64,000 bases of DNA from Chloroflexota bacterium (GTDB lineage: Bacteria > Chloroflexota > Anaerolineae > UBA2200). Location of the stretch: contig JAUWJD010000007.1 of the NCBI GenBank assembly GCA_030607875.1, positions 36,756 through 100,755 on the forward strand, in the 5' to 3' direction. The notes beneath the pieces were generated by a model. The model made no database searches, had not been told where the DNA came from, and saw nothing but the letters and a program-made list of their open reading frames with translations. Below are positions 1 through 64,000 of this stretch, one piece after another. Position numbers and translations under genes: made by a program. Numbering within the stretch: position 1 is the stretch's first letter; each line of letters begins with the position of its first letter.

Positions 1-102
1 GATCAATGAGCGATATGCCGCCTCGTCGATCATCTCACCATCCACAAACGGGGTCACCAGGGCCGGGAATACTCCTTTGAACCAGTTAGGTTTCTTATTC
101 AT
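1..102 (-). CDS. DapA-like (DHDPS/NAL family) class I aldolase, N-terminal fragment; the gene continues past the left edge
   Basis: The reverse-strand ATG at 102 is followed by MNKKPNWFKGVFPALVTPFVDGEMIDEAAYRSLI. GV(F/L)PALVTPF is the usual N-terminus of this family and mirrors residues 10-19 of the 311..1768 product. Confidence 0.5.
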   Translation of the reverse strand, partial: MNKKPNWFKGVFPALVTPFVDGEMIDEAAYRSLI

Positions 103-113
103 TTGATACTCCC

Positions 114-308
114 TCAACGCTTGTAGCAGGCCACGAAACGAGCGATGGAGCGATCGTAGGTGCGCTCCACCTCTGGCGGGAACAGGCAGCCTGGAAGTTC
201 GCCGTAGCGACGGTGGTAGGCTATGCACTCACAGCAGATCCCCTTGCGGGAGCAGGGCTCGTAGGTGCAGGTGCAGGTAACCTTGGTCTCCTCTTGTTTG
301 CATTCCAT
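114..308 (-). CDS. Small Cys-rich protein, DUF6485-like
   Basis: 64 aa: [32 protein letters not shown]...[17 protein letters not shown]. The CTYEPC..KGICCEC..YH..LP.C.FP...TYDRS pattern matches my memory of DUF6485. It is tightly packed, 2 nt from the upstream gene. Confidence 0.6.
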
Positions 309-310
309 GC

Positions 311-1768
311 TCAGTGGCCTCCGTTGCCTCTGGCAGAAGATCCAGAGACTTGAAACGCATTCTTCAGTGCCTCGCTCATCGCGTGGTGAGCATTCCCATA
401 GAGTTTGTGGCGGTCCAACGCTTGTGGGTGGACAGTGACCTGGGCCATCATCACCTCATTGTCCCAGGCCGCTTGTGGGATCAACCCTGAAGCGAGGCCA
501 TCCGCGATGGCTCGGCCCACAGCAGCTTGCGTTGGCCCATAGATCATGTTTGCCTGTCGCAGGTTCCTGAGTTCGACGACTGGAACGATGAGCGTGGCAG
601 GGCGGACTGTGAGGTTGGGCTCCAGGATGGTGGTCAGGGCCTCGCGGCCGTGGCGCGGGTAAGTGAGTTGCAGCGCATACGCTTCACCAATAGGACCGTC
701 CTTGGGGCCCGCTACCAGGTCAATCTGCACCCTCTCCACATCCTCCCCAGCGACCGCCGTGCCCAGCCGGGCAGCAATCGGCTGCAGCACTTTTGCAGGC
801 AGACCCAGTGCGGCGAATCGATCCACTAAGGGCGCTTGCGGCGCCTCGGGTTCAACTGCCCTGGGGGTGATCTTGCCCAGTTTTTCCAGCTCCAGCCGTA
901 TCTCTGCCCGCACCTCATTGATCAACACTCCGCCTTGCCTGCGCAAGGGCCGCCGAGGCCTGCCGACCTTGACGCCCATCATGTTCAGAGCTGCTTTGAC
1001 CGCCACCCCGCCCCCGTGTCGGCAGAAAATGCGTGCCAGTTTCTGCACGCTGAACTGTAGTTCGCGGGCAGTGTCCAGATCGCCCTGTTGAACGGCAGAG
1101 TACACTTGCTGCCAGACCTCGGGAAAAACCTGAGCGCTAGCCAGAATCATGCCGCTGCAGCCACCCGCCAGGGCTGGCAGAACGACTTCGTCGTGACCGA
1201 TGAGCACGTTGAAGCGCCCTTTGGTCATCTCCAGCACTTCCATCGTATAGGTCAGATTCCCGGAGGAGTCCTTCAAAGCGATGATGTTGGGGATGTCTGC
1301 CAGGTCCTCGACGACGGTGCGGGGCAGGTAGGCGTCAACTACCTGGGGGATGTTGTACAGGACGATGGGAATGTCAACCGCGCTCGCCACTTCGTAGAAG
1401 TGCTGGTAAATGCCCTTGTCAGACGGGTGCAGGAAGTACGGTGTGACGACCAGACAGGCACTGGCCCCTGCGGCTTGGGCGGCACGTGCCAGTTGCACAG
1501 CTTGCCTGGTGGAAGGGGCGCCGGCACCGGCAACGACGGGAACTCGGCCCGCCACTTCGTCCACAACGATTTCAATGACCTGTTTCTGTTCGTCTGGAGT
1601 GAGGTAGATGAATTCGCCCGTTGTTCCGCAGGGCACAACTCCATCCACGTGTGGCAAGACGTGCCGTACTAATGCACGGAGGGCGGTTTCGTCTACCGCT
1701 TCATCCCTGATGAAGGGAGTCACTAATGCTGGAAGCACGCCGCGTGGTTGGAAAGTCGGATTCTTCAC
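311..1768 (-). CDS. Fusion protein: DHDPS/NAL-family pyruvate-type class I aldolase (about aa 1-295) plus a formaldehyde-activating enzyme (Fae)-like domain (about aa 325-485)
   Basis: The N-terminal part has GTTGE, LYNIP and the Schiff-base-lysine context IALKDSSG. The C-terminal part reads [13 protein letters not shown]...[21 protein letters not shown]...[27 protein letters not shown]...VTVHP. It aligns motif-for-motif with Methylobacterium Fae (HIDLIIGPRGSP...LLAVIAPNL.CKPNTL...FGPAQHGVAMAV.DAVAEGIIP...VFIH). Confidence 0.8.
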
Positions 1769-1882
1769 CCTATTGTCTCCTTCGAGTTTTCTCGTTTCAG
1801 GCCAGTCCAGGAGGCTCAGTGGGGTCCCTCGCTAGCAGATTCGCGACGAGGGACCCCACGCACTGAACTCTGGATGGGCGCG

Positions 1883-1980
1883 TTGCTGCTTCGTGCACCA
1901 AAGGTTGCTATCCCCCCCTTGGCTCGATTATCGCGTGAAAACGACTGCCTGAGTTTAGCAGTTTGACGCAGTACCCTGTA
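1883..1980 (+). repeat. Intergenic repeat family, copy A (short form)
   Basis: TTGCTGCTTCGTGCAC...TTGGCTCGATTATCGCGTGAAAACGACTGCCTGAGTTTAGCA..TTGACGCAGTACCCTGTA. The same ends and core recur at 48568, 51770 and 62346, and in reverse at 3812, 5695, 56010 and 58186. Confidence 0.85.
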
Positions 1981-1982
1981 AT

Positions 1983-2933
1983 TCACGGCTTGGGGATGGC
2001 CAGATCCGCGGGGCCGATTCCCGAAAGCTTGGCCTCTGGGAAGTTCTCCTGTATCAACTCGTGGATGATCTGGGCATATTTGACCTTCACGCGCGCCCAA
2101 TCAGCCAGCATCTGGGTGCTTACCCAGGGCTTGTACAGAGCTCCCGGTCCCGCCGCGCACGCCGGTCCTGGCTCGATCTTGAAGTAGCACGGGGAACAGG
2201 TCCGTGCCATCTCCGAGCCATCGTAGATGCGGATATAGCCACCGAAGGAATCGGTGAGGATGATGTGCAGGTCTAGGGGGATGTCGACGGCCTGGCGAAT
2301 TGAGGAAAACTGCGGCAGCGAGAGGTCAGCCACAGGATTGACCGATGCCGCTCCCAGTGATTCCAGGAGCTTGCATCCTGCAGCATTGGCGTGGCCGGCG
2401 TAGATGGAGACCTTGAAGACGATGTCTTCTGGGATGTCCCCGTTCCGCTTCATTTCGTTGAGCAGCCACAGCAGTCCTTCGTCAAACACCAAAAACCCGC
2501 GGAAGCCGATGTCAATGGCGCGCATGATGTCCGCGATGACCTGGCGCAGTTGATCGGAGCCACGGAAGCGCAAGCCAGAGAGGCCGCCCTCGGGAGTGAC
2601 GAGCTGCCGGCCCACATCCCATGACGCACGAGGGCCAGGGGTGAGGATAACCTCGATCTTGGCATCGGCGGCCATCTGCGCAAGGTCCTTCAGCTCCGCC
2701 TTATCCAGCAAGGTTGCGCCCATGACCACCGAGATGGCGCGGTGGATAGGTACCTTGCGCTTCTGCGACTCGTCGATGAGGGCCGCCATGACCGCGGGCC
2801 TCTCAATGCCAGAGATCTCCATGCGGTACCAGGCCCCATCCGGGAAGCGCTTGGTGCTGGTCGGCAGGTCGTAGGCGTCCCGTCCGGGGATGCCAATCCT
2901 CTCCATGGCTGCGGATACTTGATCCAGTTTCAT
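1983..2933 (-). CDS. Hypothetical protein, function not recognised
   Basis: A 316-aa ORF on the same strand as, and between, the aldolase genes, with coding-like composition. I cannot place it in a family from sequence alone. Confidence 0.6.
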   Translation of the reverse strand: MKLDQVSAAMERIGIPGRDAYDLPTSTKRFPDGAWYRMEISGIERPAVMAALIDESQKRKVPIHRAISVVMGATLLDKAELKDLAQMAADAKIEVILTPGPRASWDVGRQLVTPEGGLSGLRFRGSDQLRQVIADIMRAIDIGFRGFLVFDEGLLWLLNEMKRNGDIPEDIVFKVSIYAGHANAAGCKLLESLGAASVNPVADLSLPQFSSIRQAVDIPLDLHIILTDSFGGYIRIYDGSEMARTCSPCYFKIEPGPACAAGPGALYKPWVSTQMLADWARVKVKYAQIIHELIQENFPEAKLSGIGPADLAIPKP

Positions 2934-3032
2934 TGTCCATTCCTCCTTTGGAATATGCGGTTGGGATAGGTTAGTCGATTAGTTTCATGGTTGAGCGTGA
3001 CTGTCCAACTATCTGACCACATGACGAACCGA

Positions 3033-3776
3033 CTAGGTCTTGGGTACTTGGGCCGAGTCAGCCAGGAAACGTTCCACTCCGATGTCGGTTAGCGGATGCT
3101 TGAGCGCCTTCATCAGCACGGCGTAGGGAACAGTGGCAATGTCTGCGCCAGCCAGTGCAGCCTGGGTGATGTGCAGCGGATGGCGGATGCTGGCAGCAAT
3201 GATCTGGGTCTCGATGCCATAGGTGTCAAAGATCTGGGCGATATCGGCCACGACCTCCATTCCATCGTGGCCGATGTCATCAAGCCTGCCGACAAAAGGC
3301 GACACAAAGCTGGCACAAGAGATGGCAGCGAACAAGGCCTGGTTGGGCGAGAAAACGAGTGTGGCATTGATGCGAATGCCCCATGCGGCAGCCAGGCCGC
3401 GTGCGATGTCAATGTCGGTGCCGCACTCGCCGAACCAGGGGCAGCCCTGGCACAGTTGCTCCAGATCTACATCCTCCTGGCTGACCAGCTTCATAGCGCT
3501 CAACCCGGCGGCTGTGATGGGGATCTTGACCACTACGTGCGGTGACCAAGTGGCGATCTGTTTCGCTTCGGCCACCATTCCGTCCACATTGGTGCTCACC
3601 ACCTCGGCGCTGATGCGGTCCTGTACCAGATAGCAGATTTCGCGCGTGACTTCTTTGTAGTCTGCACGACCCGAGCTCAGCATCAAACTGGGGTTGGTGG
3701 TCACTCCGCTGATGAGCCCCATTTTCACTACTTCGCGAATCTCATCAATTTTGGCTGTGTCGAGAAATAGCTCCAT
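3033..3776 (-). CDS. Transaldolase-family protein (fructose-6-phosphate aldolase / TalC-like) with a Cys-rich insertion
   Basis: MELFLDTAKIDEIRE...ISGVTTNPSL...VVVKIPIT (Schiff-base Lys context)...SPFVGRLDD. It is about 30 aa longer than typical 215-220 aa members because of EDVDLEQLCQGCPWFGECGTDIDIARGLAAAW. Confidence 0.85.
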   Translation of the reverse strand: MELFLDTAKIDEIREVVKMGLISGVTTNPSLMLSSGRADYKEVTREICYLVQDRISAEVVSTNVDGMVAEAKQIATWSPHVVVKIPITAAGLSAMKLVSQEDVDLEQLCQGCPWFGECGTDIDIARGLAAAWGIRINATLVFSPNQALFAAISCASFVSPFVGRLDDIGHDGMEVVADIAQIFDTYGIETQIIAASIRHPLHITQAALAGADIATVPYAVLMKALKHPLTDIGVERFLADSAQVPKT

Positions 3777-3811
3777 ATTCAGTTACCTCCTTGTGTAGTC
3801 GTTTGGTCAGT

Positions 3812-4026
3812 TACAGAGTACTGCGTCAACAGTTCGTGCTCTGCATGCCCCGTGGGCACCCGTGGGCACCTGCGGGCGACGGGCGACAGCCGAAGGGTCG
3901 CGCACCGACGGGATGGCCGAAGGTCTCGCCGCAGGTGATGGCTCGACGGGATAGCTATACTCAGATGGTCCTTCTCAGGTCGTAGTTCGGTGAGATACAT
4001 TTAGCAATCCGTGCACGAAGTAGTAG
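3812..4026 (-). repeat. Intergenic repeat family, copy B (long form with GC-rich cassette)
   Basis: On the + strand it reads TACAGAGTACTGCGTCAACAG...GTGCTCTGCATGCCCCGTGGGCACC..GGGCGACGGGCGACAGCCGAAGGGTC...GTGCACGAAGTAGTAG. The ends are reverse complements of copy A's ends. Confidence 0.85.
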
Positions 4027-4036
4027 TTGGCTGGTC

Positions 4037-5686
<1,650 letters not shown>

Positions 5687-5694
5687 CTAGTCCT

Positions 5695-5790
5695 TACAGA
5701 GTACTGCGCCGAAGGTTGCTAAACGCAAATGGCCCTTCTCATACCTTGATTCGGTGAGATACGTTTAGATATCCGTGCACGAAGCAGTAG
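5695..5790 (-). repeat. Intergenic repeat family, copy C (short form, variant core)
   Basis: TACAGAGTACTGCG...TTGCTAAACG...TCTCA..TGAGA...GTGCACGAAGCAGTAG. It lies between the iorB stop and the pyrG start. Confidence 0.8.
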
Positions 5791-5855
5791 TCTTCCAATT
5801 CCTTGTTCATTGGTCGCTGATCGCAGAGTTCCCATTATCGACCACTGGCTGCTCC

Positions 5856-6467
5856 CTACACCCTTGGGCAGGGATGCGTCTTTTCCATCTCTTGTCGGCC
5901 GACCAAGAAAGCCTGTTCGTTGAGATCGGCAAACCTGGGCGGCACTCGATTGCGGACGGCTTCCAGCCATATGGGCAGTGGCACGTCGTGGAGCCAATGG
6001 GAAAGCGCACCGAGAAGCACTACGTTATTCACTCTCGTGTTGCCAAGTTCCTCAGCCAGAGCGTTGGCAGGCAGAAGGTAGTAGTTGGGTGTGAGCGCAC
6101 CCAGGACGGCCCGTAGGCGTTCGTCGTCGGGGTACTCGTCGCTGCCAGAGCTCACCGATAGAGGAGGGATGGCATATTCGTTGACCAGCACAATGCCACC
6201 CGGGCGCAGCATCTCGATGTGCCGCAAAGCCTCCAGCTTCTCAAAAGCGAGAAGAAAGTCAGCCTCACCTGGGCCAATCAAAGGGGAGTAGACTTTTATC
6301 CCCCAGCGCACCGAAGTGGTCACACTGCCCCCCCGCTGCGCCATCCCGTGCACTTCTGATTTTTTCACGTCGTACCCCGTGCGCAGCCCGACGGCGGCCA
6401 ACACATCACTGGCGAGAATGGTTCCCTGTCCTCCTACGCCAGCGAGCAGAAAATCGATCTTTGCCAT
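5856..6467 (-). CDS. iorB: Indolepyruvate:ferredoxin oxidoreductase, beta subunit
   Basis: MAKIDFLLAGVGGQGTILASDVLA...DVKKSEVHGMAQRGGSV...GEADFLLAFEKLEALR is the typical IorB signature. Confidence 0.85.
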   Translation of the reverse strand: MAKIDFLLAGVGGQGTILASDVLAAVGLRTGYDVKKSEVHGMAQRGGSVTTSVRWGIKVYSPLIGPGEADFLLAFEKLEALRHIEMLRPGGIVLVNEYAIPPLSVSSGSDEYPDDERLRAVLGALTPNYYLLPANALAEELGNTRVNNVVLLGALSHWLHDVPLPIWLEAVRNRVPPRFADLNEQAFLVGRQEMEKTHPCPRV

Positions 6468-6484
6468 TATGCGTCTTTTCCCCT

Positions 6485-8107
6485 CTACTGTCTAGTGCGC
6501 CGTGGACGAATGTTCATGCCATGCCCATAGTCATACAGGCCAGGAATGGAGACGGGTAGGGTACCTGTCGGAGAGACCTCTCCGAAGATGACTTTCGCAG
6601 CAGCTTCAGCATTCATCGCCGCCTTGCCATAGACTGCCAGGTAGGTCGTCACCTCTGGAAAACGAGCGAGGTCATAAGGGGTTCCAAAGGCCACCACGAT
6701 AAGAGGTCTGCCTGATTGCAGCAAGGCATGGACCAGGCTGGCCTGCCAGGAATCTGCGTGCCACGTACCGACAAGCAACAAGTCGGAATCTTGAGCCAAT
6801 TGAACGGCTTGCGTAAGCACTGTTTCCTTGCCTTGGGTACTTCTCAGGTCTACTGCCAACTCGACACAGGACACAGCGCGTTTTCTGACCAAATCCCCTA
6901 AAACGGTACCATCTTTGGTTGATGGAAGGACATTCGGACTGATCACCAGCACCTTACCCACCCTGGAAGGGTTGAGCGGAACCAGGTGCACCGAGTTCTT
7001 CACCAACGTTACGGCCTGTGCATGAATTGCTGCGATCTGCGCCGAGCTCTCCTGGCTGCCTATCGATCCTGCACCGGGAACCCCTGGCTGCTCAAAGAGG
7101 CCATAGTCCTCTTTTAGGCGGAGGATACGCGTCCCGGAAGCATCTACCCATGCTTCCGGGATATCTCCATTCTTCACGGCGTCGAGGAGAGTTTGGTACA
7201 TGCTGGATTGCTGTTCAAGACCTCCTGCCATCAGCACAAGATCAACCCCTGCTTGCACCGCCATGACAGCGGACTGACCTGGACTAAAGTCCTGCGTGAT
7301 GGCCTTCATGCCCATGTCATCGCTTATGATGACCCCGTCGTGGGAAAGCTCTTCCCGCAAAAGACCGCGTACGGTCCTGCGCGACAGCGTGGCGGGGATC
7401 AGCTTGCCATCATCCAGGGCTGGGTATGCCACGTGTGCGGTCATGATCATGCCCACGTGCGCTTCTATCGCCGATCGAAAGGGCACCAGTTCCGTTCTGT
7501 CCAGCTCCTCGCGCGTCTTGGGCACAACAGGCAACACCCGGTGCGAATCCGTGGGCGTGCTTCCATGGCCTGGGAAATGCTTCGCGGTCGCTATGACGCC
7601 ATGTCGTTGCAGGCTCTCAACGTAGGCTGTTCCCAAGGTCGTGACAAGATCAGGGGACTGGCCATAGGAGCGCAACCCGATTATGGGATTGAGTGGGTTG
7701 TCGTTCACGTCCAGAACGGGGGCCAAATTGGCGTTTATGCCCATGGAGCCAAGCTCTGTGGCGGCAATTCGGGCTACCTCGCTGGCCAGGCTGGGAGAAC
7801 GCGTAGCGCCTAGAGCCATACTGGCAGGCAGCTCGGTGACGCCTTGGCTGAACCGGTTGACGACTTCTCCCTCATGGTCGATGGCGACGATGAGCGGTAT
7901 CCCTGTGTCCTGCCGGGCCAGGCGTTGCAGATCCGTCGTCAACTGCCGGACCTGGGCTGGGTTTCGTAGGTTCCTCCGAAAGAGGATCACTCCGCCAACG
8001 TGGTAGTCCTGCACAAGACGTCGTGCCACTGGGCCAGCAGTCGTTCCGGGGATACCCACAATAAGCATCTGCCCGATCCTTTCTTGCAGGCTCATCTTGC
8101 TCAACAA
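6485..8107 (-). CDS. Glycoside hydrolase family 3 (NagZ-like beta-N-acetylhexosaminidase / beta-glucosidase-related)
   Basis: 540 aa. SLQERIGQMLIVG, AIDHEGG-like AIDHEGEVV, KHFPGHG and the nucleophile context VIISDDMGM, plus a C-terminal alpha/beta domain. Confidence 0.88.
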   Translation of the reverse strand: MLSKMSLQERIGQMLIVGIPGTTAGPVARRLVQDYHVGGVILFRRNLRNPAQVRQLTTDLQRLARQDTGIPLIVAIDHEGEVVNRFSQGVTELPASMALGATRSPSLASEVARIAATELGSMGINANLAPVLDVNDNPLNPIIGLRSYGQSPDLVTTLGTAYVESLQRHGVIATAKHFPGHGSTPTDSHRVLPVVPKTREELDRTELVPFRSAIEAHVGMIMTAHVAYPALDDGKLIPATLSRRTVRGLLREELSHDGVIISDDMGMKAITQDFSPGQSAVMAVQAGVDLVLMAGGLEQQSSMYQTLLDAVKNGDIPEAWVDASGTRILRLKEDYGLFEQPGVPGAGSIGSQESSAQIAAIHAQAVTLVKNSVHLVPLNPSRVGKVLVISPNVLPSTKDGTVLGDLVRKRAVSCVELAVDLRSTQGKETVLTQAVQLAQDSDLLLVGTWHADSWQASLVHALLQSGRPLIVVAFGTPYDLARFPEVTTYLAVYGKAAMNAEAAAKVIFGEVSPTGTLPVSIPGLYDYGHGMNIRPRRTRQ

Positions 8108-8216
8108 CTTCTGGGCCCCCTTGACATCTCTTCAAAGCCATGTTTGCCAGGCGCTGGGATGTTCTGAACACAGGCACATACGATTACATGCCCAGACCGT
8201 CGGTGACTCCGCTTCT

Positions 8217-10013
8217 TCAGTCCTCTGATACTTGCGCACGGAAAAGGATAGCCCGGCGTGCACAAACCTGCGCGCAGATCTCACATCCCGTGCACAGCAG
8301 CGGATCGATGCGCGCCTTGGGCCGGCCTGTCTTTGCGTCCAGCACATCGCTTTTGGCAATGGCCGGGCAGCCCACGTGGAAGCAGAGTTCGCAGCCGTTG
8401 CAGCGCTCCTCGTTCACCCGCAGAGGCAGCCATTGCTTCCTCACCTCAGGCAGGAGCACGCATTCTCGCCGGGCGATAACCACTGCTGGCTCGTCTGTCT
8501 GCACGCAATCCTCGAGCGCCGCTTGCACCTCCTTCAGATCATAAGAGTCCACGGCGTGCACTCTCTGAATGCCCATGGCCCGCACCAGTGTTTGTAAGTC
8601 CACCTGGCCTGTCTCGATGCCCTGCAGGGTGCGGCCGGTGCCAGGATTCTGCTGATGCCCGGTCATGGCGGTGGTGCGGTTATCGAGAATGATGGTGATG
8701 GTGTTGCTCTTGTTGTAAGCCACGTTGAGCAGTGCCGGCATGCCGGTGTGGAAGAAAGTCGAGTCACCAATGACGGCTACATGGTGCTGGGCGATGCCGG
8801 CCTTGGCCACACCGTGGGCCACGCCGACGCTTGCGCCCATGCAACCACAGGTGTGTACAGCTCCGAGAGGGGGCAGAAAGGCCAGCGTATAACATCCGAT
8901 GTCACCGTTCACCACCAGCCCGAGTTTGTTGGTAACGTAGAACACGCCGCGATGTGGGCAGCCGGGACAGAGGACCGGTGGGCGTGGTGGCAGCGCACCC
9001 TTCTCTGGCTGGACAGCCTTCACCTGTGCTGACTCAGGCAGCAATCCGGCCTTGATAGCGCATTCCCGCACGATCTGCTGATCAAGCTCGCCGCAGAGGG
9101 GGAAGATGCTCTTCCCTTCCGCGGGGATGCCCAGCAGGTGCATCTCTTGCTCGATGAACGGGTCCAATTCCTCGATCACGATCAAGCGCTCCACCTGCGA
9201 AGCAAACTCCCGCAGCAGCTTGGGGGGAACTGGATAGGTCATGCCCAGCTTCAAGATCGAGGCTTGGGGGAAAACCTCTCGTGCATATTGATAGGCCACT
9301 CCGTTGGACACGATGCCCAGCGAGCGGTCTTGGAGTTCGATGCGGTTGTAGGGGAAGGTCTCGGCAAACTCGGCCAGCTTGTGGATCCGTTCTTCGATCA
9401 CCGGGTGGCGGCGGCGGGCATGGCCGGGGACCATCACGTATTTCTGGGTGTCGATGCAGTATGATGGCTTCTCGGTGCGCTCAGGTGGGCGTGTGCCTTT
9501 CAGGTCTACCACGCCGTAGCAGTGGGAAATGCGCGTGGTCAGCCGCAACAGCACTGGTGTGTCGAACTGTTCGCTGATATTCAGCGCAACGCCCACCAAA
9601 TCACGTGCTTCTTGGCTGTCAGAGGGTTCCAGACACGGCACACGGGCGAACTTGGCGTAGTGGCGGTTGTCCTGCTCGTTCTGCGAGCTGTGCATGGAGG
9701 GGGCATCGGCGCTGATGATGACCAGACCGGCTTCCATTCCGGTCATGGAGGAATAGAAAAGGCTTTCGGCGGCTACGTTGAGGCCGACGTGTTTCATCAC
9801 TGCCATGGCCCGGCTGCCAGCGTAGGCAGCACCCACAGCCACATCAAGGGCCACCTTTTCATTGGGAGACCATTCGGCGTAAACGTTGGGCATGGGAGCA
9901 AGGGTCTCTAGGATTTCGGTGCTGGGTGTGCCCGGGTAGGCGGCGGCAAGACGCACCCCGCTTTCCCATGCTCCCCATGCTACCGCTTCGTTCCCAGACA
10001 GGAACCTCTCCAC
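8217..10013 (-). CDS. iorA: Indolepyruvate:ferredoxin oxidoreductase, alpha subunit (TPP-binding, 2x[4Fe-4S])
   Basis: LSGNEAVAWGAWESGV..., the TPP motif GDSTFFHTG, and CNGCELC..CP / CTGCEICAQVC ferredoxin motifs. I moved the start to the GTG at 10013, which has GGAGG 6 nt upstream. The longer ORF start would overlap the upstream gene. Confidence 0.9.
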   Translation of the reverse strand: MERFLSGNEAVAWGAWESGVRLAAAYPGTPSTEILETLAPMPNVYAEWSPNEKVALDVAVGAAYAGSRAMAVMKHVGLNVAAESLFYSSMTGMEAGLVIISADAPSMHSSQNEQDNRHYAKFARVPCLEPSDSQEARDLVGVALNISEQFDTPVLLRLTTRISHCYGVVDLKGTRPPERTEKPSYCIDTQKYVMVPGHARRRHPVIEERIHKLAEFAETFPYNRIELQDRSLGIVSNGVAYQYAREVFPQASILKLGMTYPVPPKLLREFASQVERLIVIEELDPFIEQEMHLLGIPAEGKSIFPLCGELDQQIVRECAIKAGLLPESAQVKAVQPEKGALPPRPPVLCPGCPHRGVFYVTNKLGLVVNGDIGCYTLAFLPPLGAVHTCGCMGASVGVAHGVAKAGIAQHHVAVIGDSTFFHTGMPALLNVAYNKSNTITIILDNRTTAMTGHQQNPGTGRTLQGIETGQVDLQTLVRAMGIQRVHAVDSYDLKEVQAALEDCVQTDEPAVVIARRECVLLPEVRKQWLPLRVNEERCNGCELCFHVGCPAIAKSDVLDAKTGRPKARIDPLLCTGCEICAQVCARRAILFRAQVSED

Positions 10014-10017
10014 GATC

Positions 10018-11013
10018 CTACCTCCGTCGGTATGGGGCACTTCCCGGCAAGCCAGTTTCCTCCAGGGCTTGCAGGACGCTGATGGCAACAAGCTGCTCGC
10101 CTGCGGGCGTCAGATGCACGCCGTCTTCAGCTAGCAGTGGCGCATGCCCGTTCCGCTCCTGCCGAAGGGATGGCGTCTCGGTCTGCGCATGATTCTTAAG
10201 GATCTCGTGCAGATCCAGTAGATGCGTTTCGTCTCTGGTTGCTGTATCTCGGATGACGCGATTGTATTCGTCATAAATGGCCCGTTGCCGCTGCTGCAGG
10301 GCTGGCCCGAGATCGGCGTGGAAAGCTTCGGTGACCGGGGTCATTGTGGCAAGGAACAATGTTGTGTTGCCATTCTGCTGGATCCTGGCCACCAGGCATT
10401 CCTGGGCCATTTTCAAGCCCTCACGGGATACGCGGGGCTGTGGCTCACCTTCCGTACTTATCTCTATCGGGCGCTCTAGCCAGCCGAACCTACGCAGCAA
10501 GCGTCGGATACGTCCGCGTAGGGTCAGGTAGAGGTGGCTATGTCGTAGCAGCGAGTCTGTGCGCTCCCACAAGTAGAGGGCTCCACACATCTGGCGTTCA
10601 CGGACTGGGTCCAGCGGCCAGTACCCCAGATTGCCGTCGTTCAACCCAAAGGCGACAATCACAGCATGCGGCTTGTACCACAGAACGTCTCGCTGCAAAC
10701 GAGCCAGGCCCTGCACCGAAGTGTGTCCACCTATGCCAACGTTGATTACCGCCACGTCCAGGTCTATGTGCCTCTGCCGGAGCAAGTCAGCTAGTACAGC
10801 CGGAAAAGACTGCTCATAGGGCAAATCCTCGCCGAAAGTGATGGAATCGCCGAAGCAGACAACGCGATATTTGTCCCTGATGTTTTCCCAGGTTATCGCG
10901 CGGGTCTCTGCACGCAGCACAGCGGGCAGTCTTGCCCTCGCGGTGCGCTGGTGATATACACGGAGGGACAAATCCGCAGTAATGAGCAATACAAGCACAA
11001 AGACGATTAGCAT
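10018..11013 (-). CDS. SGNH/GDSL-family hydrolase with N-terminal membrane anchor
   Basis: Block I FGDSITFG, block II GIGGHTS, block III FGLNDG, block V DGVHLTPAG. The start is set at MLIVFVLVLL (11013), because the longer ORF N-terminus is translation of a repeat fragment. Confidence 0.75.
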   Translation of the reverse strand: MLIVFVLVLLITADLSLRVYHQRTARARLPAVLRAETRAITWENIRDKYRVVCFGDSITFGEDLPYEQSFPAVLADLLRQRHIDLDVAVINVGIGGHTSVQGLARLQRDVLWYKPHAVIVAFGLNDGNLGYWPLDPVRERQMCGALYLWERTDSLLRHSHLYLTLRGRIRRLLRRFGWLERPIEISTEGEPQPRVSREGLKMAQECLVARIQQNGNTTLFLATMTPVTEAFHADLGPALQQRQRAIYDEYNRVIRDTATRDETHLLDLHEILKNHAQTETPSLRQERNGHAPLLAEDGVHLTPAGEQLVAISVLQALEETGLPGSAPYRRR

Positions 11014-11149
11014 ACGCTTGGAGATTATATGCTCCCTTTGCCCTTTTCGCAAAAGCCGAGGATTGAAATCCCCAGCTGACACTGAGATGTGCCCCAAGGC
11101 ACTGTCTTCCAGCCCCTGATGGGGCCTCTCGGTTTCACCGCCGCAGGGC

Positions 11150-11230
11150 CCTGCCGAAGGTCTTGGCGAAGACAAGGCCGAAGGTCTCGTTGCCGAAGGG
11201 TCCCGCACCGACGGGATAGCATCGACGGGG
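11150..11230. repeat. Orphan copy of the GC-rich repeat cassette
   Basis: GCCGAAGGTCTTGGCGAAGACAAGGCCGAAGGTCTCG..CCGAAGGGTCCCGCACCGACGGGATAGCATCGACGGGG resembles the cassette in copies B, F and G (for example 58283-58345). Confidence 0.7.
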
Positions 11231-11364
11231 AACGTCGAATTCATTCAGCGGCTTCGCACGAAGGCTGGTGACCGCTATTCGCTGGGGATACGGGAGACAA
11301 CGCACAGACACTTGCCGGGGGAGGGCTACGCTGCCATTCTGGGAAGCAAAGGACCGAGTGGTGA

Positions 11365-12258
11365 CTACACCCTCAGCTTCGGATCCAGGGAATCGCGCAA
11401 GCCGTCGCCCAGGAGGTTGAAACCCAGGACGGTCAGCATGATGGCCATGCCGGGGAAGAGCACGATGTGAGGCGCAGTGAATACTGCGTAGCGCCCCTGG
11501 CCCAGCATGGCTCCCCATTCTGGCCTGGGCGGTTGGGCACCGAGGCCCAGAAAGCTCAGGCCGGCCGCGTCGAGAATAGCGGTACCGATGCCCAGCGTGC
11601 CCTGCACAATAAGCGGAGTCAAGGTGTTGGGGAAGACATTGCGGAAGAGGATGCGTGAGGGCGGCGCCCCAATGGCTCGGGCAGCCAGGATATAGTCCTG
11701 CTCCTTCACTGACAACACCGAAGCACGCACGATGCGCGCGTAGGCGGGAATGGAGACGATGCCGATGGCGTACAGCATGTTCATCAAGCCCGGCCCCAGG
11801 ATGGTGACGATGGCCAGGGCCAGCAGCAGTGCAGGGAAGGCCAGCATGATGTCCATCAGGCGCATCACGATGTTGTCCACCCAACCGCCCGCGTACCCGG
11901 AGAGAGCGCCGATGACTGCCCCGATGACGATGGCGAATCCAACGGACACGACGCCAACTTGCAGGGAAAGTCGCGCCCCGAAGATGATGCGGCTCAGAAT
12001 ATCCCTCCCCAGGTCATCTCGACCGAGCGCGTGTTCCTGTGAGGGAGGCCTGCGCCGCATGATGAGTTCTTGCTTGATGGGATCATAGGGTGCGATAAGC
12101 GGCGCAAAGATGGCGGTGAGGAGGAACGTGCCCATGATGACCAAGCCCGTGATCGCCAATTTGTTCCTGAATAGGCGACGCATGGCGTCGCGGAACAGGC
12201 TGCTCCGTGGCCCCATTCTTTCACTGACGTCAGAGTTCGTGCGCCTAATGGAGTTCAT
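11365..12258 (-). CDS. ABC transporter permease, DppC/OppC type
   Basis: 297 aa with multiple TM segments and the EAA-like region ILAARAIGAPPSRILFRNVFPN, typical of peptide/nickel permeases. Confidence 0.9.
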   Translation of the reverse strand: MNSIRRTNSDVSERMGPRSSLFRDAMRRLFRNKLAITGLVIMGTFLLTAIFAPLIAPYDPIKQELIMRRRPPSQEHALGRDDLGRDILSRIIFGARLSLQVGVVSVGFAIVIGAVIGALSGYAGGWVDNIVMRLMDIMLAFPALLLALAIVTILGPGLMNMLYAIGIVSIPAYARIVRASVLSVKEQDYILAARAIGAPPSRILFRNVFPNTLTPLIVQGTLGIGTAILDAAGLSFLGLGAQPPRPEWGAMLGQGRYAVFTAPHIVLFPGMAIMLTVLGFNLLGDGLRDSLDPKLRV

Positions 12259-12309
12259 GGATGCGCCTCAAGTCGGTAGTGGTTGTTTTGCACGTTTGGA
12301 CTCGCAGCT

Positions 12310-13389
12310 CTACTCGTAGTGGATGCGGGGGTCAACATAGGCATAGGAGATATCCACCAGCAGGTTGACGACGACAAAGATCAGCGCGATGATCAGCACA
12401 CAGCCCTGCACGACTGGGTAGTCGCGGGACAGGATGCGGTCCACCACCAGTCGGCCCAGGCCGGGCCAGGAGAAGATGGTTTCCGTCAGGATGGCACCGC
12501 CCAGCAGCGTGCCGAGCGCTAGGCCGATGACGGTGATGATCGGCAAGAATGCATTCTTGAGCGCGTGTTTCAGCAGTATCCCCTTTTCTGTCTGCCCCTT
12601 GGCCCGCGCTGTGCGTATGTAATCCTCCCCCAGCACTTCCAGCATGCTGGAGCGGGTCATGCGCGCGATCACTGCCATGGGGATGCTGCCCAGGGCGACG
12701 GAAGGCAGGACCAGGTGGCTCAGCACATCCCGCAATGCCGTCAAGTTCCCGGTGAGAATCGCTCGCAAGACATAGAAGCCGGAGAAGAACTCGTCCGCCG
12801 TCATGATTCGCATTGAGGATGGACCCGTCGGGCCTGTGGAAAGCCCCCAGGCCTCGGCGATGGTTTGCATCTCCACGCCGATGGTCAGCCGGGCCGAAGG
12901 GGGCAGCCACTTCAACAGGAAGCCAAAAATGTAGGCCAGCATCAGACCCAGCCAAAAGATGGGCATGGATACGCCCAGCAGCGAGCCGAACATGGTGGCC
13001 AGGTCGAAGGCAGAGTTGTGCCGGTACGCCGCAAAGATGCCCGCCGGGATGCCCACCACACAGGCCACGAGCAGCGCACCCAGCGTCAGCTCCACGGTGG
13101 CAGGCAGGCGCTGGCCGATCTCTTGCAGGACGGGGCGGTTGGTCTTGACAGAGCGGCCCAGGTCCAGGCGCAGCACGCTCTCGACGTAGCGCAGGTACTG
13201 CACCGGCAGGGGCTCATCCATCCCCATTCGCTCCCTGAGCTCGGCAATCGCAGCGTCGGTGGCGTGCTCCCCCAGCATGACCTCCCATGGGTCGCCGGGG
13301 ATCAGGCGCAGCATGGCAAAAGTCACGATGGAGATACCGATCAGGACAGGGATCAGCAGCAACAGGCGGCGGATGATGTATCGAGTCAA
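12310..13389 (-). CDS. ABC transporter permease, DppB/OppB type
   Basis: MTRYIIRRLLLLIPVLIGISIVTFAMLRLIPGDP... and YIRTARAKG are canonical DppB/OppB motifs. Confidence 0.9.
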   Translation of the reverse strand: MTRYIIRRLLLLIPVLIGISIVTFAMLRLIPGDPWEVMLGEHATDAAIAELRERMGMDEPLPVQYLRYVESVLRLDLGRSVKTNRPVLQEIGQRLPATVELTLGALLVACVVGIPAGIFAAYRHNSAFDLATMFGSLLGVSMPIFWLGLMLAYIFGFLLKWLPPSARLTIGVEMQTIAEAWGLSTGPTGPSSMRIMTADEFFSGFYVLRAILTGNLTALRDVLSHLVLPSVALGSIPMAVIARMTRSSMLEVLGEDYIRTARAKGQTEKGILLKHALKNAFLPIITVIGLALGTLLGGAILTETIFSWPGLGRLVVDRILSRDYPVVQGCVLIIALIFVVVNLLVDISYAYVDPRIHYE

Positions 13390-13445
13390 GCTTGGGACCT
13401 CCGGAACGTTTTTGCTCTTGTGCTACAATCTCACTTGCCCGGTAT

Positions 13446-13567
13446 GTCATTCTGAGCGACCGAAGGGAGCGAAGAATCTCCCACGATTGCCTCTCTTGCC
13501 GTCGGAAACTGAGACTCTTCCCTTCGACTCTGCTCAGGCCAGGCGTCTTTTCGCTCCTCAGAATAAC
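13446..13567. repeat. Palindromic intergenic element with GTCATTCTGAG / CTCAGAATAAC arms
   Basis: GTCATTCTGAGCGACCGAAGGGAGCGAAGAATCTC, then about 75 nt, then GCGTCTTTTCGCTCCTCAGAATAAC. The arms are imperfect inverted repeats. Confidence 0.6.
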
Positions 13568-13689
13568 AGATGAGGTTGAGGTTTGGACTACAGTCGGAAA
13601 TCTGCCCCTGTGGCCCAATCAGGCAGGTGACGCAGCGACAGACGGTGGGGTCAGCCGAAACGGCAGGCCCCTTCACCGGCATACAGAAG

Positions 13690-13724
13690 CCTACAGTGCA
13701 GGGCATGTGGCCCTGCACTGTAGG
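13690..13724 (-). promoter_or_regulatory. Perfect 15-bp stem-loop just downstream of the solute-binding-protein gene (intercistronic)
   Basis: CCTACAGTGCAGGGC ATGTG GCCCTGCACTGTAGG, starting 33 nt after the SBP stop. There is no U-tract, so it looks more like an mRNA-stabilising or partial-termination hairpin than a full terminator. Confidence 0.6.
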
Positions 13725-13756
13725 TTGGATCAGGAATCTTGGTTAGAGCGTTAGCC

Positions 13757-15622
13757 CTATTCCTCTATCACGTCTCCCTTGAACCCGCCGAAGAACCAGG
13801 ACCAGTACTGGAAGGCCTGGCTGTTGCCAGCGCGGTTCGGGTGGTCCTTGTCCCAGATGCGGTCAAGGTTGAACAGGACGGCATCGGCGTTAAAGTCGGT
13901 GCCATCGTGGAACTTGACGCCCTTGCGCAGGTGGAAGGTCCACGTCAGGCCGTCCTCAGAGATCTCGTAGCTCTCTGCCAGGGCCGGGTAGGCCTTGGTG
14001 TCCGTGGGCCCGAAGCGGAACAGGCTGTCAAAGACCTGCGAGCCGATGTAGAAGGACTCGCCATCCGTCTCGTCCACCACGTCCAGGCCAACCGCGTCGC
14101 CGCTGCGGGCGATGATCATCGTATCCCCGTCGAACGACCAATCGACCCACTCGTCGAACATCGAGTGCGGCGCGTAGTCGATGAGCGCAAGATTGGAGGC
14201 GTATATCTCCGAAGCGTGCACAATCGGTATGCCGAGGGCCGCACCGTGGATCAATGCGTTGGCCTCATAGTACAGGCGCTCGCGTGCGACCGCATCCGCC
14301 TCGGTCTTGGCCTGGAACAGCCGCTGGTAAACGGTCTCATCGGGGATCATGTCCGAATCCCACCGCTTGCCGCCTGGCCCGAAGAAGGTAAACAGGTAGT
14401 TATCCGGGTCCATAAAGTCCGGCATCCAGCCCAGCATGAACAGGCCCCCGTGTTCGCCGTCCCTGGTCAAGGCCAGGTAGGTGCCCCAGTCGTGGGTGAC
14501 GATCTGGGCGTCGATGCCCACGACCGCCAGATCGGCCTGGATGGCCTCGCCGACTTTGGTCGGGTCGGGGTAGTAGCCGCGCGCAACGGGCATCACCCAC
14601 AGCTCGGTCTTGAACCCATTGGGGTAGCCAGCCTCGGCCAGCAGTTCCCTGGCCCGCTCGGGGCTGTAGTTATAAGCTGGGATGTCGTCGTTGTAGCCCC
14701 ACAGGCTGGGTGGGATGTAGTTCTTGGCCACCATGCCGGTGCCGGGATACAGCGCCTCAACGATGGCACCCCTGTTGATGGCGTGGCGGAGCGCCTGCCG
14801 CACCTTCACGTCGCGCAGGACTTCCACCCCATCTTCATTCTTCCACGCCAGGTTCGTGCCTACGTAGCCGATGTTCACCGGCGGGACCTTGTAGACCAGG
14901 AGGTTAGGATCTGCCTCAGTGGCAGCGATGTCGTCGGCGATGATGTTGTAGATAAAGTCCACCGTGCCAGCTTGCAGCTCCAGCAATCGGGCGGTGGGCT
15001 CAACGATCACCCGGTAGATCAGCGTATCGATGTCGGGTGCCCCGCCCCAGTAGTCCGGGTTGGCCTCCAGGGTGATCTTGTCCTCAGGCACCCATTCCAC
15101 GAACTTGTAGGAGCCGGTGCCGACCGGGTTGAACATGTAGTCGGCGCCAAACTTCTTGATCGCGTCGGGGCTGCTGATAGACAGCATGGGCGTGGCCAGC
15201 TGGGACAATAGGGGCGCGTGGTAGCTGTAGAAGGTGAGATTGACGGTGTAGTCATCCACCTTGCTGATAGATTTCAGGTTGCAGGCGGCGGTAGCGCCAG
15301 CGGGGATGGTGTCAGCAATGACTTCTGCCGCCACGATCACTGCTGGTGCAGCGGCCTCACCGGTGGGGACGTCCAGCTTCCAGCCGACCAGGATCAGGTC
15401 GGGGTTCTCGATAAAGGCGTAGCTGGAATCCGTGGCGTTCATAGCATTCGTGGCCTCAACAATTTCCAGGTAGCGGTTGCCATCGCCCAGGTACGTTGCG
15501 GAAATCTTGAACAGCGTATCCCCGGACACAACGACATAGTCCTCGGCCAGTGCCGCAGGCACACTGCTCAGCAAAATGGCCAGGGTCATCAGCACCGCTA
15601 GAACGAGTCTGCGAACTTTCAT
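13757..15622 (-). CDS. ABC transporter solute-binding protein, family 5 (peptide/oligosaccharide type) with an N-terminal LysM domain
   Basis: Signal peptide MKVRRLVLAVLMTLAILLSSVPAALA. LysM-like YVVVSGDTLFKISATYLGDGNRYLEIVEATN...DLILVGWKLDVP. A family-5 SBP body follows (NPVGTGSYKFVEWVPEDKITLEANPDYWGG). Confidence 0.88.
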   Translation of the reverse strand: MKVRRLVLAVLMTLAILLSSVPAALAEDYVVVSGDTLFKISATYLGDGNRYLEIVEATNAMNATDSSYAFIENPDLILVGWKLDVPTGEAAAPAVIVAAEVIADTIPAGATAACNLKSISKVDDYTVNLTFYSYHAPLLSQLATPMLSISSPDAIKKFGADYMFNPVGTGSYKFVEWVPEDKITLEANPDYWGGAPDIDTLIYRVIVEPTARLLELQAGTVDFIYNIIADDIAATEADPNLLVYKVPPVNIGYVGTNLAWKNEDGVEVLRDVKVRQALRHAINRGAIVEALYPGTGMVAKNYIPPSLWGYNDDIPAYNYSPERARELLAEAGYPNGFKTELWVMPVARGYYPDPTKVGEAIQADLAVVGIDAQIVTHDWGTYLALTRDGEHGGLFMLGWMPDFMDPDNYLFTFFGPGGKRWDSDMIPDETVYQRLFQAKTEADAVARERLYYEANALIHGAALGIPIVHASEIYASNLALIDYAPHSMFDEWVDWSFDGDTMIIARSGDAVGLDVVDETDGESFYIGSQVFDSLFRFGPTDTKAYPALAESYEISEDGLTWTFHLRKGVKFHDGTDFNADAVLFNLDRIWDKDHPNRAGNSQAFQYWSWFFGGFKGDVIEE

Positions 15623-15787
15623 TTCTTCTTCCTCCCTTTGAATTGAAACGGGTCACTCTTGTCGAACATCGCCTAAACGGAACGTGCTTCAAGATGGTTT
15701 CGCTGACAGCCACCTCCTTTCTTCTCTCTCAGCGCCAAAACTCTTCATGGAGATACGACGGGGAGCCACGTATTGTGGTCTGACATA

Positions 15788-15816
15788 AGTTTACCTGATA
15801 ATCACAAAAATGTCAA
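15788..15816 (-). promoter_or_regulatory. Putative promoter of the ABC importer operon
   Basis: The reverse strand reads TTGACA, 17 nt, TAAACT, about 165 nt upstream of the SBP start. Confidence 0.4.
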
Positions 15817-15849
15817 AGGCTGGTAACCTGTCATTGAGCTGGGTGCTGT

Positions 15850-16878
15850 CTACTCGCGAGCGCCCCGTCGCAACCACCTGCCGACAGTTCGTCCCAGCGC
15901 ACGAATGTGTCGGGTCACGGCGTCAGCAACCTTCTCCCCAGCAACGATGAACAGGATAGCACCCACGAACGTGGCGATCAGCAGAATGACTCCGGTGATG
16001 GCCAGCTCCCTGTTGGTGTTCTGCGAAGCTGGGCGGCTGGAAGTAGTGCCCAGAGCTCCACGTTCCAGTTCCATACGCCAGCTTGCCTCCACATCGCAAA
16101 TGCTCTCTCCGTAGGCTGTGGCAAAGCGTTCCTCGATTTTTTCTCTCTGGCTGTATTTGTCCAGTTCAAACAGCTTCGATAGCTTCTCTGGCCCGTATAC
16201 TGCCAGCAGGTACTTGGTGAACGAGCCTGCCGTGGTGTAGGCCGGATAGGTTTTGTAAGAGCGAAAGTCCCAGTTGGTGAGCAAGCGCTTCAAGCGAACG
16301 AGACGGCCCTGTTCGAGCAGTAGGTTGGCTCGCTCGTGTACATCCCTTTCTCCCGGCGTCCAGTCCCATCCAAAGGCGGTGGCCAGTCCCTCGTCGAAGA
16401 AGGATGGGGGCTCGCCCAACGTCTCGTGCGCCAGCACATGCATCACTTCGTGTGCATCGTAGCGGTGCACAGAATGCAGTTCTGACCCCTGCCCGCCCTC
16501 TGCAGCCACCACGACACCGGTGCTCTTGGAACCGGTCACCTGGTAGAGATCCAGTTGGGATGGGTGCTTGTAGAATGGAATCAGGCCCGCAAAGTCAACT
16601 TGCAGCGCGGCGCATGCCGCATTCAGGTGGTCTTCAGCAAGCTCCATGGCCCAGCGGGGGATGTGGTCGCCGGAACGAACATAGTAGCGGAAGTGTTCGG
16701 TCTCGGCAAACAGCACCCAGTTTTCGACGGCGACGGTGCCGGGTGGCGCCATCTTGGGGCCAGGTCGGAAAAAGTGTACCACCCTGTCTGTGAGGGACGC
16801 CACTCCTCCTACGTAGAGGGAGGCTAGAGCGAACAGCAGGAGCACGAAGGCGGCGGCAAGAAGTACTCTCTTGAACAT
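15850..16878 (-). CDS. Membrane-anchored putative zinc metallopeptidase (peptidase MA-like)
   Basis: N-terminal TM (VLLAAAFVLLLFALASLYVGG), HEVMHVLAHE...FFDEGLA (HExxH plus a downstream Glu) and a C-terminal TM (ITGVILLIATFVGAILFIVAG). Confidence 0.6.
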   Translation of the reverse strand: MFKRVLLAAAFVLLLFALASLYVGGVASLTDRVVHFFRPGPKMAPPGTVAVENWVLFAETEHFRYYVRSGDHIPRWAMELAEDHLNAACAALQVDFAGLIPFYKHPSQLDLYQVTGSKSTGVVVAAEGGQGSELHSVHRYDAHEVMHVLAHETLGEPPSFFDEGLATAFGWDWTPGERDVHERANLLLEQGRLVRLKRLLTNWDFRSYKTYPAYTTAGSFTKYLLAVYGPEKLSKLFELDKYSQREKIEERFATAYGESICDVEASWRMELERGALGTTSSRPASQNTNRELAITGVILLIATFVGAILFIVAGEKVADAVTRHIRALGRTVGRWLRRGARE

Positions 16879-16997
16879 GCTTGACCCTTATTGCACGGCG
16901 TTTTGTGCAATCCTCTGATCTACCATATAATACCCAATTATGGGTTAGCGGGTTCATTATAGCATAAACTCGACATTGGGCAAGGAGGAGACGGGAA

Positions 16998-17915
16998 ATG
17001 GTATCATTCAAGAGTGTTTCAGTGGCGGCTCGATTCGGCTTGGTGGCGCTCGTCGCCATCGCCGCACTCATGGGGGGCTGTGCGCCAGAAGCGCCGCCGG
17101 CCACGCCAACGCCGCAGCCAACAGAGCCACAGCCCGCTGAGGGAACGCCGGCAAGTGCCCCAGCAACTGCCGTTCCCACACCAGCAGGGCCCACCGCGAC
17201 TCCACAGCCCACCATGACGCCGCGTCCTGCGGCCACACCGACCTCGGCACCTAGTAACAAACCGAACACCGTGTACATCCAGGGCGGCGAATTCATCCTG
17301 GGCAGCGACACAGGCAGTGAGGACGAAACTCCGCAGCAGGAGATGACCGTCAGCAGCTTTAACATCGACATCTACCCGGTGACCAATGCCGAGTACAAGG
17401 AGTTTGTCGATGCCAGCGGCCACAACCCGCCGCGCACCTGGAAAGAGGGCACCCATCCGGATGGGACGGCCAACCACCCAGTGATCTGGGTCAATTGGTC
17501 CGACGCCCAGGCTTATTGCGAGTGGGCGGGCAAGCGCCTGCCGACGGAGTTTGAGTGGGAAAAGGCCGCACGCGGAACCGATGGGCGCGTCTATCCCTGG
17601 GGCAACGCCTTTGACGCGGCCAAGTGCAACAGCAGGGAAAGCGGCTTGAAGGCAACCAGCGCCGTGGGCAGCTACGCGGATGGCATCAGCCCCGACGGGG
17701 TGTTCGACATGGCCGGCAATGTGTGGGAGTGGACCGCAGACTGGTACCAGGCCTATCGCGCCAGCCTCTACGAACTGAGCCGCTACGGCGAGCAGTACAA
17801 AGTGCTGCGCGGTGGTTCCTGGTTTGATGGGCAGGACTCACTGCGCAGCACGGTGCGCAAGAGCTTTGACCCCAACCAGGGCTTTAGCACCATCGGCTTC
17901 CGCTGCGCGGAGTAG
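16998..17915 (+). CDS. Formylglycine-generating enzyme (SUMF1/FGE-sulfatase) family lipoprotein
   Basis: Lipobox LMGGC, a PT-rich linker, then HPVIWVNWSDAQAYCEWAGKRLPTEFEWEKAARG...NVWEWTADW...RGGSW. Confidence 0.85.
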   Translation: MVSFKSVSVAARFGLVALVAIAALMGGCAPEAPPATPTPQPTEPQPAEGTPASAPATAVPTPAGPTATPQPTMTPRPAATPTSAPSNKPNTVYIQGGEFILGSDTGSEDETPQQEMTVSSFNIDIYPVTNAEYKEFVDASGHNPPRTWKEGTHPDGTANHPVIWVNWSDAQAYCEWAGKRLPTEFEWEKAARGTDGRVYPWGNAFDAAKCNSRESGLKATSAVGSYADGISPDGVFDMAGNVWEWTADWYQAYRASLYELSRYGEQYKVLRGGSWFDGQDSLRSTVRKSFDPNQGFSTIGFRCAE

Positions 17916-17960
17916 GCAGGGGAAGCCTCACCGCGTTTGAAAGGTTTCGGATGACAGACC

Positions 17961-18021
17961 AGAAACCCGGTATCCCCATGGCGCTGCCCGCCAGGGTATG
18001 TGTCCGAGATACCGGGTTTCT
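17961..18021. terminator. Long-loop palindrome between convergent genes (putative bidirectional terminator)
   Basis: AGAAACCCGGTATC, 33 nt, GATACCGGGTTTCT. The arm sequence is nearly identical to the cysS terminator at 59862. Confidence 0.45.
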
Positions 18022-18030
18022 CTGCTAGTG

Positions 18031-20424
18031 CTACCGAGAGCTCCCTGTCCGCACCCAGTACTGTTCTCCATCGGTGGTGACCTCCACCGTTCCCACCTGG
18101 TCTGTGCGCAGGATCCGTATGCCAGCGTGTTCCAAGCAGGCCAGTGTCTCCTCGGTCGGATGACCGAAGCGGTTGTCTGCGCCAACGGAGATGACCGCCA
18201 GGTCCGGGCTGGTCGCCGCCAACATGTCCTCGTTCACCGCCTCATCGCTGCCATGGTGGGGAACCTTGAGCACGGTGCAGGCCAGTGTCCAGCCTGTGTC
18301 TCTCAAGCTCAGCAGGCCCTCCGCCTCCAGATCTGCGGTGAAAAGAAAGGAAACCTCCTGCCAGGTCAGGCGGGCGATGAGCGAAGTCTCGTCCAGATTG
18401 TCTTCGTCCCGAGCCCGGGGAGTCAAGACCTCCATCGTCGGGCCGTCGCCCAAGTCCACCCGCAACGACTGTTGAACCACCAGCAGCGGGATGCTCTGCT
18501 CATGCAGCAGTGCCTGCCACTGTTGATACACCCCCGAGTGATGTGAAACATCGCTCACCAGCACTTGTTGGACATGGTATCTTTCCAGTACAGGCAGCAG
18601 GCCGCGCAGGTGGTCGTCATGGGGATGTGACAGCAGGATGATGTCAATCCGGCGGTCCCAGAAAGGCAGGCGCCGTCCCAAGGCCGCCAGCAAGGCGGCA
18701 GGGCTGGGGCCGCCGTCGATCAGCAAGCGCTGGCCGGCTGGTGTCTGGATCAGCATGGCATCCCCCTGACCGACGTCCAGAAAGGCCACGTGCAGCTTGC
18801 CATCGGGCAGGCTGGCCACCGCTGCCCACACCAGAACCAGGGCGATGACCAGAGCGGAGAATGCAGCTTTGCGCACCGCACCCCTTCGCAGCAGCCGCTT
18901 CAGTGCCTGTGGAGGAATGAGGCCAGAGGGTGGGCTGAGAGTGAACAGCACGAGCAAACCATAGTAGGCCAGCGGAACGGCGGGATGGATGCTGCTGGTT
19001 GCCCCCGAAGTTTGGACCCAGTTTGCCATCACCTCCACAACGCGGATGGTGTAGGTCAGGAACAGCCAGGCCGCCCAGCCGAGCCATTGCCCCAGGGGAA
19101 GGTAAGCCAGCCCAAGCATAGCCGCAGTGCTGCCCAGGTACATGATGGGGGGGTGCACTGGCAGGATGAGCAGGTTGGCCAGCAGGCTGAGCGGTGAGAA
19201 GTGGCCAAAGTGGTATACCAGCAGTGGTAGGACGGTGATCTGTGCGGCCACCGTGATCACCAAGCTGTCGTTCACCAGCCGTGTGGCGCGTTCTGCGGTC
19301 TCCATCGAGACAAACCTGCCGAGCAAACTCTCGAGCCCCTTCTGCAGCTTGTCGGCGTATACGACCAGGCCCAGGCTGGCGGCGAACGAGAGTTGGAAGC
19401 CGATGTCCCACAACACGAAAGGCTGCCAAACAGTCATGAACCACGCGGCAGCCAGCAGGCTGGTCAAGGCATGGCTCCGCCGCCCCACGATCAGGGCCAA
19501 GGCCGTGAGGCCGCCCATGATCGCCGCCCGTACCACCGGCGGCTCCGCGCCCACGAGGAGGGTGTACAGCGCAATAGTGCCTACGGCCACGACGAGTGCC
19601 ACGTAGCGCTGCAAGAGTCGTGAGAAGACCTTGACCAGTGCTGCGGAGATGAGGGTGATGTTGAAGCCAGAGATGGCGATGATGTGTACGGTGCCCGTGG
19701 CGCTGAATTTGTCCATTAACAATCGGGGAATGCCCTCATCGCTGCCGACCAGGATGCCGGTCAGAAGTGCGGCTTCCGGTTCAGGCAGGATGGCGGTGAT
19801 GACGCCTTGCGTGCGGCGCTTGAGGGTGTAGAGGAAGGCCAACAGGGGTTTCCCCTGGTCTCGCGCCAGCAGCGTGATCCGCGGGTAGCGCAACAGCGAA
19901 TGGATGCCCTGACGGGCCAGGTAGGTGCGGTAGGAGAAGCCATCAAAGTCGGACGGGGTCTCGAGCTTGCCATAGACTTCCAGTTCGTCTCCGTAGCGGT
20001 AGGTCTCGTAGCTGGGCACCTGCACGAGCACCTCGCCATGCATAGGCATCCAGGTGCCATCGGCCTTCAATTCGTGCACCGCCACCTGCAGGTTGGCCCA
20101 GCGGTCGCGAGGCAGCGGCGCGTTGACCACCAGGCCGCGAAGAACGACGCTCTCGCCGTCGTTGTAGGCTGCGACAGGGCCGGGCGTCAGTGTAGGGCGC
20201 GCCAGGTCGTAACGCCACAGTCCCAGGAACACCAGCAGGAGGCAGAGGGTGGCGAGAGGCACCGTCTCGCGTGGACGAGGTTGTGCATGGGCACGCTGGC
20301 GAAGGGCAAAGAAGAGACCCAGGCAGACGGCTGTTCCTGCCGGCGGAATCCACGCCGGTAGGTGGAACAGCGAACCCAGATAGATGCCCAGCAGCCAGGC
20401 ACAGGCGAGATAGATGAGTGTCAT
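18031..20424 (-). CDS. comEC: DNA internalisation competence protein ComEC/Rec2 (with C-terminal metallo-beta-lactamase domain)
   Basis: 797 aa, polytopic membrane N-terminal two-thirds. The C-terminus has VAFLDVGQGDAMLI...LLSHPHDDHLRG...VPHHGS. Confidence 0.9.
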   Translation of the reverse strand: MTLIYLACAWLLGIYLGSLFHLPAWIPPAGTAVCLGLFFALRQRAHAQPRPRETVPLATLCLLLVFLGLWRYDLARPTLTPGPVAAYNDGESVVLRGLVVNAPLPRDRWANLQVAVHELKADGTWMPMHGEVLVQVPSYETYRYGDELEVYGKLETPSDFDGFSYRTYLARQGIHSLLRYPRITLLARDQGKPLLAFLYTLKRRTQGVITAILPEPEAALLTGILVGSDEGIPRLLMDKFSATGTVHIIAISGFNITLISAALVKVFSRLLQRYVALVVAVGTIALYTLLVGAEPPVVRAAIMGGLTALALIVGRRSHALTSLLAAAWFMTVWQPFVLWDIGFQLSFAASLGLVVYADKLQKGLESLLGRFVSMETAERATRLVNDSLVITVAAQITVLPLLVYHFGHFSPLSLLANLLILPVHPPIMYLGSTAAMLGLAYLPLGQWLGWAAWLFLTYTIRVVEVMANWVQTSGATSSIHPAVPLAYYGLLVLFTLSPPSGLIPPQALKRLLRRGAVRKAAFSALVIALVLVWAAVASLPDGKLHVAFLDVGQGDAMLIQTPAGQRLLIDGGPSPAALLAALGRRLPFWDRRIDIILLSHPHDDHLRGLLPVLERYHVQQVLVSDVSHHSGVYQQWQALLHEQSIPLLVVQQSLRVDLGDGPTMEVLTPRARDEDNLDETSLIARLTWQEVSFLFTADLEAEGLLSLRDTGWTLACTVLKVPHHGSDEAVNEDMLAATSPDLAVISVGADNRFGHPTEETLACLEHAGIRILRTDQVGTVEVTTDGEQYWVRTGSSR

Positions 20425-20482
20425 GAGCCCTCATGCCGCTTTGCTACGGTACAACGACGACGGGATCGCTCACTGGCCTGTC

Positions 20483-20511
20483 ATTCTATCCGGTCTTGGC
20501 TGCTTTGGCAA
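20483..20511 (-). promoter_or_regulatory. Putative comEC promoter
   Basis: The reverse strand reads TTGCCA, 17 nt, TAGAAT, about 55 nt upstream of the comEC ATG. Confidence 0.45.
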
Positions 20512-20775
20512 GACTGCAATGTCCTGGCACAACACCGCAAGCTAAGGGCCTGGGCTTTGCCGAAGTCAGGTGCCCGGCACCCTGTTACGTCGAGAATGGG
20601 ACAGTCCTGGGCAAGGGCAGAGTTGCTGTCATCTGGGTCATCAGCGGCAGGGTCGTCACCAGGTCCGCCAATGTCGACAGTTGATTGTCGCTCACAAGCC
20701 GTGGCACGCGCTGGGCAGTCTCCATGAAGTAACCCTGCCAAGCGGATCCTCGGATGCTCTCTGAAGTCCCTCGGA

Positions 20776-20935
20776 GTACGCGATGAGGCCCAGGCTGGAG
20801 AAGCACGAAAGCTGAGCGCTGATGTTTCAGAGAAGGAAGGGATCCCAAACAGTCATGAACCACGCGGCAGCCAGAAGGCTGGTCAAGGCATGGTTCCGGC
20901 CCTTGCCACCGTGGCCCAGGCCCAACCGTGGCAGC
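20776..20935 (-). pseudogene. Degenerate duplicate of an internal comEC segment
   Basis: 20845-20903 is almost identical to 19425-19483 (CCAAACAGTCATGAACCACGCGGCAGCCAG.AGGCTGGTCAAGGCATGG). Weaker similarity extends upstream (GTACGCGATGAGGCCCAGGCTGG vs GTATACGACCAGGCCCAGGCTGG). It translates to ...HALTSLLAAAWFMTVWDPFLL, compared with ComEC SHALTSLLAAAWFMTVWQPFVLW. Confidence 0.7.
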
Positions 20936-21048
20936 GAGCGCGACCCTGGATGCGCCCCGCGCCCAGCGGTCGCGCTGCCTGGCGCAACAAAAACAACGCC
21001 CCCACCGGGCGACCGGTAGGGGCACTCGGCTTCCACCATCGGCTGGCG

Positions 21049-22902
21049 CTAGCTCCGCGCCATTTTGGCCCGCTTTTGCTGTCTGCCACGCTCGTGTGTA
21101 TCCAGAATGACCTTGCGCAGGCGAAAGCTCAGCGGCGTGACCTCGAGCAGCTCATCATCGGCCACGTACTCAATGGCCTCGTCCAGGCTCATGTGGCGCG
21201 CCGCATTCAGGCGCACAGTGATCTCCTTTGTCGATTGGCGAACATTGGTCAGATGCCTGAGTTTGGCCACGTTGACGGCAAGATCTACGGGCCGCTGGTG
21301 CTGGCCCACAATCATGCCCTCGTAGACGGTCACGCCAGGCGTCACGAACAGGATGCCCCGCTCTTCGGCGTTCCTCAGGGCAAAAGTGGTCGTCTGCCCC
21401 GCCTGCGAAGCGATCAATGAGCCGCTGGCCCGCGAAGGGATCTCGCCCGCCATGGGCAGGTAGCCGTGGAAGATAGAGTTCATCACCCCCAGACCGCGTG
21501 TGGCGGTCAGAAACTGGTAGCGAAAGCCAAGCAGTCCCCGCGTAGGCACCAGGTAGGTGAGGTCTACGCTGCCGTCGCCCTTGTCCACCATGTTGAGCAT
21601 CTCGCCGCGTCGGCGACCAAGCAGCTCCACCACCACGCCAACCGCCTCGGGTGTGGTCTCGATGTGTACTTCCTCAAAGGGCTCCAGCAGCTGGCCATTC
21701 TCGTCACGCTGCATCAGCACGGTAGGCCGCGAGACCTGAAACTCGTATCCTTCGCGGCGCATGGTTTCGATCAGGATTCCCAGGTGCAGCTCGCCGCGCC
21801 CGCAGACCTCGAACGTGTCGGGGCTGTCCGTTTCGCGCACGCGCAGCGCTACGTCGCGGCGCAATTCGTCAAACAGGCGCTCGCGCAGCTTGCGCGACGT
21901 GCCCCAGCGTCCCTCTGTGCCAGCTAGCGGGGAGACGTTGACGCCAATGGGCATGCGTACCGTTGGCTCCTCGACCTGAATCCCCGGCAAAGCCACGGGC
22001 TGCTTTGCATCGGCCAGGGTCTCGCCGATAGCCACGTCGCTCAGGCCGGCCACCACAGCGATTTCACCGGCCTCCACCAAGTCCACGTCCACTCGTTCCA
22101 GTCCCTCGTGTACCTGCAGATAGCGTGCCCGTTCGCGGATCAAGGCACCGTCGCGGGTGATGCGCACCAGGTCCTGTCCAGCAACCAGGCGACCGCTCCT
22201 CACACGCCCGATGGCGATGCAGCCACGATGCTCATCATGGTCCCGCGTGGTCACCAGCATCTGAAAAGGGGCATCGGGGTCCACGATGGGTGCTGGCACG
22301 TGGCGCAGAATGGCCTCGAAGAGGGGCTGAAGGTTGGGGCTGAGGTCAGCCGTCCACCCAGCTTGCCCGCTAACGGCATTGCTGTACACGACCGGGAACT
22401 CGGCCTGCTCATCGCTGGCGCCCAGCTCCAGGAACAGATCAAAGGTGCGGTTGAGTGTGTCATTGGGGTTGGCATTCTTACGATCCACCTTGTTGATCAC
22501 CACAATGACGCGGTGGTTCATGGCCAAAGCCTTGCGCAGCACAAAGCGCGTCTGCGGCATCGGGCCGTCGGCGGCATCCACCAGCAGCAACACGCCGTCC
22601 ACCATGTTGAGCACACGCTCGACCTCTCCGCCGAAATCGGCGTGACCGGGCGTGTCCACAATGTTGATCTTGACCGGCTGCGACGTGTCGGCATCCCAGA
22701 TCGTGATGGCTGTGTTCTTGGCCAGAATGGTGATGCCGCGCTCGCGCTCCAGGGCATTCGAGTCCAGCACACGCTCAGCCACCTGCTGGTTCTCGCGAAA
22801 CACGTGCGCCTGCTTGAGCAGGCCATCCACCAGCGTGGTCTTGCCGTGGTCTACGTGAGCGATGATGGCCACATTGCGAAGGTTAGTTCGTTCGGTTAGC
22901 AT
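21049..22902 (-). CDS. typA: Translational GTPase TypA/BipA
   Basis: [38 protein letters not shown]. 617 aa with the EF-G-like domain order. Confidence 0.97.
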
Positions 22903-22924
22903 ATCCTACCACTCGTTCTCCCGG

Positions 22925-22957
22925 CACAAAACACCTCGGCCAGATAGGCCGAGGTGT
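22925..22957 (-). promoter_or_regulatory. Terminator-like hairpin inside the typA 5' leader (possible attenuator)
   Basis: The reverse strand reads ACACCTCGGCC TATCT GGCCGAGGTGT followed by TTTTGTG. It lies between the promoter (22983-23011) and the typA ATG (22902). Confidence 0.5.
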
Positions 22958-22982
22958 CCCAGCGAATCGACTTCAGGCAGCC

Positions 22983-23011
22983 ATTATAGCGCCAAGAGTG
23001 CAGATTGTCAA
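22983..23011 (-). promoter_or_regulatory. typA promoter (perfect consensus)
   Basis: The reverse strand reads TTGACA, 17 nt (ATCTGCACTCTTGGCGC), TATAAT. Confidence 0.65.
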
Positions 23012-23509
23012 TCGCAGAGTGCGCGGTGTCCACGACATCCTCCACTGTCATTGAGCAGGCCACACAATCAGCCAGCCACGAGTGCGCACTGCGCAAGAAG
23101 CTGCGCACGTTGCGCTTGGTGGCGCTGGCACCGTCTCCCATCAAGCTTGCGATCGGCAGGCCCACTATCGATGTGACAGGATCAGGCGGGACGCCATGCC
23201 GGTCATGGCTCCAAAGAACAACGCCAGCATTTCAGGAGCGCCGCCCAATCGATCAAAGTCAGGGTTCTCGACAGGCCTGCCCCAGTCGTGGGCTCCCTCT
23301 TCAATGTAGAATTCGCCCGCTTCTGTAGCAATCCGCAACGGAGGCCGCTCGGACCGCAAAGGCACAACGGGTCGCAAGCAGTGCTGCGCAAGCGACGGTA
23401 TAGTCCTGGGACCCGCGCCGTAGTGGGTCAGGTGTGAAACGGCGAGATGAGATCGGTGACCTCCCGACTGCCAACTGCCAACCTACAACCGCGAACCGTT
23501 CCTGCCCCC

Positions 23510-24043
23510 CTATGCCTTGCGGTCGAAATAGATGTTCTTGCCGCTTGCGGACAGGGGAATGCCCATCACGTAATCGGCATCGATGAGGCCCATTTCGCGC
23601 GCCACCACACCTGCGCGGTACAAGATGCGGTTATCCACGTTCAGCATGCTGGCCGTCTTGACCGCAGAGCCCAGGGCAATGCCCATGTCCAGCAAGCGGA
23701 AAGCGCACTGTGGGCCCTGGAACTCGCCATCGAAGGTATTGGGCTTGATGCATTTCTCTGCACCGCAAGCGCTGCAGTTGAGGCCCACCGCCTTGGCGTC
23801 CTTGATGCCGATGAGCACCACGACGGGAGAAGCGATCACGTTCTTCCCATCCCGGTCAAAGTTGCGCTTGCCCGTTCGTTCGCCAAAGCGAATCATCGCC
23901 TCGCCCAGTTCTCGGCAAGCCTCGCCGGCAACGATCTCCGTCACCACAAAATCCCGGCCTGCCGATTTGGGTGCCGTTCGTGCCGCGATGCACATCAATT
24001 CAGCCACAGTACGCAAAACGTTAGACATTTTCAAACCTCCCAA
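23510..24043 (-). CDS. DUF2148-like ferredoxin-domain protein
   Basis: 177 aa: CIAARTAPKSAGRDFV...VVVLIGIKDAKAVGLNCSACGAEKC. The pattern matches my memory of DUF2148. It lies 27 nt downstream of the topoisomerase gene on the same strand. Confidence 0.65.
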   Translation of the reverse strand: MGGLKMSNVLRTVAELMCIAARTAPKSAGRDFVVTEIVAGEACRELGEAMIRFGERTGKRNFDRDGKNVIASPVVVLIGIKDAKAVGLNCSACGAEKCIKPNTFDGEFQGPQCAFRLLDMGIALGSAVKTASMLNVDNRILYRAGVVAREMGLIDADYVMGIPLSASGKNIYFDRKA

Positions 24044-24070
24044 GCTGAGTATTGAACCACAAAGGCGCTT

Positions 24071-25969
24071 CTATTCTTCTTCGTGTCTTTCCGTTCGCCC
24101 TCGCGTAGCATCTTGGTCGCTCACGACCAACGGCGCTATGACGGGGGTGTCTTTGTGTTGTATCGCCTCCAGGATGGTTGGCTGGCCCTTTGGGTCTGAT
24201 TCGTCGGCTTGCCTGACCCAGGAGAATTTGCGCCGCAAGGTTTTGGGGTAGTACTTTTCCAACACATCGTACTCGACGCGCTGTCCCCACTGGTGCACCA
24301 CGCGCGGATCGATGTACGACTTTAGGCTGGTGGCCAGGTTCCAATCGCGCTTGATCCGGGTCACCCGCCACCGCGCCTTTAGTTTGCCCAGCGAGAGCGC
24401 TGCCCTTCCTAGCCTCTCTTGCGCGGTTGTGATCCTGCGCTCGGCGCGTGCGATCTTCCGCTGATACGAGGCCTGTTTCCTCTCCCGCTGCTTGGGCGTC
24501 TTGCAGGCGGCAATTTTCTCGCCTGCCTCTGTGCGCAGTGCGTGGAGCGCCCCTTTGTATTCCTTAACCTGCGTGCGGTACTTCTGTACCCGCTCCTCCG
24601 CCCTGTGCTTACGCTGATTGTATCTTTCGCGTCTGACCGGCCAGTTGGCAGTGGATTTCTTGGTGTGGTTGCAAAACGTGGCCGCCTCCAGGTTGGCCAT
24701 GTTCACCGCCTGCCACTTCTCGTATTCCAGATCGCTGGACTGGATGTCTGCATCGGCCAGGCTTTCCCGCACCAACTGCGTGGCGTGATGGGTGCGGAAC
24801 ACCTTGGCCGTCAGACCGGGCAGCAGCTCCGAAAGGAAAGCATTGACGTCCTGGCTGTCAATGTCGGGAAAGATCTGCGGTTTGTCACGGGTGGGATGGC
24901 GCTTGCGATTGTTCCGGTTTCCATTGGCGGGCGGTCGAGCGTTGTCGATCAGTTCCTCCAGGTTGCGGTATACTGCCTCTGGCAGTGCCACCTTCTTGTG
25001 CCACCGTATCGAGTCCTTGCCCAGGAAGCGCAACTCGGCCACACCATCGGAGTGCAGCTTGAGATGCTCAGGACGCAGCGTGGTCGCGCCTATGGTGTCG
25101 GCTTCGTCGGGGTCCTTTTCGTCGCCCACGCGCAGGCCCAGCACGTCGATCAAGTAGCAGGCCGTGGCGATCATTCTGCGCTTGGGATCCGGGTGCGACA
25201 ACTGCACCTGGATGCGCGTGCGGACTGGCTCCAACTGGTGGTGCAGTTCAATAGCCTGGTCGAATTTCTCCGCTTCCCGGGCCTGCTTGATGGGAGCGGT
25301 GTCGCTCAACCAGACGTACTTCATCTTGTTGGACAGCTTGTCCTTCCAGCGCGCCACCCACAAGCTGCCCGGCTGCCACACAATCTCCTGCCACTCACCC
25401 GCAGGCCGTGGGGCGTCCGGGCTCAGGTTCAGCGTGACGTCGCTCTGCTGCGCGCCTTCCTTCCAGCGACCCCGAAGGGGATGCCTGCCCCGCCCCATGA
25501 AGATGCCGCTGGGCTCCACCAGGTAGGTGCCCAGTTCGGTGCGCTCACCGTTGACAATGGCGTGGCCGTATTGTTCCTTCAGCGCCTCGCGCTTTGCCTT
25601 GCGCTCCGCGGCGCGCGCCTTGCGCTCCTCCTTGGTCAGGCTGGCCTTGGCTTGACGTTCGGCCTCCACCACCTGGATGGCAGGCGTAAAATCCACCTCG
25701 TCGATGGACAGCGGTGGTTCAAGACCTAACGCAGCGCTGAAATCCTGCAAAAAGTTGCGCACAAAGACGCTGTCTTCGACGTAGGGCGTGCCCTGCTTCT
25801 TGGCCCAGGCCAGGGCCATCTCCTCCTGCTTGGGCATGAGCGGCACCGGCTCCCTCCGCACCGCGAGCACCAGGCTACGTGGCTCCGGTGGAGGCGGGAT
25901 CAGCACGCCGTTGTGGATCAGTTGGGTTAGCAGAGTCGGTTCGTTGTTGTAGTTGTTCTCGGATGCCAT
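24071..25969 (-). CDS. DNA topoisomerase IB, long eukaryote-like form
   Basis: The start is set at MASENNYNNEPTLLTQLIHNGVLIPPPPEP (25969). It aligns along its length with human TOP1 core and C-terminal motifs: VEPSGIFMGRGRHP (EPPGLFRGRGNHP), ADTIGATTLRPEH (ADTVGCCSLRVEH), FLGKDSIRW (FLGKDSIRY), LTAKVFRTHHA (LTAKVFRTYNA), FCNHTK (LCNHQR) and SLKSYIDPRV (SKLNYLDPRI, catalytic Tyr). Confidence 0.9.
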   Translation of the reverse strand: MASENNYNNEPTLLTQLIHNGVLIPPPPEPRSLVLAVRREPVPLMPKQEEMALAWAKKQGTPYVEDSVFVRNFLQDFSAALGLEPPLSIDEVDFTPAIQVVEAERQAKASLTKEERKARAAERKAKREALKEQYGHAIVNGERTELGTYLVEPSGIFMGRGRHPLRGRWKEGAQQSDVTLNLSPDAPRPAGEWQEIVWQPGSLWVARWKDKLSNKMKYVWLSDTAPIKQAREAEKFDQAIELHHQLEPVRTRIQVQLSHPDPKRRMIATACYLIDVLGLRVGDEKDPDEADTIGATTLRPEHLKLHSDGVAELRFLGKDSIRWHKKVALPEAVYRNLEELIDNARPPANGNRNNRKRHPTRDKPQIFPDIDSQDVNAFLSELLPGLTAKVFRTHHATQLVRESLADADIQSSDLEYEKWQAVNMANLEAATFCNHTKKSTANWPVRRERYNQRKHRAEERVQKYRTQVKEYKGALHALRTEAGEKIAACKTPKQRERKQASYQRKIARAERRITTAQERLGRAALSLGKLKARWRVTRIKRDWNLATSLKSYIDPRVVHQWGQRVEYDVLEKYYPKTLRRKFSWVRQADESDPKGQPTILEAIQHKDTPVIAPLVVSDQDATRGRTERHEEE

Positions 25970-25979
25970 ACAAACGCAG

Positions 25980-26007
25980 ATTATAACAGTGAATCTGTAT
26001 GCGACAA
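25980..26007 (-). promoter_or_regulatory. Putative topoisomerase IB promoter; the transcript would be nearly leaderless
   Basis: The reverse strand reads TTGTCG, 16 nt ending in TGT, TATAAT. Only 10 nt separate the -10 hexamer from the ATG at 25969. Confidence 0.45.
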
Positions 26008-26017
26008 AAACACGCGA

Positions 26018-26046
26018 TTGACATTTGCGGTTATGTTGGATATACT
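26018..26046 (+). promoter_or_regulatory. Promoter of the MNT/HEPN pair
   Basis: TTGACA, 17 nt, TATACT, then GGTGAAGAG and the ATG at 26056. Confidence 0.6.
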
Positions 26047-26055
26047 GGTGAAGAG

Positions 26056-26451
26056 ATGAAAACTTGGAGAAGCATTCTAGAGCGAAAAGTGCAAAGGCAA
26101 CAGGCGCTGGAGCGGACTCTTCCCCGCGTCGTCCAGCAATTGAAAGCCCTGGGTGCACTCAAAGTGATCCTCTTTGGTTCTTTTGCCCGGGGTGACACAG
26201 GCCGGTGGAGTGACCTGGATATTATTGCGGTCATGCCCCGTTCCCTGAGCAGCCACGAATGGACAAGAAGGATCTACGCCGAGGTTGACAGAGGCATCGC
26301 CTGTGACATCCTGGCCTACAATGAAACAGATTTGCAGGAGATGCTTTCGACAAGCCGTTTCGTGCGTCGCGCTTTGAAGGAAGGGAAGGTACTCTATGAA
26401 GCGGGAAACACTTCAAGAGGCGCAGCGTTGGCTGATCCACGCCAGGGATGA
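26056..26451 (+). CDS. Nucleotidyltransferase (MNT-type) protein, putative antitoxin partner of HEPN
   Basis: LFGSFARGDTGRWSDLDIIAV is the GSxxRG...SD.D pol-beta-type NTase motif. The start is moved to the ATG at 26056, downstream of the promoter. Confidence 0.8.
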   Translation: MKTWRSILERKVQRQQALERTLPRVVQQLKALGALKVILFGSFARGDTGRWSDLDIIAVMPRSLSSHEWTRRIYAEVDRGIACDILAYNETDLQEMLSTSRFVRRALKEGKVLYEAGNTSRGAALADPRQG

Positions 26452-26812
26452 GTTCCAGGACGCCGACGAGCTGAGGCTCCGTGGGCGGTTCTACCTGGCT
26501 CTCTTCCACTTCCAGCAGGCAACGGAAAAGGCGCTCAAGGCCTTTCTCTACAGCGTCGCTGGCTCTGAGGAGATTTTCTTCACCCACTCGGTATACGAAC
26601 TGATGCAGTGGGCGAAGGAGGCTGCCCCGGAGTTTGAGCAGGTGCAGAAAGCGGTGAAGCTGGACCAGTACTACATCGCTACACGGTATCCCAACAGCTT
26701 GCCCGGAGGTGTGCCGTCCCGTTTCTACACCGATCCCGAGGAAGCGCAGGAGGCCATGGAACTGGCCCAGGCGGTGCTGGAGATGGTCGAGGGCCTGCTG
26801 AGTGAGCGATAG
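26396..26812 (+). CDS. HEPN domain protein
   Basis: 138 aa: AQRWLIHARDEFQDADEL...ALFHFQQATEKALKAFL...YIATRYPN. It overlaps the MNT gene by 56 nt. Confidence 0.8.
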   Translation: MKRETLQEAQRWLIHARDEFQDADELRLRGRFYLALFHFQQATEKALKAFLYSVAGSEEIFFTHSVYELMQWAKEAAPEFEQVQKAVKLDQYYIATRYPNSLPGGVPSRFYTDPEEAQEAMELAQAVLEMVEGLLSER

Positions 26813-26925
26813 GGATGACTGTGCTGGAGAGCCTGAAGAATCATGTGGAGATGCGTCGCACCTCAATGGCTTGAATGCAGCCCCTCGGCGCGGGGCGAAT
26901 GGCGCTTGACGGGGTGTTGTGCGCC

Positions 26926-27190
26926 TCACAACAGCGTCAGGATCTCCGGCTCGCCATCGGTCACAGCGATGGTGTGCTCAAAGTGGGCGCAGAAGCTGTG
27001 GTCTTTGGTGGCCACCGTCCAGGCGTGACGTACGCCTGCGGCTGCCCGACAGTGAGCATTGCCCCCAGGACATGGGACATGCCCGCAGGAGACTGGGTGC
27101 CATGCCACGCCCAACCCAGTGAGCCGATGGTGCTCATCGCCGCGGTGCAGCGCCAGGCAGGGTAACGCGCGGAAATGTGACGGCCCGCTG
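26926..27190 (-). pseudogene. Decayed 3' fragment of a methionine aminopeptidase gene
   Basis: One frame gives [33 protein letters not shown] (compare Map [33 protein letters not shown]). A second frame gives [27 protein letters not shown] (compare GHGIHLRAGMTYALEPMIMIGQPEVYV). There is no 5' part. Confidence 0.8.
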
Positions 27191-27249
27191 CAGGGCCAGC
27201 GCTGTAGCGTCCATTGGATTCATATGTGATCCGCACAAGAGGTAGTAGT

Positions 27250-29352
27250 ATGGATCTAGGGAAGTTGGTCGCCGGACTGGCTGTGGTTATCGGAATCATG
27301 GCCGGCATTGTGCAGGTGCTGGATTATTTGCAGAAGCAGCGGGAGAAAAAGCGCGGGGCGATAACCAGCAAGGTTATCGCCCCGCCTCCACACTCGTCAG
27401 CGATGCCCAGTAACCTGCCGCCACGAAGCGAGTTCATCGGACGGGAGAGGGAGAAAGCCTTGGTGCGGGAGGCGCTGGCCTCTCGCTATCCCATAACCTG
27501 CATTGACGGCATCGGCGGCATTGGCAAGACGGCGCTGGCTCTAGAAGTGGCCAATGAGTGCTTGCAGGCCAGCAAAGGCGAAATGCCCGCTGACGGCATC
27601 CCCACGTTCGACGGCTTCATCTGGACCACGGCCAAGGACCGCGAGTTGACCCTGAATGACGTGTTGGATGCCATCGCTCGCACCCTGGACTACCTCGGCA
27701 TCGCCCAACAGCCGCTAGAGGAGAAGCAGGAGTCGGTGCGCAGGCTGCTGCAAAGCAAGCGGTGTCTGGTCATCGTGGACAACTTCGAGACAGTGAAGGA
27801 CTCCGCTGTGCGGGACTTCCTACTGCGGCTGCCGGAGCCATCCAAAGTGCTGATCACCAGCCGAGAGCAGAAGCTGCGCCAGGCCTGGGCCGTGTCGCTC
27901 AAGGGGCTGGAACCACCAGAAGCCTTGACCCTCATCCGCAGTGAAGGCCGACGACTGGGCCTAGCCTCAATGGAGAAGGCCGAAGAGCGGGTGCTGTTGC
28001 GCCTCTACAAAGCCACCGGCGGGGCTCCACTGGCCATCAAGTGGGCTGTGGGGCAAATCAAACAGAAGGGCCAAACACTGGACAGGGTGCTAGCGGCCCT
28101 GTACGGGGCCAAGGGCGACATCTTCGAGGAAGTTTTCGCTCGCTCTTGGTCGCTGCTGACCGACGACGCGCGGCGCATCCTGATGGTCATGCCCATCTTC
28201 GTCGCTTCGGCGTCTCGGGATGCCATAGAAGCCGCTAGTGACGTACACCACTACGGCTTGGACGAGGGGCTGGGGCAGTTAGTGGAGATGTGGCTGGTGG
28301 AAGCTACCGATGAACTGGACGTGGCCAAGCGACGGTATAGCATTCACCCGCTGACGAGGGCGTATGCTGGGGCCAAGTTGAGGGAGAATGCGGACTGGGA
28401 GAGAGAAGCAAGACTGCGAGCTGCTGATTACTTCGTTCATCTCACGGAGAGGCATGGCTGGCGGTGGGATACACAAGGGATTACCATGTTCGATGTGCAA
28501 CGACTCGAACCCGAGCGAGAGAATGTGCTCGCCATAATGGACTGGTGTTACGAGACAGGCGAATGGCAAATCTTACTCTCCCTGGCCTTGGGAATGAGCG
28601 GGTTCTTAGGTTTGTGTGGCTATTGGCAAGAACGTCTGATCTATGGACAGCGAGGTGCCGAGGCGGCGGAGCACATAGGAGACGATAGGTCGTTGGCTTG
28701 GCTAAGCATGTTGATGGCCTGGGTGTACCTTAACCGCGGTAGTCACGGACAGGCGAGGTCGCTGATGAAAGAGAGCCAGGTGATCTTCGAGAGAATTGGA
28801 GCTTGGGAAGGCACTTGCGTGGCGCTCAGGTATTTGGGGAGGATCGCGCGTGAGACAGGCGCATTTGAGGAAGCAAAACAACTAGGTGAAAAAGCGCTCG
28901 AGATTGCTCGAGTGCAAAATCATAGGAATTATGCGAGCGACCTTTATCGGGATTTCGGAACACTTGCATTGGAGCAAGGACAATATGCAGAGGCCCAGCA
29001 GTGGTGCCAAAAGGCACTCGACGAAATAGAAAAACCTGGAAACGAAGAGAGATTGGGCAATATCCTCATTGGCCTTGCTAGCGCAAAGCTCATGCGGGGC
29101 GAGATCAATGACGCAGGGCGGCTGTTCGAAACGGCATTGGAACTCGTTCAGATGTTTGGTAGACAAGACAATATCGCTCATGCTAAGCACGGTTTGGCAA
29201 AAGTCAACAGCGAAAAGGGCGATCTTGGAGAAGCGCTGAAACTGGCGCGAGAGGCTCTGGGAACCTACGTGCGGCTGGAGATGCGGCAAGAGGCTAATGA
29301 GACGAAGCTGCTGGTGAGGAGGCTAGAGAAGAAGCTGTCGGTGGATAGATAA
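27250..29352 (+). CDS. STAND NTPase: N-terminal TM helix + NB-ARC + C-terminal TPR repeats (NLR-like)
   Basis: LVAGLAVVIGIMAGIVQVL (TM), GIGGIGKTALA (Walker A), CLVIVDNFE (Walker B), VLITSR, GGAPLAI and IHPLTR (MHD position), then TPR-like repeats to the C-terminus. The ATG at 27250 has GAGG 8 nt upstream. The ORF could also start at 27214. Confidence 0.85.
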   Translation: MDLGKLVAGLAVVIGIMAGIVQVLDYLQKQREKKRGAITSKVIAPPPHSSAMPSNLPPRSEFIGREREKALVREALASRYPITCIDGIGGIGKTALALEVANECLQASKGEMPADGIPTFDGFIWTTAKDRELTLNDVLDAIARTLDYLGIAQQPLEEKQESVRRLLQSKRCLVIVDNFETVKDSAVRDFLLRLPEPSKVLITSREQKLRQAWAVSLKGLEPPEALTLIRSEGRRLGLASMEKAEERVLLRLYKATGGAPLAIKWAVGQIKQKGQTLDRVLAALYGAKGDIFEEVFARSWSLLTDDARRILMVMPIFVASASRDAIEAASDVHHYGLDEGLGQLVEMWLVEATDELDVAKRRYSIHPLTRAYAGAKLRENADWEREARLRAADYFVHLTERHGWRWDTQGITMFDVQRLEPERENVLAIMDWCYETGEWQILLSLALGMSGFLGLCGYWQERLIYGQRGAEAAEHIGDDRSLAWLSMLMAWVYLNRGSHGQARSLMKESQVIFERIGAWEGTCVALRYLGRIARETGAFEEAKQLGEKALEIARVQNHRNYASDLYRDFGTLALEQGQYAEAQQWCQKALDEIEKPGNEERLGNILIGLASAKLMRGEINDAGRLFETALELVQMFGRQDNIAHAKHGLAKVNSEKGDLGEALKLAREALGTYVRLEMRQEANETKLLVRRLEKKLSVDR

Positions 29353-29537
29353 CGGAGAAGTGAGTTACAAATGAATTACCTATTACTTACCCAACCAGTT
29401 CTGCTCCACCATCACGTCGTCCGGCAGGGTGCAGCTGTGCATCGGCGACTGGACTAGGAGAGTTGGCAACACAGCCGGTCGCGAGAAATTCGTGTAATCC
29501 GCCGTTCGCCCCGCTCGACGGGGTGTCGTGCTCGTGC

Positions 29538-30317
29538 TTACGACAGCGTCAGGATCTCAGGCTCGCCATCGCTCACCGCGATGGTGTGCTCAAAGTGGGC
29601 GCAGAGGCTGTGATCCTTGGTGGTCACCGTCCAGGTGTCGCGCTTGACGTACACTTCCGGTTGCCCGATCATGATCATCGGCTCCAGCGCATAGGTCATG
29701 CCCGCGCGCAGATGGATGCCATGCCCACGCTTGCCCCAATTGGGTATCTGCGGGTCTTCGTGCATCTCCCGTCCCACGCCATGGCCAGTATACTCGCGCA
29801 CCACGTTGTAGCCGTGGCGCTCGGCGTGTGCCTGGATGGCGGCAGACACGTCCCCCAGTCGATTGCCCACGCGCGAGGCCTCGATGGCCTTGTACAGCGC
29901 CTCCTCGGTGACACGCAGCAAACGCTCCGCCTGCTCGGAGATGTGGCCCACACCGATGGTGAAAGCAGCGTCGCCGACAAAGCCCTGGTAGATGCAGCCA
30001 CAATCCAGGCTGATGATATCGCCTTCCACCAACACACGACGGCGGCTGGGGATGCCATGCACCAACTCATCGTTGACGCTGGCGGTGATGGTGGCTGGGT
30101 AGGGGCGAGCGGAACGCCGGGGGCTGGGGTTGGGGTAGCCCAAGAAGGCAGGGACGGCACCGTGCGAACGGAGCACGTCCTCAGCGATGGAGTCCAGTTC
30201 AGCGGTGGTTACGCCGGGGTGCACAGCGCGGCGCATGGCCTCCAGGGCCAGGGCGTTGATGCGTCCTGCCTCACGCAGCAGAGCGATTTCTTCGCGTGTC
30301 TTGATGATGATGGCCAC
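29538..30317 (-). CDS. map: Methionine aminopeptidase, type I
   Basis: 259 aa: MAIIIKTREEIALLREAGRI..., the metal-ligand contexts DIISLDCG, GHGVG and EPMI, and a C-terminal HFEHT. Confidence 0.95.
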   Translation of the reverse strand: MAIIIKTREEIALLREAGRINALALEAMRRAVHPGVTTAELDSIAEDVLRSHGAVPAFLGYPNPSPRRSARPYPATITASVNDELVHGIPSRRRVLVEGDIISLDCGCIYQGFVGDAAFTIGVGHISEQAERLLRVTEEALYKAIEASRVGNRLGDVSAAIQAHAERHGYNVVREYTGHGVGREMHEDPQIPNWGKRGHGIHLRAGMTYALEPMIMIGQPEVYVKRDTWTVTTKDHSLCAHFEHTIAVSDGEPEILTLS

Positions 30318-30496
30318 CCTCGTCGCCTCCCTCGCGTTTTGTCAGCACAGTCCAAGGCGCTGCGCCAAGCCTGTGGAGTATACCGCGAGTTGAGCAGGCC
30401 GTCAATGGGGGCCGACAAGACACGGCGTGATCGCCGAAGGAGTCAGAGGACTCGGCCAGACTACGCCGAAGGAGTGGCACAATGGAGGGGCTGTGG

Positions 30497-31303
30497 TTAG
30501 TCTTCCAGGAAGCAAAGCAGTCCAGCGACAATGCCCTCGGCCAGCACGTCCGGACGATTGACCAGGATGTCGCGATCGGCGCCCAGGAAGCCCATCTCGA
30601 TAATCGCGGCCGGCGTCTGGGGGTCAACCTCGAGAAAGGCATGATATCCGTGCATATCGGGCGTGATGCTGTAGTCGTGCCGTGGCAACCCCGTGATGCG
30701 TCCGTACTCCTGGTAGAGACATTCCACCAGCACATCCTCGATCTCCGGTATGGCGCTGAACGAAACCCGGGCTACTTTGAACCCACTGGCTTCCGGTACG
30801 TCGCAGGCGTCCGCGTGGATGGATAGAAATGCATCAGCACGGTAGCCGCTTAATCGATCATCGTATTCTTCCAGCAGGTCAACCTCGTAGCCCCGGTCGC
30901 GCAGTGCAGCCACCACTCTTTGGGAAACCGCCAGGTTGATGTCCACCTCGCGCAATCCATCGGGGCAGACTGCGCCCGGGTCATTCTCTGGCCCAGAATG
31001 CCCGGACAGGATGCCTAGGCGTTTTGGTTTCGGCGTGGGGCTGAGCGTAGGTCCGCCGGGCGTAATGGTAGGCCCCGCAGTTGGGGAACGCGTAGGTGTC
31101 GGAGATTGTGTGGTTGTGGGAACAGGTGTCCCGGTGGCGGAACCTGGTGATTCCCGGCGCCGGGCGGCGAACACAGCCAGCGCCACAGCAGCCACCGTAA
31201 CGACCAGCAGCAAAAGCTGCACCTGGCGCACCAGGCAGCCGATCCGTTTCCGGCGTAGCCTCTGTCCTTTTGTGCTGCGGCGGACCTTGGACATCTGTGA
31301 CAT
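30497..31303 (-). CDS. N-acetylmuramoyl-L-alanine amidase (Amidase_3 family), membrane-anchored
   Basis: A TM segment, a PT-rich linker, then ILSGHSG...DPGAV...EVDINL...FLSIHADA. Confidence 0.85.
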   Translation of the reverse strand: MSQMSKVRRSTKGQRLRRKRIGCLVRQVQLLLLVVTVAAVALAVFAARRRESPGSATGTPVPTTTQSPTPTRSPTAGPTITPGGPTLSPTPKPKRLGILSGHSGPENDPGAVCPDGLREVDINLAVSQRVVAALRDRGYEVDLLEEYDDRLSGYRADAFLSIHADACDVPEASGFKVARVSFSAIPEIEDVLVECLYQEYGRITGLPRHDYSITPDMHGYHAFLEVDPQTPAAIIEMGFLGADRDILVNRPDVLAEGIVAGLLCFLED

Positions 31304-31387
31304 CCCCTACCTTCTGGCTGGGCGAATCATATCCCGATTTGCCATTTGCGTCAACAACCCTGCATCATGTACTCATGTACCCGTGAT

Positions 31388-31416
31388 TTGACAAAATAGA
31401 ACATTTGTGCTATTCT
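31388..31416 (+). promoter_or_regulatory. Consensus-like promoter with extended -10, firing into the heptamer-repeat region
   Basis: TTGACA, 17 nt ending in TGC, TATTCT. An ATG (31424) sits at the expected transcription start. Confidence 0.5.
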
Positions 31417-31460
31417 CCCAGCTATGACAACTTGCAGCAACCCAACCACAATCCCATTTG

Positions 31461-31598
31461 CCGCTACCACCCATCACCCACTACCCGCTACCCACAACCC
31501 ATCCTCCCTTTTTTCGGCAAACGAACCCATTTTTCACAAATGTACATCGTCCCCAGCCACCCACTACCCACTACCCATCACCCACCACCCACTACCCA
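31461..31598 (+). repeat. Two blocks of tandem heptanucleotide repeats (CCCAYYA)n separated by about 45 nt
   Basis: Block 1 (31461-31504) reads ..CCCATCA CCCACTA CCCGCTA CCCACAA CCCATCC. Block 2 (31551-31598) reads ..CCCACTA CCCACTA CCCATCA CCCACCA CCCACTA CCCA. The + strand has almost no G here. Confidence 0.85.
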
Positions 31599-31945
31599 TG
31601 ACTAGTCCCAAGACCGTTACTGCGAAGCGTCCCGCTCCTGGCGGGGCTGCCGCAGGTCCCGCCATCACTTGGGCGGGGCGAAGCGTCTCGCCCGGCAGGT
31701 TGGCGAGGCTGCGAAGCGTCTCGCCGCGGTCTGGCGAGGCCAGTAAACAGCTTGCCGCCAACCGCCGCAACGCCCAGCGCTCCACCGGGTCCCGCACCCC
31801 CGATGGCAAAGCTCGCAGCCGCTGGAACGCCCTCAAGCACTCCCCGAACCCTCTTTCTCTCCCCTCACCTGCGGCGAGACCTTTGACAGTTCTAGGAGAG
31901 GAGGGGGCGCAAGCGCAGGGACGCAGAAGAAGGTGAGGGCGCAAT

Positions 31946-31973
31946 TTGACAAGAAATACATTCTGCCTATAAT
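31946..31973 (+). promoter_or_regulatory. pheST promoter
   Basis: TTGACA, 16 nt, TATAAT. Confidence 0.6.
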
Positions 31974-31979
31974 GACCAT

Positions 31980-32304
31980 AACGGCTGTGACGGAGAGAGT
32001 AAGCCAGGGAGAGCCCACAGGGAGAGGGGGTCGCCGACTGCAAGCCCGCTCAGGTGGTACCTGGCCGAAGTTCACTCCTGAGCCGACAACTGAAACGGAT
32101 GCTAGAGGCATCTGCAAGTAGGTTGCTCCGGAAGCCCACCGTTAGCGGGGCAACTGGTAAGCCTCGTTCAACAGTGAACGCTGGCTGCCGGTGCAAAGCG
32201 GGCCCGCATCGATCGGGCCAAACAGGGTGGTACCACGGAGACCCGGCGGTTGCGACTTCGTCCCTGAAGTCACAGCCGTTTTCTTTTTCAACGGGAGGGG
32301 AAAA
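31980..32304 (+). promoter_or_regulatory. T-box leader (Phe) upstream of pheS
   Basis: The T-box sequence AAACAGGGTGGTACCACGG is at 32220-32238. A terminator-like stem CGGTTGCGACTTC..GAAGTCACAGCCG plus TTTTCTTTTT is at 32248-32290. A candidate UUC-A specifier is at 32071-32074, in the loop of the GCTCAGG/CCTGAGC hairpin. Confidence 0.8.
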
Positions 32305-33333
32305 ATGCTCGACCAATTGAACGGACTGGAGAAGACGGCCCTGGACGAACTTCACAGTCTGGCCTCGATGGAGGCTCTGGAAGCATGGCGTCTCGCTTAC
32401 CTGGGCCGCAAAGGGTCCCTGACCAGCGTCTTGCGCAGTCTGGGCAAGCTGCCGCCAGAGCAGCGGCCTGCGGCCGGTCGGGAAACCAACCGGGTTAAGC
32501 TGGCCCTGGAACAGGCCTACGGGGAGCAGGCAGCGGCGCTCAAACGTGAGCAGACCTTGCGCCAACTCTCGCAGGAGCAGATCGACGTGACCCTGCCAGG
32601 CAGGCCAGTGGAGCCCGGCTATCTGCACGTCAGCACGCAGACGCTGTGCGAGATCTATGCCATCTTTGCCGCGATGGGCTTTCAGGTCGTGGAGACGCCG
32701 GAAGTGGAGACCGACAACAACAACTTCCAGTTGCTGAACATCCCGCCCTACCATCCGGCGCGTGACATGTGGAGCACGTTCCATACCACGCGCGAGGGTG
32801 TGTTGCTGCGCACGCACACTTCGCCCGGACAGATCCGGGTGATGCGCCAGTACTGCCCGGAGCCGATCCGCGTCATCCTGCCAGGCAAGTGCTACCGCTA
32901 CGAGCAGGTCACGGCCCGCCACGAGTCCATGTTCTACCAGGTCGAGGGCCTGGCGGTAGGCCGCCACGTAACGATGGGCGACCTGAAAGGTGTGCTGACT
33001 CACTTTGCCCGGCAGATGTTCGGCGCCAACCGCAAGGTTCGCTTTCGCTGCAGCTACTTCCCGTTCACCGAGCCGAGTGCCGAAATGGACATGGACTGCA
33101 TCATCTGTGGGGGCAAAGGTTGTCGCGTGTGCGAGCACACTGGCTGGCTGGAAATCCTGGGATCGGGCATGGTGCACCCGCAGGTGCTGAAGAACGGCGG
33201 CTACGACCCTGCGGTGTACAGCGGTTTCGCCTTCGGCATGGGGCCGGAACGCATCGCCATGCTCAAGCACGGCATTGAACACATCCGCTACTTCTTCGCC
33301 AACGACCTGCGCTTCCTGCAGCAGTTTGCCTAA
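32305..33333 (+). CDS. pheS: Phenylalanine--tRNA ligase alpha subunit
   Basis: The start MLDQLNGLEK has GGGAGGGG upstream. Class II motifs include FRCSYFPFTEPS and GSGMVHP..L. Confidence 0.97.
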   Translation: MLDQLNGLEKTALDELHSLASMEALEAWRLAYLGRKGSLTSVLRSLGKLPPEQRPAAGRETNRVKLALEQAYGEQAAALKREQTLRQLSQEQIDVTLPGRPVEPGYLHVSTQTLCEIYAIFAAMGFQVVETPEVETDNNNFQLLNIPPYHPARDMWSTFHTTREGVLLRTHTSPGQIRVMRQYCPEPIRVILPGKCYRYEQVTARHESMFYQVEGLAVGRHVTMGDLKGVLTHFARQMFGANRKVRFRCSYFPFTEPSAEMDMDCIICGGKGCRVCEHTGWLEILGSGMVHPQVLKNGGYDPAVYSGFAFGMGPERIAMLKHGIEHIRYFFANDLRFLQQFA

Positions 33334-33390
33334 CCAGTTTCCAGTTGCCTGTTTCCAGTAGACCGGCCACTGTCGTAAGGAGATAAGATC

Positions 33391-35856
33391 ATGAGAGTAC
33401 CGTTAAGCTGGTTGAAAGAATACGTAGACATCGTGCTGCCTGTGCCCGAACTGGCTGAACGCATGACCCTGGCCGGGCTGGAGGTGGAATCCACTAAACG
33501 CATTGGCGCGGAGTGGGGCCGGGACAAGATTGTGGTCGGCGAGATTGTTGAGGTGCGCCCGCATCCCAATGCCGATCGCTTGACCATTGCCGTGGTCGAT
33601 CACGGAGCGAGCGAGCCAGAGGCTGTGGTCACCGGCGCAGCCAATATCAAGATAGGTGACCACGGCCAGAAGGTGGCCTTTGCCCGCACTGGCGCCAGGC
33701 TCATCGATGGCTACTCCGAAGAGAGACGCTACGTGAAGCTCAAGCCGACCAAAATCCGCGGTGTGCGGTCGGCGGGCATGGTTTGTTCGGAGAAGGAGCT
33801 CGGGCTGTCGGATGAGCACGAAGGCATCCTGATCCTGGACGATGATGCCCCGGTGGGCGTGCCCTTGCAGGATTACCTCGGCGATACGGTTTTGGACATC
33901 GACCTGACGCCCAATCTGGGACGCTGCCTGTCCATCATCGGCGTGGCTCGTGAGGTGGCCGCGCTCACTGGTCAGCCGCTCAAGCTGCCTGAGCCAACGA
34001 TGAAAGCCGGAGGCGCGCCCATTGCGGGCCAGATCGAGCTCGAGATTGCCGATCCTGATCTGTGCTCGCGCTACAGCGCTGCGTTGATCAAAGGGGTAAA
34101 GGTCGGCCCTTCGCCCTTGTGGATGCAGCAACGTCTGCGAGCAGCAGGAATGCGCTCCATCAATAACATCGTGGACATCACCAACTATGTGATGCTGGAA
34201 TGGGGGCAGCCGCTGCATGCCTTTGACTATGACAGATTGCGTGGCCGAGGGGATGGTGATAACCCGGTGATCATCGTGCGCCGCGCCAGGCCGGGGGAGA
34301 GAATCACCACTCTGGACGGCGTCGAGCGCCAACTCGAGTCGGAGATGCTGCTCATCACCGACGGCGGGGGCCCGGTGGCCATTGCTGGCGTCATGGGTGG
34401 TTTGGAGACTGAGATTGGCCTGAGCGCCACGAACGTGCTGTTGGAATCGGCCAATTTCAACAATCTCAATAACCGGCGTACTTCAGAGTTGCTCAAGCTG
34501 CCCAGCGAAGCATCGCTGCGTTTCGGGCGTGGCCTGCCACCCGAGACCACCGTCATCGCCGCACGGCGCGCCAGTGAGTACATGCGCCAACTGGCAGGTG
34601 GCGTCATCGCGGACGGGATCGCCGATGCCTATCCGGTCAAACCAGCGGCCAAGACCATCGCTCTGGCAGCGGCAGAGGCCGAACGCCTGCTGGGCATCAA
34701 GCTCAGCCGCCAGCGCATTGTGGAGATCCTAGAGTCGCTCGGGTTCACCTGTGAGCCTGGCAAGCGCGCAGCTCCGATTCACGTTACAGTGCCCTATTAC
34801 CGCCTCGACGTCGAGATTGCGGCAGATCTGGTGGAAGAGGTAGCGCGCATCTACGGGTACGACGAGATACCGGACACGCTGCTGCGCGACGAACTGCCGC
34901 CGCAGCGCCGCAACCTGGCTCTGGAGGGCGAGCAGCGCGTCCGCGCTCTCCTCGTTGGCAGCGGGCTGGCCGAAGTGATCACCTACTCGCTGACCAACCT
35001 GCAAAGCGTGGCCAAACTGGATCCAACGCAGGAAGCAGTAGATGCGGCGAACTACATCCGGCTGGCCAATCCATTGACCAGTGAGCGGGAGTACATGCGG
35101 CGCACATTGATGAACTCTCTGCTAGAGACCCTGCGTGACAACCTGCGCTTTAACGACCGTGTGGACATCTTTGAGATCGCCAGAGTATACCTGCCGCAGC
35201 CCGACCAGGAGCTGCCGGACGAGCCCCGCCGCCTGGGCATTGCCATGAGCGGCCCACGCCACGATGCCCACTGGACGGGTGCAAGCGATGAAACGCTCGA
35301 CTTTTACGACTTGAAGGGTGTGGTGGAAACACTGCTGGATCGCCTGCGCGTTGGCGACTGCACTTTTGCGCCGACGGAGCACCCTACTTTCCAAAATGGA
35401 AGGGCGGCCACGGTATCGGTCGGTGGTACGGAAATCGGCGTGCTCGGAGAGGTGCACCCGTTGGTGCGGGAGAATTTCGACCTGCCCGAGCAGCGCGTCT
35501 GTCTGCTGGAGATCGACCTGGAAGCACTTCTGGCACAGGTGCCCTCTGTGTACTACTACCAGGCCGTCTCACGCTTCCCGGCCGCAGTGCGAGATTTGGC
35601 CCTGATCGTCGAGGAAAGCGTCCCGGCGGTGCAGGTGCGCGACGCCATGGCCAAAGCGGGCGGAAAGCTGCTGCAGAAGGTCGAACTGTTCGACGTGTAT
35701 CGCGGTGAGCAAATCCCACCCGGCAAGAAGAGCCTGGCCTACACACTCACCTACCAGGCGGTGGATCGCACGCTGACCGACGAAGAAGTGAACCGCCTCC
35801 AGACGCGCTTACAGAAGAAACTGGAGAGGGAGCTAGGGGCACAGTTGCGCGCCTGA
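33391..35856 (+). CDS. pheT: Phenylalanine--tRNA ligase beta subunit
   Basis: MRVPLSWLKEYVD..., 821 aa, with the tRNA-binding, B3/4, B5 and FDX-ACB domain order. Confidence 0.97.
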   Translation: MRVPLSWLKEYVDIVLPVPELAERMTLAGLEVESTKRIGAEWGRDKIVVGEIVEVRPHPNADRLTIAVVDHGASEPEAVVTGAANIKIGDHGQKVAFARTGARLIDGYSEERRYVKLKPTKIRGVRSAGMVCSEKELGLSDEHEGILILDDDAPVGVPLQDYLGDTVLDIDLTPNLGRCLSIIGVAREVAALTGQPLKLPEPTMKAGGAPIAGQIELEIADPDLCSRYSAALIKGVKVGPSPLWMQQRLRAAGMRSINNIVDITNYVMLEWGQPLHAFDYDRLRGRGDGDNPVIIVRRARPGERITTLDGVERQLESEMLLITDGGGPVAIAGVMGGLETEIGLSATNVLLESANFNNLNNRRTSELLKLPSEASLRFGRGLPPETTVIAARRASEYMRQLAGGVIADGIADAYPVKPAAKTIALAAAEAERLLGIKLSRQRIVEILESLGFTCEPGKRAAPIHVTVPYYRLDVEIAADLVEEVARIYGYDEIPDTLLRDELPPQRRNLALEGEQRVRALLVGSGLAEVITYSLTNLQSVAKLDPTQEAVDAANYIRLANPLTSEREYMRRTLMNSLLETLRDNLRFNDRVDIFEIARVYLPQPDQELPDEPRRLGIAMSGPRHDAHWTGASDETLDFYDLKGVVETLLDRLRVGDCTFAPTEHPTFQNGRAATVSVGGTEIGVLGEVHPLVRENFDLPEQRVCLLEIDLEALLAQVPSVYYYQAVSRFPAAVRDLALIVEESVPAVQVRDAMAKAGGKLLQKVELFDVYRGEQIPPGKKSLAYTLTYQAVDRTLTDEEVNRLQTRLQKKLERELGAQLRA

Positions 35857-35877
35857 ACACGGCACGCAAAGCAAGCA

Positions 35878-35913
35878 AAGAGACCGGACGAGAACGCCGT
35901 CCGGTCTCTTGTT
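35878..35913 (+). terminator. Intrinsic terminator after pheT
   Basis: AGAGACCGGACG AGAACGC CGTCCGGTCTCT followed by TGTTTA. Confidence 0.8.
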
Positions 35914-35928
35914 TATGCCGGGATGCAT

Positions 35929-35957
35929 TTGGGATGTCAATGGGGCTGTGCTATACT
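35929..35957 (+). promoter_or_regulatory. Putative mutS2 promoter (extended -10)
   Basis: TTGGGA, 17 nt ending in TGC, TATACT. Confidence 0.4.
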
Positions 35958-36013
35958 TGCGCGTGGAGGGCGGGGGCATGCCCTCGATTGCATTCACCAT
36001 TTAGGCGCAGAAC

Positions 36014-38404
36014 GTGAATCCCAAGTACCTGGGAACACTGGAACTTGATAAGATCCTGGAGCAACTAGCCGAGCACACAGCGTTCTCCGCTGGGCGTGAT
36101 TTGGCTCTGGCCCTGCGCCCTTCGACTGCAGTCGAGCAAGTGCGCCTGCGGCAGCGGGAGACGGCTGAAGCCAAGATGCTGCTCTCGGTACAGCCAGGCA
36201 CATCCATCGGCGGCGCACACGATGTGCGGCCGCTGCTCAAGAATGCGGAGATCGGCGCTACACTTGAGCCGCAATCCCTGCTCGACATTCAGGCCACGCT
36301 GCTCAGCGGAAAGGCCTTGCGTCGTGCCATCCTCCCGAGTGCGGCCAAGCTCCCCACGCTGGCTGCCGTTGCTCAACGCATCGAAGAGTGCCCCAAGCTG
36401 GTGGCTGAAATCGCCCGCTGCATAAGTGACCGCGGTGAGGTGATGGACAGCGCCAGCCCAGCGCTGGCGAGAATCCGTCGCCGGTTGGGCGTGGCACGCG
36501 ATCGTATGTTGGATCGCCTGAACCGGCTGATTGCTTCCCCAGGCAACGCCAAATACTTGCAGGAAGCGCTCATCACACAGCGCAGCGGACGCTACGTCGT
36601 ACCGTTGAAGGCCGAGTTCAAGGGCCGCATCCCTGGTATCGTACACGACCAGTCAGCCAGCGGCGCCACGCTGTTCGTCGAACCTCTGGCCGTCGTCGAG
36701 CTAGGCAATCAATTGCGCCAGCTCCAACTGGAGGACCGGCACGAGGTCGAACGTATCCTGCAAGAATTGACGCAGGATGTCGATGAGCACGCGGCAGCAA
36801 TCCGAGCCACTGTGCAGTCTCTGGCCGAACTTGACCTGGCCTTTGCCAAGGCGGAATATGCCTTCGAGATGCAGGGAGTGGAACCAGTTGTGCTGCAGAC
36901 CTTTGGGGTTTCCGAAACCCCAAACGTCTCTGAGGACATGCGCTTTCCCCAGTACCTGCGCCTGGTGCGTGCACGCCATCCGCTGCTGCCTGCAGACATG
37001 GTGGTGCCCATTGACGTGCACTTGGGCGGTGATTTTGCCGCGCTGGTGATCACTGGCCCCAACACCGGAGGCAAGACCGTGGCACTGAAAACGGTTGGGC
37101 TGCTGGCGGCAATGGCACAATGCGGGTTGCAAATCCCAGCCGCTGAAGGTTCGGCACTGCGGGTCTTTACCGGGCTGTACGCAGACATCGGTGACGAGCA
37201 GAGCATCGAGCAGAGCCTGTCCACTTTCTCATCGCATATGACCAACATCGTGGCCATCCTGGCCGAAGCCGACGAAGAATCGCTGGTGCTGCTGGACGAA
37301 CTGGGTGCAGGCACCGACCCCACAGAAGGCTCGGCACTGGGAAGGGCCCTTCTCAGCGAACTGCTGCAGAGGCGCATCCCAGCCATGGTCACCACGCACT
37401 ATGAAGAACTGAAGCTGTTTGCCCAGGCGACAGCAGGCGTGGAGAACGCATCAGTAGAGTTTGACGTACGCACACTGTCCCCGACCTACAAGCTGCGGGT
37501 TGGACTGCCCGGCCGCAGCAACGCCTTTGCCATCGCCAAACGCCTGGGCCTCCCACAGCAGATCATCGGGGAAGCGAAGAAGTGGATCTCTGCCGAAGAC
37601 GTGGAGGCAGATCAAATCCTGGACCGCATCCGTCGCTCACGCCGTGAGATGGGTCGGGCTACGCACGCTGCACAGACCACGCTCTCGTCGGCCCGCAAGA
37701 AGGAAAAAGAAGCGCGTCGTGTGCTGCGCGAAACCGAACGGGAACGCCGTGAGCTCCTGCAGGAAGCCCGCCAGCAATTGAAGACAGCCCAAGAGGAATT
37801 GCACCGTATACGCGAAACCATCGAGCGGCGCAAAGTGACGGAGCAATGGCTGGAGGATGCTGCGCGGCGTGTGGACGAGCTGGCGCAGAAACAGAAGACC
37901 GTCGAGCCCCCGCGGCCCATAACTCCAGAAAAGGCCGCACGGCTGCAGGAACCGCTGGAAGTTGGAGATACAGTCTGGGTATCCAGCTTGAACCAGACAG
38001 GCCAGATTATCTCCCTTGCCAATGGCGAGGCCGAAGTACAGGGGGGAGTGTTCCGGGCCAAGGTGCCGCTGCTGGAACTGGAGAAGCGCCGGGCAGCCGC
38101 ATCGCCGCCGGACACAAGCGGGGTGCAGATTCAGCTATCCCCACGTCCGATGCCCAGTGTGGAACTCAACTTGCGCGGCAAACGCGTGGAAGAAGCCTTG
38201 CCGCGTTTGATCAAGTACCTGGACGATGCCTATCTTGCCGCTCTGCCTTACGCACGCATCATCCATGGCAAGGGCACAGGCGCCTTGCGCGAAGCAGTGC
38301 GCCAGGCCCTGGCTGAGCATCCGCTGGTGGCCTCTTTCAGACCGGGTGAGCTGAACGAGGGCGGCGATGGAGTTACTGTAGTGAAGCTGGTACCCGGGTC
38401 GTAG
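36014..38404 (+). CDS. mutS2: Endonuclease MutS2 (MutS domain V ATPase + C-terminal Smr)
   Basis: 796 aa with a GTG start. Walker A ITGPNTGGKTV, DELGAGTDP, and a C-terminal Smr segment (LNLRGKRVEEAL...IIHGKGTGALR). Confidence 0.95.
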   Translation: MNPKYLGTLELDKILEQLAEHTAFSAGRDLALALRPSTAVEQVRLRQRETAEAKMLLSVQPGTSIGGAHDVRPLLKNAEIGATLEPQSLLDIQATLLSGKALRRAILPSAAKLPTLAAVAQRIEECPKLVAEIARCISDRGEVMDSASPALARIRRRLGVARDRMLDRLNRLIASPGNAKYLQEALITQRSGRYVVPLKAEFKGRIPGIVHDQSASGATLFVEPLAVVELGNQLRQLQLEDRHEVERILQELTQDVDEHAAAIRATVQSLAELDLAFAKAEYAFEMQGVEPVVLQTFGVSETPNVSEDMRFPQYLRLVRARHPLLPADMVVPIDVHLGGDFAALVITGPNTGGKTVALKTVGLLAAMAQCGLQIPAAEGSALRVFTGLYADIGDEQSIEQSLSTFSSHMTNIVAILAEADEESLVLLDELGAGTDPTEGSALGRALLSELLQRRIPAMVTTHYEELKLFAQATAGVENASVEFDVRTLSPTYKLRVGLPGRSNAFAIAKRLGLPQQIIGEAKKWISAEDVEADQILDRIRRSRREMGRATHAAQTTLSSARKKEKEARRVLRETERERRELLQEARQQLKTAQEELHRIRETIERRKVTEQWLEDAARRVDELAQKQKTVEPPRPITPEKAARLQEPLEVGDTVWVSSLNQTGQIISLANGEAEVQGGVFRAKVPLLELEKRRAAASPPDTSGVQIQLSPRPMPSVELNLRGKRVEEALPRLIKYLDDAYLAALPYARIIHGKGTGALREAVRQALAEHPLVASFRPGELNEGGDGVTVVKLVPGS

Positions 38405-38468
38405 GTGACGGGGGCACCTTCAAGGTGGCGGGCACCCACGAACAGAAACGCCTGAGGCAGAACTGGTT

Positions 38469-38882
38469 TCAGTCCATTTCCTTCAGACTGATGGCTTCCT
38501 CGGCCCACGCCACCACCTCACTCGCGATAGACACAGCCTCTTCATACTCCTCTTTGGTCACCGGTTCTGCCAGACCAGGGTAGCGGGTGAGTACGGCATA
38601 ACGAGTAAGCCGAGCCACCTGCCGTATTGCTGGTGGAACTTCCCGACCACGCCGCTCAACAATGGACAGAAGCAGGCCCAGATCGTGGACATGAGGGAAG
38701 GGTGTGTCCAGATGAATCAAGAGCGCTTTGACCGCTTTCTCGGCCGCTTGTTGAGCGTCAAAGCAGAGATCTTCCAGATAGATACCAGCCACATGGCTGC
38801 CTTCCCTGGCCTTGGTCAGGTTGCTTTGCGCTCGGTTCAACCACTCTCTCGGATCGTCGGGCGAGAAACGCTCACCGAGCAT
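38469..38882 (-). CDS. HEPN domain protein
   Basis: EWLNRAQSNLTKAR...LCFDAQQAAEKAVKALL...LTRYAVLTRYPG. It overlaps the upstream MNT gene by 11 nt. Confidence 0.8.
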   Translation of the reverse strand: MLGERFSPDDPREWLNRAQSNLTKAREGSHVAGIYLEDLCFDAQQAAEKAVKALLIHLDTPFPHVHDLGLLLSIVERRGREVPPAIRQVARLTRYAVLTRYPGLAEPVTKEEYEEAVSIASEVVAWAEEAISLKEMD

Positions 38883-39210
38883 AGACCACTTTTCCCTCCT
38901 GCAAGGCTGGTCGAATCACGAGGGCAATGGAATCCTTGTACCGCTCAATGTCCTCGGGAGTCACCACCACAATGTCAACCGCCTGCTCTACGCCGAACAG
39001 ATTCATGTAAATGGCTTCAGCCAATTGGCCGCGGTGCACAACTCCTGACTTCACAACCAACAGATCCACGTCGCTGTTCGGCCCCACCTCGCCTCGGGCA
39101 GCCGAGCCAAACAGAATAATCTTCTCCGGCGCGGCCACCTCAACGATGCGACGAATGATCTCTTCCAAGCCACTCTGAGTTGCGACACGTTCGCCGTATG
39201 ACACGCCCAC
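38872..39210 (-). CDS. Nucleotidyltransferase (MNT-type) protein
   Basis: ILFGSAARGEVGPNSDVDLLVV. The start is set at the GTG at 39210, with AAGGAGG 8-9 nt upstream. Confidence 0.8.
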   Translation of the reverse strand: MGVSYGERVATQSGLEEIIRRIVEVAAPEKIILFGSAARGEVGPNSDVDLLVVKSGVVHRGQLAEAIYMNLFGVEQAVDIVVVTPEDIERYKDSIALVIRPALQEGKVVYAR

Positions 39211-39266
39211 AGTATCACACCTCCTTTGCCCACCCAAGTGAATCATACACTCGTAGGTTCTGCCTG

Positions 39267-39840
39267 TCAGTCCTGCATATCATGGCAGGGATGCAGCCTG
39301 CGGTTGGCCTCAGCCTCGGGATGCGAAGTGGCTCCAATTTGCGTAAGCACTCGCAGAGTCTGTCCAAGCGCTTCTCGATACCGCTGAATTCTGCCCGCAC
39401 GATCTCCTCCTCTTAGGATAGCCTCTTTTTGTTGACGAAGCATGGGCAGCATGTCCCCATAAAGGCTCAAGGTATTGGCCTCAAATTCTATCGGCCATAT
39501 CACGTTCATAAATCCGGCTTCCCTTGGCAATGACGTTATGCCGCAGCTCCACCGGGGCCGTGTTCAGGATGACCAGATCCACGGGGCGTTCTCCCAGTAG
39601 CTGGCCGAACTCGTGGGCCCAACGGTAGCGCTCAGCCTGGGTCACCACCCCATCCACCAGCAAAGCCACATCATAGTCGCTGATCGGGCCGGCCGTTCTC
39701 CGGGCCTGAGAACCAAACAGATAGGCCAGGATAATACGTTCATTCTGAGTGCGATAGTCGGAGAGTAAGCGGCATACATCGCCGTCCAGTTTTGCTGTTT
39801 TCATCTTCCTCTCCCCATTGATTCCCAATCCCTGCCTCAC
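39267..39840 (-). pseudogene. MntA-like nucleotidyltransferase split by a frameshift, with a possible HepT/DUF86 N-terminal remnant after it
   Basis: ORF 39481..39840 has ILAYLFGSQARRTAGPISDYDVALLV and ends ...IYERDMADRI*. The expected C-terminal continuation (IEFEANTLSLYGDMLPMLRQQKEAIL) is in another frame (39267..39530). ORF 39215..39400 begins ...IEKRLDRLCECLRKLEPL, which resembles HepT N-termini, and then loses similarity. Confidence 0.5.
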
Positions 39841-40016
39841 GATTGTAGCCCGCTTTATGTCTCAGAGCAAACGCATCCTGCACAAGCTCGAGCCCTCAAG
39901 GGCGAAGGCTTCAGTCGCCGAACTCACCTTTGCCAGCGTCACAGGCTGTCTCGTCCTCGCGTAGCACTTTCCTCGTAGCGCCTTCGTGGCCCGAACGGGG
40001 TGCAGGCATTCGGCGG

Positions 40017-40724
40017 CTACGTTGGCTTCCTGCTGCCACGTCCCCACTTCGGTCTACGAGCTTGCTTGAGAGCCGGTATGCTGCCCAGCACAGGCAGCCC
40101 CAGCCATCCCTCCACCTCCTGCGGAGTCTGCGCAAGCTCCACACGCGACCATTCCAGAGCCAAAGCGACCAGCAGGCCCAACATCAGGCCGCCACCCACT
40201 GCGAGGAAGGCCATCAGCTTCTTCCTCGGCCACGTCTGGCCTGCGGCCTGCGCGCCGCCGTTGAGCATCGTTGCTGTGAAGCGGTTCAGGGGATCCTGGC
40301 GCAGGGCAAAGGCCTGCACGTCCTCGACAAAGAGCTGTGCAGTAGCCTGGGCAGCGCGCTGTGCAAAGAGCGGATCTTCATCGGTGACCTCAATGGTGAG
40401 TCTGAATTCGGCTTCGTTGGCCTCTGCTTTGATCTTGCGCTGCAAGGCGGGAGCATCCATGTCGGTCAAGCCTAGCCGTTCGATCACTCTGCTGGCCATG
40501 CCCTCCGACTGGATGCTCGACACGTAGTTGCGCAGCAGGTTGACCACCGTCTGGCTCAGCCCCAGATCAAGCCGGGCTGGCCTGACGGTCAACTCTACCA
40601 GCGAGGTATAGCGTGGGGTCTGCAACTTGGCCAGACCCAAGGCAGCCGCAGTGCAAAGCGCGGTCACCAGAATGATGACCCAACCCCACCTGAGCAAGAC
40701 CTCGGCGTACTCCCAAAGCTCCAT
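40017..40724 (-). CDS. Wzz/chain-length-determinant-like membrane protein (no kinase domain)
   Basis: ELWEYAEVLLRWGWVIILVTAL...TPRYTSLVELTV, a periplasmic-type coiled region, and a second TM (LMAFLAVGGGLMLGLLVALAL). It starts 2 nt after the valS stop. Confidence 0.6.
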   Translation of the reverse strand: MELWEYAEVLLRWGWVIILVTALCTAAALGLAKLQTPRYTSLVELTVRPARLDLGLSQTVVNLLRNYVSSIQSEGMASRVIERLGLTDMDAPALQRKIKAEANEAEFRLTIEVTDEDPLFAQRAAQATAQLFVEDVQAFALRQDPLNRFTATMLNGGAQAAGQTWPRKKLMAFLAVGGGLMLGLLVALALEWSRVELAQTPQEVEGWLGLPVLGSIPALKQARRPKWGRGSRKPT

Positions 40725-40726
40725 GT

Positions 40727-43402
40727 CTACTCCAGGCTCTCGAGCCTCTCTTCTAATCTCGTGTACCGCTGGCGATAGCCTCCCAGTTTCGTCCGCTCTT
40801 TGTCCACCACCTCGGCAGGGGCCTTGGACACAAAGCTCTGGTTGGCCAGCAGTTTTTCCGCGCGGGCGATTTCCTTTTGCAGCTTTTCCAACTCGGCTGC
40901 CAGCCGTGCGCGCTCACGGTCAGTATCCACCAGCCCTGCAAGTGGCAGAAAGACCTCGTAACCGCCTACCACGAGCGCAAGCGCTTTCGTTGGCTTCTCC
41001 GCCAATGCCTCTTCGATGCGCAATTCGGCCGGATCGATGCGCGCTAGGCGAACGAGGATGTCCGCCTGGGAGGCCACCAGATCGCGCTTCTTTCCCGCCG
41101 CAATCGTGGCGGTGATCGCTCTTGAGGGCTCGACTTCGTATTCGGCGCGTGCGTTGCGGATGGCACGTACCATCTCCATGATCAGCCCCATCTCCGCCTC
41201 GGCCGCTTCGTCTGTTGGACCGGGCTCGGGCCAGGGAGCGACGATGAGAGCCTTGCCCTCGTGTGGCAGGTGCTGCCAGGTTTCCTCGGGGACAAAGGGC
41301 ATAAAAGGATGCAGCAGACGCAGCGCACGCTCCAGCACGTACATCAAGATGGCCTGCGTCCTCTGTGCTGTGGTGCGGTCGTCTCCCTGGAGCGGCACCT
41401 TGGCCATCTCGATATACCAGTCGCAGAACTCTCCCCACAGGAACTCGTAGAGCTGGCGCCCTGCTTCACCAAACTGGTATTGGTCAATCAGGCGGGTCAC
41501 ATGCTCAATCACTCGATTGTGACGGCTCAGGATCCAACGATCCTGCAGGCTCAGCACCGTCGGATCCTCTTTCCACCTAGCGGCAGCGCTTGCAGTATCC
41601 CTCGCGCTGTAACCTTCGTCCAGGTTGCCGACGACGAAACGTGCAGCATTCCACAGCTTGTTGCCAAAGTTGCGTGCAGCTTCCACCTTCTGCAGGGAGA
41701 GCTTCATGTCATTGCCCGGTGTGCTGCCCGTCAACAAGGCAAAACGCAGCGCGTCTGCGCCATATTCGTCAATGGCCTCCAACGGATCCACCACGTTGCC
41801 CTTGGACTTGCTCATCTTCTGCCCGTGCTCGTCACGGATCAGGCCGTGCAGATAGACGGTGTGGAAGGGCACCTCATCGGTCATCCTCATGCCCAGCATG
41901 ATCATGCGCGCCACCCAGAAGAAAAGGATGTCGTAGGCTGTCTCCATCACATCGGTGGGGTAGAAGTATCGCAGATCCTCCGTGTCCTCGGGCCAACCTA
42001 GTGTGGAGAAGGGCCATAGCCCCGAAGAGAACCAGGTGTCCAGCACATCCGGATCCTGGTGGATGTTGTGGCTGCCGCACTTCTCACAGGCAGCCAATGT
42101 CTCTTCCGCGCTTGGGCTCATGTAGCCACAGTCGTCGCAATACCACACCGGAATGCGGTGTCCCCACCACAACTGCCGTGAGATACACCAGTCGCGGATG
42201 TTCTCCATCCAGTTAAAGTACACCTTGGTGAAACGCTGGGGCACGAAACGAATGCGTCCGTCGCGCGCAGCGGCCATGGCCGGATCAGCCAGCGGCTTGA
42301 TCTTCACAAACCACTGCGTAGAGACGCGCGGCTCGACCACTGTGCGGCAACGCTGACAGTGCCCGAGGGCATGGCTGTACGGTTCCACCTTGACCAGCAG
42401 TCCCTCTTTCTCCAGGTCAGCGAGCAGGTTGCGCCTCGCCTCGTAGCGATCCTGGCCGGCATAGGGGCCAGCCTCGTCGTTCAGCGTGGCATCATCGTTC
42501 ATGATGTTGATGGTGGGCAATTTGTGACGCTGCCCGATCTCATAGTCGGTGGGGTCGTGTCCCGGCGTCACTTTCACCGCTCCCGTGCCAAACTCCGGGG
42601 CCACGGTTTCGTCCGCAATGATCGGGATGGGCCGGTGCAGTGCAGGCAGGATGGCCATGCGACCGACCCAGGCTTTGTAGCGCTCGTCGTCAGGGTGCAC
42701 AGCCACCGCCGTATCTCCGAGGATGGTTTCAGGGCGCGTCGTAGCGACGGTGATGTACTGATCCCTGGAATCCTGCAGCCGATAGCGCACATGGTACAGC
42801 TTGCTCTCTTCCTCGTCGTGTTCCACTTCTAGACCGGAGAGCGCTGTGCTGCAACGCGGGCACCAGTTTATCAGATAGCTTCCCCGGTAGATCAACCCCT
42901 CTTTGAACAGCCGCACGAAAGCCTCGCGCACTGCCCGCGCCATGCCTTCGTCCATCGTAAAGCGGTCGCGCGTCCAGTCACAAGAAGTGCCCAGACGACG
43001 GTGCTGCATGGCGATGACGTGGCGATAGCGATGCATCCAGTCCCACACGCGCTCCAAGAATTTCTCCCGGCCCAGTCCCTCGCGGGTCAAGCCCTCTTTG
43101 GCGATTTCTTTCTCCACCACGTACTGCGCAGCGATGCTGGCATGGTCCTCGCCCGGGAGCCACAGCGTAGGCGCACCTTTCATGCGATGATAGCGGATCA
43201 TCAAATCCTGCACAGACGCCGTGATGGCATGTCCGACGTGCAAGACACCGGTCACGTTGGGCGGCGGCATGGAAATGACGAACGGCTCCCTATTAGTGTC
43301 GATCTCGGGTATGAAATATCCGCTTTCTTCCCACCACTTGTAGAGTCGCTGCTCCACGGCGGTAGGGTTATAGGTCTTGGGCATTTCTCGCGTTGCCATC
43401 AT
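40727..43402 (-). CDS. valS: Valine--tRNA ligase
   Basis: 891 aa: PPNVTGVLHVGH (HIGH), KMSKSKGN (KMSKS), and a C-terminal coiled coil. Confidence 0.97.
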   Translation of the reverse strand: MMATREMPKTYNPTAVEQRLYKWWEESGYFIPEIDTNREPFVISMPPPNVTGVLHVGHAITASVQDLMIRYHRMKGAPTLWLPGEDHASIAAQYVVEKEIAKEGLTREGLGREKFLERVWDWMHRYRHVIAMQHRRLGTSCDWTRDRFTMDEGMARAVREAFVRLFKEGLIYRGSYLINWCPRCSTALSGLEVEHDEEESKLYHVRYRLQDSRDQYITVATTRPETILGDTAVAVHPDDERYKAWVGRMAILPALHRPIPIIADETVAPEFGTGAVKVTPGHDPTDYEIGQRHKLPTINIMNDDATLNDEAGPYAGQDRYEARRNLLADLEKEGLLVKVEPYSHALGHCQRCRTVVEPRVSTQWFVKIKPLADPAMAAARDGRIRFVPQRFTKVYFNWMENIRDWCISRQLWWGHRIPVWYCDDCGYMSPSAEETLAACEKCGSHNIHQDPDVLDTWFSSGLWPFSTLGWPEDTEDLRYFYPTDVMETAYDILFFWVARMIMLGMRMTDEVPFHTVYLHGLIRDEHGQKMSKSKGNVVDPLEAIDEYGADALRFALLTGSTPGNDMKLSLQKVEAARNFGNKLWNAARFVVGNLDEGYSARDTASAAARWKEDPTVLSLQDRWILSRHNRVIEHVTRLIDQYQFGEAGRQLYEFLWGEFCDWYIEMAKVPLQGDDRTTAQRTQAILMYVLERALRLLHPFMPFVPEETWQHLPHEGKALIVAPWPEPGPTDEAAEAEMGLIMEMVRAIRNARAEYEVEPSRAITATIAAGKKRDLVASQADILVRLARIDPAELRIEEALAEKPTKALALVVGGYEVFLPLAGLVDTDRERARLAAELEKLQKEIARAEKLLANQSFVSKAPAEVVDKERTKLGGYRQRYTRLEERLESLE

Positions 43403-43828
43403 ACTGTCCTTTCTGCGCGATATGAAGAGGATTTCACACTACACAAAATCGTTGTGATGCGAACGTCAACCTCAACGTCGTCCATTTGTCATCCCCTCCT
43501 TTCGGCACCAAACAAAAGCCCCTTTCATCACCAAGGACGAAAGGGGCGACCCTCGCGCGGTACCACCTTGCTACAGCAACGAATGATTGGTTGCTGCGCT
43601 CTGAGCCCTGTCTCACTGCAGACCTCGTCTCGCCGACGAGGCGAGGCAGGACATAGCTGTAACGGGCTTGCCCGTGCCAACCTAGTGGGGACGTTCTCCG
43701 TCCTGTTCAGCCGGCCGACTCCCAGGCGACGTTCGGCGGATCACGCTGCGGGCGGCTTTCAGCCAGTGGCCGCCCCTCTCTACCAGACGCTAGCCGCCTA
43801 CTTCTCCTGCTCAACGTCTTTTCCAAGT
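43403..43828 (-). promoter_or_regulatory. T-box leader (Val) upstream of valS
   Basis: On the reverse strand, GCAAGGTGGTACCGCGC is at 43555-43571. It is followed by the terminator GCCCCTTTC GTCCTTGGTGAT GAAAGGGGC TTTTGTTT (43510-43547). Candidate GUC specifiers are at 43728-43730 or about 43691. Confidence 0.8.
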
Positions 43829-43834
43829 GGCTCG

Positions 43835-43863
43835 ATACTACCATAGTTTGCACTTGATGTCAA
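43835..43863 (-). promoter_or_regulatory. valS promoter (extended -10)
   Basis: The reverse strand reads TTGACA, 17 nt ending in TGG, TAGTAT. Confidence 0.6.
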
Positions 43864-43867
43864 ACTG

Positions 43868-44028
43868 AGTACACGAATTTCACGAAAGGGGACGAATTAC
43901 ACGAAGAACATGTAGGGATTAGTGCCATTCGTGTCTCTTTTCCTTGTCTTGGCTGCCCTTGCCTGGGCAAGACCTACGGCTTTGTCTGGGGCGAGACCTA
44001 AGGGCAAGACAAGGCGTGATGTTCGTGT
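43868..44028. repeat. Complex nested palindrome between the eno stop and the valS promoter
   Basis: Outer arms are GTACACGAA (43869) and TTCGTGTAC (44018). Inner arms are CCTTGTCTTGGCTGCCCTT and AAGGGCAAGACAAGG. It contains the GTCTTGGC..GCCAAGAC-type module seen in the GC-rich repeat cassette. Confidence 0.6.
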
Positions 44029-44041
44029 ACACAATCCGCTT

Positions 44042-45367
<1,326 letters not shown>

Positions 45368-46444
45368 CTATGCCTGCTGCAGGCCCAACTCCTGGTACAG
45401 TTTGGCAAAGTCGAAACGTTCTGCGAGCATGCGCTCGAAGCGTGCGATTTTCTTCTCCTGGTGGAAGCGCGGCTTGCCAAAGACCTCTTCCGCACGCTGA
45501 ACGGTGGTCATCGTGTCATACTTCACCAGGATGATGGCTACACCAGCCTCCTCCGCGCGGCTGATGATCAGGGGGCTGGGCCGCATGTTGCCGGTCAAGA
45601 TCAAGGCTCTGGTGGACGTCTCCAAGGCTGCCAGTTGGATGTCTGACCGGTCGCCACCGGTAATGACGCCCAGGTTCAACTTGCGGCGGAAGTACGTCAA
45701 GGCTGCATCAACGTTCATCGCGCCAACCATAAGGTTCTCCATCAGTGCGTTGGCGAGGTCTGAACGGCAGATGATCTCGCCCTGCAAGGTCTCGGCCAAT
45801 TCACCAACAGTGACGGCGCTAAAGATTTTGTCCAAAGGAAGCACTGCATAGACGGGCACGCCGTGTTCTTCCAGGAAGGGGACTACCAACTGTTGCACAA
45901 AGTCCAGCCGATGCTTGGGCACGGCATTGAGGACTGCCCCCAGCATCTTCTTGCCTAACCGCATCTTGTAGGCAAGCAGATCATCGACCACCAGAGTTGT
46001 AGCAACGTCGTACTTGTCCACAACCAGCACTTTGGCCCGCAAGAAGGCGGAGATTTCTTGACACGAAATGCCCGCTGCCAGACCCTGGACACAGCGGCTC
46101 CCACCTTCGAGCAGCACAACGTCCTTGTCCTCAGATACTTGAGCATAGGCGTCCTTGATCAACTTCCTGTAATCCTCGCCTTTACCGCGCAGCACGGCTT
46201 CTACGGTTGGTAAATCGAAGCAGACGGGCCAGATTGCTCCGATGGGATCTTTCAGACCTAGCGTCTGGAGCATCAACTCCGCTTCTTTGTCAACCATACA
46301 TTCCCCAATGCATGTTTTGGTGGTCATCACGGGACGCATATAGCCAATCGCGTATCCGTCTTGTTGGAAGCGCCTACCAAGGCCAACGCACAGGGCGCTC
46401 TTCCCCGAATAGGGTGCCGTTGAACTGATGTACAGCGCGATCAT
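45368..46444 (-). CDS. Phosphotransacetylase-N-terminal-like protein (P-loop-like + DRTGG domain)
   Basis: MIALYISSTAPYSGKSALCVGL... and ITGGDRSDIQLAAL...LILTGN (DRTGG). Its start overlaps the upstream acetyl-CoA synthetase stop by 4 nt. Confidence 0.7.
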   Translation of the reverse strand: MIALYISSTAPYSGKSALCVGLGRRFQQDGYAIGYMRPVMTTKTCIGECMVDKEAELMLQTLGLKDPIGAIWPVCFDLPTVEAVLRGKGEDYRKLIKDAYAQVSEDKDVVLLEGGSRCVQGLAAGISCQEISAFLRAKVLVVDKYDVATTLVVDDLLAYKMRLGKKMLGAVLNAVPKHRLDFVQQLVVPFLEEHGVPVYAVLPLDKIFSAVTVGELAETLQGEIICRSDLANALMENLMVGAMNVDAALTYFRRKLNLGVITGGDRSDIQLAALETSTRALILTGNMRPSPLIISRAEEAGVAIILVKYDTMTTVQRAEEVFGKPRFHQEKKIARFERMLAERFDFAKLYQELGLQQA

Positions 46445-48558
46445 TCTTGCTCACTCTCCTTTTCTTTCAACACGAATCTCATGTCTACGGCGACTGCTCC
46501 CCTGCCCTCTTCGTGCACGGTCAGCGGATTAATGTCCATCTCCACAATTTCCGGAAAGTCCGTCACCAGTTGCGATACGCGCAAGATCGTATCTATGATG
46601 GCCTCCAAGTCTGCCGGTTTCTCGCCGCGGACGCCGCGCAGCAGGTGATACGATCGTATTTCGTTCATCATCTCCGAAGCTTCGCGACGCGAGAGCGGTG
46701 CAATGCGGAAGGTGACATCCTTGAGCACTTCTACGTAGATGCCGCCCAACCCGAACATCAGCAGGGGACCAAACTGCGGATCACGGTTGACGCCGATGAT
46801 AATCTCTTTGCCCCTGGAGACCATCTCCTGCACGAGCACTCCCCATATCCGGGCATCCGCCATGTAGCGCTGCGCACGATAAACGAGCAAGTCAAAAGAG
46901 TCTCGCACCTGATCGGCGTCGCGTATGTTCAGGCGCACGCCCCCGATATCCGATTTGTGCAAGATGTCGGGGGAGGCTATTTTCATCACTACAGGATAGC
47001 CGATGCTCTCGGCAGCAGCTACTGCTTCATCCGCAGTCTTGGCCAGTACGGAACGCGGAATGCGCAATCCGTACGCTTCCATGATCTCCCGAGATTCGGC
47101 ATCTCCTAGCGTAAGCCGGCCTTCGTCGCGCACGCGGTCAAATAACTGCCTCACGGTCTGCTGATCAACCTGGAATTGCACGTACTGCGGTGCGGACCTC
47201 TGCCTTGTATCCCAGAACTCGGCCATGGCCTTGAAAGCGCCCACGGCTCGCTCCGGGAACGAGTAGTTGGGGATGCTGTATTGGCTGAGGATCTTGATCC
47301 CAGGCCCCACCCTCTGTTGGCCCATGAAGCAGCCCAACACCGGTTTCTCAGTGTTCGCCGCGAGACGGCCGATAACCTCTGCCGTCTTCTCGATCTGGGT
47401 GTAAACTTGTGGTGTCAGGATGACGATCACGCCATCGACGTTCTTGTCATCCAATGCTGCCTTCAGAGCATGCGCATAGCGGTCTGTCAGTGCATCCCCG
47501 ATGACATCGATGGGATTGTACACATTGGCAGCGGCCGGCAGTCCCTGTCGGAGGCGCTCGATCGTCTCGGGTTGTAGCGCAGCTAGCTTCAACCCGCTGG
47601 ACTCCAGGGCATCAGTAGCCATGATGCCCGGACCGCCGGCATTGGTGACAATGGCGATGTTGATTCCTTTGAGAGGGGGTTGATAGGCAAAAGCCAGGGA
47701 GTAATCGAACAGGTGCTCGATCGAATCGGCACGGAGGACGCCGGTTTGCTTGAAAGCCGCCTCATAAGCACGCTCGGACCCAGCCAGCGTGCCGGTGTGT
47801 GAGGAGACCGCCCGCGAGCCAGCGGCTGTGTTGCCTGATTTTACGGCGATGACCGGCTTGTGTTGTGTAACTTGGCGTGCCACCCGGATGAACCGCTGCC
47901 CGTCTTTGAGCCCCTCCATGTAGACAATGATGACTCGAGCATTCTCATCCTCTTGCCAAGCCTGCAGCAGGTCAACTTCGTCTACATCGGCTTTGTTGCC
48001 CAGGCTCACAAAGTGGGAGAAGCCGATCCCTTCGGACAAGGCCCAGTCAAGGATGGCTGTGCACAACGCACCAGACTGTGACATGAAAGCAATGCCCCCT
48101 TTGGGAGGCATGCCCGCGGCGAAAGAGGCGTTCAGAGGGGTGTAAGGGCTGATGATTCCCAAGCAGTTCGGTCCCACAACGCGGATCTTGTACTTCTTGG
48201 CTGTGTCCAACACCTGGCGTTCCAGCTTGATGCCCTCCATGCCTGCCTCGCGGAAGCCAGCGCTGATGATGATTGCTGCTTTGACGCCTTTCTGCCCACA
48301 CTGTTCCATTACTTGCGGCACGAACCGGTTAGGGATGACTATCACGACCATGTCTACCGGACCGGGGACATCCAGGACAGTCGGATAACTCTTGAGGCCA
48401 AGGACTTCGTCCGCTTTGGGGTTGATAGGATAGACCTTGCCACTGTAGCCGTATTGGAGGATATTGCTCAGCACACCGTATCCCAACTTGCCCGGCGCAC
48501 GAGCAGCGCCAATAACCGCCACAGATTGGGGAGTGAAGAAGGCTTCCAGCATTGTCAC
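46441..48558 (-). CDS. Acetate--CoA ligase (ADP-forming), fused alpha/beta
   Basis: 705 aa: SVAVIGAARAPGKLGY (CoA-binding), a phospho-His region (SSHTGTLAGS), and a C-terminal ATP-grasp. Confidence 0.88.
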   Translation of the reverse strand: MTMLEAFFTPQSVAVIGAARAPGKLGYGVLSNILQYGYSGKVYPINPKADEVLGLKSYPTVLDVPGPVDMVVIVIPNRFVPQVMEQCGQKGVKAAIIISAGFREAGMEGIKLERQVLDTAKKYKIRVVGPNCLGIISPYTPLNASFAAGMPPKGGIAFMSQSGALCTAILDWALSEGIGFSHFVSLGNKADVDEVDLLQAWQEDENARVIIVYMEGLKDGQRFIRVARQVTQHKPVIAVKSGNTAAGSRAVSSHTGTLAGSERAYEAAFKQTGVLRADSIEHLFDYSLAFAYQPPLKGINIAIVTNAGGPGIMATDALESSGLKLAALQPETIERLRQGLPAAANVYNPIDVIGDALTDRYAHALKAALDDKNVDGVIVILTPQVYTQIEKTAEVIGRLAANTEKPVLGCFMGQQRVGPGIKILSQYSIPNYSFPERAVGAFKAMAEFWDTRQRSAPQYVQFQVDQQTVRQLFDRVRDEGRLTLGDAESREIMEAYGLRIPRSVLAKTADEAVAAAESIGYPVVMKIASPDILHKSDIGGVRLNIRDADQVRDSFDLLVYRAQRYMADARIWGVLVQEMVSRGKEIIIGVNRDPQFGPLLMFGLGGIYVEVLKDVTFRIAPLSRREASEMMNEIRSYHLLRGVRGEKPADLEAIIDTILRVSQLVTDFPEIVEMDINPLTVHEEGRGAVAVDMRFVLKEKESEQE

Positions 48559-48567
48559 GCTCCCTAT

Positions 48568-48660
48568 CTACTGCTTTGTGCATCCAATGCGAAACTCCTC
48601 TGGCTCGATTATCACACAAGAACGACTGCCTGAGTTTAGCCATTGATGCAGTACCCTGTA
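48568..48660 (+). repeat. Intergenic repeat family, copy D (short form)
   Basis: CTACTGCTTTGTGCAT...CTGGCTCGATTATCACACAAGAACGACTGCCTGAGTTTAGCC..TTGATGCAGTACCCTGTA. Confidence 0.85.
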
Positions 48661-48860
48661 GCACAGATGTGGATAACAGGTACGCCAGCCATGATACAAT
48701 ATCTTGAGTGAATGTACAAAAAGTATGTGCTCCAGCACAGCTTCTTGGGATGCCACGAGAGCCCACCTCCTGCTATCAACTTGCGCAGAATAGCATTTGC
48801 ATTATACTCTTCCCAACAAGCTGGACGTGGTGCGTTTCAAGCCAGTGGAGGAGCGAGACT

Positions 48861-49997
48861 TTGACTGAGGTCTACATCGCCAAATGCCCCAATTATGAAA
48901 CTCAAAGGGTTGAGGCAGCGCTGCAGGAGAGCCTACGGGCATTCCCGTTTTCAGATGCTCTGATTCAGCCTGGGCAGAAGGTGATCCTCAAACCCAATCT
49001 CCTGCAGGCGCAGCCGCCGGAGCAAGCCATTACTACACATCCTGCCCTGGTTGCTGCAGTAGCCAAGTGGGTGAGAAAGGCCGGAGCTGAACCAATCATT
49101 GCCGATAGTCCCGGCGGCCTGCTAAATGTGCGCACGCTGCGTCGCCTGTACGAAACGACCGGGATGACGTGGGCGGCGGAAGAGGGAGGCGCGGTGTTGA
49201 ATTACGATGTCAGCACAGTAAAGATCTCCTGCCCTGAAGGCCACGTCACCAGGAGGCTGGACGCGATGAGGGCGATGGTCGAGGCAGACGCCATCATCTC
49301 TTTGCCCAAGCTAAAGACGCACGGCCTAATGCAGTTCACTGGTGCAACCAAGAACCTGTTTGGCACAGTGCCCGGGGTGATCAAGCCGACCTATCACGCC
49401 AAATTTCCCTCGGTGGACAGGTTCTCGGCGATGCTACTGGACATCCTCAGCTATTACCGCCCCGTCCTGACTATCATGGATGCAGTGGTCGGTATGGAAG
49501 GCGATGGTCCATCTGGAGGCGACCCACGCCACATTGGCCTGTTGCTGACCAGTACCGACGGCGTTGCACTGGATGTTGTTGCCACAACCCTCATCGGCAC
49601 GGCGCCGATGAGCGTGCCACCCATTGCTGCTGCGGTGCGCAGGGGGTGGACCACCGCACGGGTCAAAGACATCGAAGTAATGGGGAACAGAGTGGACGCA
49701 GTGAGGGTAGTGGGTTTTAAACGGCCTCGTACGGGTGGCCAACAGGTGCGAATGATACCCGGCTCTGTCCCCAGTTGGATCACAAACCAGCTGCTGGCCC
49801 GTCCACAAGCTGGCCCCAAATGTACGGTCTGCGGCATCTGCGTCGAGAACTGCCCGGTGCAGGCCATCACCATCGTGCAGGGACGGGCGCGCACCGACCT
49901 CGATCGTTGCATTCGTTGCTACTGCTGCCACGAGCTATGCCCTGAGGACGCAGTTGAGTTGCATCATTCCTTGTTAGGACGCCTGCTCAATCGCTAG
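48861..49997 (+). CDS. DUF362 domain protein with C-terminal 2x[4Fe-4S] ferredoxin motif
   Basis: A TTG start with GGAGGAG 7 nt upstream: LTEVYIAKCPNY...KPNLL...LPKLKTHG... and CTVCGICVENCP / CIRCYCCHELCP. Confidence 0.75.
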   Translation: MTEVYIAKCPNYETQRVEAALQESLRAFPFSDALIQPGQKVILKPNLLQAQPPEQAITTHPALVAAVAKWVRKAGAEPIIADSPGGLLNVRTLRRLYETTGMTWAAEEGGAVLNYDVSTVKISCPEGHVTRRLDAMRAMVEADAIISLPKLKTHGLMQFTGATKNLFGTVPGVIKPTYHAKFPSVDRFSAMLLDILSYYRPVLTIMDAVVGMEGDGPSGGDPRHIGLLLTSTDGVALDVVATTLIGTAPMSVPPIAAAVRRGWTTARVKDIEVMGNRVDAVRVVGFKRPRTGGQQVRMIPGSVPSWITNQLLARPQAGPKCTVCGICVENCPVQAITIVQGRARTDLDRCIRCYCCHELCPEDAVELHHSLLGRLLNR

Positions 49998-50060
49998 GAC
50001 TGGCAGCCGCCGGGGAACTGCACCAAGGCACAAGGGGCGAGTTGCCTGCTTGAATGTTCT

Positions 50061-50372
50061 TCAGTGCTTAAAGCCGATAGGGCGCTCTGGGTCGAACCCT
50101 CGCTCTGGCGTCTTGATCTCCCCAAATTGCTTCTCGAATTTGGATAGGTTCTCCCCCAGCGCTCGATGCAGCAGCCTGGCGTTCATCGGGGTCATGATAA
50201 TGCGGGCGTAGACCTTCGCTTTCGGCACATTGGGCAATATGCGGGCAAAATCGACCACGATCTCCGATGGGGAGTGGGTGATCATGGCAAAATTGGCGTA
50301 GATGGCCTCCAGCGCACCCGGTAGTTCCACGTTGATCTGCATCGGCCGTGCCTGTGCTTTTTCCCTGCTCAC
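50061..50372 (-). CDS. DUF3467-like protein
   Basis: 103 aa: YANFAMITHSPSEIVVDFARILPNVPKAKVYARIIMTPMNARLLHRAL matches my memory of the DUF3467 consensus. Confidence 0.65.
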   Translation of the reverse strand: MSREKAQARPMQINVELPGALEAIYANFAMITHSPSEIVVDFARILPNVPKAKVYARIIMTPMNARLLHRALGENLSKFEKQFGEIKTPERGFDPERPIGFKH

Positions 50373-50396
50373 TTTGTTCTCCTATTTTTGATCTTC

Positions 50397-51728
50397 TTAT
50401 GGCTGTGGGCGGAATTCCACCCACACCAGCTTGCTCCAATCAGCTTTGACTGGCAAAGAAACGTGGGGCAAATCAATGAGCGTGACGGTATACGTCAAGG
50501 GGTTGCCCAGTCCATCAAAAGCAAAGATGCCCGCTGCATTGGTCAAAGCAGGTGGCGCCGACCAATCCCATGCCGACAATCCAACCTGCACACCTGGCAT
50601 GGGGTTGCCTTCTGCATCCAGGATATGCCCACGGATCATCATCGCTTCCTCCTGGCCCACGTCCTCCAGCCCCACTAACCGGCCAACGAACGTCCCACTG
50701 GGAGGTGGTGTACCTGTCGGTCCGGGTGCAAAGGCGCAATGCTGCGCCGCTTCCTCCCGCCTGGCTTTGAGCACTTCGCTGAAGGTCATAGCCAGGGCAC
50801 TATCATAGTGATCGCGGGCTGCGCACCAATCTCCGTCCTCGTAGAGCGTATCGGCATAGGCCACGTATGCATCGTACAACCTCTGCCGGGTATCCTTGTA
50901 GTCGGGCTTGAGTTGATAGAGAACGCTAAAGCTCTCAATAGCTCCTTGCCAGTCAGCCCCCCAATATCCCAAGCCTGCCAGGTATAGAGAGGCCCAGCGC
51001 TTCTGTTCACGAGCTACCTGCTCAGCCGGACGGAGTTCCAGCGCGCGGTCAAGGTAGCGTATTGCCTCTTCCATGCGGTCTTCCTCTACCAGCCCCAGGC
51101 CTGCTTTGTAGTACGCTTCGACCAGCAGGTTGGTGATCTGTTCGCGCTCATACTCGGGTTCAAGAGATCGCACCTGTTCCAGTTTAGAGATCACACCTTC
51201 CCAGTCGCCCTGGTTGTAAAGCTCGCGGGCCTCATTGTAGAGCAGGACTGCCGTCTGATGGCTCAGGGCCGAGGTCGCCGTGGGCTGGCTGCTGATCAAC
51301 GCATTCACTTCTGCCAGCTTGGTGACAGCCTCCCGGTTCTTGGGATCGAGCTGTACCGTGAGTTCGAATTCTGCGCGGGCAAGTTCATAGTTCTGCAGAG
51401 TTAATTGCTCCAGCCCTTTTTGATAATGCTCCATAGCCGCCGCGCGGTTCAAATGCGTCCGCTCCTGTACTCCTTGGTAGATACCCAACAGTGCCAGAGC
51501 CACGATCACCAGGATAGCAAGACCAGCCGCCATGCCAGCAATCATGGCCCAGCCGCAACCACCTGTCCGTGGGCTGGGGCGCGCCGTTTCGGATTCTGCG
51601 GGTGTGTAAATTGGCTCTACTGGCGGCTCGACGTCTGCCGCCTCGACGTCTGTCGCCAATTGATGTCCACAGCTCGGGCAGACACGAGCATCGTCAGGCA
51701 CTTTGGCACCGCACTCGTTACAATACAT
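50397..51728 (-). CDS. Zinc-ribbon / TM / TPR-repeat protein with a C-terminal carboxypeptidase-regulatory-like beta domain
   Basis: MYCNECGAKVPDDARVCPSCGHQL, TM (AMIAGMAAGLAILVIVALALLGI), several TPR-like repeats, and the C-terminal IRGHILDAEGNPMPGVQVGL. Confidence 0.7.
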   Translation of the reverse strand: MYCNECGAKVPDDARVCPSCGHQLATDVEAADVEPPVEPIYTPAESETARPSPRTGGCGWAMIAGMAAGLAILVIVALALLGIYQGVQERTHLNRAAAMEHYQKGLEQLTLQNYELARAEFELTVQLDPKNREAVTKLAEVNALISSQPTATSALSHQTAVLLYNEARELYNQGDWEGVISKLEQVRSLEPEYEREQITNLLVEAYYKAGLGLVEEDRMEEAIRYLDRALELRPAEQVAREQKRWASLYLAGLGYWGADWQGAIESFSVLYQLKPDYKDTRQRLYDAYVAYADTLYEDGDWCAARDHYDSALAMTFSEVLKARREEAAQHCAFAPGPTGTPPPSGTFVGRLVGLEDVGQEEAMMIRGHILDAEGNPMPGVQVGLSAWDWSAPPALTNAAGIFAFDGLGNPLTYTVTLIDLPHVSLPVKADWSKLVWVEFRPQP

Positions 51729-51769
51729 TTGTTGTCCTCCGTGTCATGAACGTGGGCTAGAAACCAAAT

Positions 51770-52044
51770 CTACTGCTTCGTACACCGAAGGTCGCCAACC
51801 TCCTTTGGCTCGATTATCGCGTGAAAACGACTGCTTGGGTTTAGCAATCCCGTCGAGCCGTCCCGTCGGGGCGGGACGAACGGTCGCCTTCCTCTGGGTA
51901 TCGTCTCCCCAGAGACGATGCGACGAGACCTGTGGCCGTCGCCTTCGGCCGTCGCCCGTCGTCCGCAGGTGCCCACGGGGCATGCAGAGTGCATGCACAG
52001 CCAGGGCATGCAGAGCACGAACACGGTTGACGCAGTACCCTGTA
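51770..52044 (+). repeat. Intergenic repeat family, copy E (long form with GC-rich cassette)
   Basis: CTACTGCTTCGTACAC...TTGGCTCGATTATCGCGTGAAAACGACTGCTTGGGTTTAGCA + about 180-nt GC-rich cassette + TTGACGCAGTACCCTGTA. Confidence 0.85.
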
Positions 52045-52067
52045 CGAGCGCAATCTGGTTCCTGTGC

Positions 52068-54089
52068 TCACGGGGCGATATCTTTCGTGTATGCCAGCAA
52101 AGCTACTCCGTTGTGATCGTTCACCCGCACAGTCAATTCACCAGCCAGGGCTGCTCTACTGGGAAGAGGCACCTGAGCCAACAGTGGCGTATCAGGTGAC
52201 AGATCAGCAACTTGCTGGTAGAAGCTTTGTCCGTCCCACTCGAGTTCAAAGTGTACCCGTCGTGTCTGGCTCACAGTAATTCCCAAGTGCACTTGACTAT
52301 CCCGCACGTCAGCTTTGACCACTACCTCCGCGTTGGCCCTGTCCAGGCCGCCGATTCTTCTGAACGGTAACCAGATCTCACTCCAATGCAGCGACTGGCC
52401 AGGGCCCAGTATCACGTCGTCCTCCGGCCAGAAAGTCCTGCAAGGGCCTGCCCACATCTCAAAGTAGTCTGAGCCGTCATCAGAGTACTCGGCGCGTGCC
52501 GGAAAGTCTGCACCGAAAGAAAACAGCTTCAATCCGGGCACAACCTCCGGTGCAAAGACTCGCACGATGCCCAGTCCGGTATCGTGGTTGTAAGCACCCA
52601 CATAGTTCTGCTGGGCATCTGGGACAAAGACGCCCAACCAGTTGCGCCAGTTCCGGTAATGGGACAGATCGCGGCCGTTGTAGACGGGCCACGTCATCGT
52701 CTGCCGCTCACCTGGCAAGGCAGGATCACCGGTGCTGTGCACGATCATGCGCTCAGTAGGATAGACGAATTCTGTGTTCCCTGAGGTACTGGCTGAGCCC
52801 AGAGTGAGCGCCGCGTTGAGCCAGAACTGGAAGGCCACTGCTTGAGAAGTGGGATTCACCAGCCGGGGCTCCACCACAAAGTAAGCACGGTCTTCTGGCA
52901 GCGTCACCCGGATCTCGGTCCACAAACAGTCGTTCCGGTAACGTTCGTCAGCCGTCTTATCGCGCAAGACGATGGAGACCCCATCCGCCTGTTCCTCGAC
53001 GTCATAGGTCCAAAATAGCCCCCACTCATAGCCGTGCTCGTGCACCGGCAGAGCCCACTCTATCCCTCCGGCGGCCAACCACCAGTTCTCGTCACGGCGC
53101 AGCGGCCCCCAGTAGGATGGTTTCAGGACAGCATTGTGGTAGAAAATGTTCTGTCCGCTTGATTTGAGGGCGCAGCCATACAATCTGCCTCCCAGTTCAG
53201 GGAGGAACGTCAGGCTCAAGTAGCGATTCTCCAGTACGATAGCTTTGAAGGTCCGTAGCTGTGGCTGCGGGTTGCTGGCCTCGTACGCCGCTCGATCGAG
53301 CCATACAACTCTGAAGTTGTATCTGGGATCTACCCTCTCCCTCAGATATGGTTCGTACGGGTACGTGAGCAGCGTGACCGCTGTCACGTGGGCACTCATG
53401 TCAGGTCTTGCGGTCACCGTTGGCTCCGGCGTAGGGGATGGCTGTGGTGTAGCTCGGGCCATGATGTCCACAGTGCGGGACGCTTCGCTGACATTGCCAG
53501 CATGGTCGCTTGCTGCAACGACGATCATATGCGTGCCGGCCTCAGCGCTGTGGGTGTCCCAGGTGTACGCCAGGACCGAGTCTTTCACTTTGCTGACCCA
53601 CTCTCCGTCGATCCGGAGGCGCATGAACGCGACCGTCTCGTTGTCTGTGGCCAGTGCGCCGATCTGTATCGGCTGGCCGACGTGTACACCTCCGGTCGGC
53701 AATTCGCTCAGAGTGACAACCGGTGGTGCGGCATCCCTCAGCGCTTCGGCTACGAGCACTTGATCCCCCGGCCGCAGCTCTACGTCTCGCTGCCAGGGGT
53801 CATAGCCCTCACGCTGCACATGCACCTTGTATGATCCTTCCGGTAGGCGAAGCGTAAGTGGAGTGTGCCCCTTTTCCTCTCCGTTGACATAGACTGTGGC
53901 ACCTGTTGGCCCCACATCCAGGTGCAGGCTTGCCAGAGCAGGAGTTGGCGTAGCAGTGGGTGTAGCAGTGGGTGTAGGGATGGGGGCAGGCTTACACGAC
54001 GTGAAAACGCCGACCGCGCACAGGACGGCGATCCATTGAACTACTCTGCAACACCGCTCTTCGCTTCTCGTAGCCGTGCTTACAGTCAC
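52068..54089 (-). CDS. Secreted/lipoprotein multi-domain protein: PEGA-like + Ig-like + DUF5107-like C-terminal domain
   Basis: The start is set at the GTG at 54089 (AGGAG 5 nt upstream, promoter just upstream). Signal/lipobox VLCAVGVFTSC, PEGA-like GATVYVNGEEKGHTPLTLRLPEGSYKVHVQREGY, and the C-terminal ENRYLSLTFLPELGGRLY... Confidence 0.7.
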   Translation of the reverse strand: MTVSTATRSEERCCRVVQWIAVLCAVGVFTSCKPAPIPTPTATPTATPTPALASLHLDVGPTGATVYVNGEEKGHTPLTLRLPEGSYKVHVQREGYDPWQRDVELRPGDQVLVAEALRDAAPPVVTLSELPTGGVHVGQPIQIGALATDNETVAFMRLRIDGEWVSKVKDSVLAYTWDTHSAEAGTHMIVVAASDHAGNVSEASRTVDIMARATPQPSPTPEPTVTARPDMSAHVTAVTLLTYPYEPYLRERVDPRYNFRVVWLDRAAYEASNPQPQLRTFKAIVLENRYLSLTFLPELGGRLYGCALKSSGQNIFYHNAVLKPSYWGPLRRDENWWLAAGGIEWALPVHEHGYEWGLFWTYDVEEQADGVSIVLRDKTADERYRNDCLWTEIRVTLPEDRAYFVVEPRLVNPTSQAVAFQFWLNAALTLGSASTSGNTEFVYPTERMIVHSTGDPALPGERQTMTWPVYNGRDLSHYRNWRNWLGVFVPDAQQNYVGAYNHDTGLGIVRVFAPEVVPGLKLFSFGADFPARAEYSDDGSDYFEMWAGPCRTFWPEDDVILGPGQSLHWSEIWLPFRRIGGLDRANAEVVVKADVRDSQVHLGITVSQTRRVHFELEWDGQSFYQQVADLSPDTPLLAQVPLPSRAALAGELTVRVNDHNGVALLAYTKDIAP

Positions 54090-54107
54090 CTTCGCTCCTG
54101 CGGCGTG

Positions 54108-54136
54108 ATTATACGTGCACTTGACATGAGTGACAA
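54108..54136 (-). promoter_or_regulatory. Promoter of the 52068..54089 gene
   Basis: The reverse strand reads TTGTCA, 17 nt, TATAAT. Confidence 0.55.
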
Positions 54137-54360
54137 GCAAATGCGCCTGAGCTACAATCTGCCTGAACCGAGCCCCTGGCAGGTGAAACCACGACCTGAT
54201 CCCGCCTGGGAGTCCCGCTAGTATCCAGGCGTAGGATTGTGTGCCCAACACTTTCCAGGAGGTGAAGCTCATGAGTATTGTAACTTCCGCCAAGCCGGAT
54301 GGCAAACACGCTGTGCACAAGAACCTGGTCAGCCAAGGACACCTGTATTGGGAAAACGGC

Positions 54361-54389
54361 TGGACTGGAGCAACAATGTGAGCTATACT
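54361..54389 (+). promoter_or_regulatory. Putative promoter of the radical SAM gene
   Basis: TGGACT, 17 nt, TATACT, 24 nt upstream of the ATG at 54413 (GGAGG at 54402). Confidence 0.4.
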
Positions 54390-54412
54390 ATAGCCGACTG
54401 CGGAGGTATCGC

Positions 54413-55402
54413 ATGGATACTGCTTCCAACGGCACAGTTCAGTGCTCTCTTTGCCGTCGTGGCTGCCGGATCAAGCCTGGAGAAGTGGGCTTTTGTCGAA
54501 CCGGGCGCAATACACAGGGTCAGCTTCAAAGCCTGGCCTATGGGCGCTTGGCCGTGCTAGAAAGTCGGCCAATCGAGATCAAGCCCTTCTTCCACTTTCA
54601 CCCCGGCTCCACTGCGCTCACCTACTGCTGCCACTCGTGCAACTTGCGCTGCCGCTGGTGTCAAAACTGGCATCTCAGCCGGGCAGACCCTTTGCAGACT
54701 ATGGCCCAGTATGTCTCGCCGGAGGATTTGGTGGCCATGGCTCTGCGCCTTGGAGATCAGGGGCTCTGCTGCAGCTTCACGGAGCCAACCCTGCTGCACG
54801 AGTACAACCTGGCCGCCTTTTCGCTGGCCAAGGCGGCTGGGTTGTACACTTGCTACGTGTCCAATGGCTACATGACCCTCGATACGCTGCGCGAGTTGCA
54901 GGCCGCAGGCCTGGATGCGATCAAGATTGATGTGAAGGGCGATGCAGACGTATATCGCGAGTACTGCGCTGCCCCGCATGGAGAAGCAGTCTGGGAGACG
55001 GCCGCTGCAGCCAAGGACATGGGGCTCCATGTAGAGATCGTGAACTTGGTGATCCCCGGCGTTAACGACTCTGAAGAAGCGCTGTGTGACCTGATTCACC
55101 ACCACCTGGAGGCTGTCGGCTCCGAGACGCCGTTGCACTTTACACGGTACCATCCGGCGTACCACATGCGCGCCCCATCCACGCCGATAAGCACACTGGA
55201 GCACGTTTATGACCTGGCTCGCCAGGCAGGCGTGGCTTATCCGTATCTCGGCAATGTTCGTGGGCACCCTGCTGAGAGCACCTACTGCCCTTCTTGTGGC
55301 CAACTGCTGGTCGAACGTTTCTCGTACACCGTGCGGCGAAATCTCCTGACACCTCTGAACGAATGTCCTGCGTGTGGGAGAAGGATAGCTTGTATTGCAT
55401 AG
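54413..55402 (+). CDS. Radical SAM enzyme, AmmeMemoRadiSam-system type (PflA-like activase fold)
   Basis: MDTASNGTVQCSLCRRGCRIKPGEVGFCRTGRN (N-terminal Cys cluster), CNLRCRWCQNW (CxxxCxxC), and the C-terminal CPSCG...CPACG. Confidence 0.8.
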   Translation: MDTASNGTVQCSLCRRGCRIKPGEVGFCRTGRNTQGQLQSLAYGRLAVLESRPIEIKPFFHFHPGSTALTYCCHSCNLRCRWCQNWHLSRADPLQTMAQYVSPEDLVAMALRLGDQGLCCSFTEPTLLHEYNLAAFSLAKAAGLYTCYVSNGYMTLDTLRELQAAGLDAIKIDVKGDADVYREYCAAPHGEAVWETAAAAKDMGLHVEIVNLVIPGVNDSEEALCDLIHHHLEAVGSETPLHFTRYHPAYHMRAPSTPISTLEHVYDLARQAGVAYPYLGNVRGHPAESTYCPSCGQLLVERFSYTVRRNLLTPLNECPACGRRIACIA

Positions 55403-55662
55403 TCCCTGTTTGTGGCTGGACTGTATACTGTACATGTCTTGGCCTCTCGGTGGCCGAGCAGTGTATCCTTCGTTCAAGAAAGTCGATATCACACCCACAG
55501 GAGTGCACGGCAGCCCGTTCTTGGCCCTGAACATGTTCTGTAACAGCCAGAAGCTGGCTGTCCGCCACAGGTTTTCAGTGTTGTCCTGGCGATTTGGACT
55601 GCTGCGAGCGCCCAGCCCCGAATTTCCTGAGGGAAAGATACGCTATCGAATCCACAGCTTCT

Positions 55663-55691
55663 TTGACAAACTCTGTGCCTTGTGCTATTAT
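55663..55691 (+). promoter_or_regulatory. Orphan consensus promoter (extended -10)
   Basis: TTGACA, 17 nt ending in TGC, TATTAT. No ORF with a start codon and RBS follows. Confidence 0.55.
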
Positions 55692-55697
55692 ATAGTA

Positions 55698-55918
55698 GAT
55701 TTCTGACCAACTTGATCCGTATCGTTGCACTTGTCCAACCGGCATTCAAAGTAGAGTGTCTGCATTTCTCTTCAACCGAATAGCAATCATCCCTACGTAC
55801 CATAAGAGAAGCATCAACTGAATTACACAGCAAACCACGTCATCCCTGACGCAGTCTGCGTATTAGCGCTGAGATCGTGGTAGAGTGTGCTTACCTTGCG
55901 GTGCACACTCTTTTTTTC
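55698..55918 (+). ncRNA. Candidate small non-coding RNA (about 220 nt) bounded by a promoter and an intrinsic terminator
   Basis: The interval between the promoter at 55663-55691 and the terminator at 55882-55918 contains no ATG. It holds only RBS-less 20-23-codon GTG/TTG frames, and it is more AT-rich than the flanks. Confidence 0.35.
55882..55918 (+). terminator. Intrinsic terminator
   Basis: AGAGTGTGC TTACCTTGCGGT GCACACTCT followed by TTTTTTC. Confidence 0.75.
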
Positions 55919-56009
55919 TCACTCTTGCCCAATCAGGACAGAGAGGAGGTGAATGCAAGGGTGTGGCCGTAGGCTGTTTGAGCTTCTCAGCTACCGGGAG
56001 GAGAACACA

Positions 56010-56148
56010 CACAGAGTACTGCGTCAACAGTTCGTGCTCTGCGGGCGACCGCCGACGGGCGACAGCCGAAGGGTCCCGCGCCGACGGGATGGCTCGACGG
56101 GACGGCAAGCCGACCCAAGGGGTTTAGCGACTGATACATGAAGCAGTG
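56010..56148 (-). repeat. Intergenic repeat family, copy F (cassette-containing, core-deleted)
   Basis: CACAGAGTACTGCGTCAACAGTTCGTGCTCTGC GGGCGACCGCCGACGGGCGACAGCCGAAGGGTCCCGCGCCGACGGG...TTTAGCGACTGATACATGAAGCAGTG. Confidence 0.8.
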
Positions 56149-56163
56149 AAAGGAGGAATCCCC

Positions 56164-57270
56164 GTGCGCATAGAACTTATCGCCCGCATTATTGGGGCCA
56201 TCATCATTGCTTTCCTGAGTTGGCGCCTCGGCTTCTCTCTGAGCAATCAGGGTCAGCCAGCCTATCTATACGATATCGTCAAGCTGCTAGATGACACTGT
56301 GGTCATGTTTCTCCCGTATTTCCTTGCGGCGATTGGAGGGCTGTTGGGCGCCATCATCAGCCCGCACGTGACCACGCGGCCATTCTTCTGGTTAAGGGGC
56401 AAAATCGGCCAAGTACCGGCGCAAACGCTGGTGGCAGCCGCGGTCGGCCTGGTCATCGGTTTGATCATCTCCGCATTGCTCGCTCTGCCCCTGTCCGTTC
56501 TGCCCACGCCACTGGGAGACACCTTGCCCTTTGTCGCCACGGTGGTTTGCGGCTACCTAGGTGTCATGGCTATGGTGACCCGGGGAAAAGAAATCTTTAG
56601 CTTACTAGGGCTGCGGCTTTCGCGAGAAAAGCCAGGGCGCAAGGAAGAAGTAGTGCTCTTGGACACGAGCGTGATCATTGACGGCCGCATAGCAGACATC
56701 ATCCAGACGGGTTTCATCAGCGGCGCTATCCTGATCCCGCGCTTTGTGCTCAACGAACTGCAACACATTGCTGATTCTCAAGACACGTTGCGACGCAATC
56801 GCGGCCGGCGCGGCCTCGATATATTGAACAAGCTGCAGAAGGATTCACAAGTGCCGATCCGCATAACTGAAGCGGACGTCAAAGAAGCGCGCGAGGTGGA
56901 TGATAAACTGGTGCGTCTGGCCAAGACCCTACAGTGCCCCATCGTCACCAATGACTATAATCTCAACCGGGTAGCCGAACTGCAGGGCATCAAGGTGCTC
57001 AATATTAATGAATTAGCCAATGCAGTAAAGGCCATCGTACTGCCCGGCGAGAGCATGATGGTACACATCATCCAAGAGGGCAAGGAACTTGGGCAAGGTG
57101 GCGGCTATCTGGACGACGGGACGATGATCGTAATAGAAGAAGGCCGCCGCCATATAGACGAGACCGTTGAGGTGACCGTCACACGCGTCCTGCAAACTGT
57201 AGCCGGTCGCATGATTTTCGCTCAACTGGCAGGCCGAAGGGGGCACTCACGATCAAGTGGTGGCAGGTAA
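56164..57270 (+). CDS. PIN/TRAM domain membrane protein (YacL-like)
   Basis: N-terminal TM helices, PIN LLDTSVIIDGRIADI...PRFVLNELQHIADS, and a C-terminal TRAM (VEVTVTRVLQTVAGRMIFA). The GTG at 56164 has AGGAGG 7 nt upstream. The ORF also opens at 56146. Confidence 0.85.
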   Translation: MRIELIARIIGAIIIAFLSWRLGFSLSNQGQPAYLYDIVKLLDDTVVMFLPYFLAAIGGLLGAIISPHVTTRPFFWLRGKIGQVPAQTLVAAAVGLVIGLIISALLALPLSVLPTPLGDTLPFVATVVCGYLGVMAMVTRGKEIFSLLGLRLSREKPGRKEEVVLLDTSVIIDGRIADIIQTGFISGAILIPRFVLNELQHIADSQDTLRRNRGRRGLDILNKLQKDSQVPIRITEADVKEAREVDDKLVRLAKTLQCPIVTNDYNLNRVAELQGIKVLNINELANAVKAIVLPGESMMVHIIQEGKELGQGGGYLDDGTMIVIEEGRRHIDETVEVTVTRVLQTVAGRMIFAQLAGRRGHSRSSGGR

Positions 57271-57276
57271 ACTCGG

Positions 57277-57999
57277 ATGGCTATCATAACACTTTCCAGG
57301 CAATTGGGTGCTGGGGGAGCTGTAATAGCGGCTGGAGTAGCCAAAGTGTTGGGCCTGAGGGTCGTTGATCGCGAGGCGATTGAACGCGCCGCGCTGGAAG
57401 CCGGAGTGCCCGAGGTAGCACTGCATGAACTTGGCTACGAAGGTCGCCGTGGCCTGGTGCAACGGATTCTGGATGCATTAAGAACCTCGCCAGCGATTCC
57501 CAGCGTTGTTGAGATGCAGCGGCGGGACTCACTTACACCATTGACCATGTCTAGAGGTGTTTTTACTCCAGCCCGGCCCCTCTTGAGTGCAGCAATGGAA
57601 GACTATGTGCGCATGGTTGGCATGGTCATCAAGGATATGGCCGAGGAGGGCAATGTCTTGATCATCGGCCGGGCCAGCCAGGTACTGCTGAGGGATGCTC
57701 CAGAAGCCCTCCACGTTCAGATTGTCGCTCCGCTGCCACGCCGGGTGGAAAAGCGGATGCGGCTTGAGGGCCTGACCCAGCGAGAGGCCACACAACGCAT
57801 CCTGGCCAGCGATCAGGCTCGGGCAGACTACTTGCGCCGCTACTACCGTGTCAACTGGCTCGACACGCAATTGTATGACCTGGTGATCAATACAGGGCGC
57901 ATATCCATCCAGACTGCTGTTCAACTGGTGATACTGGCACAAGTGCAGCGCGTGATCCCGGGAGTGGAAACGTACACCCCCCGGGCCAGCGCACAGTAG
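57277..57999 (+). CDS. Cytidylate-kinase-like family protein
   Basis: MAIITLSRQLGAGGAVIAAGVAKVLGLRVVDRE... and YDLVINT are typical of the CMP-kinase-like (AAA_28-type) family. Confidence 0.7.
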   Translation: MAIITLSRQLGAGGAVIAAGVAKVLGLRVVDREAIERAALEAGVPEVALHELGYEGRRGLVQRILDALRTSPAIPSVVEMQRRDSLTPLTMSRGVFTPARPLLSAAMEDYVRMVGMVIKDMAEEGNVLIIGRASQVLLRDAPEALHVQIVAPLPRRVEKRMRLEGLTQREATQRILASDQARADYLRRYYRVNWLDTQLYDLVINTGRISIQTAVQLVILAQVQRVIPGVETYTPRASAQ

Positions 58000-58185
58000 C
58001 CCCGCTGCAGAGAGCGGTACCCGGCATTCTCCCCGACACAGTAGGTTTGCCATGAAAAACAGCACTGAAACGCCAGCCAAGTTCAACTTCTGCACAGCGC
58101 TGGCCTATGCAACACTCTTTGCGAACAGTACTTCCTGCATCTGTCCGAGGGGGCACTGCAAGCGGTAGTGCCCCGCGCAGCAATT

Positions 58186-58415
58186 CACAGAGTACTGCGT
58201 CAACAGCTCGTGCTCTGCATGTGCCCTGGCTGTGCATGTGCTCTGCATGCCCCGTGGGCACCTGCGGGCGACGGGCGACCGCCTAAGGTCTTGGCGAAGA
58301 CAAGGCCGGCGGCGACAGTTCGTCGCGCACCGACGGGATCGCTAAGCTTACGCAGCCGTCTTCATGCGGCAACCCGACCAAAGAGGTTCAGCCACCTTCG
58401 GTGCACGAAGCAGTG
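58186..58415 (-). repeat. Intergenic repeat family, copy G (long form)
   Basis: CACAGAGTACTGCGTCAACAGCTCGTGCTCTGCATG...GGGCGACGGGCGACCGCCTAAGGTCTTGGCGAAGACAAGGCC...GCTAAGC...GTGCACGAAGCAGTG. It ends 31 nt before the cysS ATG. Confidence 0.85.
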
Positions 58416-58446
58416 TCTGCGACGACTCGGAAAGGAGATCAGGAAC

Positions 58447-59850
58447 ATGGGTTTGCGAGTCTACAACACGCTTACACGCGAGAAGGAAGAGTTCATTCCC
58501 CTTCAACCTGGCAAAGTCAAGATGTACGTGTGCGGGCCGAATCTGTATGGCCCCGCTCACGTTGGCCATGCCATGTCCTACGTTGTCTTTGATACCATCA
58601 AGCGCTATCTGCAGTACTGTGGCTACCGTGTGAAGCACGTGCAGAACTTTACTGACATTGAGGACCGCATCATCGAGACAGCACGTTCGATGGGCATCAC
58701 TGTGAATGAATTGGCCGAGCGGTACATCGCGCGCTTCTACGCGGAGATGGATGCCCTGAACATCCAACGCGCCGACCACCATCCGCGGGCTACCGAGGTC
58801 ATTCCTGACATGATCGCGATGATCGAGGGTCTGATCGAGAAAGGCTATGCCTACGAAGTGGATGGGGACGTGTACTTCCGCGTGACCCGTTTCCCGGACT
58901 ATGGGAAGCTTTCCAAACGTTCTCTGGACCAGATGGAGGCTGGGGCGCGAATCGAAGTGGATCGGCGCAAGGAACACCCCATGGATTTCGCCTTGTGGAA
59001 GGCGGCCAAAGAGGGCGAACCCTCCTGGGATAGTCCCTGGGGCAAGGGAAGGCCAGGCTGGCACATTGAGTGCTCGGCCATGTCCATGCGCTTCCTGGGC
59101 GAGCAGCTCGACATCCATGGCGGCGGCCCGGACGTCATCTTCCCCCATCACGAAAACGAAATCGCACAGTCAGAGGCCTTTACGGCCAAAGCCCCGTTCG
59201 TCAAGTACTGGCTGCATAACGGCCCCTTGCGCCTGCGCGAAGATGAGGAGAAGATGACCCGCCACTTGGGCAATTTCGTCAGTGTCGAAGAGGCCCTGCA
59301 ACAGCACAGCGCCGATGCGATACGCCTGTTCCTCCTGTCTTCGCACTACCGCAGCCCGCTGACCTGGAAGGAGGAGAGTGTGCACGCAGCGGAGCAGGGG
59401 ACGGAGAGGCTCCGCGCCGCATTGAAGGACTATGCCGGAAGCCCAGAGACGAGCCCTGGTGATGCGCTTGGCGAGCAGGCGGAGACCACACGCCGTGAGT
59501 TTATCACCTTCATGGACGATGACTTTAATACGCCACGAGCTGTTGCGCAGATCTTTGACCTGGCGCGCATCATCAACCAGGCCCGCGACAGCGGCGTGCC
59601 TGCTGAATCGCTGGCCTATGCCCAAGGCATCCTGCAGGATCTGACCGGAGTGCTGGGATTGACGATGAAGGGACTGGCCGGGCCAACAGAAGCAGAGCCC
59701 TTTATCTCTCTGTTGGCTGAGGTGCGGAATGAGCTGCGCCAGGCCAAGCAGTGGGCTCTGGCGGACAAAATCCGGGACGGCCTGGCCGACCTGGGGGTGA
59801 TCCTGGAAGACGGACCGGAAAGGACTACCTGGAAATACACCGGCCAGTAG
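58447..59850 (+). CDS. cysS: Cysteine--tRNA ligase
   Basis: The start [16 protein letters not shown] has GGAAAGGAG upstream. HVGHA (HIGH), the Zn-ligand context WHIECS, and KMTRHLGN (KMSKS-like). Confidence 0.97.
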
Positions 59851-59861
59851 TACGGTGGACT

Positions 59862-59894
59862 AGAAACCCGGTGTCTGACAGACACCGGGTTTCT
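59862..59894 (+). terminator. Terminator hairpin after cysS
   Basis: AGAAACCCGGTGTC TGACA GACACCGGGTTTCT is a perfect 14-bp stem whose ends supply the A and U tracts. Confidence 0.75.
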
Positions 59895-59935
59895 GCTGGA
59901 ATTGGCCGCTAGCACGTGTTGGAGCAATAACAGCC

Positions 59936-60697
59936 ATGTTGGAAGTGATCTACGGGCGCAATGCTGTGTATGAGACTCTCCGGGCCGGGCGTCGGCACTG
60001 CGAGAAGGTGCTTGTCGCCCAGGGCATCCGCGAGAGGGGTACCGCAGCGAGCATTCTGGCTCTGGCAGAAGAGCGTGGCATAGCGATAAAGCGTGTCGCT
60101 CGCCAGCAGTTGGACCAACTCGGTGCGGTGAACCATCAGGGCGTGGCCGCCCAAATCGAGCCTTATCGCTACGCGGAACTGGACGCCATGTTCAAGCTGG
60201 CGCACGAGCGCAAGGAGATGCCTTTTCTCCTGCTCCTCGATTGCCTGCAGGATCCGCAGAACCTGGGCACCTTGCTGCGCACGGCGGAGGCAGTGGGCGT
60301 TCACGGTGTGGTCATCCCGCGTCGTCGGGCGGCGCAGGTCACTCCTGCTGTCAGCAATGCTTCTGCCGGAGCTGTGGAGCATCTGTTGATCGCCCAGGTG
60401 ACGAACCTGGTGCGCACCATGGGCGATCTGAAGGAGCAGGGGGTCTGGATCGTTGGCCTGGAACACACGCCGCAGGCACAAGAGTACCGTCAAACCGACC
60501 TCAACATGCCCCTGGCCCTGATCGTAGGCAGCGAGGGTGGGGGATTGCGCCGTCTGGTGCGCGAGCGCTGCGACCTGTTGATCCAACTGCCCATGCGCGG
60601 AAAGGTCAACTCGCTGAACGCCTCGGTGGCTGGGTCTATCGCGCTATATGAAGCGTGGCAGCAGCGCCAGAATAAGGGAGAAGGAAGAACCCTGTAG
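59936..60697 (+). CDS. rlmB: 23S rRNA (guanosine-2'-O-)-methyltransferase RlmB (SpoU/TrmH family)
   Basis: [12 protein letters not shown]...HQGVAA...[28 protein letters not shown]...[11 protein letters not shown]...[15 protein letters not shown]. Confidence 0.9.
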
Positions 60698-60810
60698 AAC
60701 TCTGCGTTCTCAGCGGACTCGGCGGTTAGGTTCTCTACTTTGGGAAAGCCCTGCACAGCGCCTACGGAACTTGGACTCGGTTCCATCTTGTGTTGGTAGC
60801 AGTGCAAGGA

Positions 60811-62106
60811 GTGTTGGTGTGAGAGAGGTGTGTTCTGCAGAGCTGCTTGCTTGTGCCAGGGGGTGCCGAGGCAGCCTGAGCAGGCTTGTGTACATTCAGA
60901 CGCACAAGGCATCCAAGTAACTGATTTCTCCTGGTGGGACTCCGGCCATGGTCAGGGGGCTCTGGCCTGGTCGGCGGTAGTGACGTTTGCGTTCAGACCT
61001 CCATTGAGCGGGTTCAAAGTTGTGATAGATGGCCCACAGCAAGGATGCACGCTCCAGCCGCTCTTGAGAAGCGTGATTCCGTCCACGGCTCAGTCGCAGA
61101 CGGTAATCTCGCCAACACCATTCCGGTGCCACTCGTACCAAGCGGCGGTTGTGGGGCAACAAATGGATCAGCGCCGCGTTCATTTGCTCACCAACGGTGC
61201 GCCATAGGTCCTGTCCAAAGGGATTGGCTCGCCAGGCCACGCCACAGGTGCCACACGCATCGCTGATGGTTGACCCAGTGCAACTGGTAGCGCAGGTAGG
61301 CCATCAAGCCATGACAGCCATCGCTGGTCACCCCTCGCATGGCCTGCAGTGGCAGCCCCGCTTGTCTGGCCCGCTCGAACAACTGTGCCCACGGCTCCTC
61401 ACTCTCTTCTCCTGCTGCTACCACTGGGGGCCAGATCACTCCACTCACACTGTCCACTACCAGCAACACCACCCGTTTGGCCCCCCCACGCAGTCGAGCC
61501 CACATTCCGTCGGTACCCAGTTGCCGGGAGATGGGAACAGCCTCCAGTTGCCCCGCTACACTTTGCTGTGCCTTTCGTCCTGCTTTGTCCAACCAACGAT
61601 GCACCGTGCTGGCGCTCAGATGGCACACAACCCGCCGCTCTAACTCTTCCCATGACCGCCACATTTGCCAGCGCTCCCGATGCCCCATGCACGAGCGTAG
61701 CCATTCCGCTGTCCGACGCAATGAGCTGCCTACGTGCTGCCAGTGGTCGATGGCCTGACGATGCACTCCCCGGGCATACCAACTGCCCCGCACCAGAAAG
61801 CGACATTGCTCCGAGTACGTACGCTTGCAGTTGTAACAATAGTGCCTTTGCACCCGTATCTCTCGCTGTCCCTCCAAAAACCACACCCGCCGCTGATAGA
61901 AGCCATACTTGCACGTCTGCCGGTGACCACACTGTGGGCAGCGTTGCCAATCCCACGCTGTCCGCTCCCCAAGTTCGCGCAGCCATTGGACAAATCGCTT
62001 GCCTTGCTCTATGATGTTCATGGGCTGTTCTATCTCCTTGTTCTCTCCAACGGCAAGATGATAGCACAGCCCTCTCTCTTCCCCTAGCTGCAAACATCAC
62101 CAACAC
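60811..62106 (-). mobile_element. IS-like element (approximate ends) carrying a split DDE transposase
   Basis: Imperfect inverted termini: GTGTTGGTG...GGTGTGTTCTGCAG at 60811-60840, and CTGCAAACATCACCAACAC at 62088-62106. The element's boundaries are tentative. Confidence 0.45.
60896..62093 (-). pseudogene. Transposase in two overlapping frames (N-terminal Zn-finger + DDE core, IS256/Mutator-like motif order)
   Basis: ORF 61188..62093 reads CPQCGH...YCYNCKRTY, LGTDGMW, VVLLVVDSVSG, ESEEPWAQLF, GVTSDGCHGL, HQRCVWHLWRGL. ORF 60896..61240 continues (FGQDLWR...LLWAIYHNFEPAQW...GQSPLTMAG) in a frame offset by +1/-2. Confidence 0.6.
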
Positions 62107-62127
62107 ACTTTGAAACCGACACCGCAA

Positions 62128-62155
62128 TTGACAAAACAGCAGAGTTGGCTATAAT
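62128..62155 (+). promoter_or_regulatory. Promoter upstream of the ABC ATPase gene
   Basis: TTGACA, 16 nt, TATAAT. It abuts the right end of the IS-like element. Confidence 0.5.
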
Positions 62156-62345
62156 CTGACCAACCTCGCCCTGCTATTCTGGCTTGGGCGGGCCTTCCGT
62201 TCGGCCGTGGGGTCCAAACAGAGGAATTGATTTCTGATTGTGCCCCCTATGTACAGTGGAAAGGAGGTGCCCCAGGAACAGGCTATCTCAGCAGTAGGCT
62301 CTTTTGCGACGGGCAAGGAAGCGGTTTCGGCCTTGTGCCCATCCC

Positions 62346-62438
62346 TCACTGCTTTGCGCATCAATAACTAAACCCCTTTGGCTCGATTATCACATCAAAT
62401 CGACTGCCTGAGTTTGGCAATTGGCGCAGTGCCCTGCC
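62346..62438 (+). repeat. Intergenic repeat family, copy H (short form) inside the 5' leader of the ABC ATPase gene
   Basis: CTCACTGCTTTGCGCAT...TTGGCTCGATTATCACATCAAATCGACTGCCTGAGTTTGGCA..TTGGCGCAGTGCCCTGCC. Confidence 0.8.
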
Positions 62439-62516
62439 GGATGACCGAAAATTTCTGTTCCTTGCGTGTCGTAACAACCCCCACTTTTTTTACCCGAAAA
62501 CTACAAGGAGATTGTA

Positions 62517-63617
62517 ATGGCAGGTGTGATTTATGACCACGTAACCAAGCGCTTTGGCGAAGTGGTTGCGGTCAATGACATGAATCTGGACGTACCAGAC
62601 AAAGAATTCCTGGTGCTGGTAGGCCCATCTGGCTGTGGTAAGACCACGGCCCTGCGCCTTCTGGCGGGCCTCGAGGAGATCACCAGCGGTGAGATCAAAA
62701 TCAGCGACCGAGTCGTCAACGATGTGGCGCCCAAAGATCGAGACATCGCCATGGTCTTCCAGAGCTATGCTCTGTATCCACACATGAGCGTGTACGACAA
62801 CATGGCCTTTGGCCTGAAGCTGCGCAAGACGCCCAAGCCTGAGATCGACCAACGCGTTAAGGACGCGGCTGAAATCCTGGGCATTGAGATGTTGTTGGAT
62901 CGCAAGCCCAGGCAACTGTCAGGGGGCCAGCGCCAGCGCGTGGCCCTGGGGCGTGCTATCGTGCGCAATCCGCAGGTCTTTTTGATGGACGAGCCCCTGT
63001 CCAACCTGGATGCCAAGCTGCGTGTACAGACCCGCGCCGAGATTTCCAAGCTTCACCAGAGCCTCCAGACCACGTTTATCTACGTGACCCATGACCAGAC
63101 CGAAGCCATGACCATGGGAACGCGCATCGCGGTGATGAAAGACGGCATACTGAAGCAGGTGGACACGCCGCAAAAGCTGTACGACCACCCGGACAACATG
63201 TTCGTGGCCGGATTCATCGGCAGCCCAGCGATGAACTTTTTCGAGACCAAGCTCTCTGGCACCGCCGAGGAAATGTACGTCGAGGGGCCAGGCTTCAAGC
63301 TGCGGGTGCCGCCCGACAAGACCAAGGCTCTGAAAGGCCATCTGGGCAAAGAGGTGGTCTTTGGTATTCGCCCAGAGGACATCCACGACCGTGATTTTGC
63401 ACCTCCCGGCATCACAGCGGAGCCGGTAACTACGATGGTGGACGTGACCGAGCTCATGGGCAGCGAGGTCTATGTGTATCTGCTTTCAGATTCCAAGTCC
63501 TTCATCGGCCGCTTTGCCCCGCGCACCTCGGCTCGAGTGGGCAAGCAGATCGATGCGGGCTTTGATATGGGCAACGTTCACTTCTTCGACCGAAGCAGCG
63601 AGAAGACTATCCGCTAG
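62517..63617 (+). CDS. ABC transporter ATP-binding protein, sugar-import type (MalK/UgpC/MsmX family)
   Basis: GPSGCGKTT (Walker A), LSGGQRQRVALGRA (signature), FLMDEPLSNLD (Walker B), and a C-terminal TOBE-like domain. Confidence 0.93.
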   Translation: MAGVIYDHVTKRFGEVVAVNDMNLDVPDKEFLVLVGPSGCGKTTALRLLAGLEEITSGEIKISDRVVNDVAPKDRDIAMVFQSYALYPHMSVYDNMAFGLKLRKTPKPEIDQRVKDAAEILGIEMLLDRKPRQLSGGQRQRVALGRAIVRNPQVFLMDEPLSNLDAKLRVQTRAEISKLHQSLQTTFIYVTHDQTEAMTMGTRIAVMKDGILKQVDTPQKLYDHPDNMFVAGFIGSPAMNFFETKLSGTAEEMYVEGPGFKLRVPPDKTKALKGHLGKEVVFGIRPEDIHDRDFAPPGITAEPVTTMVDVTELMGSEVYVYLLSDSKSFIGRFAPRTSARVGKQIDAGFDMGNVHFFDRSSEKTIR

Positions 63618-63633
63618 GAAGCCTGAAGCAAAA

Positions 63634-63672
63634 GGGGGGATGGGTTGCCGCCTATCCCCTCTTTTGTTTGCC
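63634..63672. terminator. Hairpin between convergent genes
   Basis: AAAAGGGGGGATGGG TTGCCGC CTATCCCCTCTTTTG is an imperfect stem flanked by A and T runs. Confidence 0.5.
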
Positions 63673-63674
63673 GT

Positions 63675-64000
63675 TCATAGCCGGATCTTTTTCCAGGCTC
63701 CCCTGCGGAACAAGAAGTAAATCAAGGCGGCTCTGGCGGTCCAATCTACAGCCGTCCCCAGCCACACCCCGTTCAGCCCCCAGCCAAACACAATGGCGAA
63801 CAGGTAGACCAGAGGCACGCGGAACAGGAAGGTGCCCGCCAGTGTTGCGTACATCGGTGTCCTCATGTCCCCAGCACCGCGCAGGCTTCCTGCAATGACC
63901 ATCAATACAGCAATCGGCAACTGTTCCAGCGCTCCAATGCGCACAGCATTGCCTGCCAGCGCCAGCACTTCCGGTGTGCTGCCAAACAGGGAGGCGAGGG
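63675..64000 (-). CDS. MATE-family efflux transporter, C-terminal part (gene continues past the right edge)
   Basis: ...GSLRGAGDMRTPMYATLAGTFLFRVPLVYLFAIVFGWGLNGVWLGTAVDWTARAALIYFLF is the typical MATE C-terminal TM11-12 region. Confidence 0.8.
   Translation of the reverse strand, partial: LASLFGSTPEVLALAGNAVRIGALEQLPIAVLMVIAGSLRGAGDMRTPMYATLAGTFLFRVPLVYLFAIVFGWGLNGVWLGTAVDWTARAALIYFLFRRGAWKKIRL

Follow-up and report, generated by a model that had tools for sequence, protein, structure and literature searches.

Several known systems resemble parts of the locus reported here. In the archaeal Fae-Hps fusion (NF009833; 5,6,7,8-tetrahydromethanopterin hydro-lyase / 3-hexulose-6-phosphate synthase), the formaldehyde-activating enzyme Fae is joined to an aldolase that has formaldehyde as co-substrate or product, and the presumed logic is that a toxic aldehyde is captured or delivered where it is made. 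The active site of Fae reportedly lies between adjacent subunits, where His22 is said to be the acid catalyst and Gln88 to rearrange on binding (Acharya et al. 2005). In DapA of the DHDPS/NAL aldolase superfamily, Arg138 binds the carboxylate of aspartate semialdehyde. Fae speeds the condensation of formaldehyde with H4MPT, and an aldol reaction of pyruvate with formaldehyde giving 4-hydroxy-2-oxobutanoate (HOB) has been used in the synthetic homoserine cycle, where HOB is described as non-native and a promiscuous class II aldolase, RhmA, provides the activity as a side reaction (PMC8879981). The sequence-only reading of this DNA knew of no described DHDPS-Fae fusion, and our literature search likewise found no paper on such a family.

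The window is a stretch of 64,000 nucleotides from a Chloroflexota bacterium of the class Anaerolineae (contig JAUWJD010000007.1). All genes of its segment 1-3776 lie on the minus strand, and the features considered here are as follows.

1..102, minus strand: F2, second DHDPS-Fae paralogue, first 34 codons, cut by the window edge
114..308, minus strand: small Cys-rich DUF6485 protein, 64 aa (PF20095, E 1e-7)
311..1768, minus strand: F1, DHDPS/NAL-type class I aldolase plus truncated Fae-like domain, single ORF, 485 aa, GTG start
341..769, minus strand: Fae-like domain of F1, aa 334-476
770..868, minus strand: interdomain linker of F1, about aa 301-333, between the close of the C-terminal helices of DHDPS (LEKLGKI) and the start of the Fae match
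869..1747, minus strand: aldolase domain of F1, aa 8-300, aligned to E. coli DapA and with family residue counts
1822..1856, minus strand: perfect hairpin, 10-11-bp stem, in the spacer of 214 nt that separates the partner gene from F1
1983..2933, minus strand: 316-aa partner, (beta/alpha)8 barrel and distant U32-superfamily member (AF2 model and weak PF01136 matches)
3033..3776, minus strand: transaldolase/FSA-type (TAL/FSA) gene (TIGR00875, 255.8 bits)

The proposal that 311..1768 encodes a DHDPS-Fae fusion is borne out by Pfam and NCBIfam, which place both domains in one ORF: PF00701 (DHDPS) spans aa 8-276 (E 5.9e-74), PF08714 (Fae) spans aa 336-473 (E 4.5e-37), and the C-terminal domain exceeds the cut-off of the Fae family model TIGR03126 (127.3 against 118 bits). 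The linker agrees with a junction estimated earlier at 790-880, and annotation confirmed the neighbours that had been named, namely the DUF6485-like gene, the 316-aa protein, the TAL/FSA homologue and a DapA-like N-terminus. The last had been taken for a second DapA-like gene and is actually the start of a second DHDPS-Fae fusion; in loci L001 and L002 the gene that follows F1 downstream has an N-terminus 82-85% identical to it and encodes a full DHDPS+Fae protein. A search for co-occurrence of DHDPS and Fae had been suggested, and the same fusion is present in at least 198 genomes of different species, chiefly Anaerolineae, as well as in 510 stretches of metagenome DNA. The best 80 genome loci, almost all from Anaerolineae/Chloroflexota, were analysed and gave 72 full-length F1 orthologues, while 74 more single-copy relatives came from metagenomes; all are single ORFs. 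The F1/F2 pair is also found in a closed 'Thermoplasmata archaeon' genome.

The Fae domain of F1 shares the fold of Methylobacterium/Methylorubrum extorquens Fae (PDB 1Y5Y/1Y60), the Fae part of the F1 model superposing on 1Y5Y with a target-normalised TM-score of 0.81-0.82 and an rmsd of 2.6 A. It retains Asp24 (Asp350), the 57-64 loop (EPNLTVRP), RQA..YGPTQ and the Gln88 equivalent. It differs in being fused to an aldolase, in covering only positions 2-142 of the 160-position Fae model and in lacking Glu11 (Thr337 here), His22 and the C-terminal HPF arm (the last ~20 residues). At the His22 position we confirmed the Gln that had been read by eye in VQIDL in place of AHIDL, as Gln348 (codon 725..727, minus strand), so the claim that the domain matches Fae 'motif for motif' stands for the loop, Asp350 and the Gln88 region and falls for Glu11, His22 and the arm. 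Because these three features are missing, the window protein is unlikely to be a self-sufficient Fae. A homopentameric assembly with five equal sites is also improbable for it.

What F1 lacks is carried by F2, which on these comparisons looks like its obligatory partner. Both paralogues are full-length in 53 loci, mostly less than 500 bp apart. The per-locus residue pairs (F1, F2) are (Q,H) in 45 loci, (G,H) in seven and (H,H) in one at position 22, and (Q,A) in 39 and (Q,V) in 12 at position 88. Glu11 is found only in F2 and never in F1, residues 58-62 are deleted in 57/57 F2 sequences, and the C-terminal arm is missing from F1 in about 70 of 72 cases and invariant in F2. F2 retains Glu11, His22, Asp24 and the arm and is without what F1 keeps, the 57-64 loop and the helix residues through Gln88. 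In the window, the F1 stop is followed by 2 nt, DUF6485, 11 nt and the F2 start, with GGAGG/GGGAG upstream of each gene in the run. At least three loci (L008, L024 and L040) have no F2 within about 10 kb of downstream sequence each. These patterns indicate a gene duplication in Anaerolineae, with each Fae domain losing the half of the site that the other retains; a single active site appears to have been split between F1 and F2.

A single-copy fusion occurs on archaeal-type (Bathyarchaeia-like) contigs. It has Glu11, His22 and Gln88 in 74/74 sequences each, also carries the PNL loop, Gly85-Pro86 and the HPF arm, and keeps Thr44, Tyr107, Tyr133 and Lys161 of the aldolase in 74/74. Its identity to M. 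extorquens Fae is 43%, compared with about 31% for F1 and F2. With a complete aldolase set and a complete Fae site in a single fusion, it is the ancestral-looking form.

In the aldolase domain of F1, the motifs noted earlier (GTTGE, YNIP and the Schiff-base Lys in ALKDSSG) were all found. The Schiff-base residue is Lys166 (codon 1271..1273, minus strand), aligned with Lys161 of E. coli DapA, and Thr49/Thr50 and Tyr138 are kept. Gln137 and His187-Asp188-Glu189, after Gly186, are invariant in 203 sequences.

The 316-aa protein, previously an unassigned neighbour, can now be placed as a distant U32 TIM barrel; it is not a bystander and is the most consistently linked partner of the fusion. At default thresholds it has no Pfam or NCBIfam match, with PF01136 reaching 14.5 bits, under the Pfam cut-off of 22.4. 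Among 30 diverse homologues, 24 also match PF01136 weakly; relatives with 38-44% identity contain PF01136 and bear the name 'U32 family peptidase', and the AF2 model is a TIM barrel (pLDDT 75.7, pTM 0.80). Clusters at 77-98% identity number 1955. Characterised U32 hydroxylases bind Fe-S clusters via conserved Cys, whereas no Cys motif is conserved across the 316-aa family, and its gene contexts are DHDPS and sugar-acid genes, unlike the tRNA, rRNA or quinone genes of the superfamily to which RlhA, TrhP and UbiU/UbiV belong. The U32-like partner adjoins the fusion in Anaerolineae and in Bathyarchaeia-type loci. In the 66 archaeal-type loci with enough upstream DNA, the upstream partner is U32-like in 21 and a ~432-aa protein in 44, with both in none and neither in one; in Anaerolineae, a partner of either type is present in 41/62 loci and none is nearby in 21/62. 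The alternative partners are 415-432 aa long; the ~432-aa protein is ~70% identical to a 422-aa protein upstream of F1 in other Anaerolineae, and its relationship with the 316-aa family is remote (hhalign 72%, E 3.5e-5). Elsewhere, a U32-like homologue directly adjoins a DHDPS-family gene in Parageobacillus. In Halobacillus the two genes share a sugar-acid cluster, the DHDPS-family gene being five genes downstream. The Ammoniphilus homologue belongs to a comparable cluster, but the 17-kb stretch read there contains no DHDPS-family gene. These clusters hold TRAP transporters, ILVD/EDD and GarD-type dehydratases, FAH and aldehyde dehydrogenase. One U32-like homologue adjoins an SGL lactonase gene.

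The DHDPS-Fae pair is conserved and uncharacterised. As a joint reading, offered tentatively and at somewhat less than an even chance, we propose a three-part module in which a pyruvate-type aldolase and a composite F1/F2 Fae site move formaldehyde to or from a pterin carrier. The module would consist of the partner TIM-barrel enzyme and two paralogous bifunctional proteins, each a Schiff-base class I DHDPS/NAL-type 2-oxo-acid aldolase with a Fae-type domain, of which the window holds one copy and the start of the second. Because the Fae site is said to lie between adjacent subunits, F1 and F2 probably come together as a hetero-oligomer in which one composite site is restored. The aldolase domain would cleave or form a 4-hydroxy-2-oxo acid, in the simplest case interconverting 4-hydroxy-2-oxobutanoate with pyruvate and formaldehyde, and the Fae site would hand this formaldehyde on to a tetrahydropterin C1 carrier, or take it from one; in archaea the carrier would be H4MPT. 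The partner barrel, with relatives in sugar-acid clusters beside DHDPS-family genes, may supply or remove the 2-oxo-acid substrate. The most likely function would be a pyruvate-dependent aldol reaction in which formaldehyde is produced or consumed and which is coupled to a C1 carrier of the pterin type. The module may connect one-carbon units with pyruvate in microbes that are very abundant in sediments.

An aldol-formaldehyde coupling had been suggested from the window protein, which on its own lacks Glu11, His22 and the C-terminal arm; the idea is nevertheless the best available hypothesis, and is strengthened because the single-copy form keeps every canonical Fae and aldolase catalytic residue. 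The coupling would follow the same logic as Fae-Hps. However, the Fae part of F1 scores 110 bits on NF009833, far under its cut-off of 274, Hps is an OMP-decarboxylase-type enzyme using ribulose-5-phosphate whereas F1 is a Schiff-base DHDPS/NAL TIM barrel for a 2-oxo acid, the domain order is reversed with Fae C-terminal, and the Anaerolineae enzyme is split into two complementary paralogues. The reaction would be that of the HOB aldolase activity (PMC8879981), but the enzyme here would be a natural one of class I, dedicated to this reaction and coupled to a C1 carrier. Two kinds of subunit cannot alternate around a ring of five, so a heteromer would need a non-classical assembly, and if His22 and Gln88 of one site share a chain, neither of the Fae domains in Anaerolineae would be active as Fae. 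The Anaerolineae loci that have no partner gene nearby, and those in which F2 is missing downstream, also speak against the module. In the annotated part of the window no H4MPT genes were seen, and nothing in the literature search places H4MPT in Anaerolineae.

The aldehyde could also be larger than formaldehyde, as the invariant Gly-His-Asp-Glu resembles the GxDE motif of N-acetylneuraminate (sialic-acid) lyases, there sugar-binding. It is possible, if on balance unlikely, that the aldolases act on larger 2-keto-3-deoxy sugar acids (KDG-, KdgD- or sialate-lyase-like) and that the Fae-derived domain has a new role without formaldehyde; another ligand, another aldehyde, or an oligomerisation or regulatory module are suggested roles. 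The motif, the score of F2 on the NanA model (176-186 bits), the loss of the Fae acid catalyst from F1 and the sugar-acid catabolic clusters in which partner homologues accompany DHDPS-family genes, one beside the SGL lactonase, are consistent with this. On the other hand, the intact Fae residues of the single-copy form, 74/74, and its closeness to M. extorquens Fae argue that Fae-type chemistry is retained, and the losses in F1 and F2 are complementary, not random.

That the system runs in the biosynthetic direction and is a class I counterpart of ketopantoate hydroxymethyltransferase (PanB) appears improbable. Fae would free formaldehyde from methylene-tetrahydropterin and the aldolase would add it to a 2-oxo acid (pyruvate or another), giving a 4-hydroxy-2-oxo acid for biosynthesis. 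PanB chemistry, where a 2-oxo acid receives a hydroxymethyl group from methylene-H4F, is an established precedent. A fusion within a tight operon is well suited to channelling a toxic intermediate, and the distribution is housekeeping-like, class-wide in Anaerolineae and by CTP synthase or hrcA-grpE-dnaK. However, biosynthetic genes are not consistently linked, the partner's relatives look catabolic, and sequence cannot tell the direction of a reaction.

We give very little weight to the idea that F1 serves the organism as DapA (4-hydroxy-tetrahydrodipicolinate synthase) and has gained a regulatory domain. F1 shares with DapA the PF00701 fold, the GTTGE threonines, Tyr133 and Lys161, passes the TIGR00674 cut-off (232.4 against 206.15 bits) and has DapA enzymes as its best PDB sequence matches (about 1e-51). 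But the DapA-defining Arg138 is present in 0/203 sequences (F1, F2 and single-copy), replaced by Val, Thr, Cys or Ala, and since it is never present neither paralogue is a true lysine-pathway DapA. In the alignment to E. coli DapA, F1 has Val143 at this position and Phe112 at that of Tyr107, and it bears a ~185-aa C-terminal extension with the Fae-like domain. In addition, two paralogues exist, no dapB adjoins, and L021 and L046 have an extra, more distant DHDPS gene. An assembly or frameshift artefact joining two genes is hardly conceivable. Nothing was found in its favour, and it is refuted by the same unbroken architecture, at 38-100% identity, in independent assemblies that number 72 for F1, 57 for F2 and 74 for the single-copy form, closed or long contigs among them; the fusion is likewise far beyond chance.

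Conservation of the gene neighbourhood, which had been proposed as a check, holds for F1, F2 and a partner gene, U32-like or of the ~432-aa type, and not for the transaldolase/FSA gene. The latter had been given a functional part, feeding sugar-phosphate metabolism, which we do not uphold: it is near F1 in 9/80 Anaerolineae loci and in 0/80 archaeal-type loci. As only the closest relatives have it right beside the partner gene and all archaeal-type loci are without it, it represents local synteny only, outside the conserved module. The DUF6485 gene sits between F1 and F2 in 18/80 Anaerolineae loci and in no archaeal-type locus; its product, with eight invariant Cys and one His, is an accessory component. 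The hairpin upstream of F1 is a 35-nt match that one further G/C pair per side extends to 11 bp; its spacer has a folding z of -3.05, and the hairpin is unique in the window.

F1, the 485-aa fusion of a DHDPS/NAL-type aldolase to a domain resembling formaldehyde-activating enzyme (Fae), is read as a single protein, and the genes discussed with it all lie on the minus strand.

Genes of the fusion locus
1..102, minus strand, first 34 codons of F2, a second DHDPS-Fae paralogue that continues beyond the window edge
114..308, minus strand, small DUF6485 protein, between F1 and F2
311..1768, minus strand, F1, a single 485-aa ORF
1983..2933, minus strand, 316-aa protein without a family match at default thresholds
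3033..3776, minus strand, transaldolase/FSA-type gene, TIGR00875 255.8 bits against a cut-off of 245.95

Both domains of F1 are recognized by Pfam, the DHDPS domain as PF00701 (aa 8-276, E 5.9e-74) and the Fae domain as PF08714 (aa 336-473, E 4.5e-37, 127.9 bits against a cut-off of 27), and in NCBIfam F1 exceeds the cut-offs of TIGR03126 Fae (127.3 bits, cut-off 118.05) and TIGR00674 dapA (232.4 bits, cut-off 206.15). The aldolase motifs GTTGE, YNIP and ALKDSSG that had been picked out in a sequence-only reading are all present, its assignment of the C-terminal domain to Fae agrees with the passes at the PF08714 and TIGR03126 cut-offs, and the glutamine that it had placed by eye in VQIDL is Gln348 (codon 725..727), which aligns with Fae His22. 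The related fusion Fae-Hps (NF009833) matches F1 only in its Fae part (110 bits, cut-off 274, over positions 3-142 of the 392 in the model); it consists of Fae followed by a 3-hexulose-6-phosphate synthase domain, whereas the other domain of F1 is DHDPS and N-terminal. The linker and Fae part of F1, used as a protein query, retrieved 201 proteins, and PF00701 and PF08714 occur together in most of the top-ranking ones; these double-domain relatives share 53-74% identity with F1 and come from Anaerolineae/Chloroflexota metagenome-assembled genomes. An exact-sequence look-up of the F1 protein gave no match. Scanning one genome per species, we found 198 stretches that encode an F1 relative, and almost all of the best 80 of these loci are from Anaerolineae or other Chloroflexota. 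Since 72 full-length F1 orthologues were recovered from the best 80 loci as single ORFs, an assembly or frameshift artefact is essentially excluded. The structure model is confident in its Fae part, whose superposition on 1Y5Y (M. extorquens Fae) has an rmsd of 2.6 Å and a TM-score, normalised to the target, of 0.81-0.82, and Foldseek matched the model to DHDPS structures. At its N-terminus the AF2 model is poor, the homologues that could be used being fragments, and the domain packing is not readable from it.

The gene at the window edge had been described as a second DapA-like gene. Its N-terminus is indeed DapA-like, but it is the start of the fusion F2 rather than a plain DapA-like gene: the 34 residues share 82-85% identity with F2 of L001 and L002, the closest relatives, and in related loci the gene downstream of F1 encodes a DHDPS+Fae protein. 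F2 is 38-45% identical to F1. One F2 matches the DHDPS and Fae families in Pfam with E 4.6e-76 and 6.9e-33, and F2 proteins score 131-144 bits against NCBIfam Fae, with the whole 160-position model covered. F1 and F2 are both full-length in 53 loci, usually less than 500 bp apart. A DUF6485 gene lies between them in 18 loci, as it does in the window; it occurs only in this position and never in the archaeal-type loci discussed below. Its pattern, E-C-x8-C-x-C-x4-C-x5-C-C-x-C-x3-H-x8-C, has eight Cys and one His that are invariant in the window and the 18 related loci, and the protein may be an accessory subunit that binds a metal or a cluster. In the window, the F1 stop is followed after 2 nt by DUF6485 and the DUF6485 stop after 11 nt by F2, with a Shine-Dalgarno-like GGAGG/GGGAG before the DUF6485 and F2 starts, a packing that would be expected of co-made proteins.

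The route to a single-copy form of the fusion led through a homologue that shares 62% identity with the 316-aa protein; the source of this homologue is named Candidatus Bathyarchaeia, and one 511-aa DHDPS-Fae gene lies directly downstream of it. The Fae domain of this fusion has every canonical feature: Glu11, His22, Asp24, the EPNL loop, RQA..YGPAQ with Gln88, and the HPF arm. A metagenome scan gave 510 relatives, and the best 80 of these loci hold one fusion each, with a second copy absent within 8 kb; we call the group Bathyarchaeia-like from the taxon label of the first contig only, to which the others are 63-100% identical. Among the full-length sequences, the canonical Fae residues and the aldolase Tyr107 are conserved in 74/74 or nearly so (His22 and Glu11 in 74/74), and the Fae domain is 43% identical to that of M. 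extorquens. F1 and F2 differ from each other at the positions listed next.

Fae positions in F1 and F2 (M. extorquens Fae numbering; counts over 72 F1 and 57 F2 sequences)
Glu11: Thr or Ser in F1 (Thr337 in the window); Glu in 57/57 F2
His22: Gln in 58, Gly in 9 and another residue in 5 of the 72 F1; His in 57/57 F2
Residues 58-62 of the 57-64 loop: kept in F1, Pro58 and Leu60 in 72/72; deleted in 57/57 F2
Gly85-Pro86: kept in 72/72 F1; replaced in F2
Gln88: Gln in 72/72 F1; Ala or Val in F2
C-terminal arm: absent in F1; invariant in F2 (...ARHPFRYAP)

The window F1 is thus without His22 (Gln348) and Glu11 (Thr337) and keeps the Asp24 equivalent (Asp350); it also retains the 57-64 loop, Gly85-Pro86 and Gln88, which are lost in all F2. 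The C-terminal arm with its HPF motif is missing in the window F1 and in ~70/72 F1, and is invariant in F2 and in the single-copy form. Counted per locus (F1, F2), position 22 is Gln, His in 45 loci, Gly, His in seven and His, His in one, and position 88 is Gln, Ala in 39 and Gln, Val in 12. The canonical Fae residues are thus strictly conserved where the fusion is single-copy, whereas in Anaerolineae F1 and F2 share them out between each other.

In Fae, methylene-H4MPT reportedly sits in a cleft that two adjacent subunits form, the proposed acid catalyst is reported to be His22, and Gln88 reportedly rearranges upon binding. The C-terminal arm orders on cofactor binding. Residues 11, 22 and 24, on a beta-hairpin face, would come with the arm from one subunit, while its neighbour would provide the loop (57-64) and the helix (78-88); if these two faces do belong to adjacent subunits, the F1/F2 pattern is that expected of a partitioned interface site. 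We infer that a duplicated homo-oligomer may have split one interface site to become an obligate F1/F2 heteromer. One F1/F2 pair, in a closed 2.5-Mb genome labelled 'Thermoplasmata archaeon' (L081, CP070726.1, 10015..12346), has an F1 that keeps both His22 and Gln88 and whose N-terminus is masked by a run of N; it is possibly an intermediate stage of the split. Whatever its function, F1/F2 is a clean candidate for subfunctionalisation by which the active site at an interface of a homo-oligomer is shared out after duplication.

The aldolase domain belongs to the DHDPS/NAL superfamily of class I aldolases, which have a TIM-barrel fold. Lys166 (codon 1271..1273), Tyr138 and Thr49 of F1 correspond to the Schiff-base Lys161, Tyr133 and Thr44 of E. 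coli DapA, and these three are invariant in 72 F1, 57 F2 and 74 single-copy sequences; Thr44/45 are invariant in the alignment to E. coli DapA. In DapA, Tyr107 of the catalytic triad is contributed across the tight dimer and Arg138 binds the carboxylate of aspartate semialdehyde. The position of Tyr107 is Phe112 in the window F1 and Phe in 62/72 F1, and is Tyr in 43/57 F2 and in 74/74 single-copy forms. That of Arg138 is Val143 in the window F1, Val or Thr in the F1 group and Cys or Thr in F2, with Arg in 0/203 sequences. The Schiff-base aldolase domain has an altered aldehyde pocket. A DapA assignment could draw on the TIGR00674 score of F1; F2 scores 202-214 bits on that model. For the fusion, however, passing that cut-off is misleading, because Arg138 is never present and because the F1, F2 and single-copy groups keep Gln137, and a His-Asp-Glu motif following Gly186, without exception; judged by these residues neither F1 nor F2 is DapA, and the DapA reading is essentially excluded. 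On the aldolase side, the residues indicate that F2 resembles the single-copy form, sharing Tyr107, Lys109, Cys138, Gly140 and Asn208 with it, and that F1 is derived (Phe107, His109, Val138, Val139, Asp140, Gln208). The Tyr/Phe covariation at position 107 was not used as evidence, being mixed between loci (F1/F2: Phe/Tyr in 34, Phe/Phe in 12, Tyr/Tyr in seven).

Conservation of the 316-aa protein is extreme: relatives at 77-98% identity fill 1955 clusters, every one of them annotated as hypothetical, and an exhaustive HMMER search reached 847 representative clusters, down to ~30% identity. Its model is a (beta/alpha)8 barrel (pLDDT 75.7, pTM 0.80) that matches generic TIM barrels only, among them class II aldolases and methylisocitrate lyases, at a TM of ~0.45-0.55, which is too weak for a reaction to be assigned. 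PF01136 (Peptidase_U32) is matched below its cut-off of 22.4 by the window protein (E 0.022, 14.5 bits) and weakly by 24 of 30 diverse homologues (best E 2.4e-8). Relatives at 38-44% identity in a profile search are named U32 family peptidase, and many relatives carry both a precomputed PF01136 match and the U32 name. The conserved Cys motif of the characterised Fe-S-dependent U32 members is missing in this family: the invariant and near-invariant columns of a 30-sequence alignment contain no conserved Cys. PDB sequence searches with the protein and with the family profile gave nothing significant. Sufficient upstream DNA was available for 66 archaeal-type loci; a 316-aa-type protein is present in 21 of them, a ~432-aa protein in 44, neither in one and both in none. 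This mutual exclusion argues that the two are alternative providers of one function. The ~432-aa protein is without a Pfam family and is ~70% identical to a 422-aa protein upstream of F1 in other Anaerolineae; in a profile comparison the 422-aa and related 415-aa families match the 316-aa family remotely (hhalign 72%, E 3.5e-5), with the motif FK.S..G..NP in common. One of the three partner types is present in 41/62 Anaerolineae loci with enough upstream sequence, and the adjacency of partner and fusion persists across orientation changes and lineages. The 316-aa protein is thus a conserved, tightly linked TIM-barrel partner of the fusion. A LarA-like identity of the 415-432-aa protein, which is of similar length, was rejected with Lar_N unmatched even at E <= 1, and plus-strand ORFs upstream of the 415-aa gene were dropped as operon members, as they overlap longer ORFs on the opposite strand.

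Elsewhere, U32-like homologues keep company that bears on the partner. In Parageobacillus the homologue directly adjoins a stand-alone DHDPS-family gene, and in Halobacillus such a gene stands five genes downstream in one cluster. Ammoniphilus has a similar cluster, and no DHDPS-family gene was found in the 17 kb read around its homologue. The Halobacillus and Ammoniphilus clusters are of a sugar-acid catabolic kind, with TRAP transporters, ILVD/EDD and GarD-type dehydratases, FAH-family enzymes, an aldehyde dehydrogenase and LarA/LarBCE; in one contig an SGL lactonase gene adjoins the homologue. From this gene company, the partner probably makes or consumes a 2-oxo or hydroxy acid that is handled by a DHDPS-family enzyme. 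Because the Firmicutes relatives sit in sugar-acid/LarA clusters and not in a yrrMNO context, orthology to the Bacillus YrrN/TrhP-type tRNA hydroxylases was rejected. The homologues in these three genera adjoin a LarA-like gene (Lar_N, 421-424 aa) or larE-larB-larC plus a DHDPS-family gene, which hints at a link of the U32-like barrel family to nickel-pincer-cofactor racemases/epimerases.

By analogy with archaeal Fae-Hps, the aldolase domain would make or use formaldehyde, and the Fae site would transfer it to or from a tetrahydropterin. With formaldehyde as the aldehyde of a pyruvate aldolase, the substrate would be 4-hydroxy-2-oxobutanoate (HOB), and the partner would supply or remove this C4 oxo-acid. 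Bathyarchaeia use H4MPT, which would be the carrier there; no H4MPT genes were seen in the annotated parts of the window. A pyruvate-type aldolase with Fae coupling formaldehyde to a tetrahydropterin, and the partner handling the C4 oxo-acid, is tentatively the most likely mechanism, at somewhat below even chances. The main rival, possible if on the doubtful side, is that the aldolase acts on larger keto-deoxy sugar acids, such as the sugar-acid clusters around U32-like homologues bring to mind, and that the Fae-derived domain does something else. A biosynthetic, PanB-like direction would be a variant of the formaldehyde mechanism and seems improbable.

Taken to its full extent, the formaldehyde mechanism would describe a natural dedicated route in Bathyarchaeia-type archaea and Anaerolineae, in which DHDPS-Fae and a hitherto unrecognised TIM-barrel partner join pterin-bound C1, as formaldehyde, to pyruvate or split a C4 2-oxo acid, and in which duplication made the enzyme an obligate F1/F2 heteromer in Anaerolineae; we consider this whole rather unlikely to hold in every part. 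Should the proposed chemistry hold, DHDPS-Fae would be the first enzyme in nature to be dedicated to pyruvate + formaldehyde <-> 4-hydroxy-2-oxobutanoate, with coupling to a C1 carrier; synthetic-methylotrophy designs now obtain this reaction from promiscuous aldolases only. HOB has been described as a non-native metabolite reachable only via promiscuous aldolases (review, PMC8879981). Public databases give the proteins generic names ('dihydrodipicolinate synthase family protein', 'formaldehyde-activating enzyme' or 'hypothetical protein'). In the searchable literature we found neither the fusion nor the pair of paralogues, their complementary residues or the partner families described, and nothing relevant on structural details of Fae or on the occurrence of Fae or H4MPT in Anaerolineae/Chloroflexi. 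Aldolases fused to Fae are of an already known kind, to which the F1/F2 pair adds an unusual evolutionary twist. Two unannotated families, the U32-like 312-316-aa barrel and the 415-432-aa protein, also gain their first functional handle from this analysis. Anaerolineae and Bathyarchaeia rank with the most abundant heterotrophs in anoxic sediments and digesters, and a class-wide uncharacterised module in both is a real gap in carbon-flow maps.

The neighbouring transaldolase/F6P-aldolase homologue, which the sequence-only reading had included as feeding sugar-phosphate metabolism, is a true family member by its TIGR00875 score. It was not retained as part of the module, as the linkage is not conserved: the gene is near F1 in 9/80 of the best Anaerolineae loci and in 0/80 of the best archaeal-type loci. 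It has a ~25-aa insertion at about aa 105-130 with three Cys (VDLEQLCQGCPWFGECGTDIDIARG), and the TIGR00875 match is divided in two by it. CTP synthase and indolepyruvate-type oxidoreductase (Ior) subunit genes further along the window were rejected as system members, their synteny being confined to the closest relatives; neighbours that vary between loci are NUDIX, PEBP, hrcA-grpE, an aminotransferase, MttB and glycosyltransferases. A lone C1-related neighbour is an MttB-superfamily methyltransferase gene (E 2.7e-90) directly upstream of F1 at 4549..5997 of a locus labelled Thermodesulfobacteriota (L021).

Nothing rose above chance in Rfam and promoter/terminator scans of window 1..4200. The partner gene and F1 are separated by a 214-nt spacer, only ~25-40 nt in the closest relatives, that holds a perfect inverted repeat at 1822..1856, a 35-nt match with 10-bp arms that an extra G/C pair on each side extends to 11 bp; the hairpin is very stable and unique in the window (spacer folding z = -3.05). 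Further along this otherwise Anaerolineae-like bacterial window, 24071..26158 on the minus strand encodes a 695-aa protein with all three eukaryotic-type topoisomerase IB domains (Topoisom_I_N, E 1e-49; Topoisom_I, E 4.5e-57; Topo_C_assoc, E 2e-12). The AT skew of the 24-26 kb bin, -0.23, is the strongest in the window. On the plus strand, 27214..29352 encodes a 712-aa NB-ARC + TPR (STAND-type) protein.

Follow-up and report, generated by a model that had tools for sequence, protein, structure and literature searches.

An apparently intact long-form DNA topoisomerase IB gene in an Anaerolineae bacterium, an ordinary member of a large bacterial clade

The window, i.e., the entire 64-kb stretch of DNA analyzed here, carries on its minus strand a gene, apparently intact, that comparison with known proteins confirmed to encode a DNA topoisomerase IB (TopIB) of the long, eukaryote/archaeal type. 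A DUF2148 gene lies downstream, and an MNT/HEPN gene pair is divergently oriented, as an earlier note on this DNA had described; Pfam searches confirmed these genes (Table 1). All sequence motifs listed in that note, namely NGVLIPPPPEP, VEPSGIFMGRGRHP, TLRPEH, LGKDSIRW, KVFRTHH, CNHTK, and SLKSYIDPR, were recovered from the translation. The gene had been assigned the span 24071–26007, which holds for the part up to 25969; positions 25970 to 26007 are not coding and constitute the predicted promoter.

Table 1. Features of the TopIB locus (window positions)
Feature	Position	Strand	Basis and remarks
DUF2148 gene	23510..24043	-	Pfam
Long-form TopIB, coding sequence	24071..25969	-	632 aa, ATG 25969, stop 24071-24073; ORF list, translation, public gene call, three Pfam domains
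Acidic C-terminal tail, predicted disordered, lineage-specific	24074..24199	-	aa 591-632; pLDDT 31-50
C-terminal domain Topo_C_assoc (PF14370)	24200..24358	-	aa 538-590; 2e-12; carries Tyr552 and Ser551
Antiparallel coiled-coil linker, extended	24350..24643	-	helices aa 443-488 and 492-540; AlphaFold, pLDDT >90
Topoisom_I (PF01028), catalytic core	24569..25294	-	aa 226-467, R299/K318/R392/H435; 4.6e-57
Topoisom_I_N (PF02919), cap/core subdomains I-II	25307..25924	-	aa 16-221; 9.9e-50
Predicted sigma-70-type promoter of TopIB	25980..26007	-	consensus scan, 10/12 matches plus TG
Promoter of the MNT gene, divergent, back-to-back	26018..26046	+	TTGACA, 17 nt, TATACT; scan, 11/12 matches
MNT gene	25999/26056..26451	+	Pfam
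HEPN gene	26396..26812	+	Pfam

The longest open reading frame at the locus (24071..26158, minus strand) begins with GTG and would encode 695 residues. We rejected this start because the N-terminal extension is not conserved and overlaps the divergent promoter, and because an independent public gene call on the Logan contig SRR12623517 yields the identical 632-residue product. P0001, a protein with 94% identity to the window TopIB, comprises 613 residues.

The predicted TopIB promoter consists of a –35 element TTGTCG (26007–26002), a 16-nt spacer with TG at 25988–25987, and a –10 element TATAAT (25985–25980), which is separated from ATG 25969 by 10 nt devoid of a Shine–Dalgarno (SD) motif. Scanning of 3.1 kb revealed two promoter-like sites, compared with 0.6 ± 0.8 expected from shuffled sequences. 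The –10 element of the MNT promoter sits 9 nt before the MNT start codon (ATG 26056) and belongs to MNT, not to TopIB. Judged by the consensus match, transcription of TopIB would start approximately 4 nt ahead of the ATG, with a predicted leader of about 2–6 nt. A promoter geometry of the near-leaderless kind proposed previously, here TGnTATAAT, 10 nt, and ATG, is present in the DNA, and the leader itself is a prediction. The same geometry of TATAAT, 10 nt, and ATG occurs in four related loci (L007/L008, L003/L004, L070) and is restricted to the nearest relatives, with 70% identity or more; most clade members at 55–68% identity have SD motifs and lack it. In this lineage, the TG-extended –10 promoter would drive TopIB expression with a leader of ~4 nt, and we therefore propose that translation would begin on an essentially leaderless mRNA.

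All three Pfam domains of long-form TopIB scored far above their cut-offs. The Topoisom_I_N match scored 169.5 bits, the cut-off being 25, and covered profile positions 5–213 of 213; the N-terminal half of the protein, for which the earlier note had suggested a PF02919 search, thus matches the eukaryotic core domain significantly. The yeast N-terminal fragment 1ois was matched at 1.8e-29 in a PDB sequence search. Together with the matches to 6z01 (5.6e-129) and human TOP1 (~1e-62), the domain trio bears out the proposed long-form identity. Neither the length of 632 residues nor the presence of a linker fits the short poxvirus-like class, and a virDNA-topo-I_N-like small N-terminal domain was not detected by Pfam. 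In the HMMER alignment with PDB 1rrj, R299, K318, R392, H435, and Y552 correspond to human R488, K532, R590, H632, and Y723, so that all five catalytic positions suggested previously map onto the human pentad. The codon of Tyr552 occupies positions 24314–24316, and the preceding Ser551 aligns with human N722.

This pentad is invariant in 124/124 sequences of the bacterial clade described below, and a serine precedes the catalytic tyrosine in 121 of them. Column conservation around the active site amounts to 80–98% in the same set, and most DNA-contacting motifs are invariant. Positions of the acidic tail (aa 591–632) are occupied to 8% in the clade alignment. The linker comprises ~98 residues and is longer than in known enzymes; this length and the serine at the N722 position are hallmarks that distinguish the clade. 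The AlphaFold model of the window TopIB (pLDDT 88.7, pTM 0.82) had its best Foldseek matches in 6z03/6z01 (E 1e-44) and aligned with human TOP1–DNA complexes at TM 0.67–0.78. Thus, a clamp fold around duplex DNA is predicted.

DUF2148 starts at ATG 24028, which is preceded by a GGAGG SD motif and agrees with the public gene call; the gap to TopIB is therefore 42 nt and not 27 nt as stated earlier. Given this distance and the lack of a minus-strand terminator, the suggested co-transcription is possible. A lasting partnership was not borne out, and we rejected a functional operon because DUF2148 follows TopIB in 0 of about 50 related loci. MNT/HEPN genes reside beside TopIB in only one close lineage (L003/L004) and are absent from 49/50 other bacterial-clade loci. 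They belong to a variable insert that also contains an NB-ARC STAND NTPase gene, is flanked by a 150-nt direct repeat, and occupies the gap between an M24 aminopeptidase gene and TopIB. As the insert excludes TopIB, with M24 and TopIB occurring without it in L070 and L078, we also rejected TopIB as a member of an MNT/HEPN/STAND defense cluster. In these comparisons, neither MNT/HEPN nor DUF2148 is a conserved partner of TopIB; both are incidental neighbors.

These data bear on the alternative of a degenerated or repurposed TopIB homologue, e.g., a DNA-binding factor or a site-specific recombinase, that is tied to MNT/HEPN and does not act as a housekeeping swivelase. The divergent orientation with overlapping back-to-back promoters, an arrangement kept in the L003/L004 lineage, would agree with such a role, as would the unusually long linker and the serine at the N722 position. 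The invariance of the pentad and of most DNA-contacting motifs, the confidently predicted full clamp fold, and the occurrence of TopIB without adjacent defense genes nevertheless make this explanation quite improbable.

To which organism does the gene belong? The window encodes ComEC, BipA/TypA, MutS2, bacterial PheT, Amidase_3, ValRS, CysRS, enolase, and CTP synthase. No matches came from scanning the 64 kb for tRNAs and against Rfam, and as the window lacks rRNA, BipA homologues were used for taxonomy. The nearest named relatives of BipA were Anaerolineae/Chloroflexi proteins with 80–81% identity. The gene content and the BipA relatives thus corroborate the bacterial context assumed in the earlier note, and the host is, by this sequence evidence, a bacterium of the class Anaerolineae (Chloroflexota). 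The source is metagenomic, and the Cytophagia and Calditrichota labels of some clade members are based on the binning of short to modest contigs, which might suggest that an archaeal or eukaryotic fragment was chimerically joined to bacterial DNA during assembly or binning. However, the same gene with the same bacterial neighbors was found in SRR12623517 (Logan), GCA_034430235.1, GCA_964478075.1, GCA_052743695.1, GCA_040960625.1, and several JGI contigs, and some of the independent contigs carrying TopIB span 170–184 kb. Furthermore, GC and GC3 run continuously across the junctions of TopIB with the adjacent DNA. An artefact of this kind therefore has a negligible probability.

The relatives of the window TopIB form at least 120 distinct 90%-identity clusters with 64–94% identity and an invariant pentad in all of them. 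The closest sequences, which cover this same identity range, all reside on bacterial-type contigs. Among the best 80 metagenome loci, 50 showed at least 55% identity to the window TopIB. Identity within the compact bacterial clade is at least 54%; L001, a Cytophagia-labelled MAG locus, showed 54%. The earlier note had considered that the gene might fall inside a large and already well-described bacterial clade. The clade is indeed large. Automatic annotation routinely names its members 'DNA topoisomerase I [Chloroflexota bacterium]', and our search of openly accessible papers yielded none that describes the long form in bacteria, Chloroflexota included. We conclude that the window TopIB is an ordinary member of a large, little-discussed bacterial clade.

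A survey of relatives, as suggested previously, uncovered a conserved neighborhood of M24 aminopeptidase and TopIB, in part extended by YggS and DUF362. In L070, the gene order is Amidase_3–M24–TopIB–YggS–DUF362–Exo_endo_phos, parts of which are kept in L005, L007, L072, and L078. The identities to the window proteins were 84% for M24 and 78% for TopIB in L070, 80% for PheT, 75% for MutS2, and 75% for TopIB in L007, and 71% for M24, 67% for MutS2, and 64% for TopIB in L078. Thus, the divergence of TopIB follows that of the flanking housekeeping genes.

That this genome alone took up the gene recently by horizontal transfer, be it from an archaeon, a eukaryote, or a giant virus, is very improbable in view of these results. 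In favor of such an event, the family is known otherwise from archaea, eukaryotes, and giant viruses, and the gene adjoins the variable defense insert. Its composition (GC 0.61, GC3 0.79), however, lies inside the range of the window, and the best viral match is only 39% identical. Because of the matching GC, the clade size, the recurring synteny, and the co-divergence with M24, PheT, and MutS2, we regard TopIB as a resident gene that is neither a recent nor an isolated acquisition. The previous proposal of either a horizontal acquisition or a rare bacterial lineage is not supported in that form by the same observations: the acquisition is not private to this genome, and the lineage is not rare.

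To place the clade within the family, we calculated two neighbor-joining (NJ) trees from corrected p-distances, with 115 taxa and 517 columns and with 133 taxa and 479 columns, respectively. The bacterial clade was monophyletic with bootstrap values of 99 (115 taxa) and 100 (133 taxa), and it joined the P0128 group and the sequences labelled Heimdall with support values of 98 and 92. The eukaryotic enzymes fell outside this grouping. A separate Thaumarchaeota/Aigarchaeota ('BAT') clade with a bootstrap value of 79 did not include the window TopIB. The Thaumarchaeota, which the earlier note had brought into play, are therefore not the nearest relatives; this place is taken by an archaeal group including Heimdallarchaeota-labelled MAG proteins. 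The allied sequences P0128, P0132, and P0131 likewise have a serine ahead of the catalytic tyrosine and a long linker; the 'Heimdallarchaeota' label of P0132/P0401 stems from MAG binning. The contexts L009 and L010, the latter with an HMG-CoA reductase neighbor, look archaeal, though not decisively, and L144 has a TiaS neighbor. For the immediate sister group (P0128, L118, L121), Pfam analysis of the neighbors revealed TnpB and a DDE transposase, which are uninformative on the domain of life. In these trees, the bacterial clade nests among archaeal long forms, next to the Heimdallarchaeota-labelled sequences. The deep nodes around the archaeal backbone are weak (27–65%).

Since the trees are effectively unrooted, the direction of transfer between archaea and bacteria is unproven. 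The long-linker, Ser-type enzyme might have arisen in bacteria (Chloroflexota) and passed from there to some Asgard-type and other archaea, or bacteria and archaea might both have inherited it from a donor since lost, for instance a virus. This would be compatible with the unassigned domain of the immediate sister group, with the support of only 58–65% for the sequence in which the archaeal sister groups branch, and with the long forms carried by giant-virus MAGs. On the other hand, a compact, monophyletic bacterial clade nested among more diverse successive outgroups, some of them archaeal (L144 with TiaS, L010 with HMG-CoA reductase, Heimdall-labelled MAGs), favors transfer from archaea to bacteria, and we consider the reverse scenario unlikely.

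Taken together, we assign a probability of roughly 0.85 to the following reading: the window gene encodes a catalytically competent long-form TopIB of Anaerolineae that derives from an ancient archaeal transfer, has since been inherited mostly vertically, and is expressed in a near-leaderless manner. By analogy with the family, the cap and the catalytic core would clamp duplex DNA, and Tyr552 would attack one strand to form a 3'-phosphotyrosyl link, with R299, K318, R392, and H435 stabilizing the transition state. The cut strand would then swivel against the friction of the clamp and the coiled-coil linker, which would relax supercoils of either sign, positive or negative, with no need for ATP or Mg2+, before the nick would be resealed. 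The clade most likely goes back to a single ancient transfer, whose donor would be an archaeon akin to the Heimdallarchaeota-labelled group and neither a member of the Thaumarchaeota nor a eukaryote. The gene would have persisted on the chromosome as a long-term resident.

We tentatively suggest, at somewhat less than even odds, that these sequences represent an undescribed bacterial clade, centered on Anaerolineae/Chloroflexota and possibly including other phyla, with a eukaryote-type TOP1 akin to that of the Heimdallarchaeota-labelled group and not to that of Thaumarchaeota. If so, TopIB would be neither a clean 'eukaryotic signature protein' (ESP) nor a 'hallmark of Thaumarchaeota', and the clade would record an ancient transfer of a core DNA-topology enzyme from archaea to bacteria (or the reverse). 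Supercoil homeostasis might be partly re-engineered in these bacteria, e.g., with less reliance on Topo IA, and the ~98-residue linker would offer a naturally occurring case in which to test the control of strand rotation by linker length. A vertically inherited bacterial long-form clade beside Asgard-labelled sequences bears on the origin of eukaryotic TOP1, on the reliability of ESP-type markers, and on the bacterial management of DNA supercoiling. Studies of mechanism and of inhibitors may also profit from its easily expressed bacterial enzymes, which naturally have an elongated linker and an N722S-like substitution.

The TopIB described for bacteria is the short poxvirus-like form, and the prokaryotic long form has been stated to be confined to Thaumarchaeota and related archaea (PMC2621148, PMC4824112, PMC8748870). 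The short enzymes of Deinococcus radiodurans (2F4Q/3M4A) and vaccinia/variola have a homologous catalytic domain that works by the same chemistry. They comprise, however, only about 310–350 residues and lack both the Topoisom_I_N cap and the coiled-coil linker. Accordingly, they matched the window TopIB at 7e-8 (D. radiodurans) to 7e-3 and only within aa 261–423; the similarity of 2f4q and 2h7f was confined to the catalytic region, and Foldseek gave E values of 1e-8 to 6e-7.

Human TOP1 (1A36, 1K4T) shares the cap, the catalytic core, the coiled-coil linker, the C-terminal domain, and the pentad with the window TopIB, and its closed, DNA-bound clamp superposes on the AlphaFold model. The identity is about 27–36%, and the ~200-residue N-terminal domain of the human enzyme is missing from the window TopIB. 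M158 replaces human R362, and Ser551 replaces N722, as in the N722S mutant of PDB 1RRJ, whose entry title refers to camptothecin-resistance mutations. Gerd-, Thor-, Balder-, and Hermodarchaeota have also been reported to carry a TopIB, classed as a eukaryotic signature protein (bioRxiv 10.1101/858530, 10.1101/2021.04.02.438162). The Heimdallarchaeota-labelled P0132/P0401 are among the nearest outgroups (bootstrap 92–98) and likewise have an expanded linker and a serine before the catalytic tyrosine. In contrast to the window TopIB, they have archaeal-looking gene neighborhoods and an even longer H-to-Y spacing (154–210 aa), at about 41–44% identity. This spacing is 116–117 aa in the bacterial clade (117 aa in the window TopIB), 91 in human TOP1, and 67 in the enzyme of Caldiarchaeum subterraneum (CsTOP1/Cs-TopIB, PDB 6Z01; PMC8748870). 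CsTOP1 differs further in its archaeal host, its linker of 53 residues, the asparagine at human position 722, its separate clade in the NJ trees, and the lack of the disordered acidic tail. Yet CsTOP1 (6Z01/6Z03), with about 47% identity the best Foldseek match, shares with the window TopIB the three-domain architecture without a eukaryotic N-terminal charged extension and the identical catalytic residues. It relaxes positive and negative supercoils independently of ATP and Mg through a 3'-phosphotyrosyl intermediate and is camptothecin-resistant (PMC4824112).

Translation from the ATG at position 25969 reproduced the 632-aa product described in the earlier note, together with every motif quoted there. 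The longest open reading frame over the gene (24071..26158, minus strand) starts at a GTG and would encode 695 aa. We set this start aside because its 63-codon extension would cross the divergent promoter, residues 1-20 of TopIB are weakly conserved in the alignment of the bacterial clade, the nearest homologue among the matches listed (P0001, 94% identity) comprises 613 aa, and the gene as called publicly on an independent contig (Logan SRR12623517) encodes this exact 632-aa protein. The Pfam profiles Topoisom_I_N (9.9e-50, aa 16-221, nearly the entire profile), Topoisom_I (4.6e-57, aa 226-467), and Topo_C_assoc (2e-12, aa 538-590) all matched. Among PDB sequences, 6z01, the apo TOP1 of Ca. 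Caldiarchaeum subterraneum (CsTOP1; PMC8748870), matched at 5.6e-129, Leishmania 2b9s at 1.3e-64, and human TOP1 at ~1e-62; the short D. radiodurans enzyme 2f4q matched at 7e-8 over aa 261-423 only, and poxvirus enzymes at ~6e-3. HMMER aligned R299, K318, R392, H435, and Y552 with R488, K532, R590, H632, and Y723 of human TOP1. An AlphaFold2 model computed from a 62-sequence alignment (mean pLDDT 88.7, pTM 0.82) was matched by Foldseek to CsTOP1 with E ~1e-44, the large RMSD being due to the open form of the CsTOP1 crystal, and to closed human TOP1-DNA complexes with TM values of 0.67-0.78. The significant match of the N-terminal half to the eukaryotic core domain marks the protein, as judged from sequence and model, as a bona fide long-form TopIB that clearly belongs to a known enzyme family. 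The central observation of the earlier note, a long-form TopIB in a bacterium, was thus correct.

The 64-kb window is an ordinary bacterial chromosome, and its host belongs to the class Anaerolineae. It encodes ComEC, BipA/TypA, MutS2, a bacterial-type PheT, and an Amidase_3 peptidoglycan amidase (Pfam), as well as ValRS, CysRS, enolase, CTP synthase, transaldolase, and Opp-type ABC transporter genes. Proteins named Anaerolineae bacterium or Chloroflexi bacterium share 79-81% identity with the BipA protein. Rfam and tRNA scans of the 64 kb found no rRNA, tRNA, or Rfam matches. Named TopIB relatives are from Chloroflexota (MBC7244391.1, NLS79101.1) and Anaerolineae (MGQ9492972.1), with one labelled Calditrichota and one Cytophagia. 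Two further ORFs of the window deserve mention: in one, a DHDPS-family domain is joined to a formaldehyde-activating enzyme (Fae) domain, and the other, probably a transposase remnant, has a weak partial match to a Mutator-family transposase (profile positions 202-263 of 379).

The earlier note had proposed either a horizontal acquisition or a rare bacterial lineage of the long form. A word-indexed search retrieved at least 120 distinct 90%-identity clusters with 64-94% identity to the window protein; they measure 573-644 aa, one fusion excepted, and all clusters listed have the three domains. In the exception, P0108 (972 aa), the gene call joins TopIB to an aminotransferase class V domain (PF00266), which may reflect a true fusion or merged gene calls. 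In an exhaustive search of 50%-identity representatives, which yielded 599 long forms at E <= 1e-30, the bacterial clade reduces to a handful. Identity was at least 55% in 50 of the best 80 metagenome loci. The related locus L070 (78% identity) has the order Amidase_3 - M24 aminopeptidase - TopIB - YggS - DUF362 - Exo_endo_phos, part of which recurs downstream of TopIB in L005, L007, and L072. L078 reads Amidase_3 - M24 - TopIB - MutS2, and L007 reads PheS - PheT - MutS2 - TopIB. In the window, M24 and Amidase_3 lie immediately upstream of TopIB, and PheT and MutS2 at a distance of 8-12 kb. TopIB diverges in parallel with its flanking genes at L007 (PheT 80%, MutS2 75%, TopIB 75% identity), L070 (M24 84%, TopIB 78%), and L078 (M24 71%, MutS2 67%, TopIB 64%), which is the signature expected of a long-resident, vertically inherited gene. 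Its GC content (0.61) and GC3 (0.79) are within the range of the window. None of 59 long-form genes on viral contigs, mostly giant-virus MAGs, exceeded 39% identity to the window protein. Normal composition, cluster number, shared synteny, co-divergence, and the distance of the viral forms all contradict a private acquisition by this genome; the bacterial long form is real and belongs to a large clade rather than to this locus. The viral loci (L011-L069, IMG/VR, mostly GVMAG) carry long-form TopIB with 27-39% identity, of which L011 (39%) was placed with an archaeal set in the tree.

Trees were built by neighbour-joining, a limited method, from Kimura-corrected distances with 100 bootstraps. 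The input comprised 50% representatives, named archaeal homologues retrieved with CsTOP1, and proteins translated from related loci; the human and CsTOP1 sequences were transcribed from PDB alignments. The tree of 115 taxa and 517 columns gave the bacterial clade a bootstrap value of 99 and grouped it with the proteins P0128 and P0132 at 98. A separate Thaumarchaeota/Aigarchaeota clade was recovered at 79, and eukaryotes were split from all prokaryotic long forms at 96. Support for the bacterial clade reached 100 in the tree of 133 taxa and 479 stricter columns, where the successive outgroups of the clade were P0128/L118/L121 (58), Heimdall-labelled L009/L123/P0132 (92), and a large group with L144 and L010 (65). 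The proteins P0132 and P0401 (four accessions) come from MAGs labelled 'Candidatus Heimdallarchaeota archaeon'. TopIB has as a neighbour TiaS, which we regard as an archaeal marker, at L144 (861-kb contig), and lies near HMG-CoA reductase and Trm112 at L010; L009 has a weak S-layer domain match. The genes around TopIB in the P0128/L118/L121 sister group do not point to a domain of life. Both Heimdallarchaeota-labelled loci, L009 and L123, share a GlmS-NrdD-...-TopIB synteny, and the neighbours at L118 are TnpB- and DDE-transposase-like. The residue before the catalytic Tyr is Ser in the bacterial clade and in the allied archaeal group (P0128, P0132, P0131), and Asn in named Thaum/Aigarchaeota sequences and wild-type human TOP1; the respective H-to-Y spacings are 116-117, 154-210, 65-72 (up to 157 in unnamed clade members), and 91 aa. 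The longer spacing and the Ser are also found in the nearest non-bacterial relatives L009, L123, L118, L121, and P0128. Residue and spacing are independent of each other, and both fit the tree. The simplest reading is a single ancient transfer into bacteria from the non-thaumarchaeal allied archaeal group, its direction being not proven.

The upstream region carries a consensus match to the near-leaderless geometry claimed for the gene. Ten nucleotides without a Shine-Dalgarno (SD) motif separate the TATAAT from the ATG, and with the usual distance of 7 nt from -10 to +1 the predicted leader is ~4 nt. The arrangement of TATAAT or TATACT, 10 nt, and ATG is kept in L007/L008 (75% identity) and present in L070 (78%) and L003/L004 (70%), where it implies a 612-aa start instead of the called 630-aa one. 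L071 (70%) has TAGAAT at 13 nt. In L005 (7946-7964), TATAAT and 10 nt precede an in-frame ATC, which may be a decayed leaderless start; the called ATG lies 39 nt further downstream and lacks an SD motif. Most bacterial-clade members at 55-68% identity have GGAG-type SD motifs, which places the predicted leaderless layout in a sub-lineage rather than in the gene family. Within the window, SD-like motifs precede ~28 of 40 ORFs, and consensus matching found leaderless-type geometry at four (TopIB, MNT, GDSL-lipase, and DUF362-Fer4), which suggests that a minor share of the host's transcripts is leaderless.

Coordinates of TopIB and other features in the window
Feature	Position	Strand	Remarks
TopIB CDS	24071..25969	-	ATG 25969, 632 aa
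Predicted TopIB promoter	TTGTCG 26007-26002; TATAAT 25985-25980	-	consensus match; 16-nt spacer, TG, one base
DUF2148	ATG 24028	-	most plausible start; GGAGG SD motif; 42-nt gap to TopIB
MNT start region	26018-26058, ATG 26056	+	TATAAT-like -10 ends 7-10 nt before start, no SD
MNT	26056..26451	+	overlaps HEPN, typical of such pairs
HEPN	26396..26812	+	overlaps MNT
Direct repeat	26903-27049 and 29512-29668		~150 nt, 90% identity; flanks NB-ARC/TPR gene on both sides
M24 3'-end fragment ORF	26926-27114	-
NB-ARC/TPR STAND NTPase	27214-29352	+
M24 methionine aminopeptidase	29538-30317	-
GDSL-lipase ORF	ATG 11013	-	TATAAT-like -10 ends 7-10 nt before start, no SD
DUF362-Fer4	GTG 48708	+	TATAAT-like -10 ends 7-10 nt before start, no SD
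DHDPS-Fae ORF	311-1768	-	single ORF
Transposase-like ORF	61188-62093	-

The predicted MNT/HEPN and TopIB promoters are back-to-back, and this adjacency is kept only in the P0019 lineage (L003/L004). There, the M24-TopIB gap (850-7267) holds PDDEXK_3, a diversity-generating retroelement (bAvd and RVT_1), NACHT-FGE-sulfatase, and HEPN/MNT; the gap of the window (26056-29352) holds MNT/HEPN and the NB-ARC/TPR gene, and L070 and L078 have no insert. The direct repeat consists of the 3' end of the M24 gene and its duplicate, and the NB-ARC/TPR segment resembles a cassette that has entered at the 3' end of the map gene. The differing contents and the repeat-flanked gene identify the gap as a variable defence-gene hotspot, of which TopIB is not part. 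Downstream, no minus-strand terminator was predicted between TopIB and DUF2148, so read-through is possible, as had been proposed; the gap is, however, 42 nt rather than 27, and the pairing is not conserved in related loci.

Papers from 2008 and 2016 and a structure paper from 2022 credit bacteria with the short TopIB form only and, among prokaryotes, allow the long form only in Thaumarchaeota and related archaea (PMC2621148, PMC4824112, PMC8748870). TopIB counts as a eukaryotic signature protein in papers on Asgard archaea (10.1101/858530, 10.1101/2021.04.02.438162). In the openly searchable literature we found no paper linking topoisomerase IB with Chloroflexota, so that 'undescribed' is provisional; the few papers matching related wordings deal with different subjects, judging from titles and abstracts. 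NCBI auto-annotation already names bacterial-clade proteins 'DNA topoisomerase I'. We consider the interest moderate, resting mainly on the evolutionary placement, the apparent literature gap, and the elongated linker.

Neither the catalytic pentad nor D319 (human D533) varies among the 124 aligned bacterial-clade sequences. At the position of human N722, the window protein has Ser551, as do 121 of the 124; N722S is the mutant form of human TOP1 deposited as PDB 1RRJ, whose title refers to camptothecin-resistance mutations. CsTOP1 has Asn at this position, yet it is camptothecin-resistant (PMC4824112). From Ser551 and the resistance of CsTOP1, we predict that the window enzyme is resistant as well. 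The last 42 residues form an acidic tail, which is lineage-specific in the alignment and modelled with low confidence. The predicted linker consists of two long helices (443-488 and 492-540) in the AlphaFold2 model and would span ~98 residues; the linkers of CsTOP1 and human TOP1 have 53 and 76-77, respectively (PMC4824112).

Follow-up and report, generated by a model that had tools for sequence, protein, structure and literature searches.

In plant CC-NLRs, the N-terminal helices act on the membrane after oligomerisation of the NB-ARC domain. Islands that integrate at the 3' end of a gene supply a substitute end, as with e14 at icd and the islands that target tRNA and tmRNA genes. In bacteria, the newer Avs families comprise Avs6-21 and about 90 clades, and transmembrane (TM) modules are found among the N-terminal architectures of Avs7 relatives (PMC13581612). 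Multicellular prokaryotes carry NTP-dependent conflict systems with effector-associated domains (EADs), which are thought to recruit effectors, and membrane-proximal components of these systems are built on a single conserved TM helix, for example EACC1 (Kaur, Burroughs, Iyer and Aravind, eLife 2020, PMC7159879).

The window, which is the whole stretch of 64,000 nucleotides that was analysed, comes from an uncultured filamentous Chloroflexota bacterium. One of its genes codes for an NB-ARC/TPR STAND (NLR-like) protein that is anchored in the membrane by a single pass and belongs to a large uncharacterised family of such proteins. This protein is most likely a single-protein conflict sensor that would act at the membrane upon oligomerisation; we infer the function, and give the reading as a whole a little better than an even chance. 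The features of the locus are as follows.

24071..25969, minus strand: eukaryote-type topoisomerase IB gene (topoIB), a core gene at the far border of the slot (Pfam Topoisom_I_N, Topoisom_I, Topo_C_assoc)
25980..26046: divergent promoter-like sites for topoIB (minus) and MNT (plus), by sequence match
26089..26812, plus strand: MNT-HEPN pair, the second accessory module in the slot (MNT 26089..26451, HEPN 26396..26812; Pfam NTP_transf_2/Polbeta and HEPN)
26903..27128, minus strand: map', a decayed copy of the last ~68 map codons with ~25 nt of 3' flank (blastn E 4e-50)
27250..29352, plus strand: TM-NB-ARC-TPR STAND gene, 700 aa (ORF with RBS, Pfam, AF2 model)
27256..27354, plus strand: N-terminal hydrophobic helix, codons 3-35 (hydropathy, AF2)
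27353..27385: hairpin with a perfect 14-bp stem in linker codons 35-46 (dG -35.9 kcal/mol, z -6.5)
27412..28374, plus strand: NOD (P-loop NBD, helical domain and winged helix), codons 55-375, of host-like composition
28375..29349, plus strand: hypervariable TPR sensor region, codons 376-700, AT-richer than its surroundings
29353..29479: AT-rich spacer from the STAND stop codon to the conserved map flank (composition profile)
29480..29537: 58 nt of map 3' flank in common with a relative, L090 (blastn, L090 1054-1237 versus window 29654-29480)
29538..30317, minus strand: map, an intact type I methionine aminopeptidase gene (TIGR00500 308 bits, Peptidase_M24)

The STAND gene starts with an ATG preceded by AAGAGG, and the MD... 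N-terminus is the common start of all its homologues. Its product begins with one TM helix, continues with a complete NB-ARC module and ends in about 320 residues of TPR. Pfam NB-ARC (PF00931) was matched at 52.3 bits against a cut-off of 23.5 over residues 94-291, and TPR_12 and TPR_MalT at 87 and 54 bits, with the domains numbered on a 712-residue ORF version of the protein. The ordered series of P-loop, Walker B, sensor-I Arg, GxP and post-winged-helix His is present (GIGGIGKT at residues 87-94, LVIVDNFE at 173-180, LITSR at 201-205, GGAPLAI at 257-263 and IHPLTR at 365-370). All five motifs fall in invariant or near-invariant columns of the family, and K93, D177, R205, P260 and H366 are invariant across 75 homologues. 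The AF2 model (pLDDT 88.3, pTM 0.76) has the NBD-HD-WHD fold, and its best Foldseek matches in the PDB were the STAND-TPR protein PH0952 (6mfv, E 2e-17), Avs3, plant resistosomes, Apaf-1 and CED-4. The protein belongs to the NB-ARC (AP-ATPase) clade of STAND NTPases and not to the bNACHTs, as Pfam gave no NACHT match. No DNA-binding or enzymatic domain was found with Pfam, NCBIfam, AF2 or Foldseek. PADLOC-DB v2 matched only through a generic TPR model (PDLC01169) and through no STAND or Avs model, so the gene cannot be assigned to any known type of Avs.

The two halves of the protein differ in conservation and in composition. Mean pairwise identity across the 75 homologues was 72-73% in the NOD versus 28% in the TPR region. 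The NOD of the window is 85-87.5% identical to many proteins among its best homologues, and the best relative of its TPR region anywhere is 42% identical. GC3 is 0.768 in the TM and NOD half, 0.752 +/- 0.046 in 14 neighbouring genes and 0.580 in the TPR half, which lies about 3.8 SD below those neighbours; the shift sits at the NOD/TPR junction. Overall GC is 0.49-0.55 across 28450-29500 versus about 0.60-0.65 nearby. A conserved NOD joined to a divergent, GC3-shifted TPR region fits a putative immune-receptor-like sensor.

The 54 residues ahead of the NOD are made up of the TM helix and a disordered linker. The Kyte-Doolittle mean is 2.55 over 19 residues from residue 6, and AF2 places a helix at residues 3-35 with low confidence (pLDDT ~55). 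From the net charge of +4 in the C-terminal flank of the helix (QKQREKKRG), an N-out/C-in topology is predicted. The conserved module, G-I-x-A-G-I-V-Q-V-L-D-Y-L-Q-K-x-R-E-K-K, combines small-xxx-small spacing with conserved Gln, Asp and Tyr residues (Q-V-L-D-Y). The hairpin in the linker is specific to the window copy, being missing in six homologues, and resembles a terminator when read on the minus strand. An N-terminal hydrophobic helix was present in 102 of the 120 best homologues, out of 782 matches from the protein search. The TM segment is 43% identical across the family, with at least three sequence types, compared to 72% for the NOD. When the 40-residue N-terminal module alone was used as the query, a NACHT-like protein (P0129) and other P-loop STANDs were recovered. 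EAD7, an Mrr_cat nuclease or a coiled coil takes the place of the helix in sister proteins of 44-50% identity, and two proteins (P0079 and P0086) have the same TM helix together with EAD7. The window protein did not match EACC1 or any other named TM-module Pfam model. Judged by these alignments, the TM module of the family is conserved and portable.

Most members of the family come from uncultured Anaerolineae/Chloroflexota. Six homologue loci represent four kinds of site: aroE/aroC, radical-SAM/gatB, one defence island (SNF2/nSTAND3/DUF1156/DUF499) and one unassigned site. No partner gene was common to these six loci and the window. At two of the six, a RelE/Phd-like pair unrelated to MNT-HEPN lies beside the STAND gene, and the remaining four have no such pair; a TA+STAND block is common to two different loci at 83.6% nucleotide identity. 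Decayed copies were also seen, one split into two ORFs and one interrupted by an IS110 element. No close relatives were found on viral contigs or plasmids, where identity was 28.5% at most. With a sensor from so large an uncharacterised family, the case is instructive rather than exceptional. A sequence-only reading of this DNA had called the TM/NB-ARC/TPR gene, its lone N-terminal helix, and the AT-rich 3' third and spacer, all of which were borne out by the domain searches, the AF2 model and the GC and GC3 values above; no DNA-binding domain of the kind that it had named as a possible oversight was found. Its description of an unusual minimal NLR is not supported, given the frequency of the helix among the best homologues and its presence on NACHT-like STANDs, and the PADLOC check that it had suggested gave no assignment to a known Avs.

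The STAND gene lies in a slot between map and topoIB. Homology to relatives stops at the left edge of the 58-nt map flank and resumes at ~25988, leaving 3.5 kb extra in the window (~25989-29480) that holds MNT-HEPN, the map remnant and the STAND gene. In three relatives (L091, L092 and L093), whose map genes are 80-83% identical, map is followed directly by topoIB, and MNT-HEPN is absent between them; identity in map is no more than 80-84% for the relatives in this comparison, which makes these empty sites of genus or family level, not strain level. The same site holds a DGR in L005 and L090 and a bAvd remnant in L092. Between L005 and L091, identity is 95.6% over 10.85 kb, and the two sequences part 73 nt past the map stop. 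On this comparison, the map-topoIB site is a general insertion hotspot. Taken together, the STAND identity of the protein and the status of its gene as accessory DNA in a variable slot between two core genes are very probable.

The slot also contains a second copy of the map tail. Gapped blastn within the window aligned 26903-27110 with 29512-29730 (E 4e-50), with 80% identity over 220 columns; identity is 90% in the first 102 nt, followed by a 7-nt gap and 84 nt at 73%, and similarity runs ~25-30 nt past the stop. At the protein level, map' is recognisable for map residues 191-258, as far as ~27128, in two frames divided by a frameshift. Derived states, such as the His codon in GHG, are common to both copies, so both come from the same lineage. 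The tail of map' has the clade-consensus C-terminal residues, and that of intact map has three derived residues. Changes unique to map' number ~4-5 in the last 102 nt and ~20 in the next 84 nt. An integron gene cassette would have an attC site downstream of its ORF; the general checks bearing on this were a fold prediction, in which the spacer at 29353..29479 had no significant secondary structure, and an Rfam scan, which gave no match in the window at gathering score. No integrase, transposase or recombinase gene was found between the repeats or among the annotated neighbours, and neither an att core nor a circular form of an element was seen. Of the hallmarks of an integrase island, the tail direct repeat and the empty site were thus found and the integrase was not.

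We suggest that two or more steps filled the slot, with MNT-HEPN arriving first. A piece of ~2.6 kb, on which the STAND gene came together with a map-tail homologue, would then have entered through a single Campbell-type crossover with the map tail already in place. The crossover would have kept map intact but given it a replacement tail, and the displaced fragment would have ended up on the far side; the recombinase responsible would since have been lost. The 7-nt gap (~27026/29638) is a candidate crossover point, since a crossover there would give the uneven decay of map' (102 nt versus 84 nt). The consensus residues in map' and the derived residues in the intact tail fit a displaced original end plus a replacement end. 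A Campbell-type origin of the duplication has, in our estimate, an even chance. The 58-nt flank in common with L090 equally fits a native intact copy, with map' imported or duplicated.

Another explanation, which we consider rather unlikely, is that no integrating element left the duplication behind as a scar. A fragile hotspot could have produced it locally, through illegitimate recombination or a partial tandem duplication, or it could have come as a passenger inside one 3.5-kb block of MNT-HEPN, map' and the STAND gene from a donor genome. No integrase, att core or element ends were found, map' lies mid-block and away from the border with the core flank, and the intact map flank looks native for 58 nt; the site has been rearranged repeatedly in relatives, and other family insertions have no duplication. 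However, a direct repeat of a gene 3' end around foreign DNA is the classic product of single-crossover insertion, and a crossover at the 7-nt gap accounts for the uneven decay of map' and its consensus tail residues; the uniform decay expected of a simple duplicate accounts for neither.

The sequence-only reading had proposed a single-gene cassette of ~2.3 kb in the map 3' end. Insertion is supported by the empty sites in L091-L093, but the block is 3.5 kb, includes MNT-HEPN and has map' in its middle. The intact map gene, the ~10 mismatches in the first ~100 coding nt, the ~30 nt shared beyond the stop, the missing integrase and the idea of displaced and replacement ends all agree with the data above. 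The decayed tail, 7-nt gap and frameshift of the left copy also stand, although its length of ~90 codons (to ~27190) was slightly overstated, as ~68 codons (to ~27128) are significant. The same gene in relatives without the map duplication had been named as evidence against the proposal. No flanking duplication was found at the other loci of the family, so map duplication is not its general mode of movement; the finding also weighs against an integrating element as the origin of the duplication.

For the conflict sensor, the following sequence of events is proposed. The NOD and TPR regions would face the cytoplasm, where the hypervariable TPR region, by the logic of the family, may bind a protein derived from an invader or from stress. 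The conserved NOD would then oligomerise in an NTP-dependent manner and bring the N-terminal helices together, and these could perturb or permeabilise the membrane, resulting in growth arrest or abortive infection. A conflict or immune role is somewhat favoured on the sequence evidence. Counting against it are the lack of a PADLOC defence model that matches the STAND protein and the distance of its nearest relatives on viral contigs and plasmids (28.5% identity at most). That the helix itself is the membrane-acting effector is a tentative proposal, with less than an even chance. The proteins with both the TM helix and EAD7 suggest an anchor only, with the effector recruited in trans.

It is doubtful, but conceivable, that the helix merely tethers a cytoplasmic NOD-TPR sensor, watching phage entry or envelope stress, for example, with output through proteins recruited in trans or through scaffolding; a filamentous bacterium may then use the protein for signalling or development instead of immunity. 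P0079 and P0086, which pair the same helix with an EAD7 adaptor, point this way, as do the lower conservation and several types of the TM segment (43% versus 72% for the NOD) and the low AF2 confidence for the helix. Yet the helix alone precedes the NOD in the 700-residue form, and no partner gene is conserved in seven contexts, the window included. Moreover, the helix has conserved its polar residues (Q-V-L-D-Y) along with the small-xxx-small spacing, is found again on unrelated STAND clades as swappable effectors are, and occupies the position of the nuclease or EAD module in sister proteins. The conflict sensor can also be taken further, to a version that we regard as more doubtful still: the conserved helix (G-I-x-A-G-I-V-Q-V-L-D-Y) would by itself suffice as a minimal death effector, portable across NB-ARC, NACHT and other STAND chassis, and ligand-driven oligomers of the NOD would gather the helices in a ring that forms an ion-conducting pore. 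If true, the family would be the simplest known NLR and a bacterial equivalent of the resistosome channel in plants, its specificity generated by the exchange of sensors at the NOD/TPR junction.

MNT-HEPN pairs are toxin-antitoxin modules that are complete in themselves. It is improbable that MNT, HEPN and STAND form one three-gene system, read from the promoter upstream of MNT and with the HEPN RNase as an effector under STAND control. The three genes are on a common strand, and both modules are missing from the empty sites of relatives. The sole strong promoter-like site is the plus-strand one upstream of MNT (TTGACA-17-TATACT, 11 of 12 positions matched; the minus-strand site is TTGTCG-16-TATAAT), with none directly upstream of the STAND gene and no convincing terminator between HEPN and STAND. 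Against this, none of the six homologue loci has MNT or HEPN beside the STAND gene (two have the unrelated RelE/Phd-like pair), and the gap from HEPN to STAND is 437 nt long and contains an antisense pseudogene. MNT itself had weak PADLOC PDC-S09 matches.

Dyrka et al. reportedly described NLRs with an amyloid signalling motif (BASS/Bell pairs). NLRs of this type carry a short amyloid motif at the N-terminus, and a neighbouring effector gene matches it. The window protein was compared with them and set aside, having a hydrophobic helix at its N-terminus and no adjacent partner in the seven contexts. An AfsR/MalT-type transcription regulator is very improbable: AfsR (PDB 8k60/8jke, E 4.5e-25; NCBIfam AfsR 67 bits) and MalT-like TPR regions are the closest characterised sequence relatives, but the 67 bits compare to a cut-off of 1430 and cover only the NB-ARC and TPR parts, there is no SARP/BTAD or LuxR HTH domain, and the protein runs from TM helix and linker to TPR at its C-terminal end.

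Compared to islands in gene 3' ends, the locus likewise has a tail direct repeat bracketing foreign DNA, an intact gene with a variant tail and a decaying displaced tail; it differs in its missing integrase, its single gene in ~2.6 kb and the MNT-HEPN pair between displaced tail and core flank. With the effector-associated conflict systems (PMC7159879), the family shares filamentous Chloroflexota hosts and, in the sister proteins of 44-50% identity, EAD7 on the same NB-ARC-TPR chassis, whereas the window protein has neither an EAD nor a linked effector gene. The layout is that of Avs and bacterial NLR-like proteins: tripartite, with a TPR-type sensor, encoded by a gene that stands alone, and with N-terminal modules that can be swapped (nuclease, EAD, TM). 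As in Avs, a conserved NOD is joined to a highly variable sensor, and one homologue sits in a defence island. The window protein departs from Avs in being of the NB-ARC type, small (700 aa), equipped with a single helix as its sole N-terminal module, hosted by uncultured Chloroflexota and outside the PADLOC STAND models. Plant CC-NLR resistosomes (ZAR1, Sr35, NRC) have the same NB-ARC fold (6j6i, 7xc2, 9fp6, 9h2l) and an N-terminal helix as the candidate membrane-acting part. The likeness is in logic only, as the window helix is predicted to be constitutively membrane-inserted, without a four-helix CC, and its sensor is TPR and not LRR. The solved NB-ARC-TPR STANDs, PH0952 (6mfv) and AfsR (8k60), are both among the best NOD and TPR sequence matches, and PH0952 is the best fold match. 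Where AfsR has a SARP/BTAD DNA-binding output module, the window protein has its TM helix.

The STAND protein was divided into four parts using a confident AlphaFold2 model with an input of 75 homologues (pLDDT 88.3, pTM 0.76):

27250..29352 (+): STAND gene, 700 aa, with AAGAGG ahead of the ATG
aa 3-35: long N-terminal helix
aa 36-55: disordered linker
after the linker: NBD-HD-WHD module
after NBD-HD-WHD, reaching the C-terminus: TPR of 15 helical hairpins

Its Pfam matches were NB-ARC (52 bits; cut-off 23.5), TPR_12 and TPR_MalT, and the NB-ARC switch (NOD) is intact. In a Foldseek search of the model against the PDB, the top fold match was the archaeal STAND-TPR protein PH0952 (6mfv, E 2e-17), and the next matches were the antiviral STAND Avs3, plant resistosomes, Apaf-1 and CED-4. 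At its N-terminus the protein has a strongly hydrophobic segment (Kyte-Doolittle 2.55 across 19 aa), an anchor-type membrane helix. Because QKQREKKRG comes after the hydrophobic segment, the NOD and TPR should be on the cytoplasmic side by the positive-inside rule. PADLOC contained zero STAND models matching the window protein. Apart from this contig, the identical protein was found only on one Logan contig, where its context was the same.

A perfect hairpin with a 14-bp stem was seen at 27353..27385, within the codons of the disordered linker (RGAITSKVIAPP; dG -35.9 kcal/mol, z -6.5). It is missing in six homologues. Its left arm has seemingly been converted toward the right arm (compare quasi-palindrome correction), and on the - strand it is intrinsic-terminator-like with a T-run.

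The sequence-only reading regarded this gene as an unusual minimal NLR, but it is a member of a large family. The protein search found 782 STAND relatives among 8,000 scored candidates. The N-terminal hydrophobic helix is present in 102 of the 120 best homologues and the motif G-x-x-Q-V-x-[DQE]-[YF] in 60 of the same 120; therefore, the TM-NB-ARC-TPR architecture is common. Sister proteins (44-50% identity) have other N-termini, namely EAD7, an Mrr-type nuclease, a coiled coil, or a TM helix plus EAD7. EAD7 is an effector-associated domain of conflict systems (PMC7159879). When the first 40 residues alone were used as the query against 1.84 billion representatives, the same helix turned up on P0129, which is NACHT-like, and on further P-loop STANDs (P0124, P0125 and P0127), so the helix is a portable module. 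A Pfam match of the homologue P0079 to the viroporin Vpu (E 7e-4, below the cut-off) was taken as compositional and discounted as evidence.

The two halves of the protein differ greatly in conservation. Mean pairwise identity among 75 full-length members was 72-73% for the NOD and 28% for the TPR. Many proteins match the window NOD at 85-87.5% identity, but no protein found exceeds 42% identity to the window TPR. The AT-rich 3' third that had been noticed in the gene is real, as the TPR half has a GC3 of 0.58, versus 0.77 for the TM+NOD half (neighboring genes, 0.75 +/- 0.05), and the GC3 break coincides with the NOD/TPR junction. A hypervariable sensor on a conserved chassis is the pattern of NLR-like receptors. 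With its swappable N-terminal modules, conserved NOD and hypervariable TPR, the STAND family has the hallmarks of an immune receptor.

Next to the gene is map (methionine aminopeptidase; 29538..30317, -), which is intact. A metagenome scan with map provided the informative loci, with relatives whose map is 80-84% identical; the related loci are all from uncultured Anaerolineae/Chloroflexota. A scan of genome contigs with the amidase gene, meant to reveal empty sites, was rejected since it gave mostly rearrangement: map and amidase do not stay adjacent, and identity to the best representative was only 71%. On three related contigs, L091, L092 and L093, a eukaryote-type topoisomerase IB gene (topoIB) comes directly after map, on the same strand and at a spacing of 200-460 nt; these are empty sites. 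In other respects L092 shows synteny with the window (pheT-pheS-amidase...map-topoIB). Homology to the relatives ends at ~29480-29540 on the map side and restarts at ~25988 on the topoIB side. Therefore, the window slot has about 3.5 kb of extra DNA, which contains, from topoIB to map, MNT, HEPN, the map remnant and the STAND gene. The proposed insertion of a single-gene cassette at the map 3' end was supported in substance, but its extent has to be broadened to a 3.5-kb hotspot with several modules. A diversity-generating retroelement (DGR) with bAvd and RT is found at the map 3' site in L005 (19-4422), where the interval includes a NACHT-FGE (FGE-sulfatase) target, and in L090 (1448-3456). 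L092 has a bAvd remnant at the same site (7218-7454). L005 and L091 are 95.6% identical across 10.85 kb and diverge 73 nt past the map stop. Judged from these comparisons, the slot beside map is an insertion hotspot.

Several other features of this neighborhood were observed. The MNT/HEPN pair, a toxin-antitoxin-type pair (26089..26812, +), has overlapping ORFs and is absent from the map-topoIB spacer of the relatives; a near-consensus promoter-like site for it (TTGACA-17-TATACT, 26018-26046) is divergent from the promoter-like site of topoIB. The topoIB gene (24071..25969, -) encodes a full-length eukaryote-type protein of 632 aa with Topoisom_I_N, Topoisom_I and Topo_C_assoc. It is also found at L091 10981-12813, L092 7543-9390 and L093 1647-1970, and is a conserved core gene adjoining map in these Anaerolineae. 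According to the abstract of PMC2621148, only a shorter TopoIB was known from bacteria, and the long forms from eukaryotes and Thaumarchaeota. The region upstream of map varies: in the window the amidase gene is immediately upstream (30317-30497), in L092 (4200-6346) amidase and map are separated by a response regulator gene and by small ORFs of the zinc-ribbon type, and in L005 and L091 enolase-DRTGG-ACS is upstream, genes that are at 44-48.5 kb in the window. The strongly C-skewed spacer from the amidase gene to pheS contains tandem 7-nt ACCCACT repeats (31476..31599; two blocks with about 9 copies altogether, also readable as 14- and 21-nt periods), after which comes a 33-nt tandem repeat (31678-31740). 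Elsewhere in the window, a stand-alone FGE-sulfatase-domain protein of 305 aa (16998..17915, +) is similar in its C-terminal part to the variable FGE domain found in the target of the L005 DGR (70% over 66 aa); its surroundings in the window showed neither RT nor Avd.

The insertion is accompanied by a duplication of the map tail:

26903..27128 (-): map-tail copy, map' (blastn E 4e-50)

Relative to the intact tail, map' is 90% identical over the last 102 nt, followed by a 7-nt gap and then 73% identity over 84 nt, and both share about 25-30 nt past the stop codon. The left copy claimed in the sequence-only reading is present, but its length of ~90 codons was somewhat generous, with about 68 codons detectable. 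The C-terminal residues of map' are the clade consensus, and three residues of that stretch are derived in the intact map (A>T, T>S and L>S). When the last 102 nt are compared, map', the intact tail and the L092 tail are nearly equidistant (90, 88 and 87%). In the next block upstream, map' and the intact map have common derived states that are missing from all relatives; therefore, both are from this lineage. A second map paralogue as the source of map' was excluded by the 90% nucleotide identity to the resident tail, by these lineage-specific states and by the lack of a second map at the slot in relatives.

The changes specific to map' are uneven: the last 102 nt have about 4-5, and the adjoining 84 nt have about 20 together with two indels. 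This uneven density could be explained if the resident tail recombined, by one crossover, with a map-tail homologue on incoming circular DNA, with the 7-nt gap as the candidate crossover point. The part of map' downstream of the gap would be the former functional end and hence clean, and the part upstream would be the element's never-translated mimic and hence decayed. We infer a single-crossover origin of the duplication on these grounds. An intact map copy that is wholly native also fits, and the 58-nt flank of the intact map common to L090 is compatible with it. No recombinase, att core or circular form was visible at the locus. The tRNA and Rfam scans of the window gave no matches and, thus, no tRNA/tmRNA target or known RNA element. 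A small GC-rich 24-nt motif that follows the intact map (29500-29523) recurs in inverted form (79% complementary) in the flank of map' (26881-26904), just past the shared ~25-30 nt; it was dropped as a candidate recombination site because it folds no better than shuffled sequence.

The distribution of the STAND gene is stand-alone and patchy, and homologues were found in the following contexts:

P0005: between aroE and aroC, standing alone
P0006: after a radical-SAM gene, adjoining gatB, standing alone
P0035: after a radical-SAM gene, adjoining gatB, split into two ORFs
P0059: after aroE, accompanied by a RelE/Phd-like pair and interrupted by an IS110 element
P0064: in a defence island with SNF2/NOV_C, nSTAND3-HEAT, DUF1156 and DUF499

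A block of RelE/ParE-like toxin, Phd-like antitoxin and STAND is 83.6% identical in nucleotides between L086 (6916-9627) and L173 (377-2102), and the toxin-antitoxin proteins are 87-91% identical. The toxin-antitoxin and STAND genes thus move as one unit, and these two chromosomal loci are different. Ahead of the P0006 gene, 37 nt (L086 6820-6856) are 78% identical to 8502-8538, the HHYALDEGLGQL-coding part inside the gene, and may be left over from a previous STAND copy there. No flanking duplications were found around homologues at three other loci searched, and a search for conserved cassette ends up- and downstream of seven STAND copies matched only the coding-sequence ends. Searches of viral contigs and plasmids returned only distant STANDs (at most 28.5% identical) and, therefore, no sign of phage or plasmid carriage.

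In the proposed mechanism, a trigger would be bound by the TPR, the NOD would then oligomerize and the helices cluster, and the membrane would be the target of the clustered helices. In the main rival the helix serves as an anchor only, with the output recruited in trans, and the TM+EAD7 relatives favor this reading. An MNT-HEPN-STAND operon is a weaker rival; no conserved partner gene for the STAND family was found among the homologue loci compared. An AfsR-type regulator is likewise weaker, with AfsR and PH0952 as the nearest solved relatives by sequence. This large and very compact family (700 aa, one gene) is a tractable candidate for asking if a single transmembrane helix can be the output of an NLR-like switch.

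The STAND gene belongs to an already known kind, the bacterial NLR-like STANDs whose N-terminal module is swappable. The same tripartite logic has been described for Avs proteins, and TM modules are among the N-terminal architectures of Avs7 relatives (PMC13581612). The L005 element is similar to the STAND sensors diversified by DGRs that have been described in multicellular bacteria (PMC10907252). Related filamentous Chloroflexota place different NLR-like conflict cassettes in one slot beside an essential gene, a TM-NB-ARC-TPR gene in the window versus a DGR-diversified NACHT-FGE gene in relatives, and one such insertion is recorded by a gene-tail duplication. These findings do not overturn current views and extend known themes to an under-sampled phylum.
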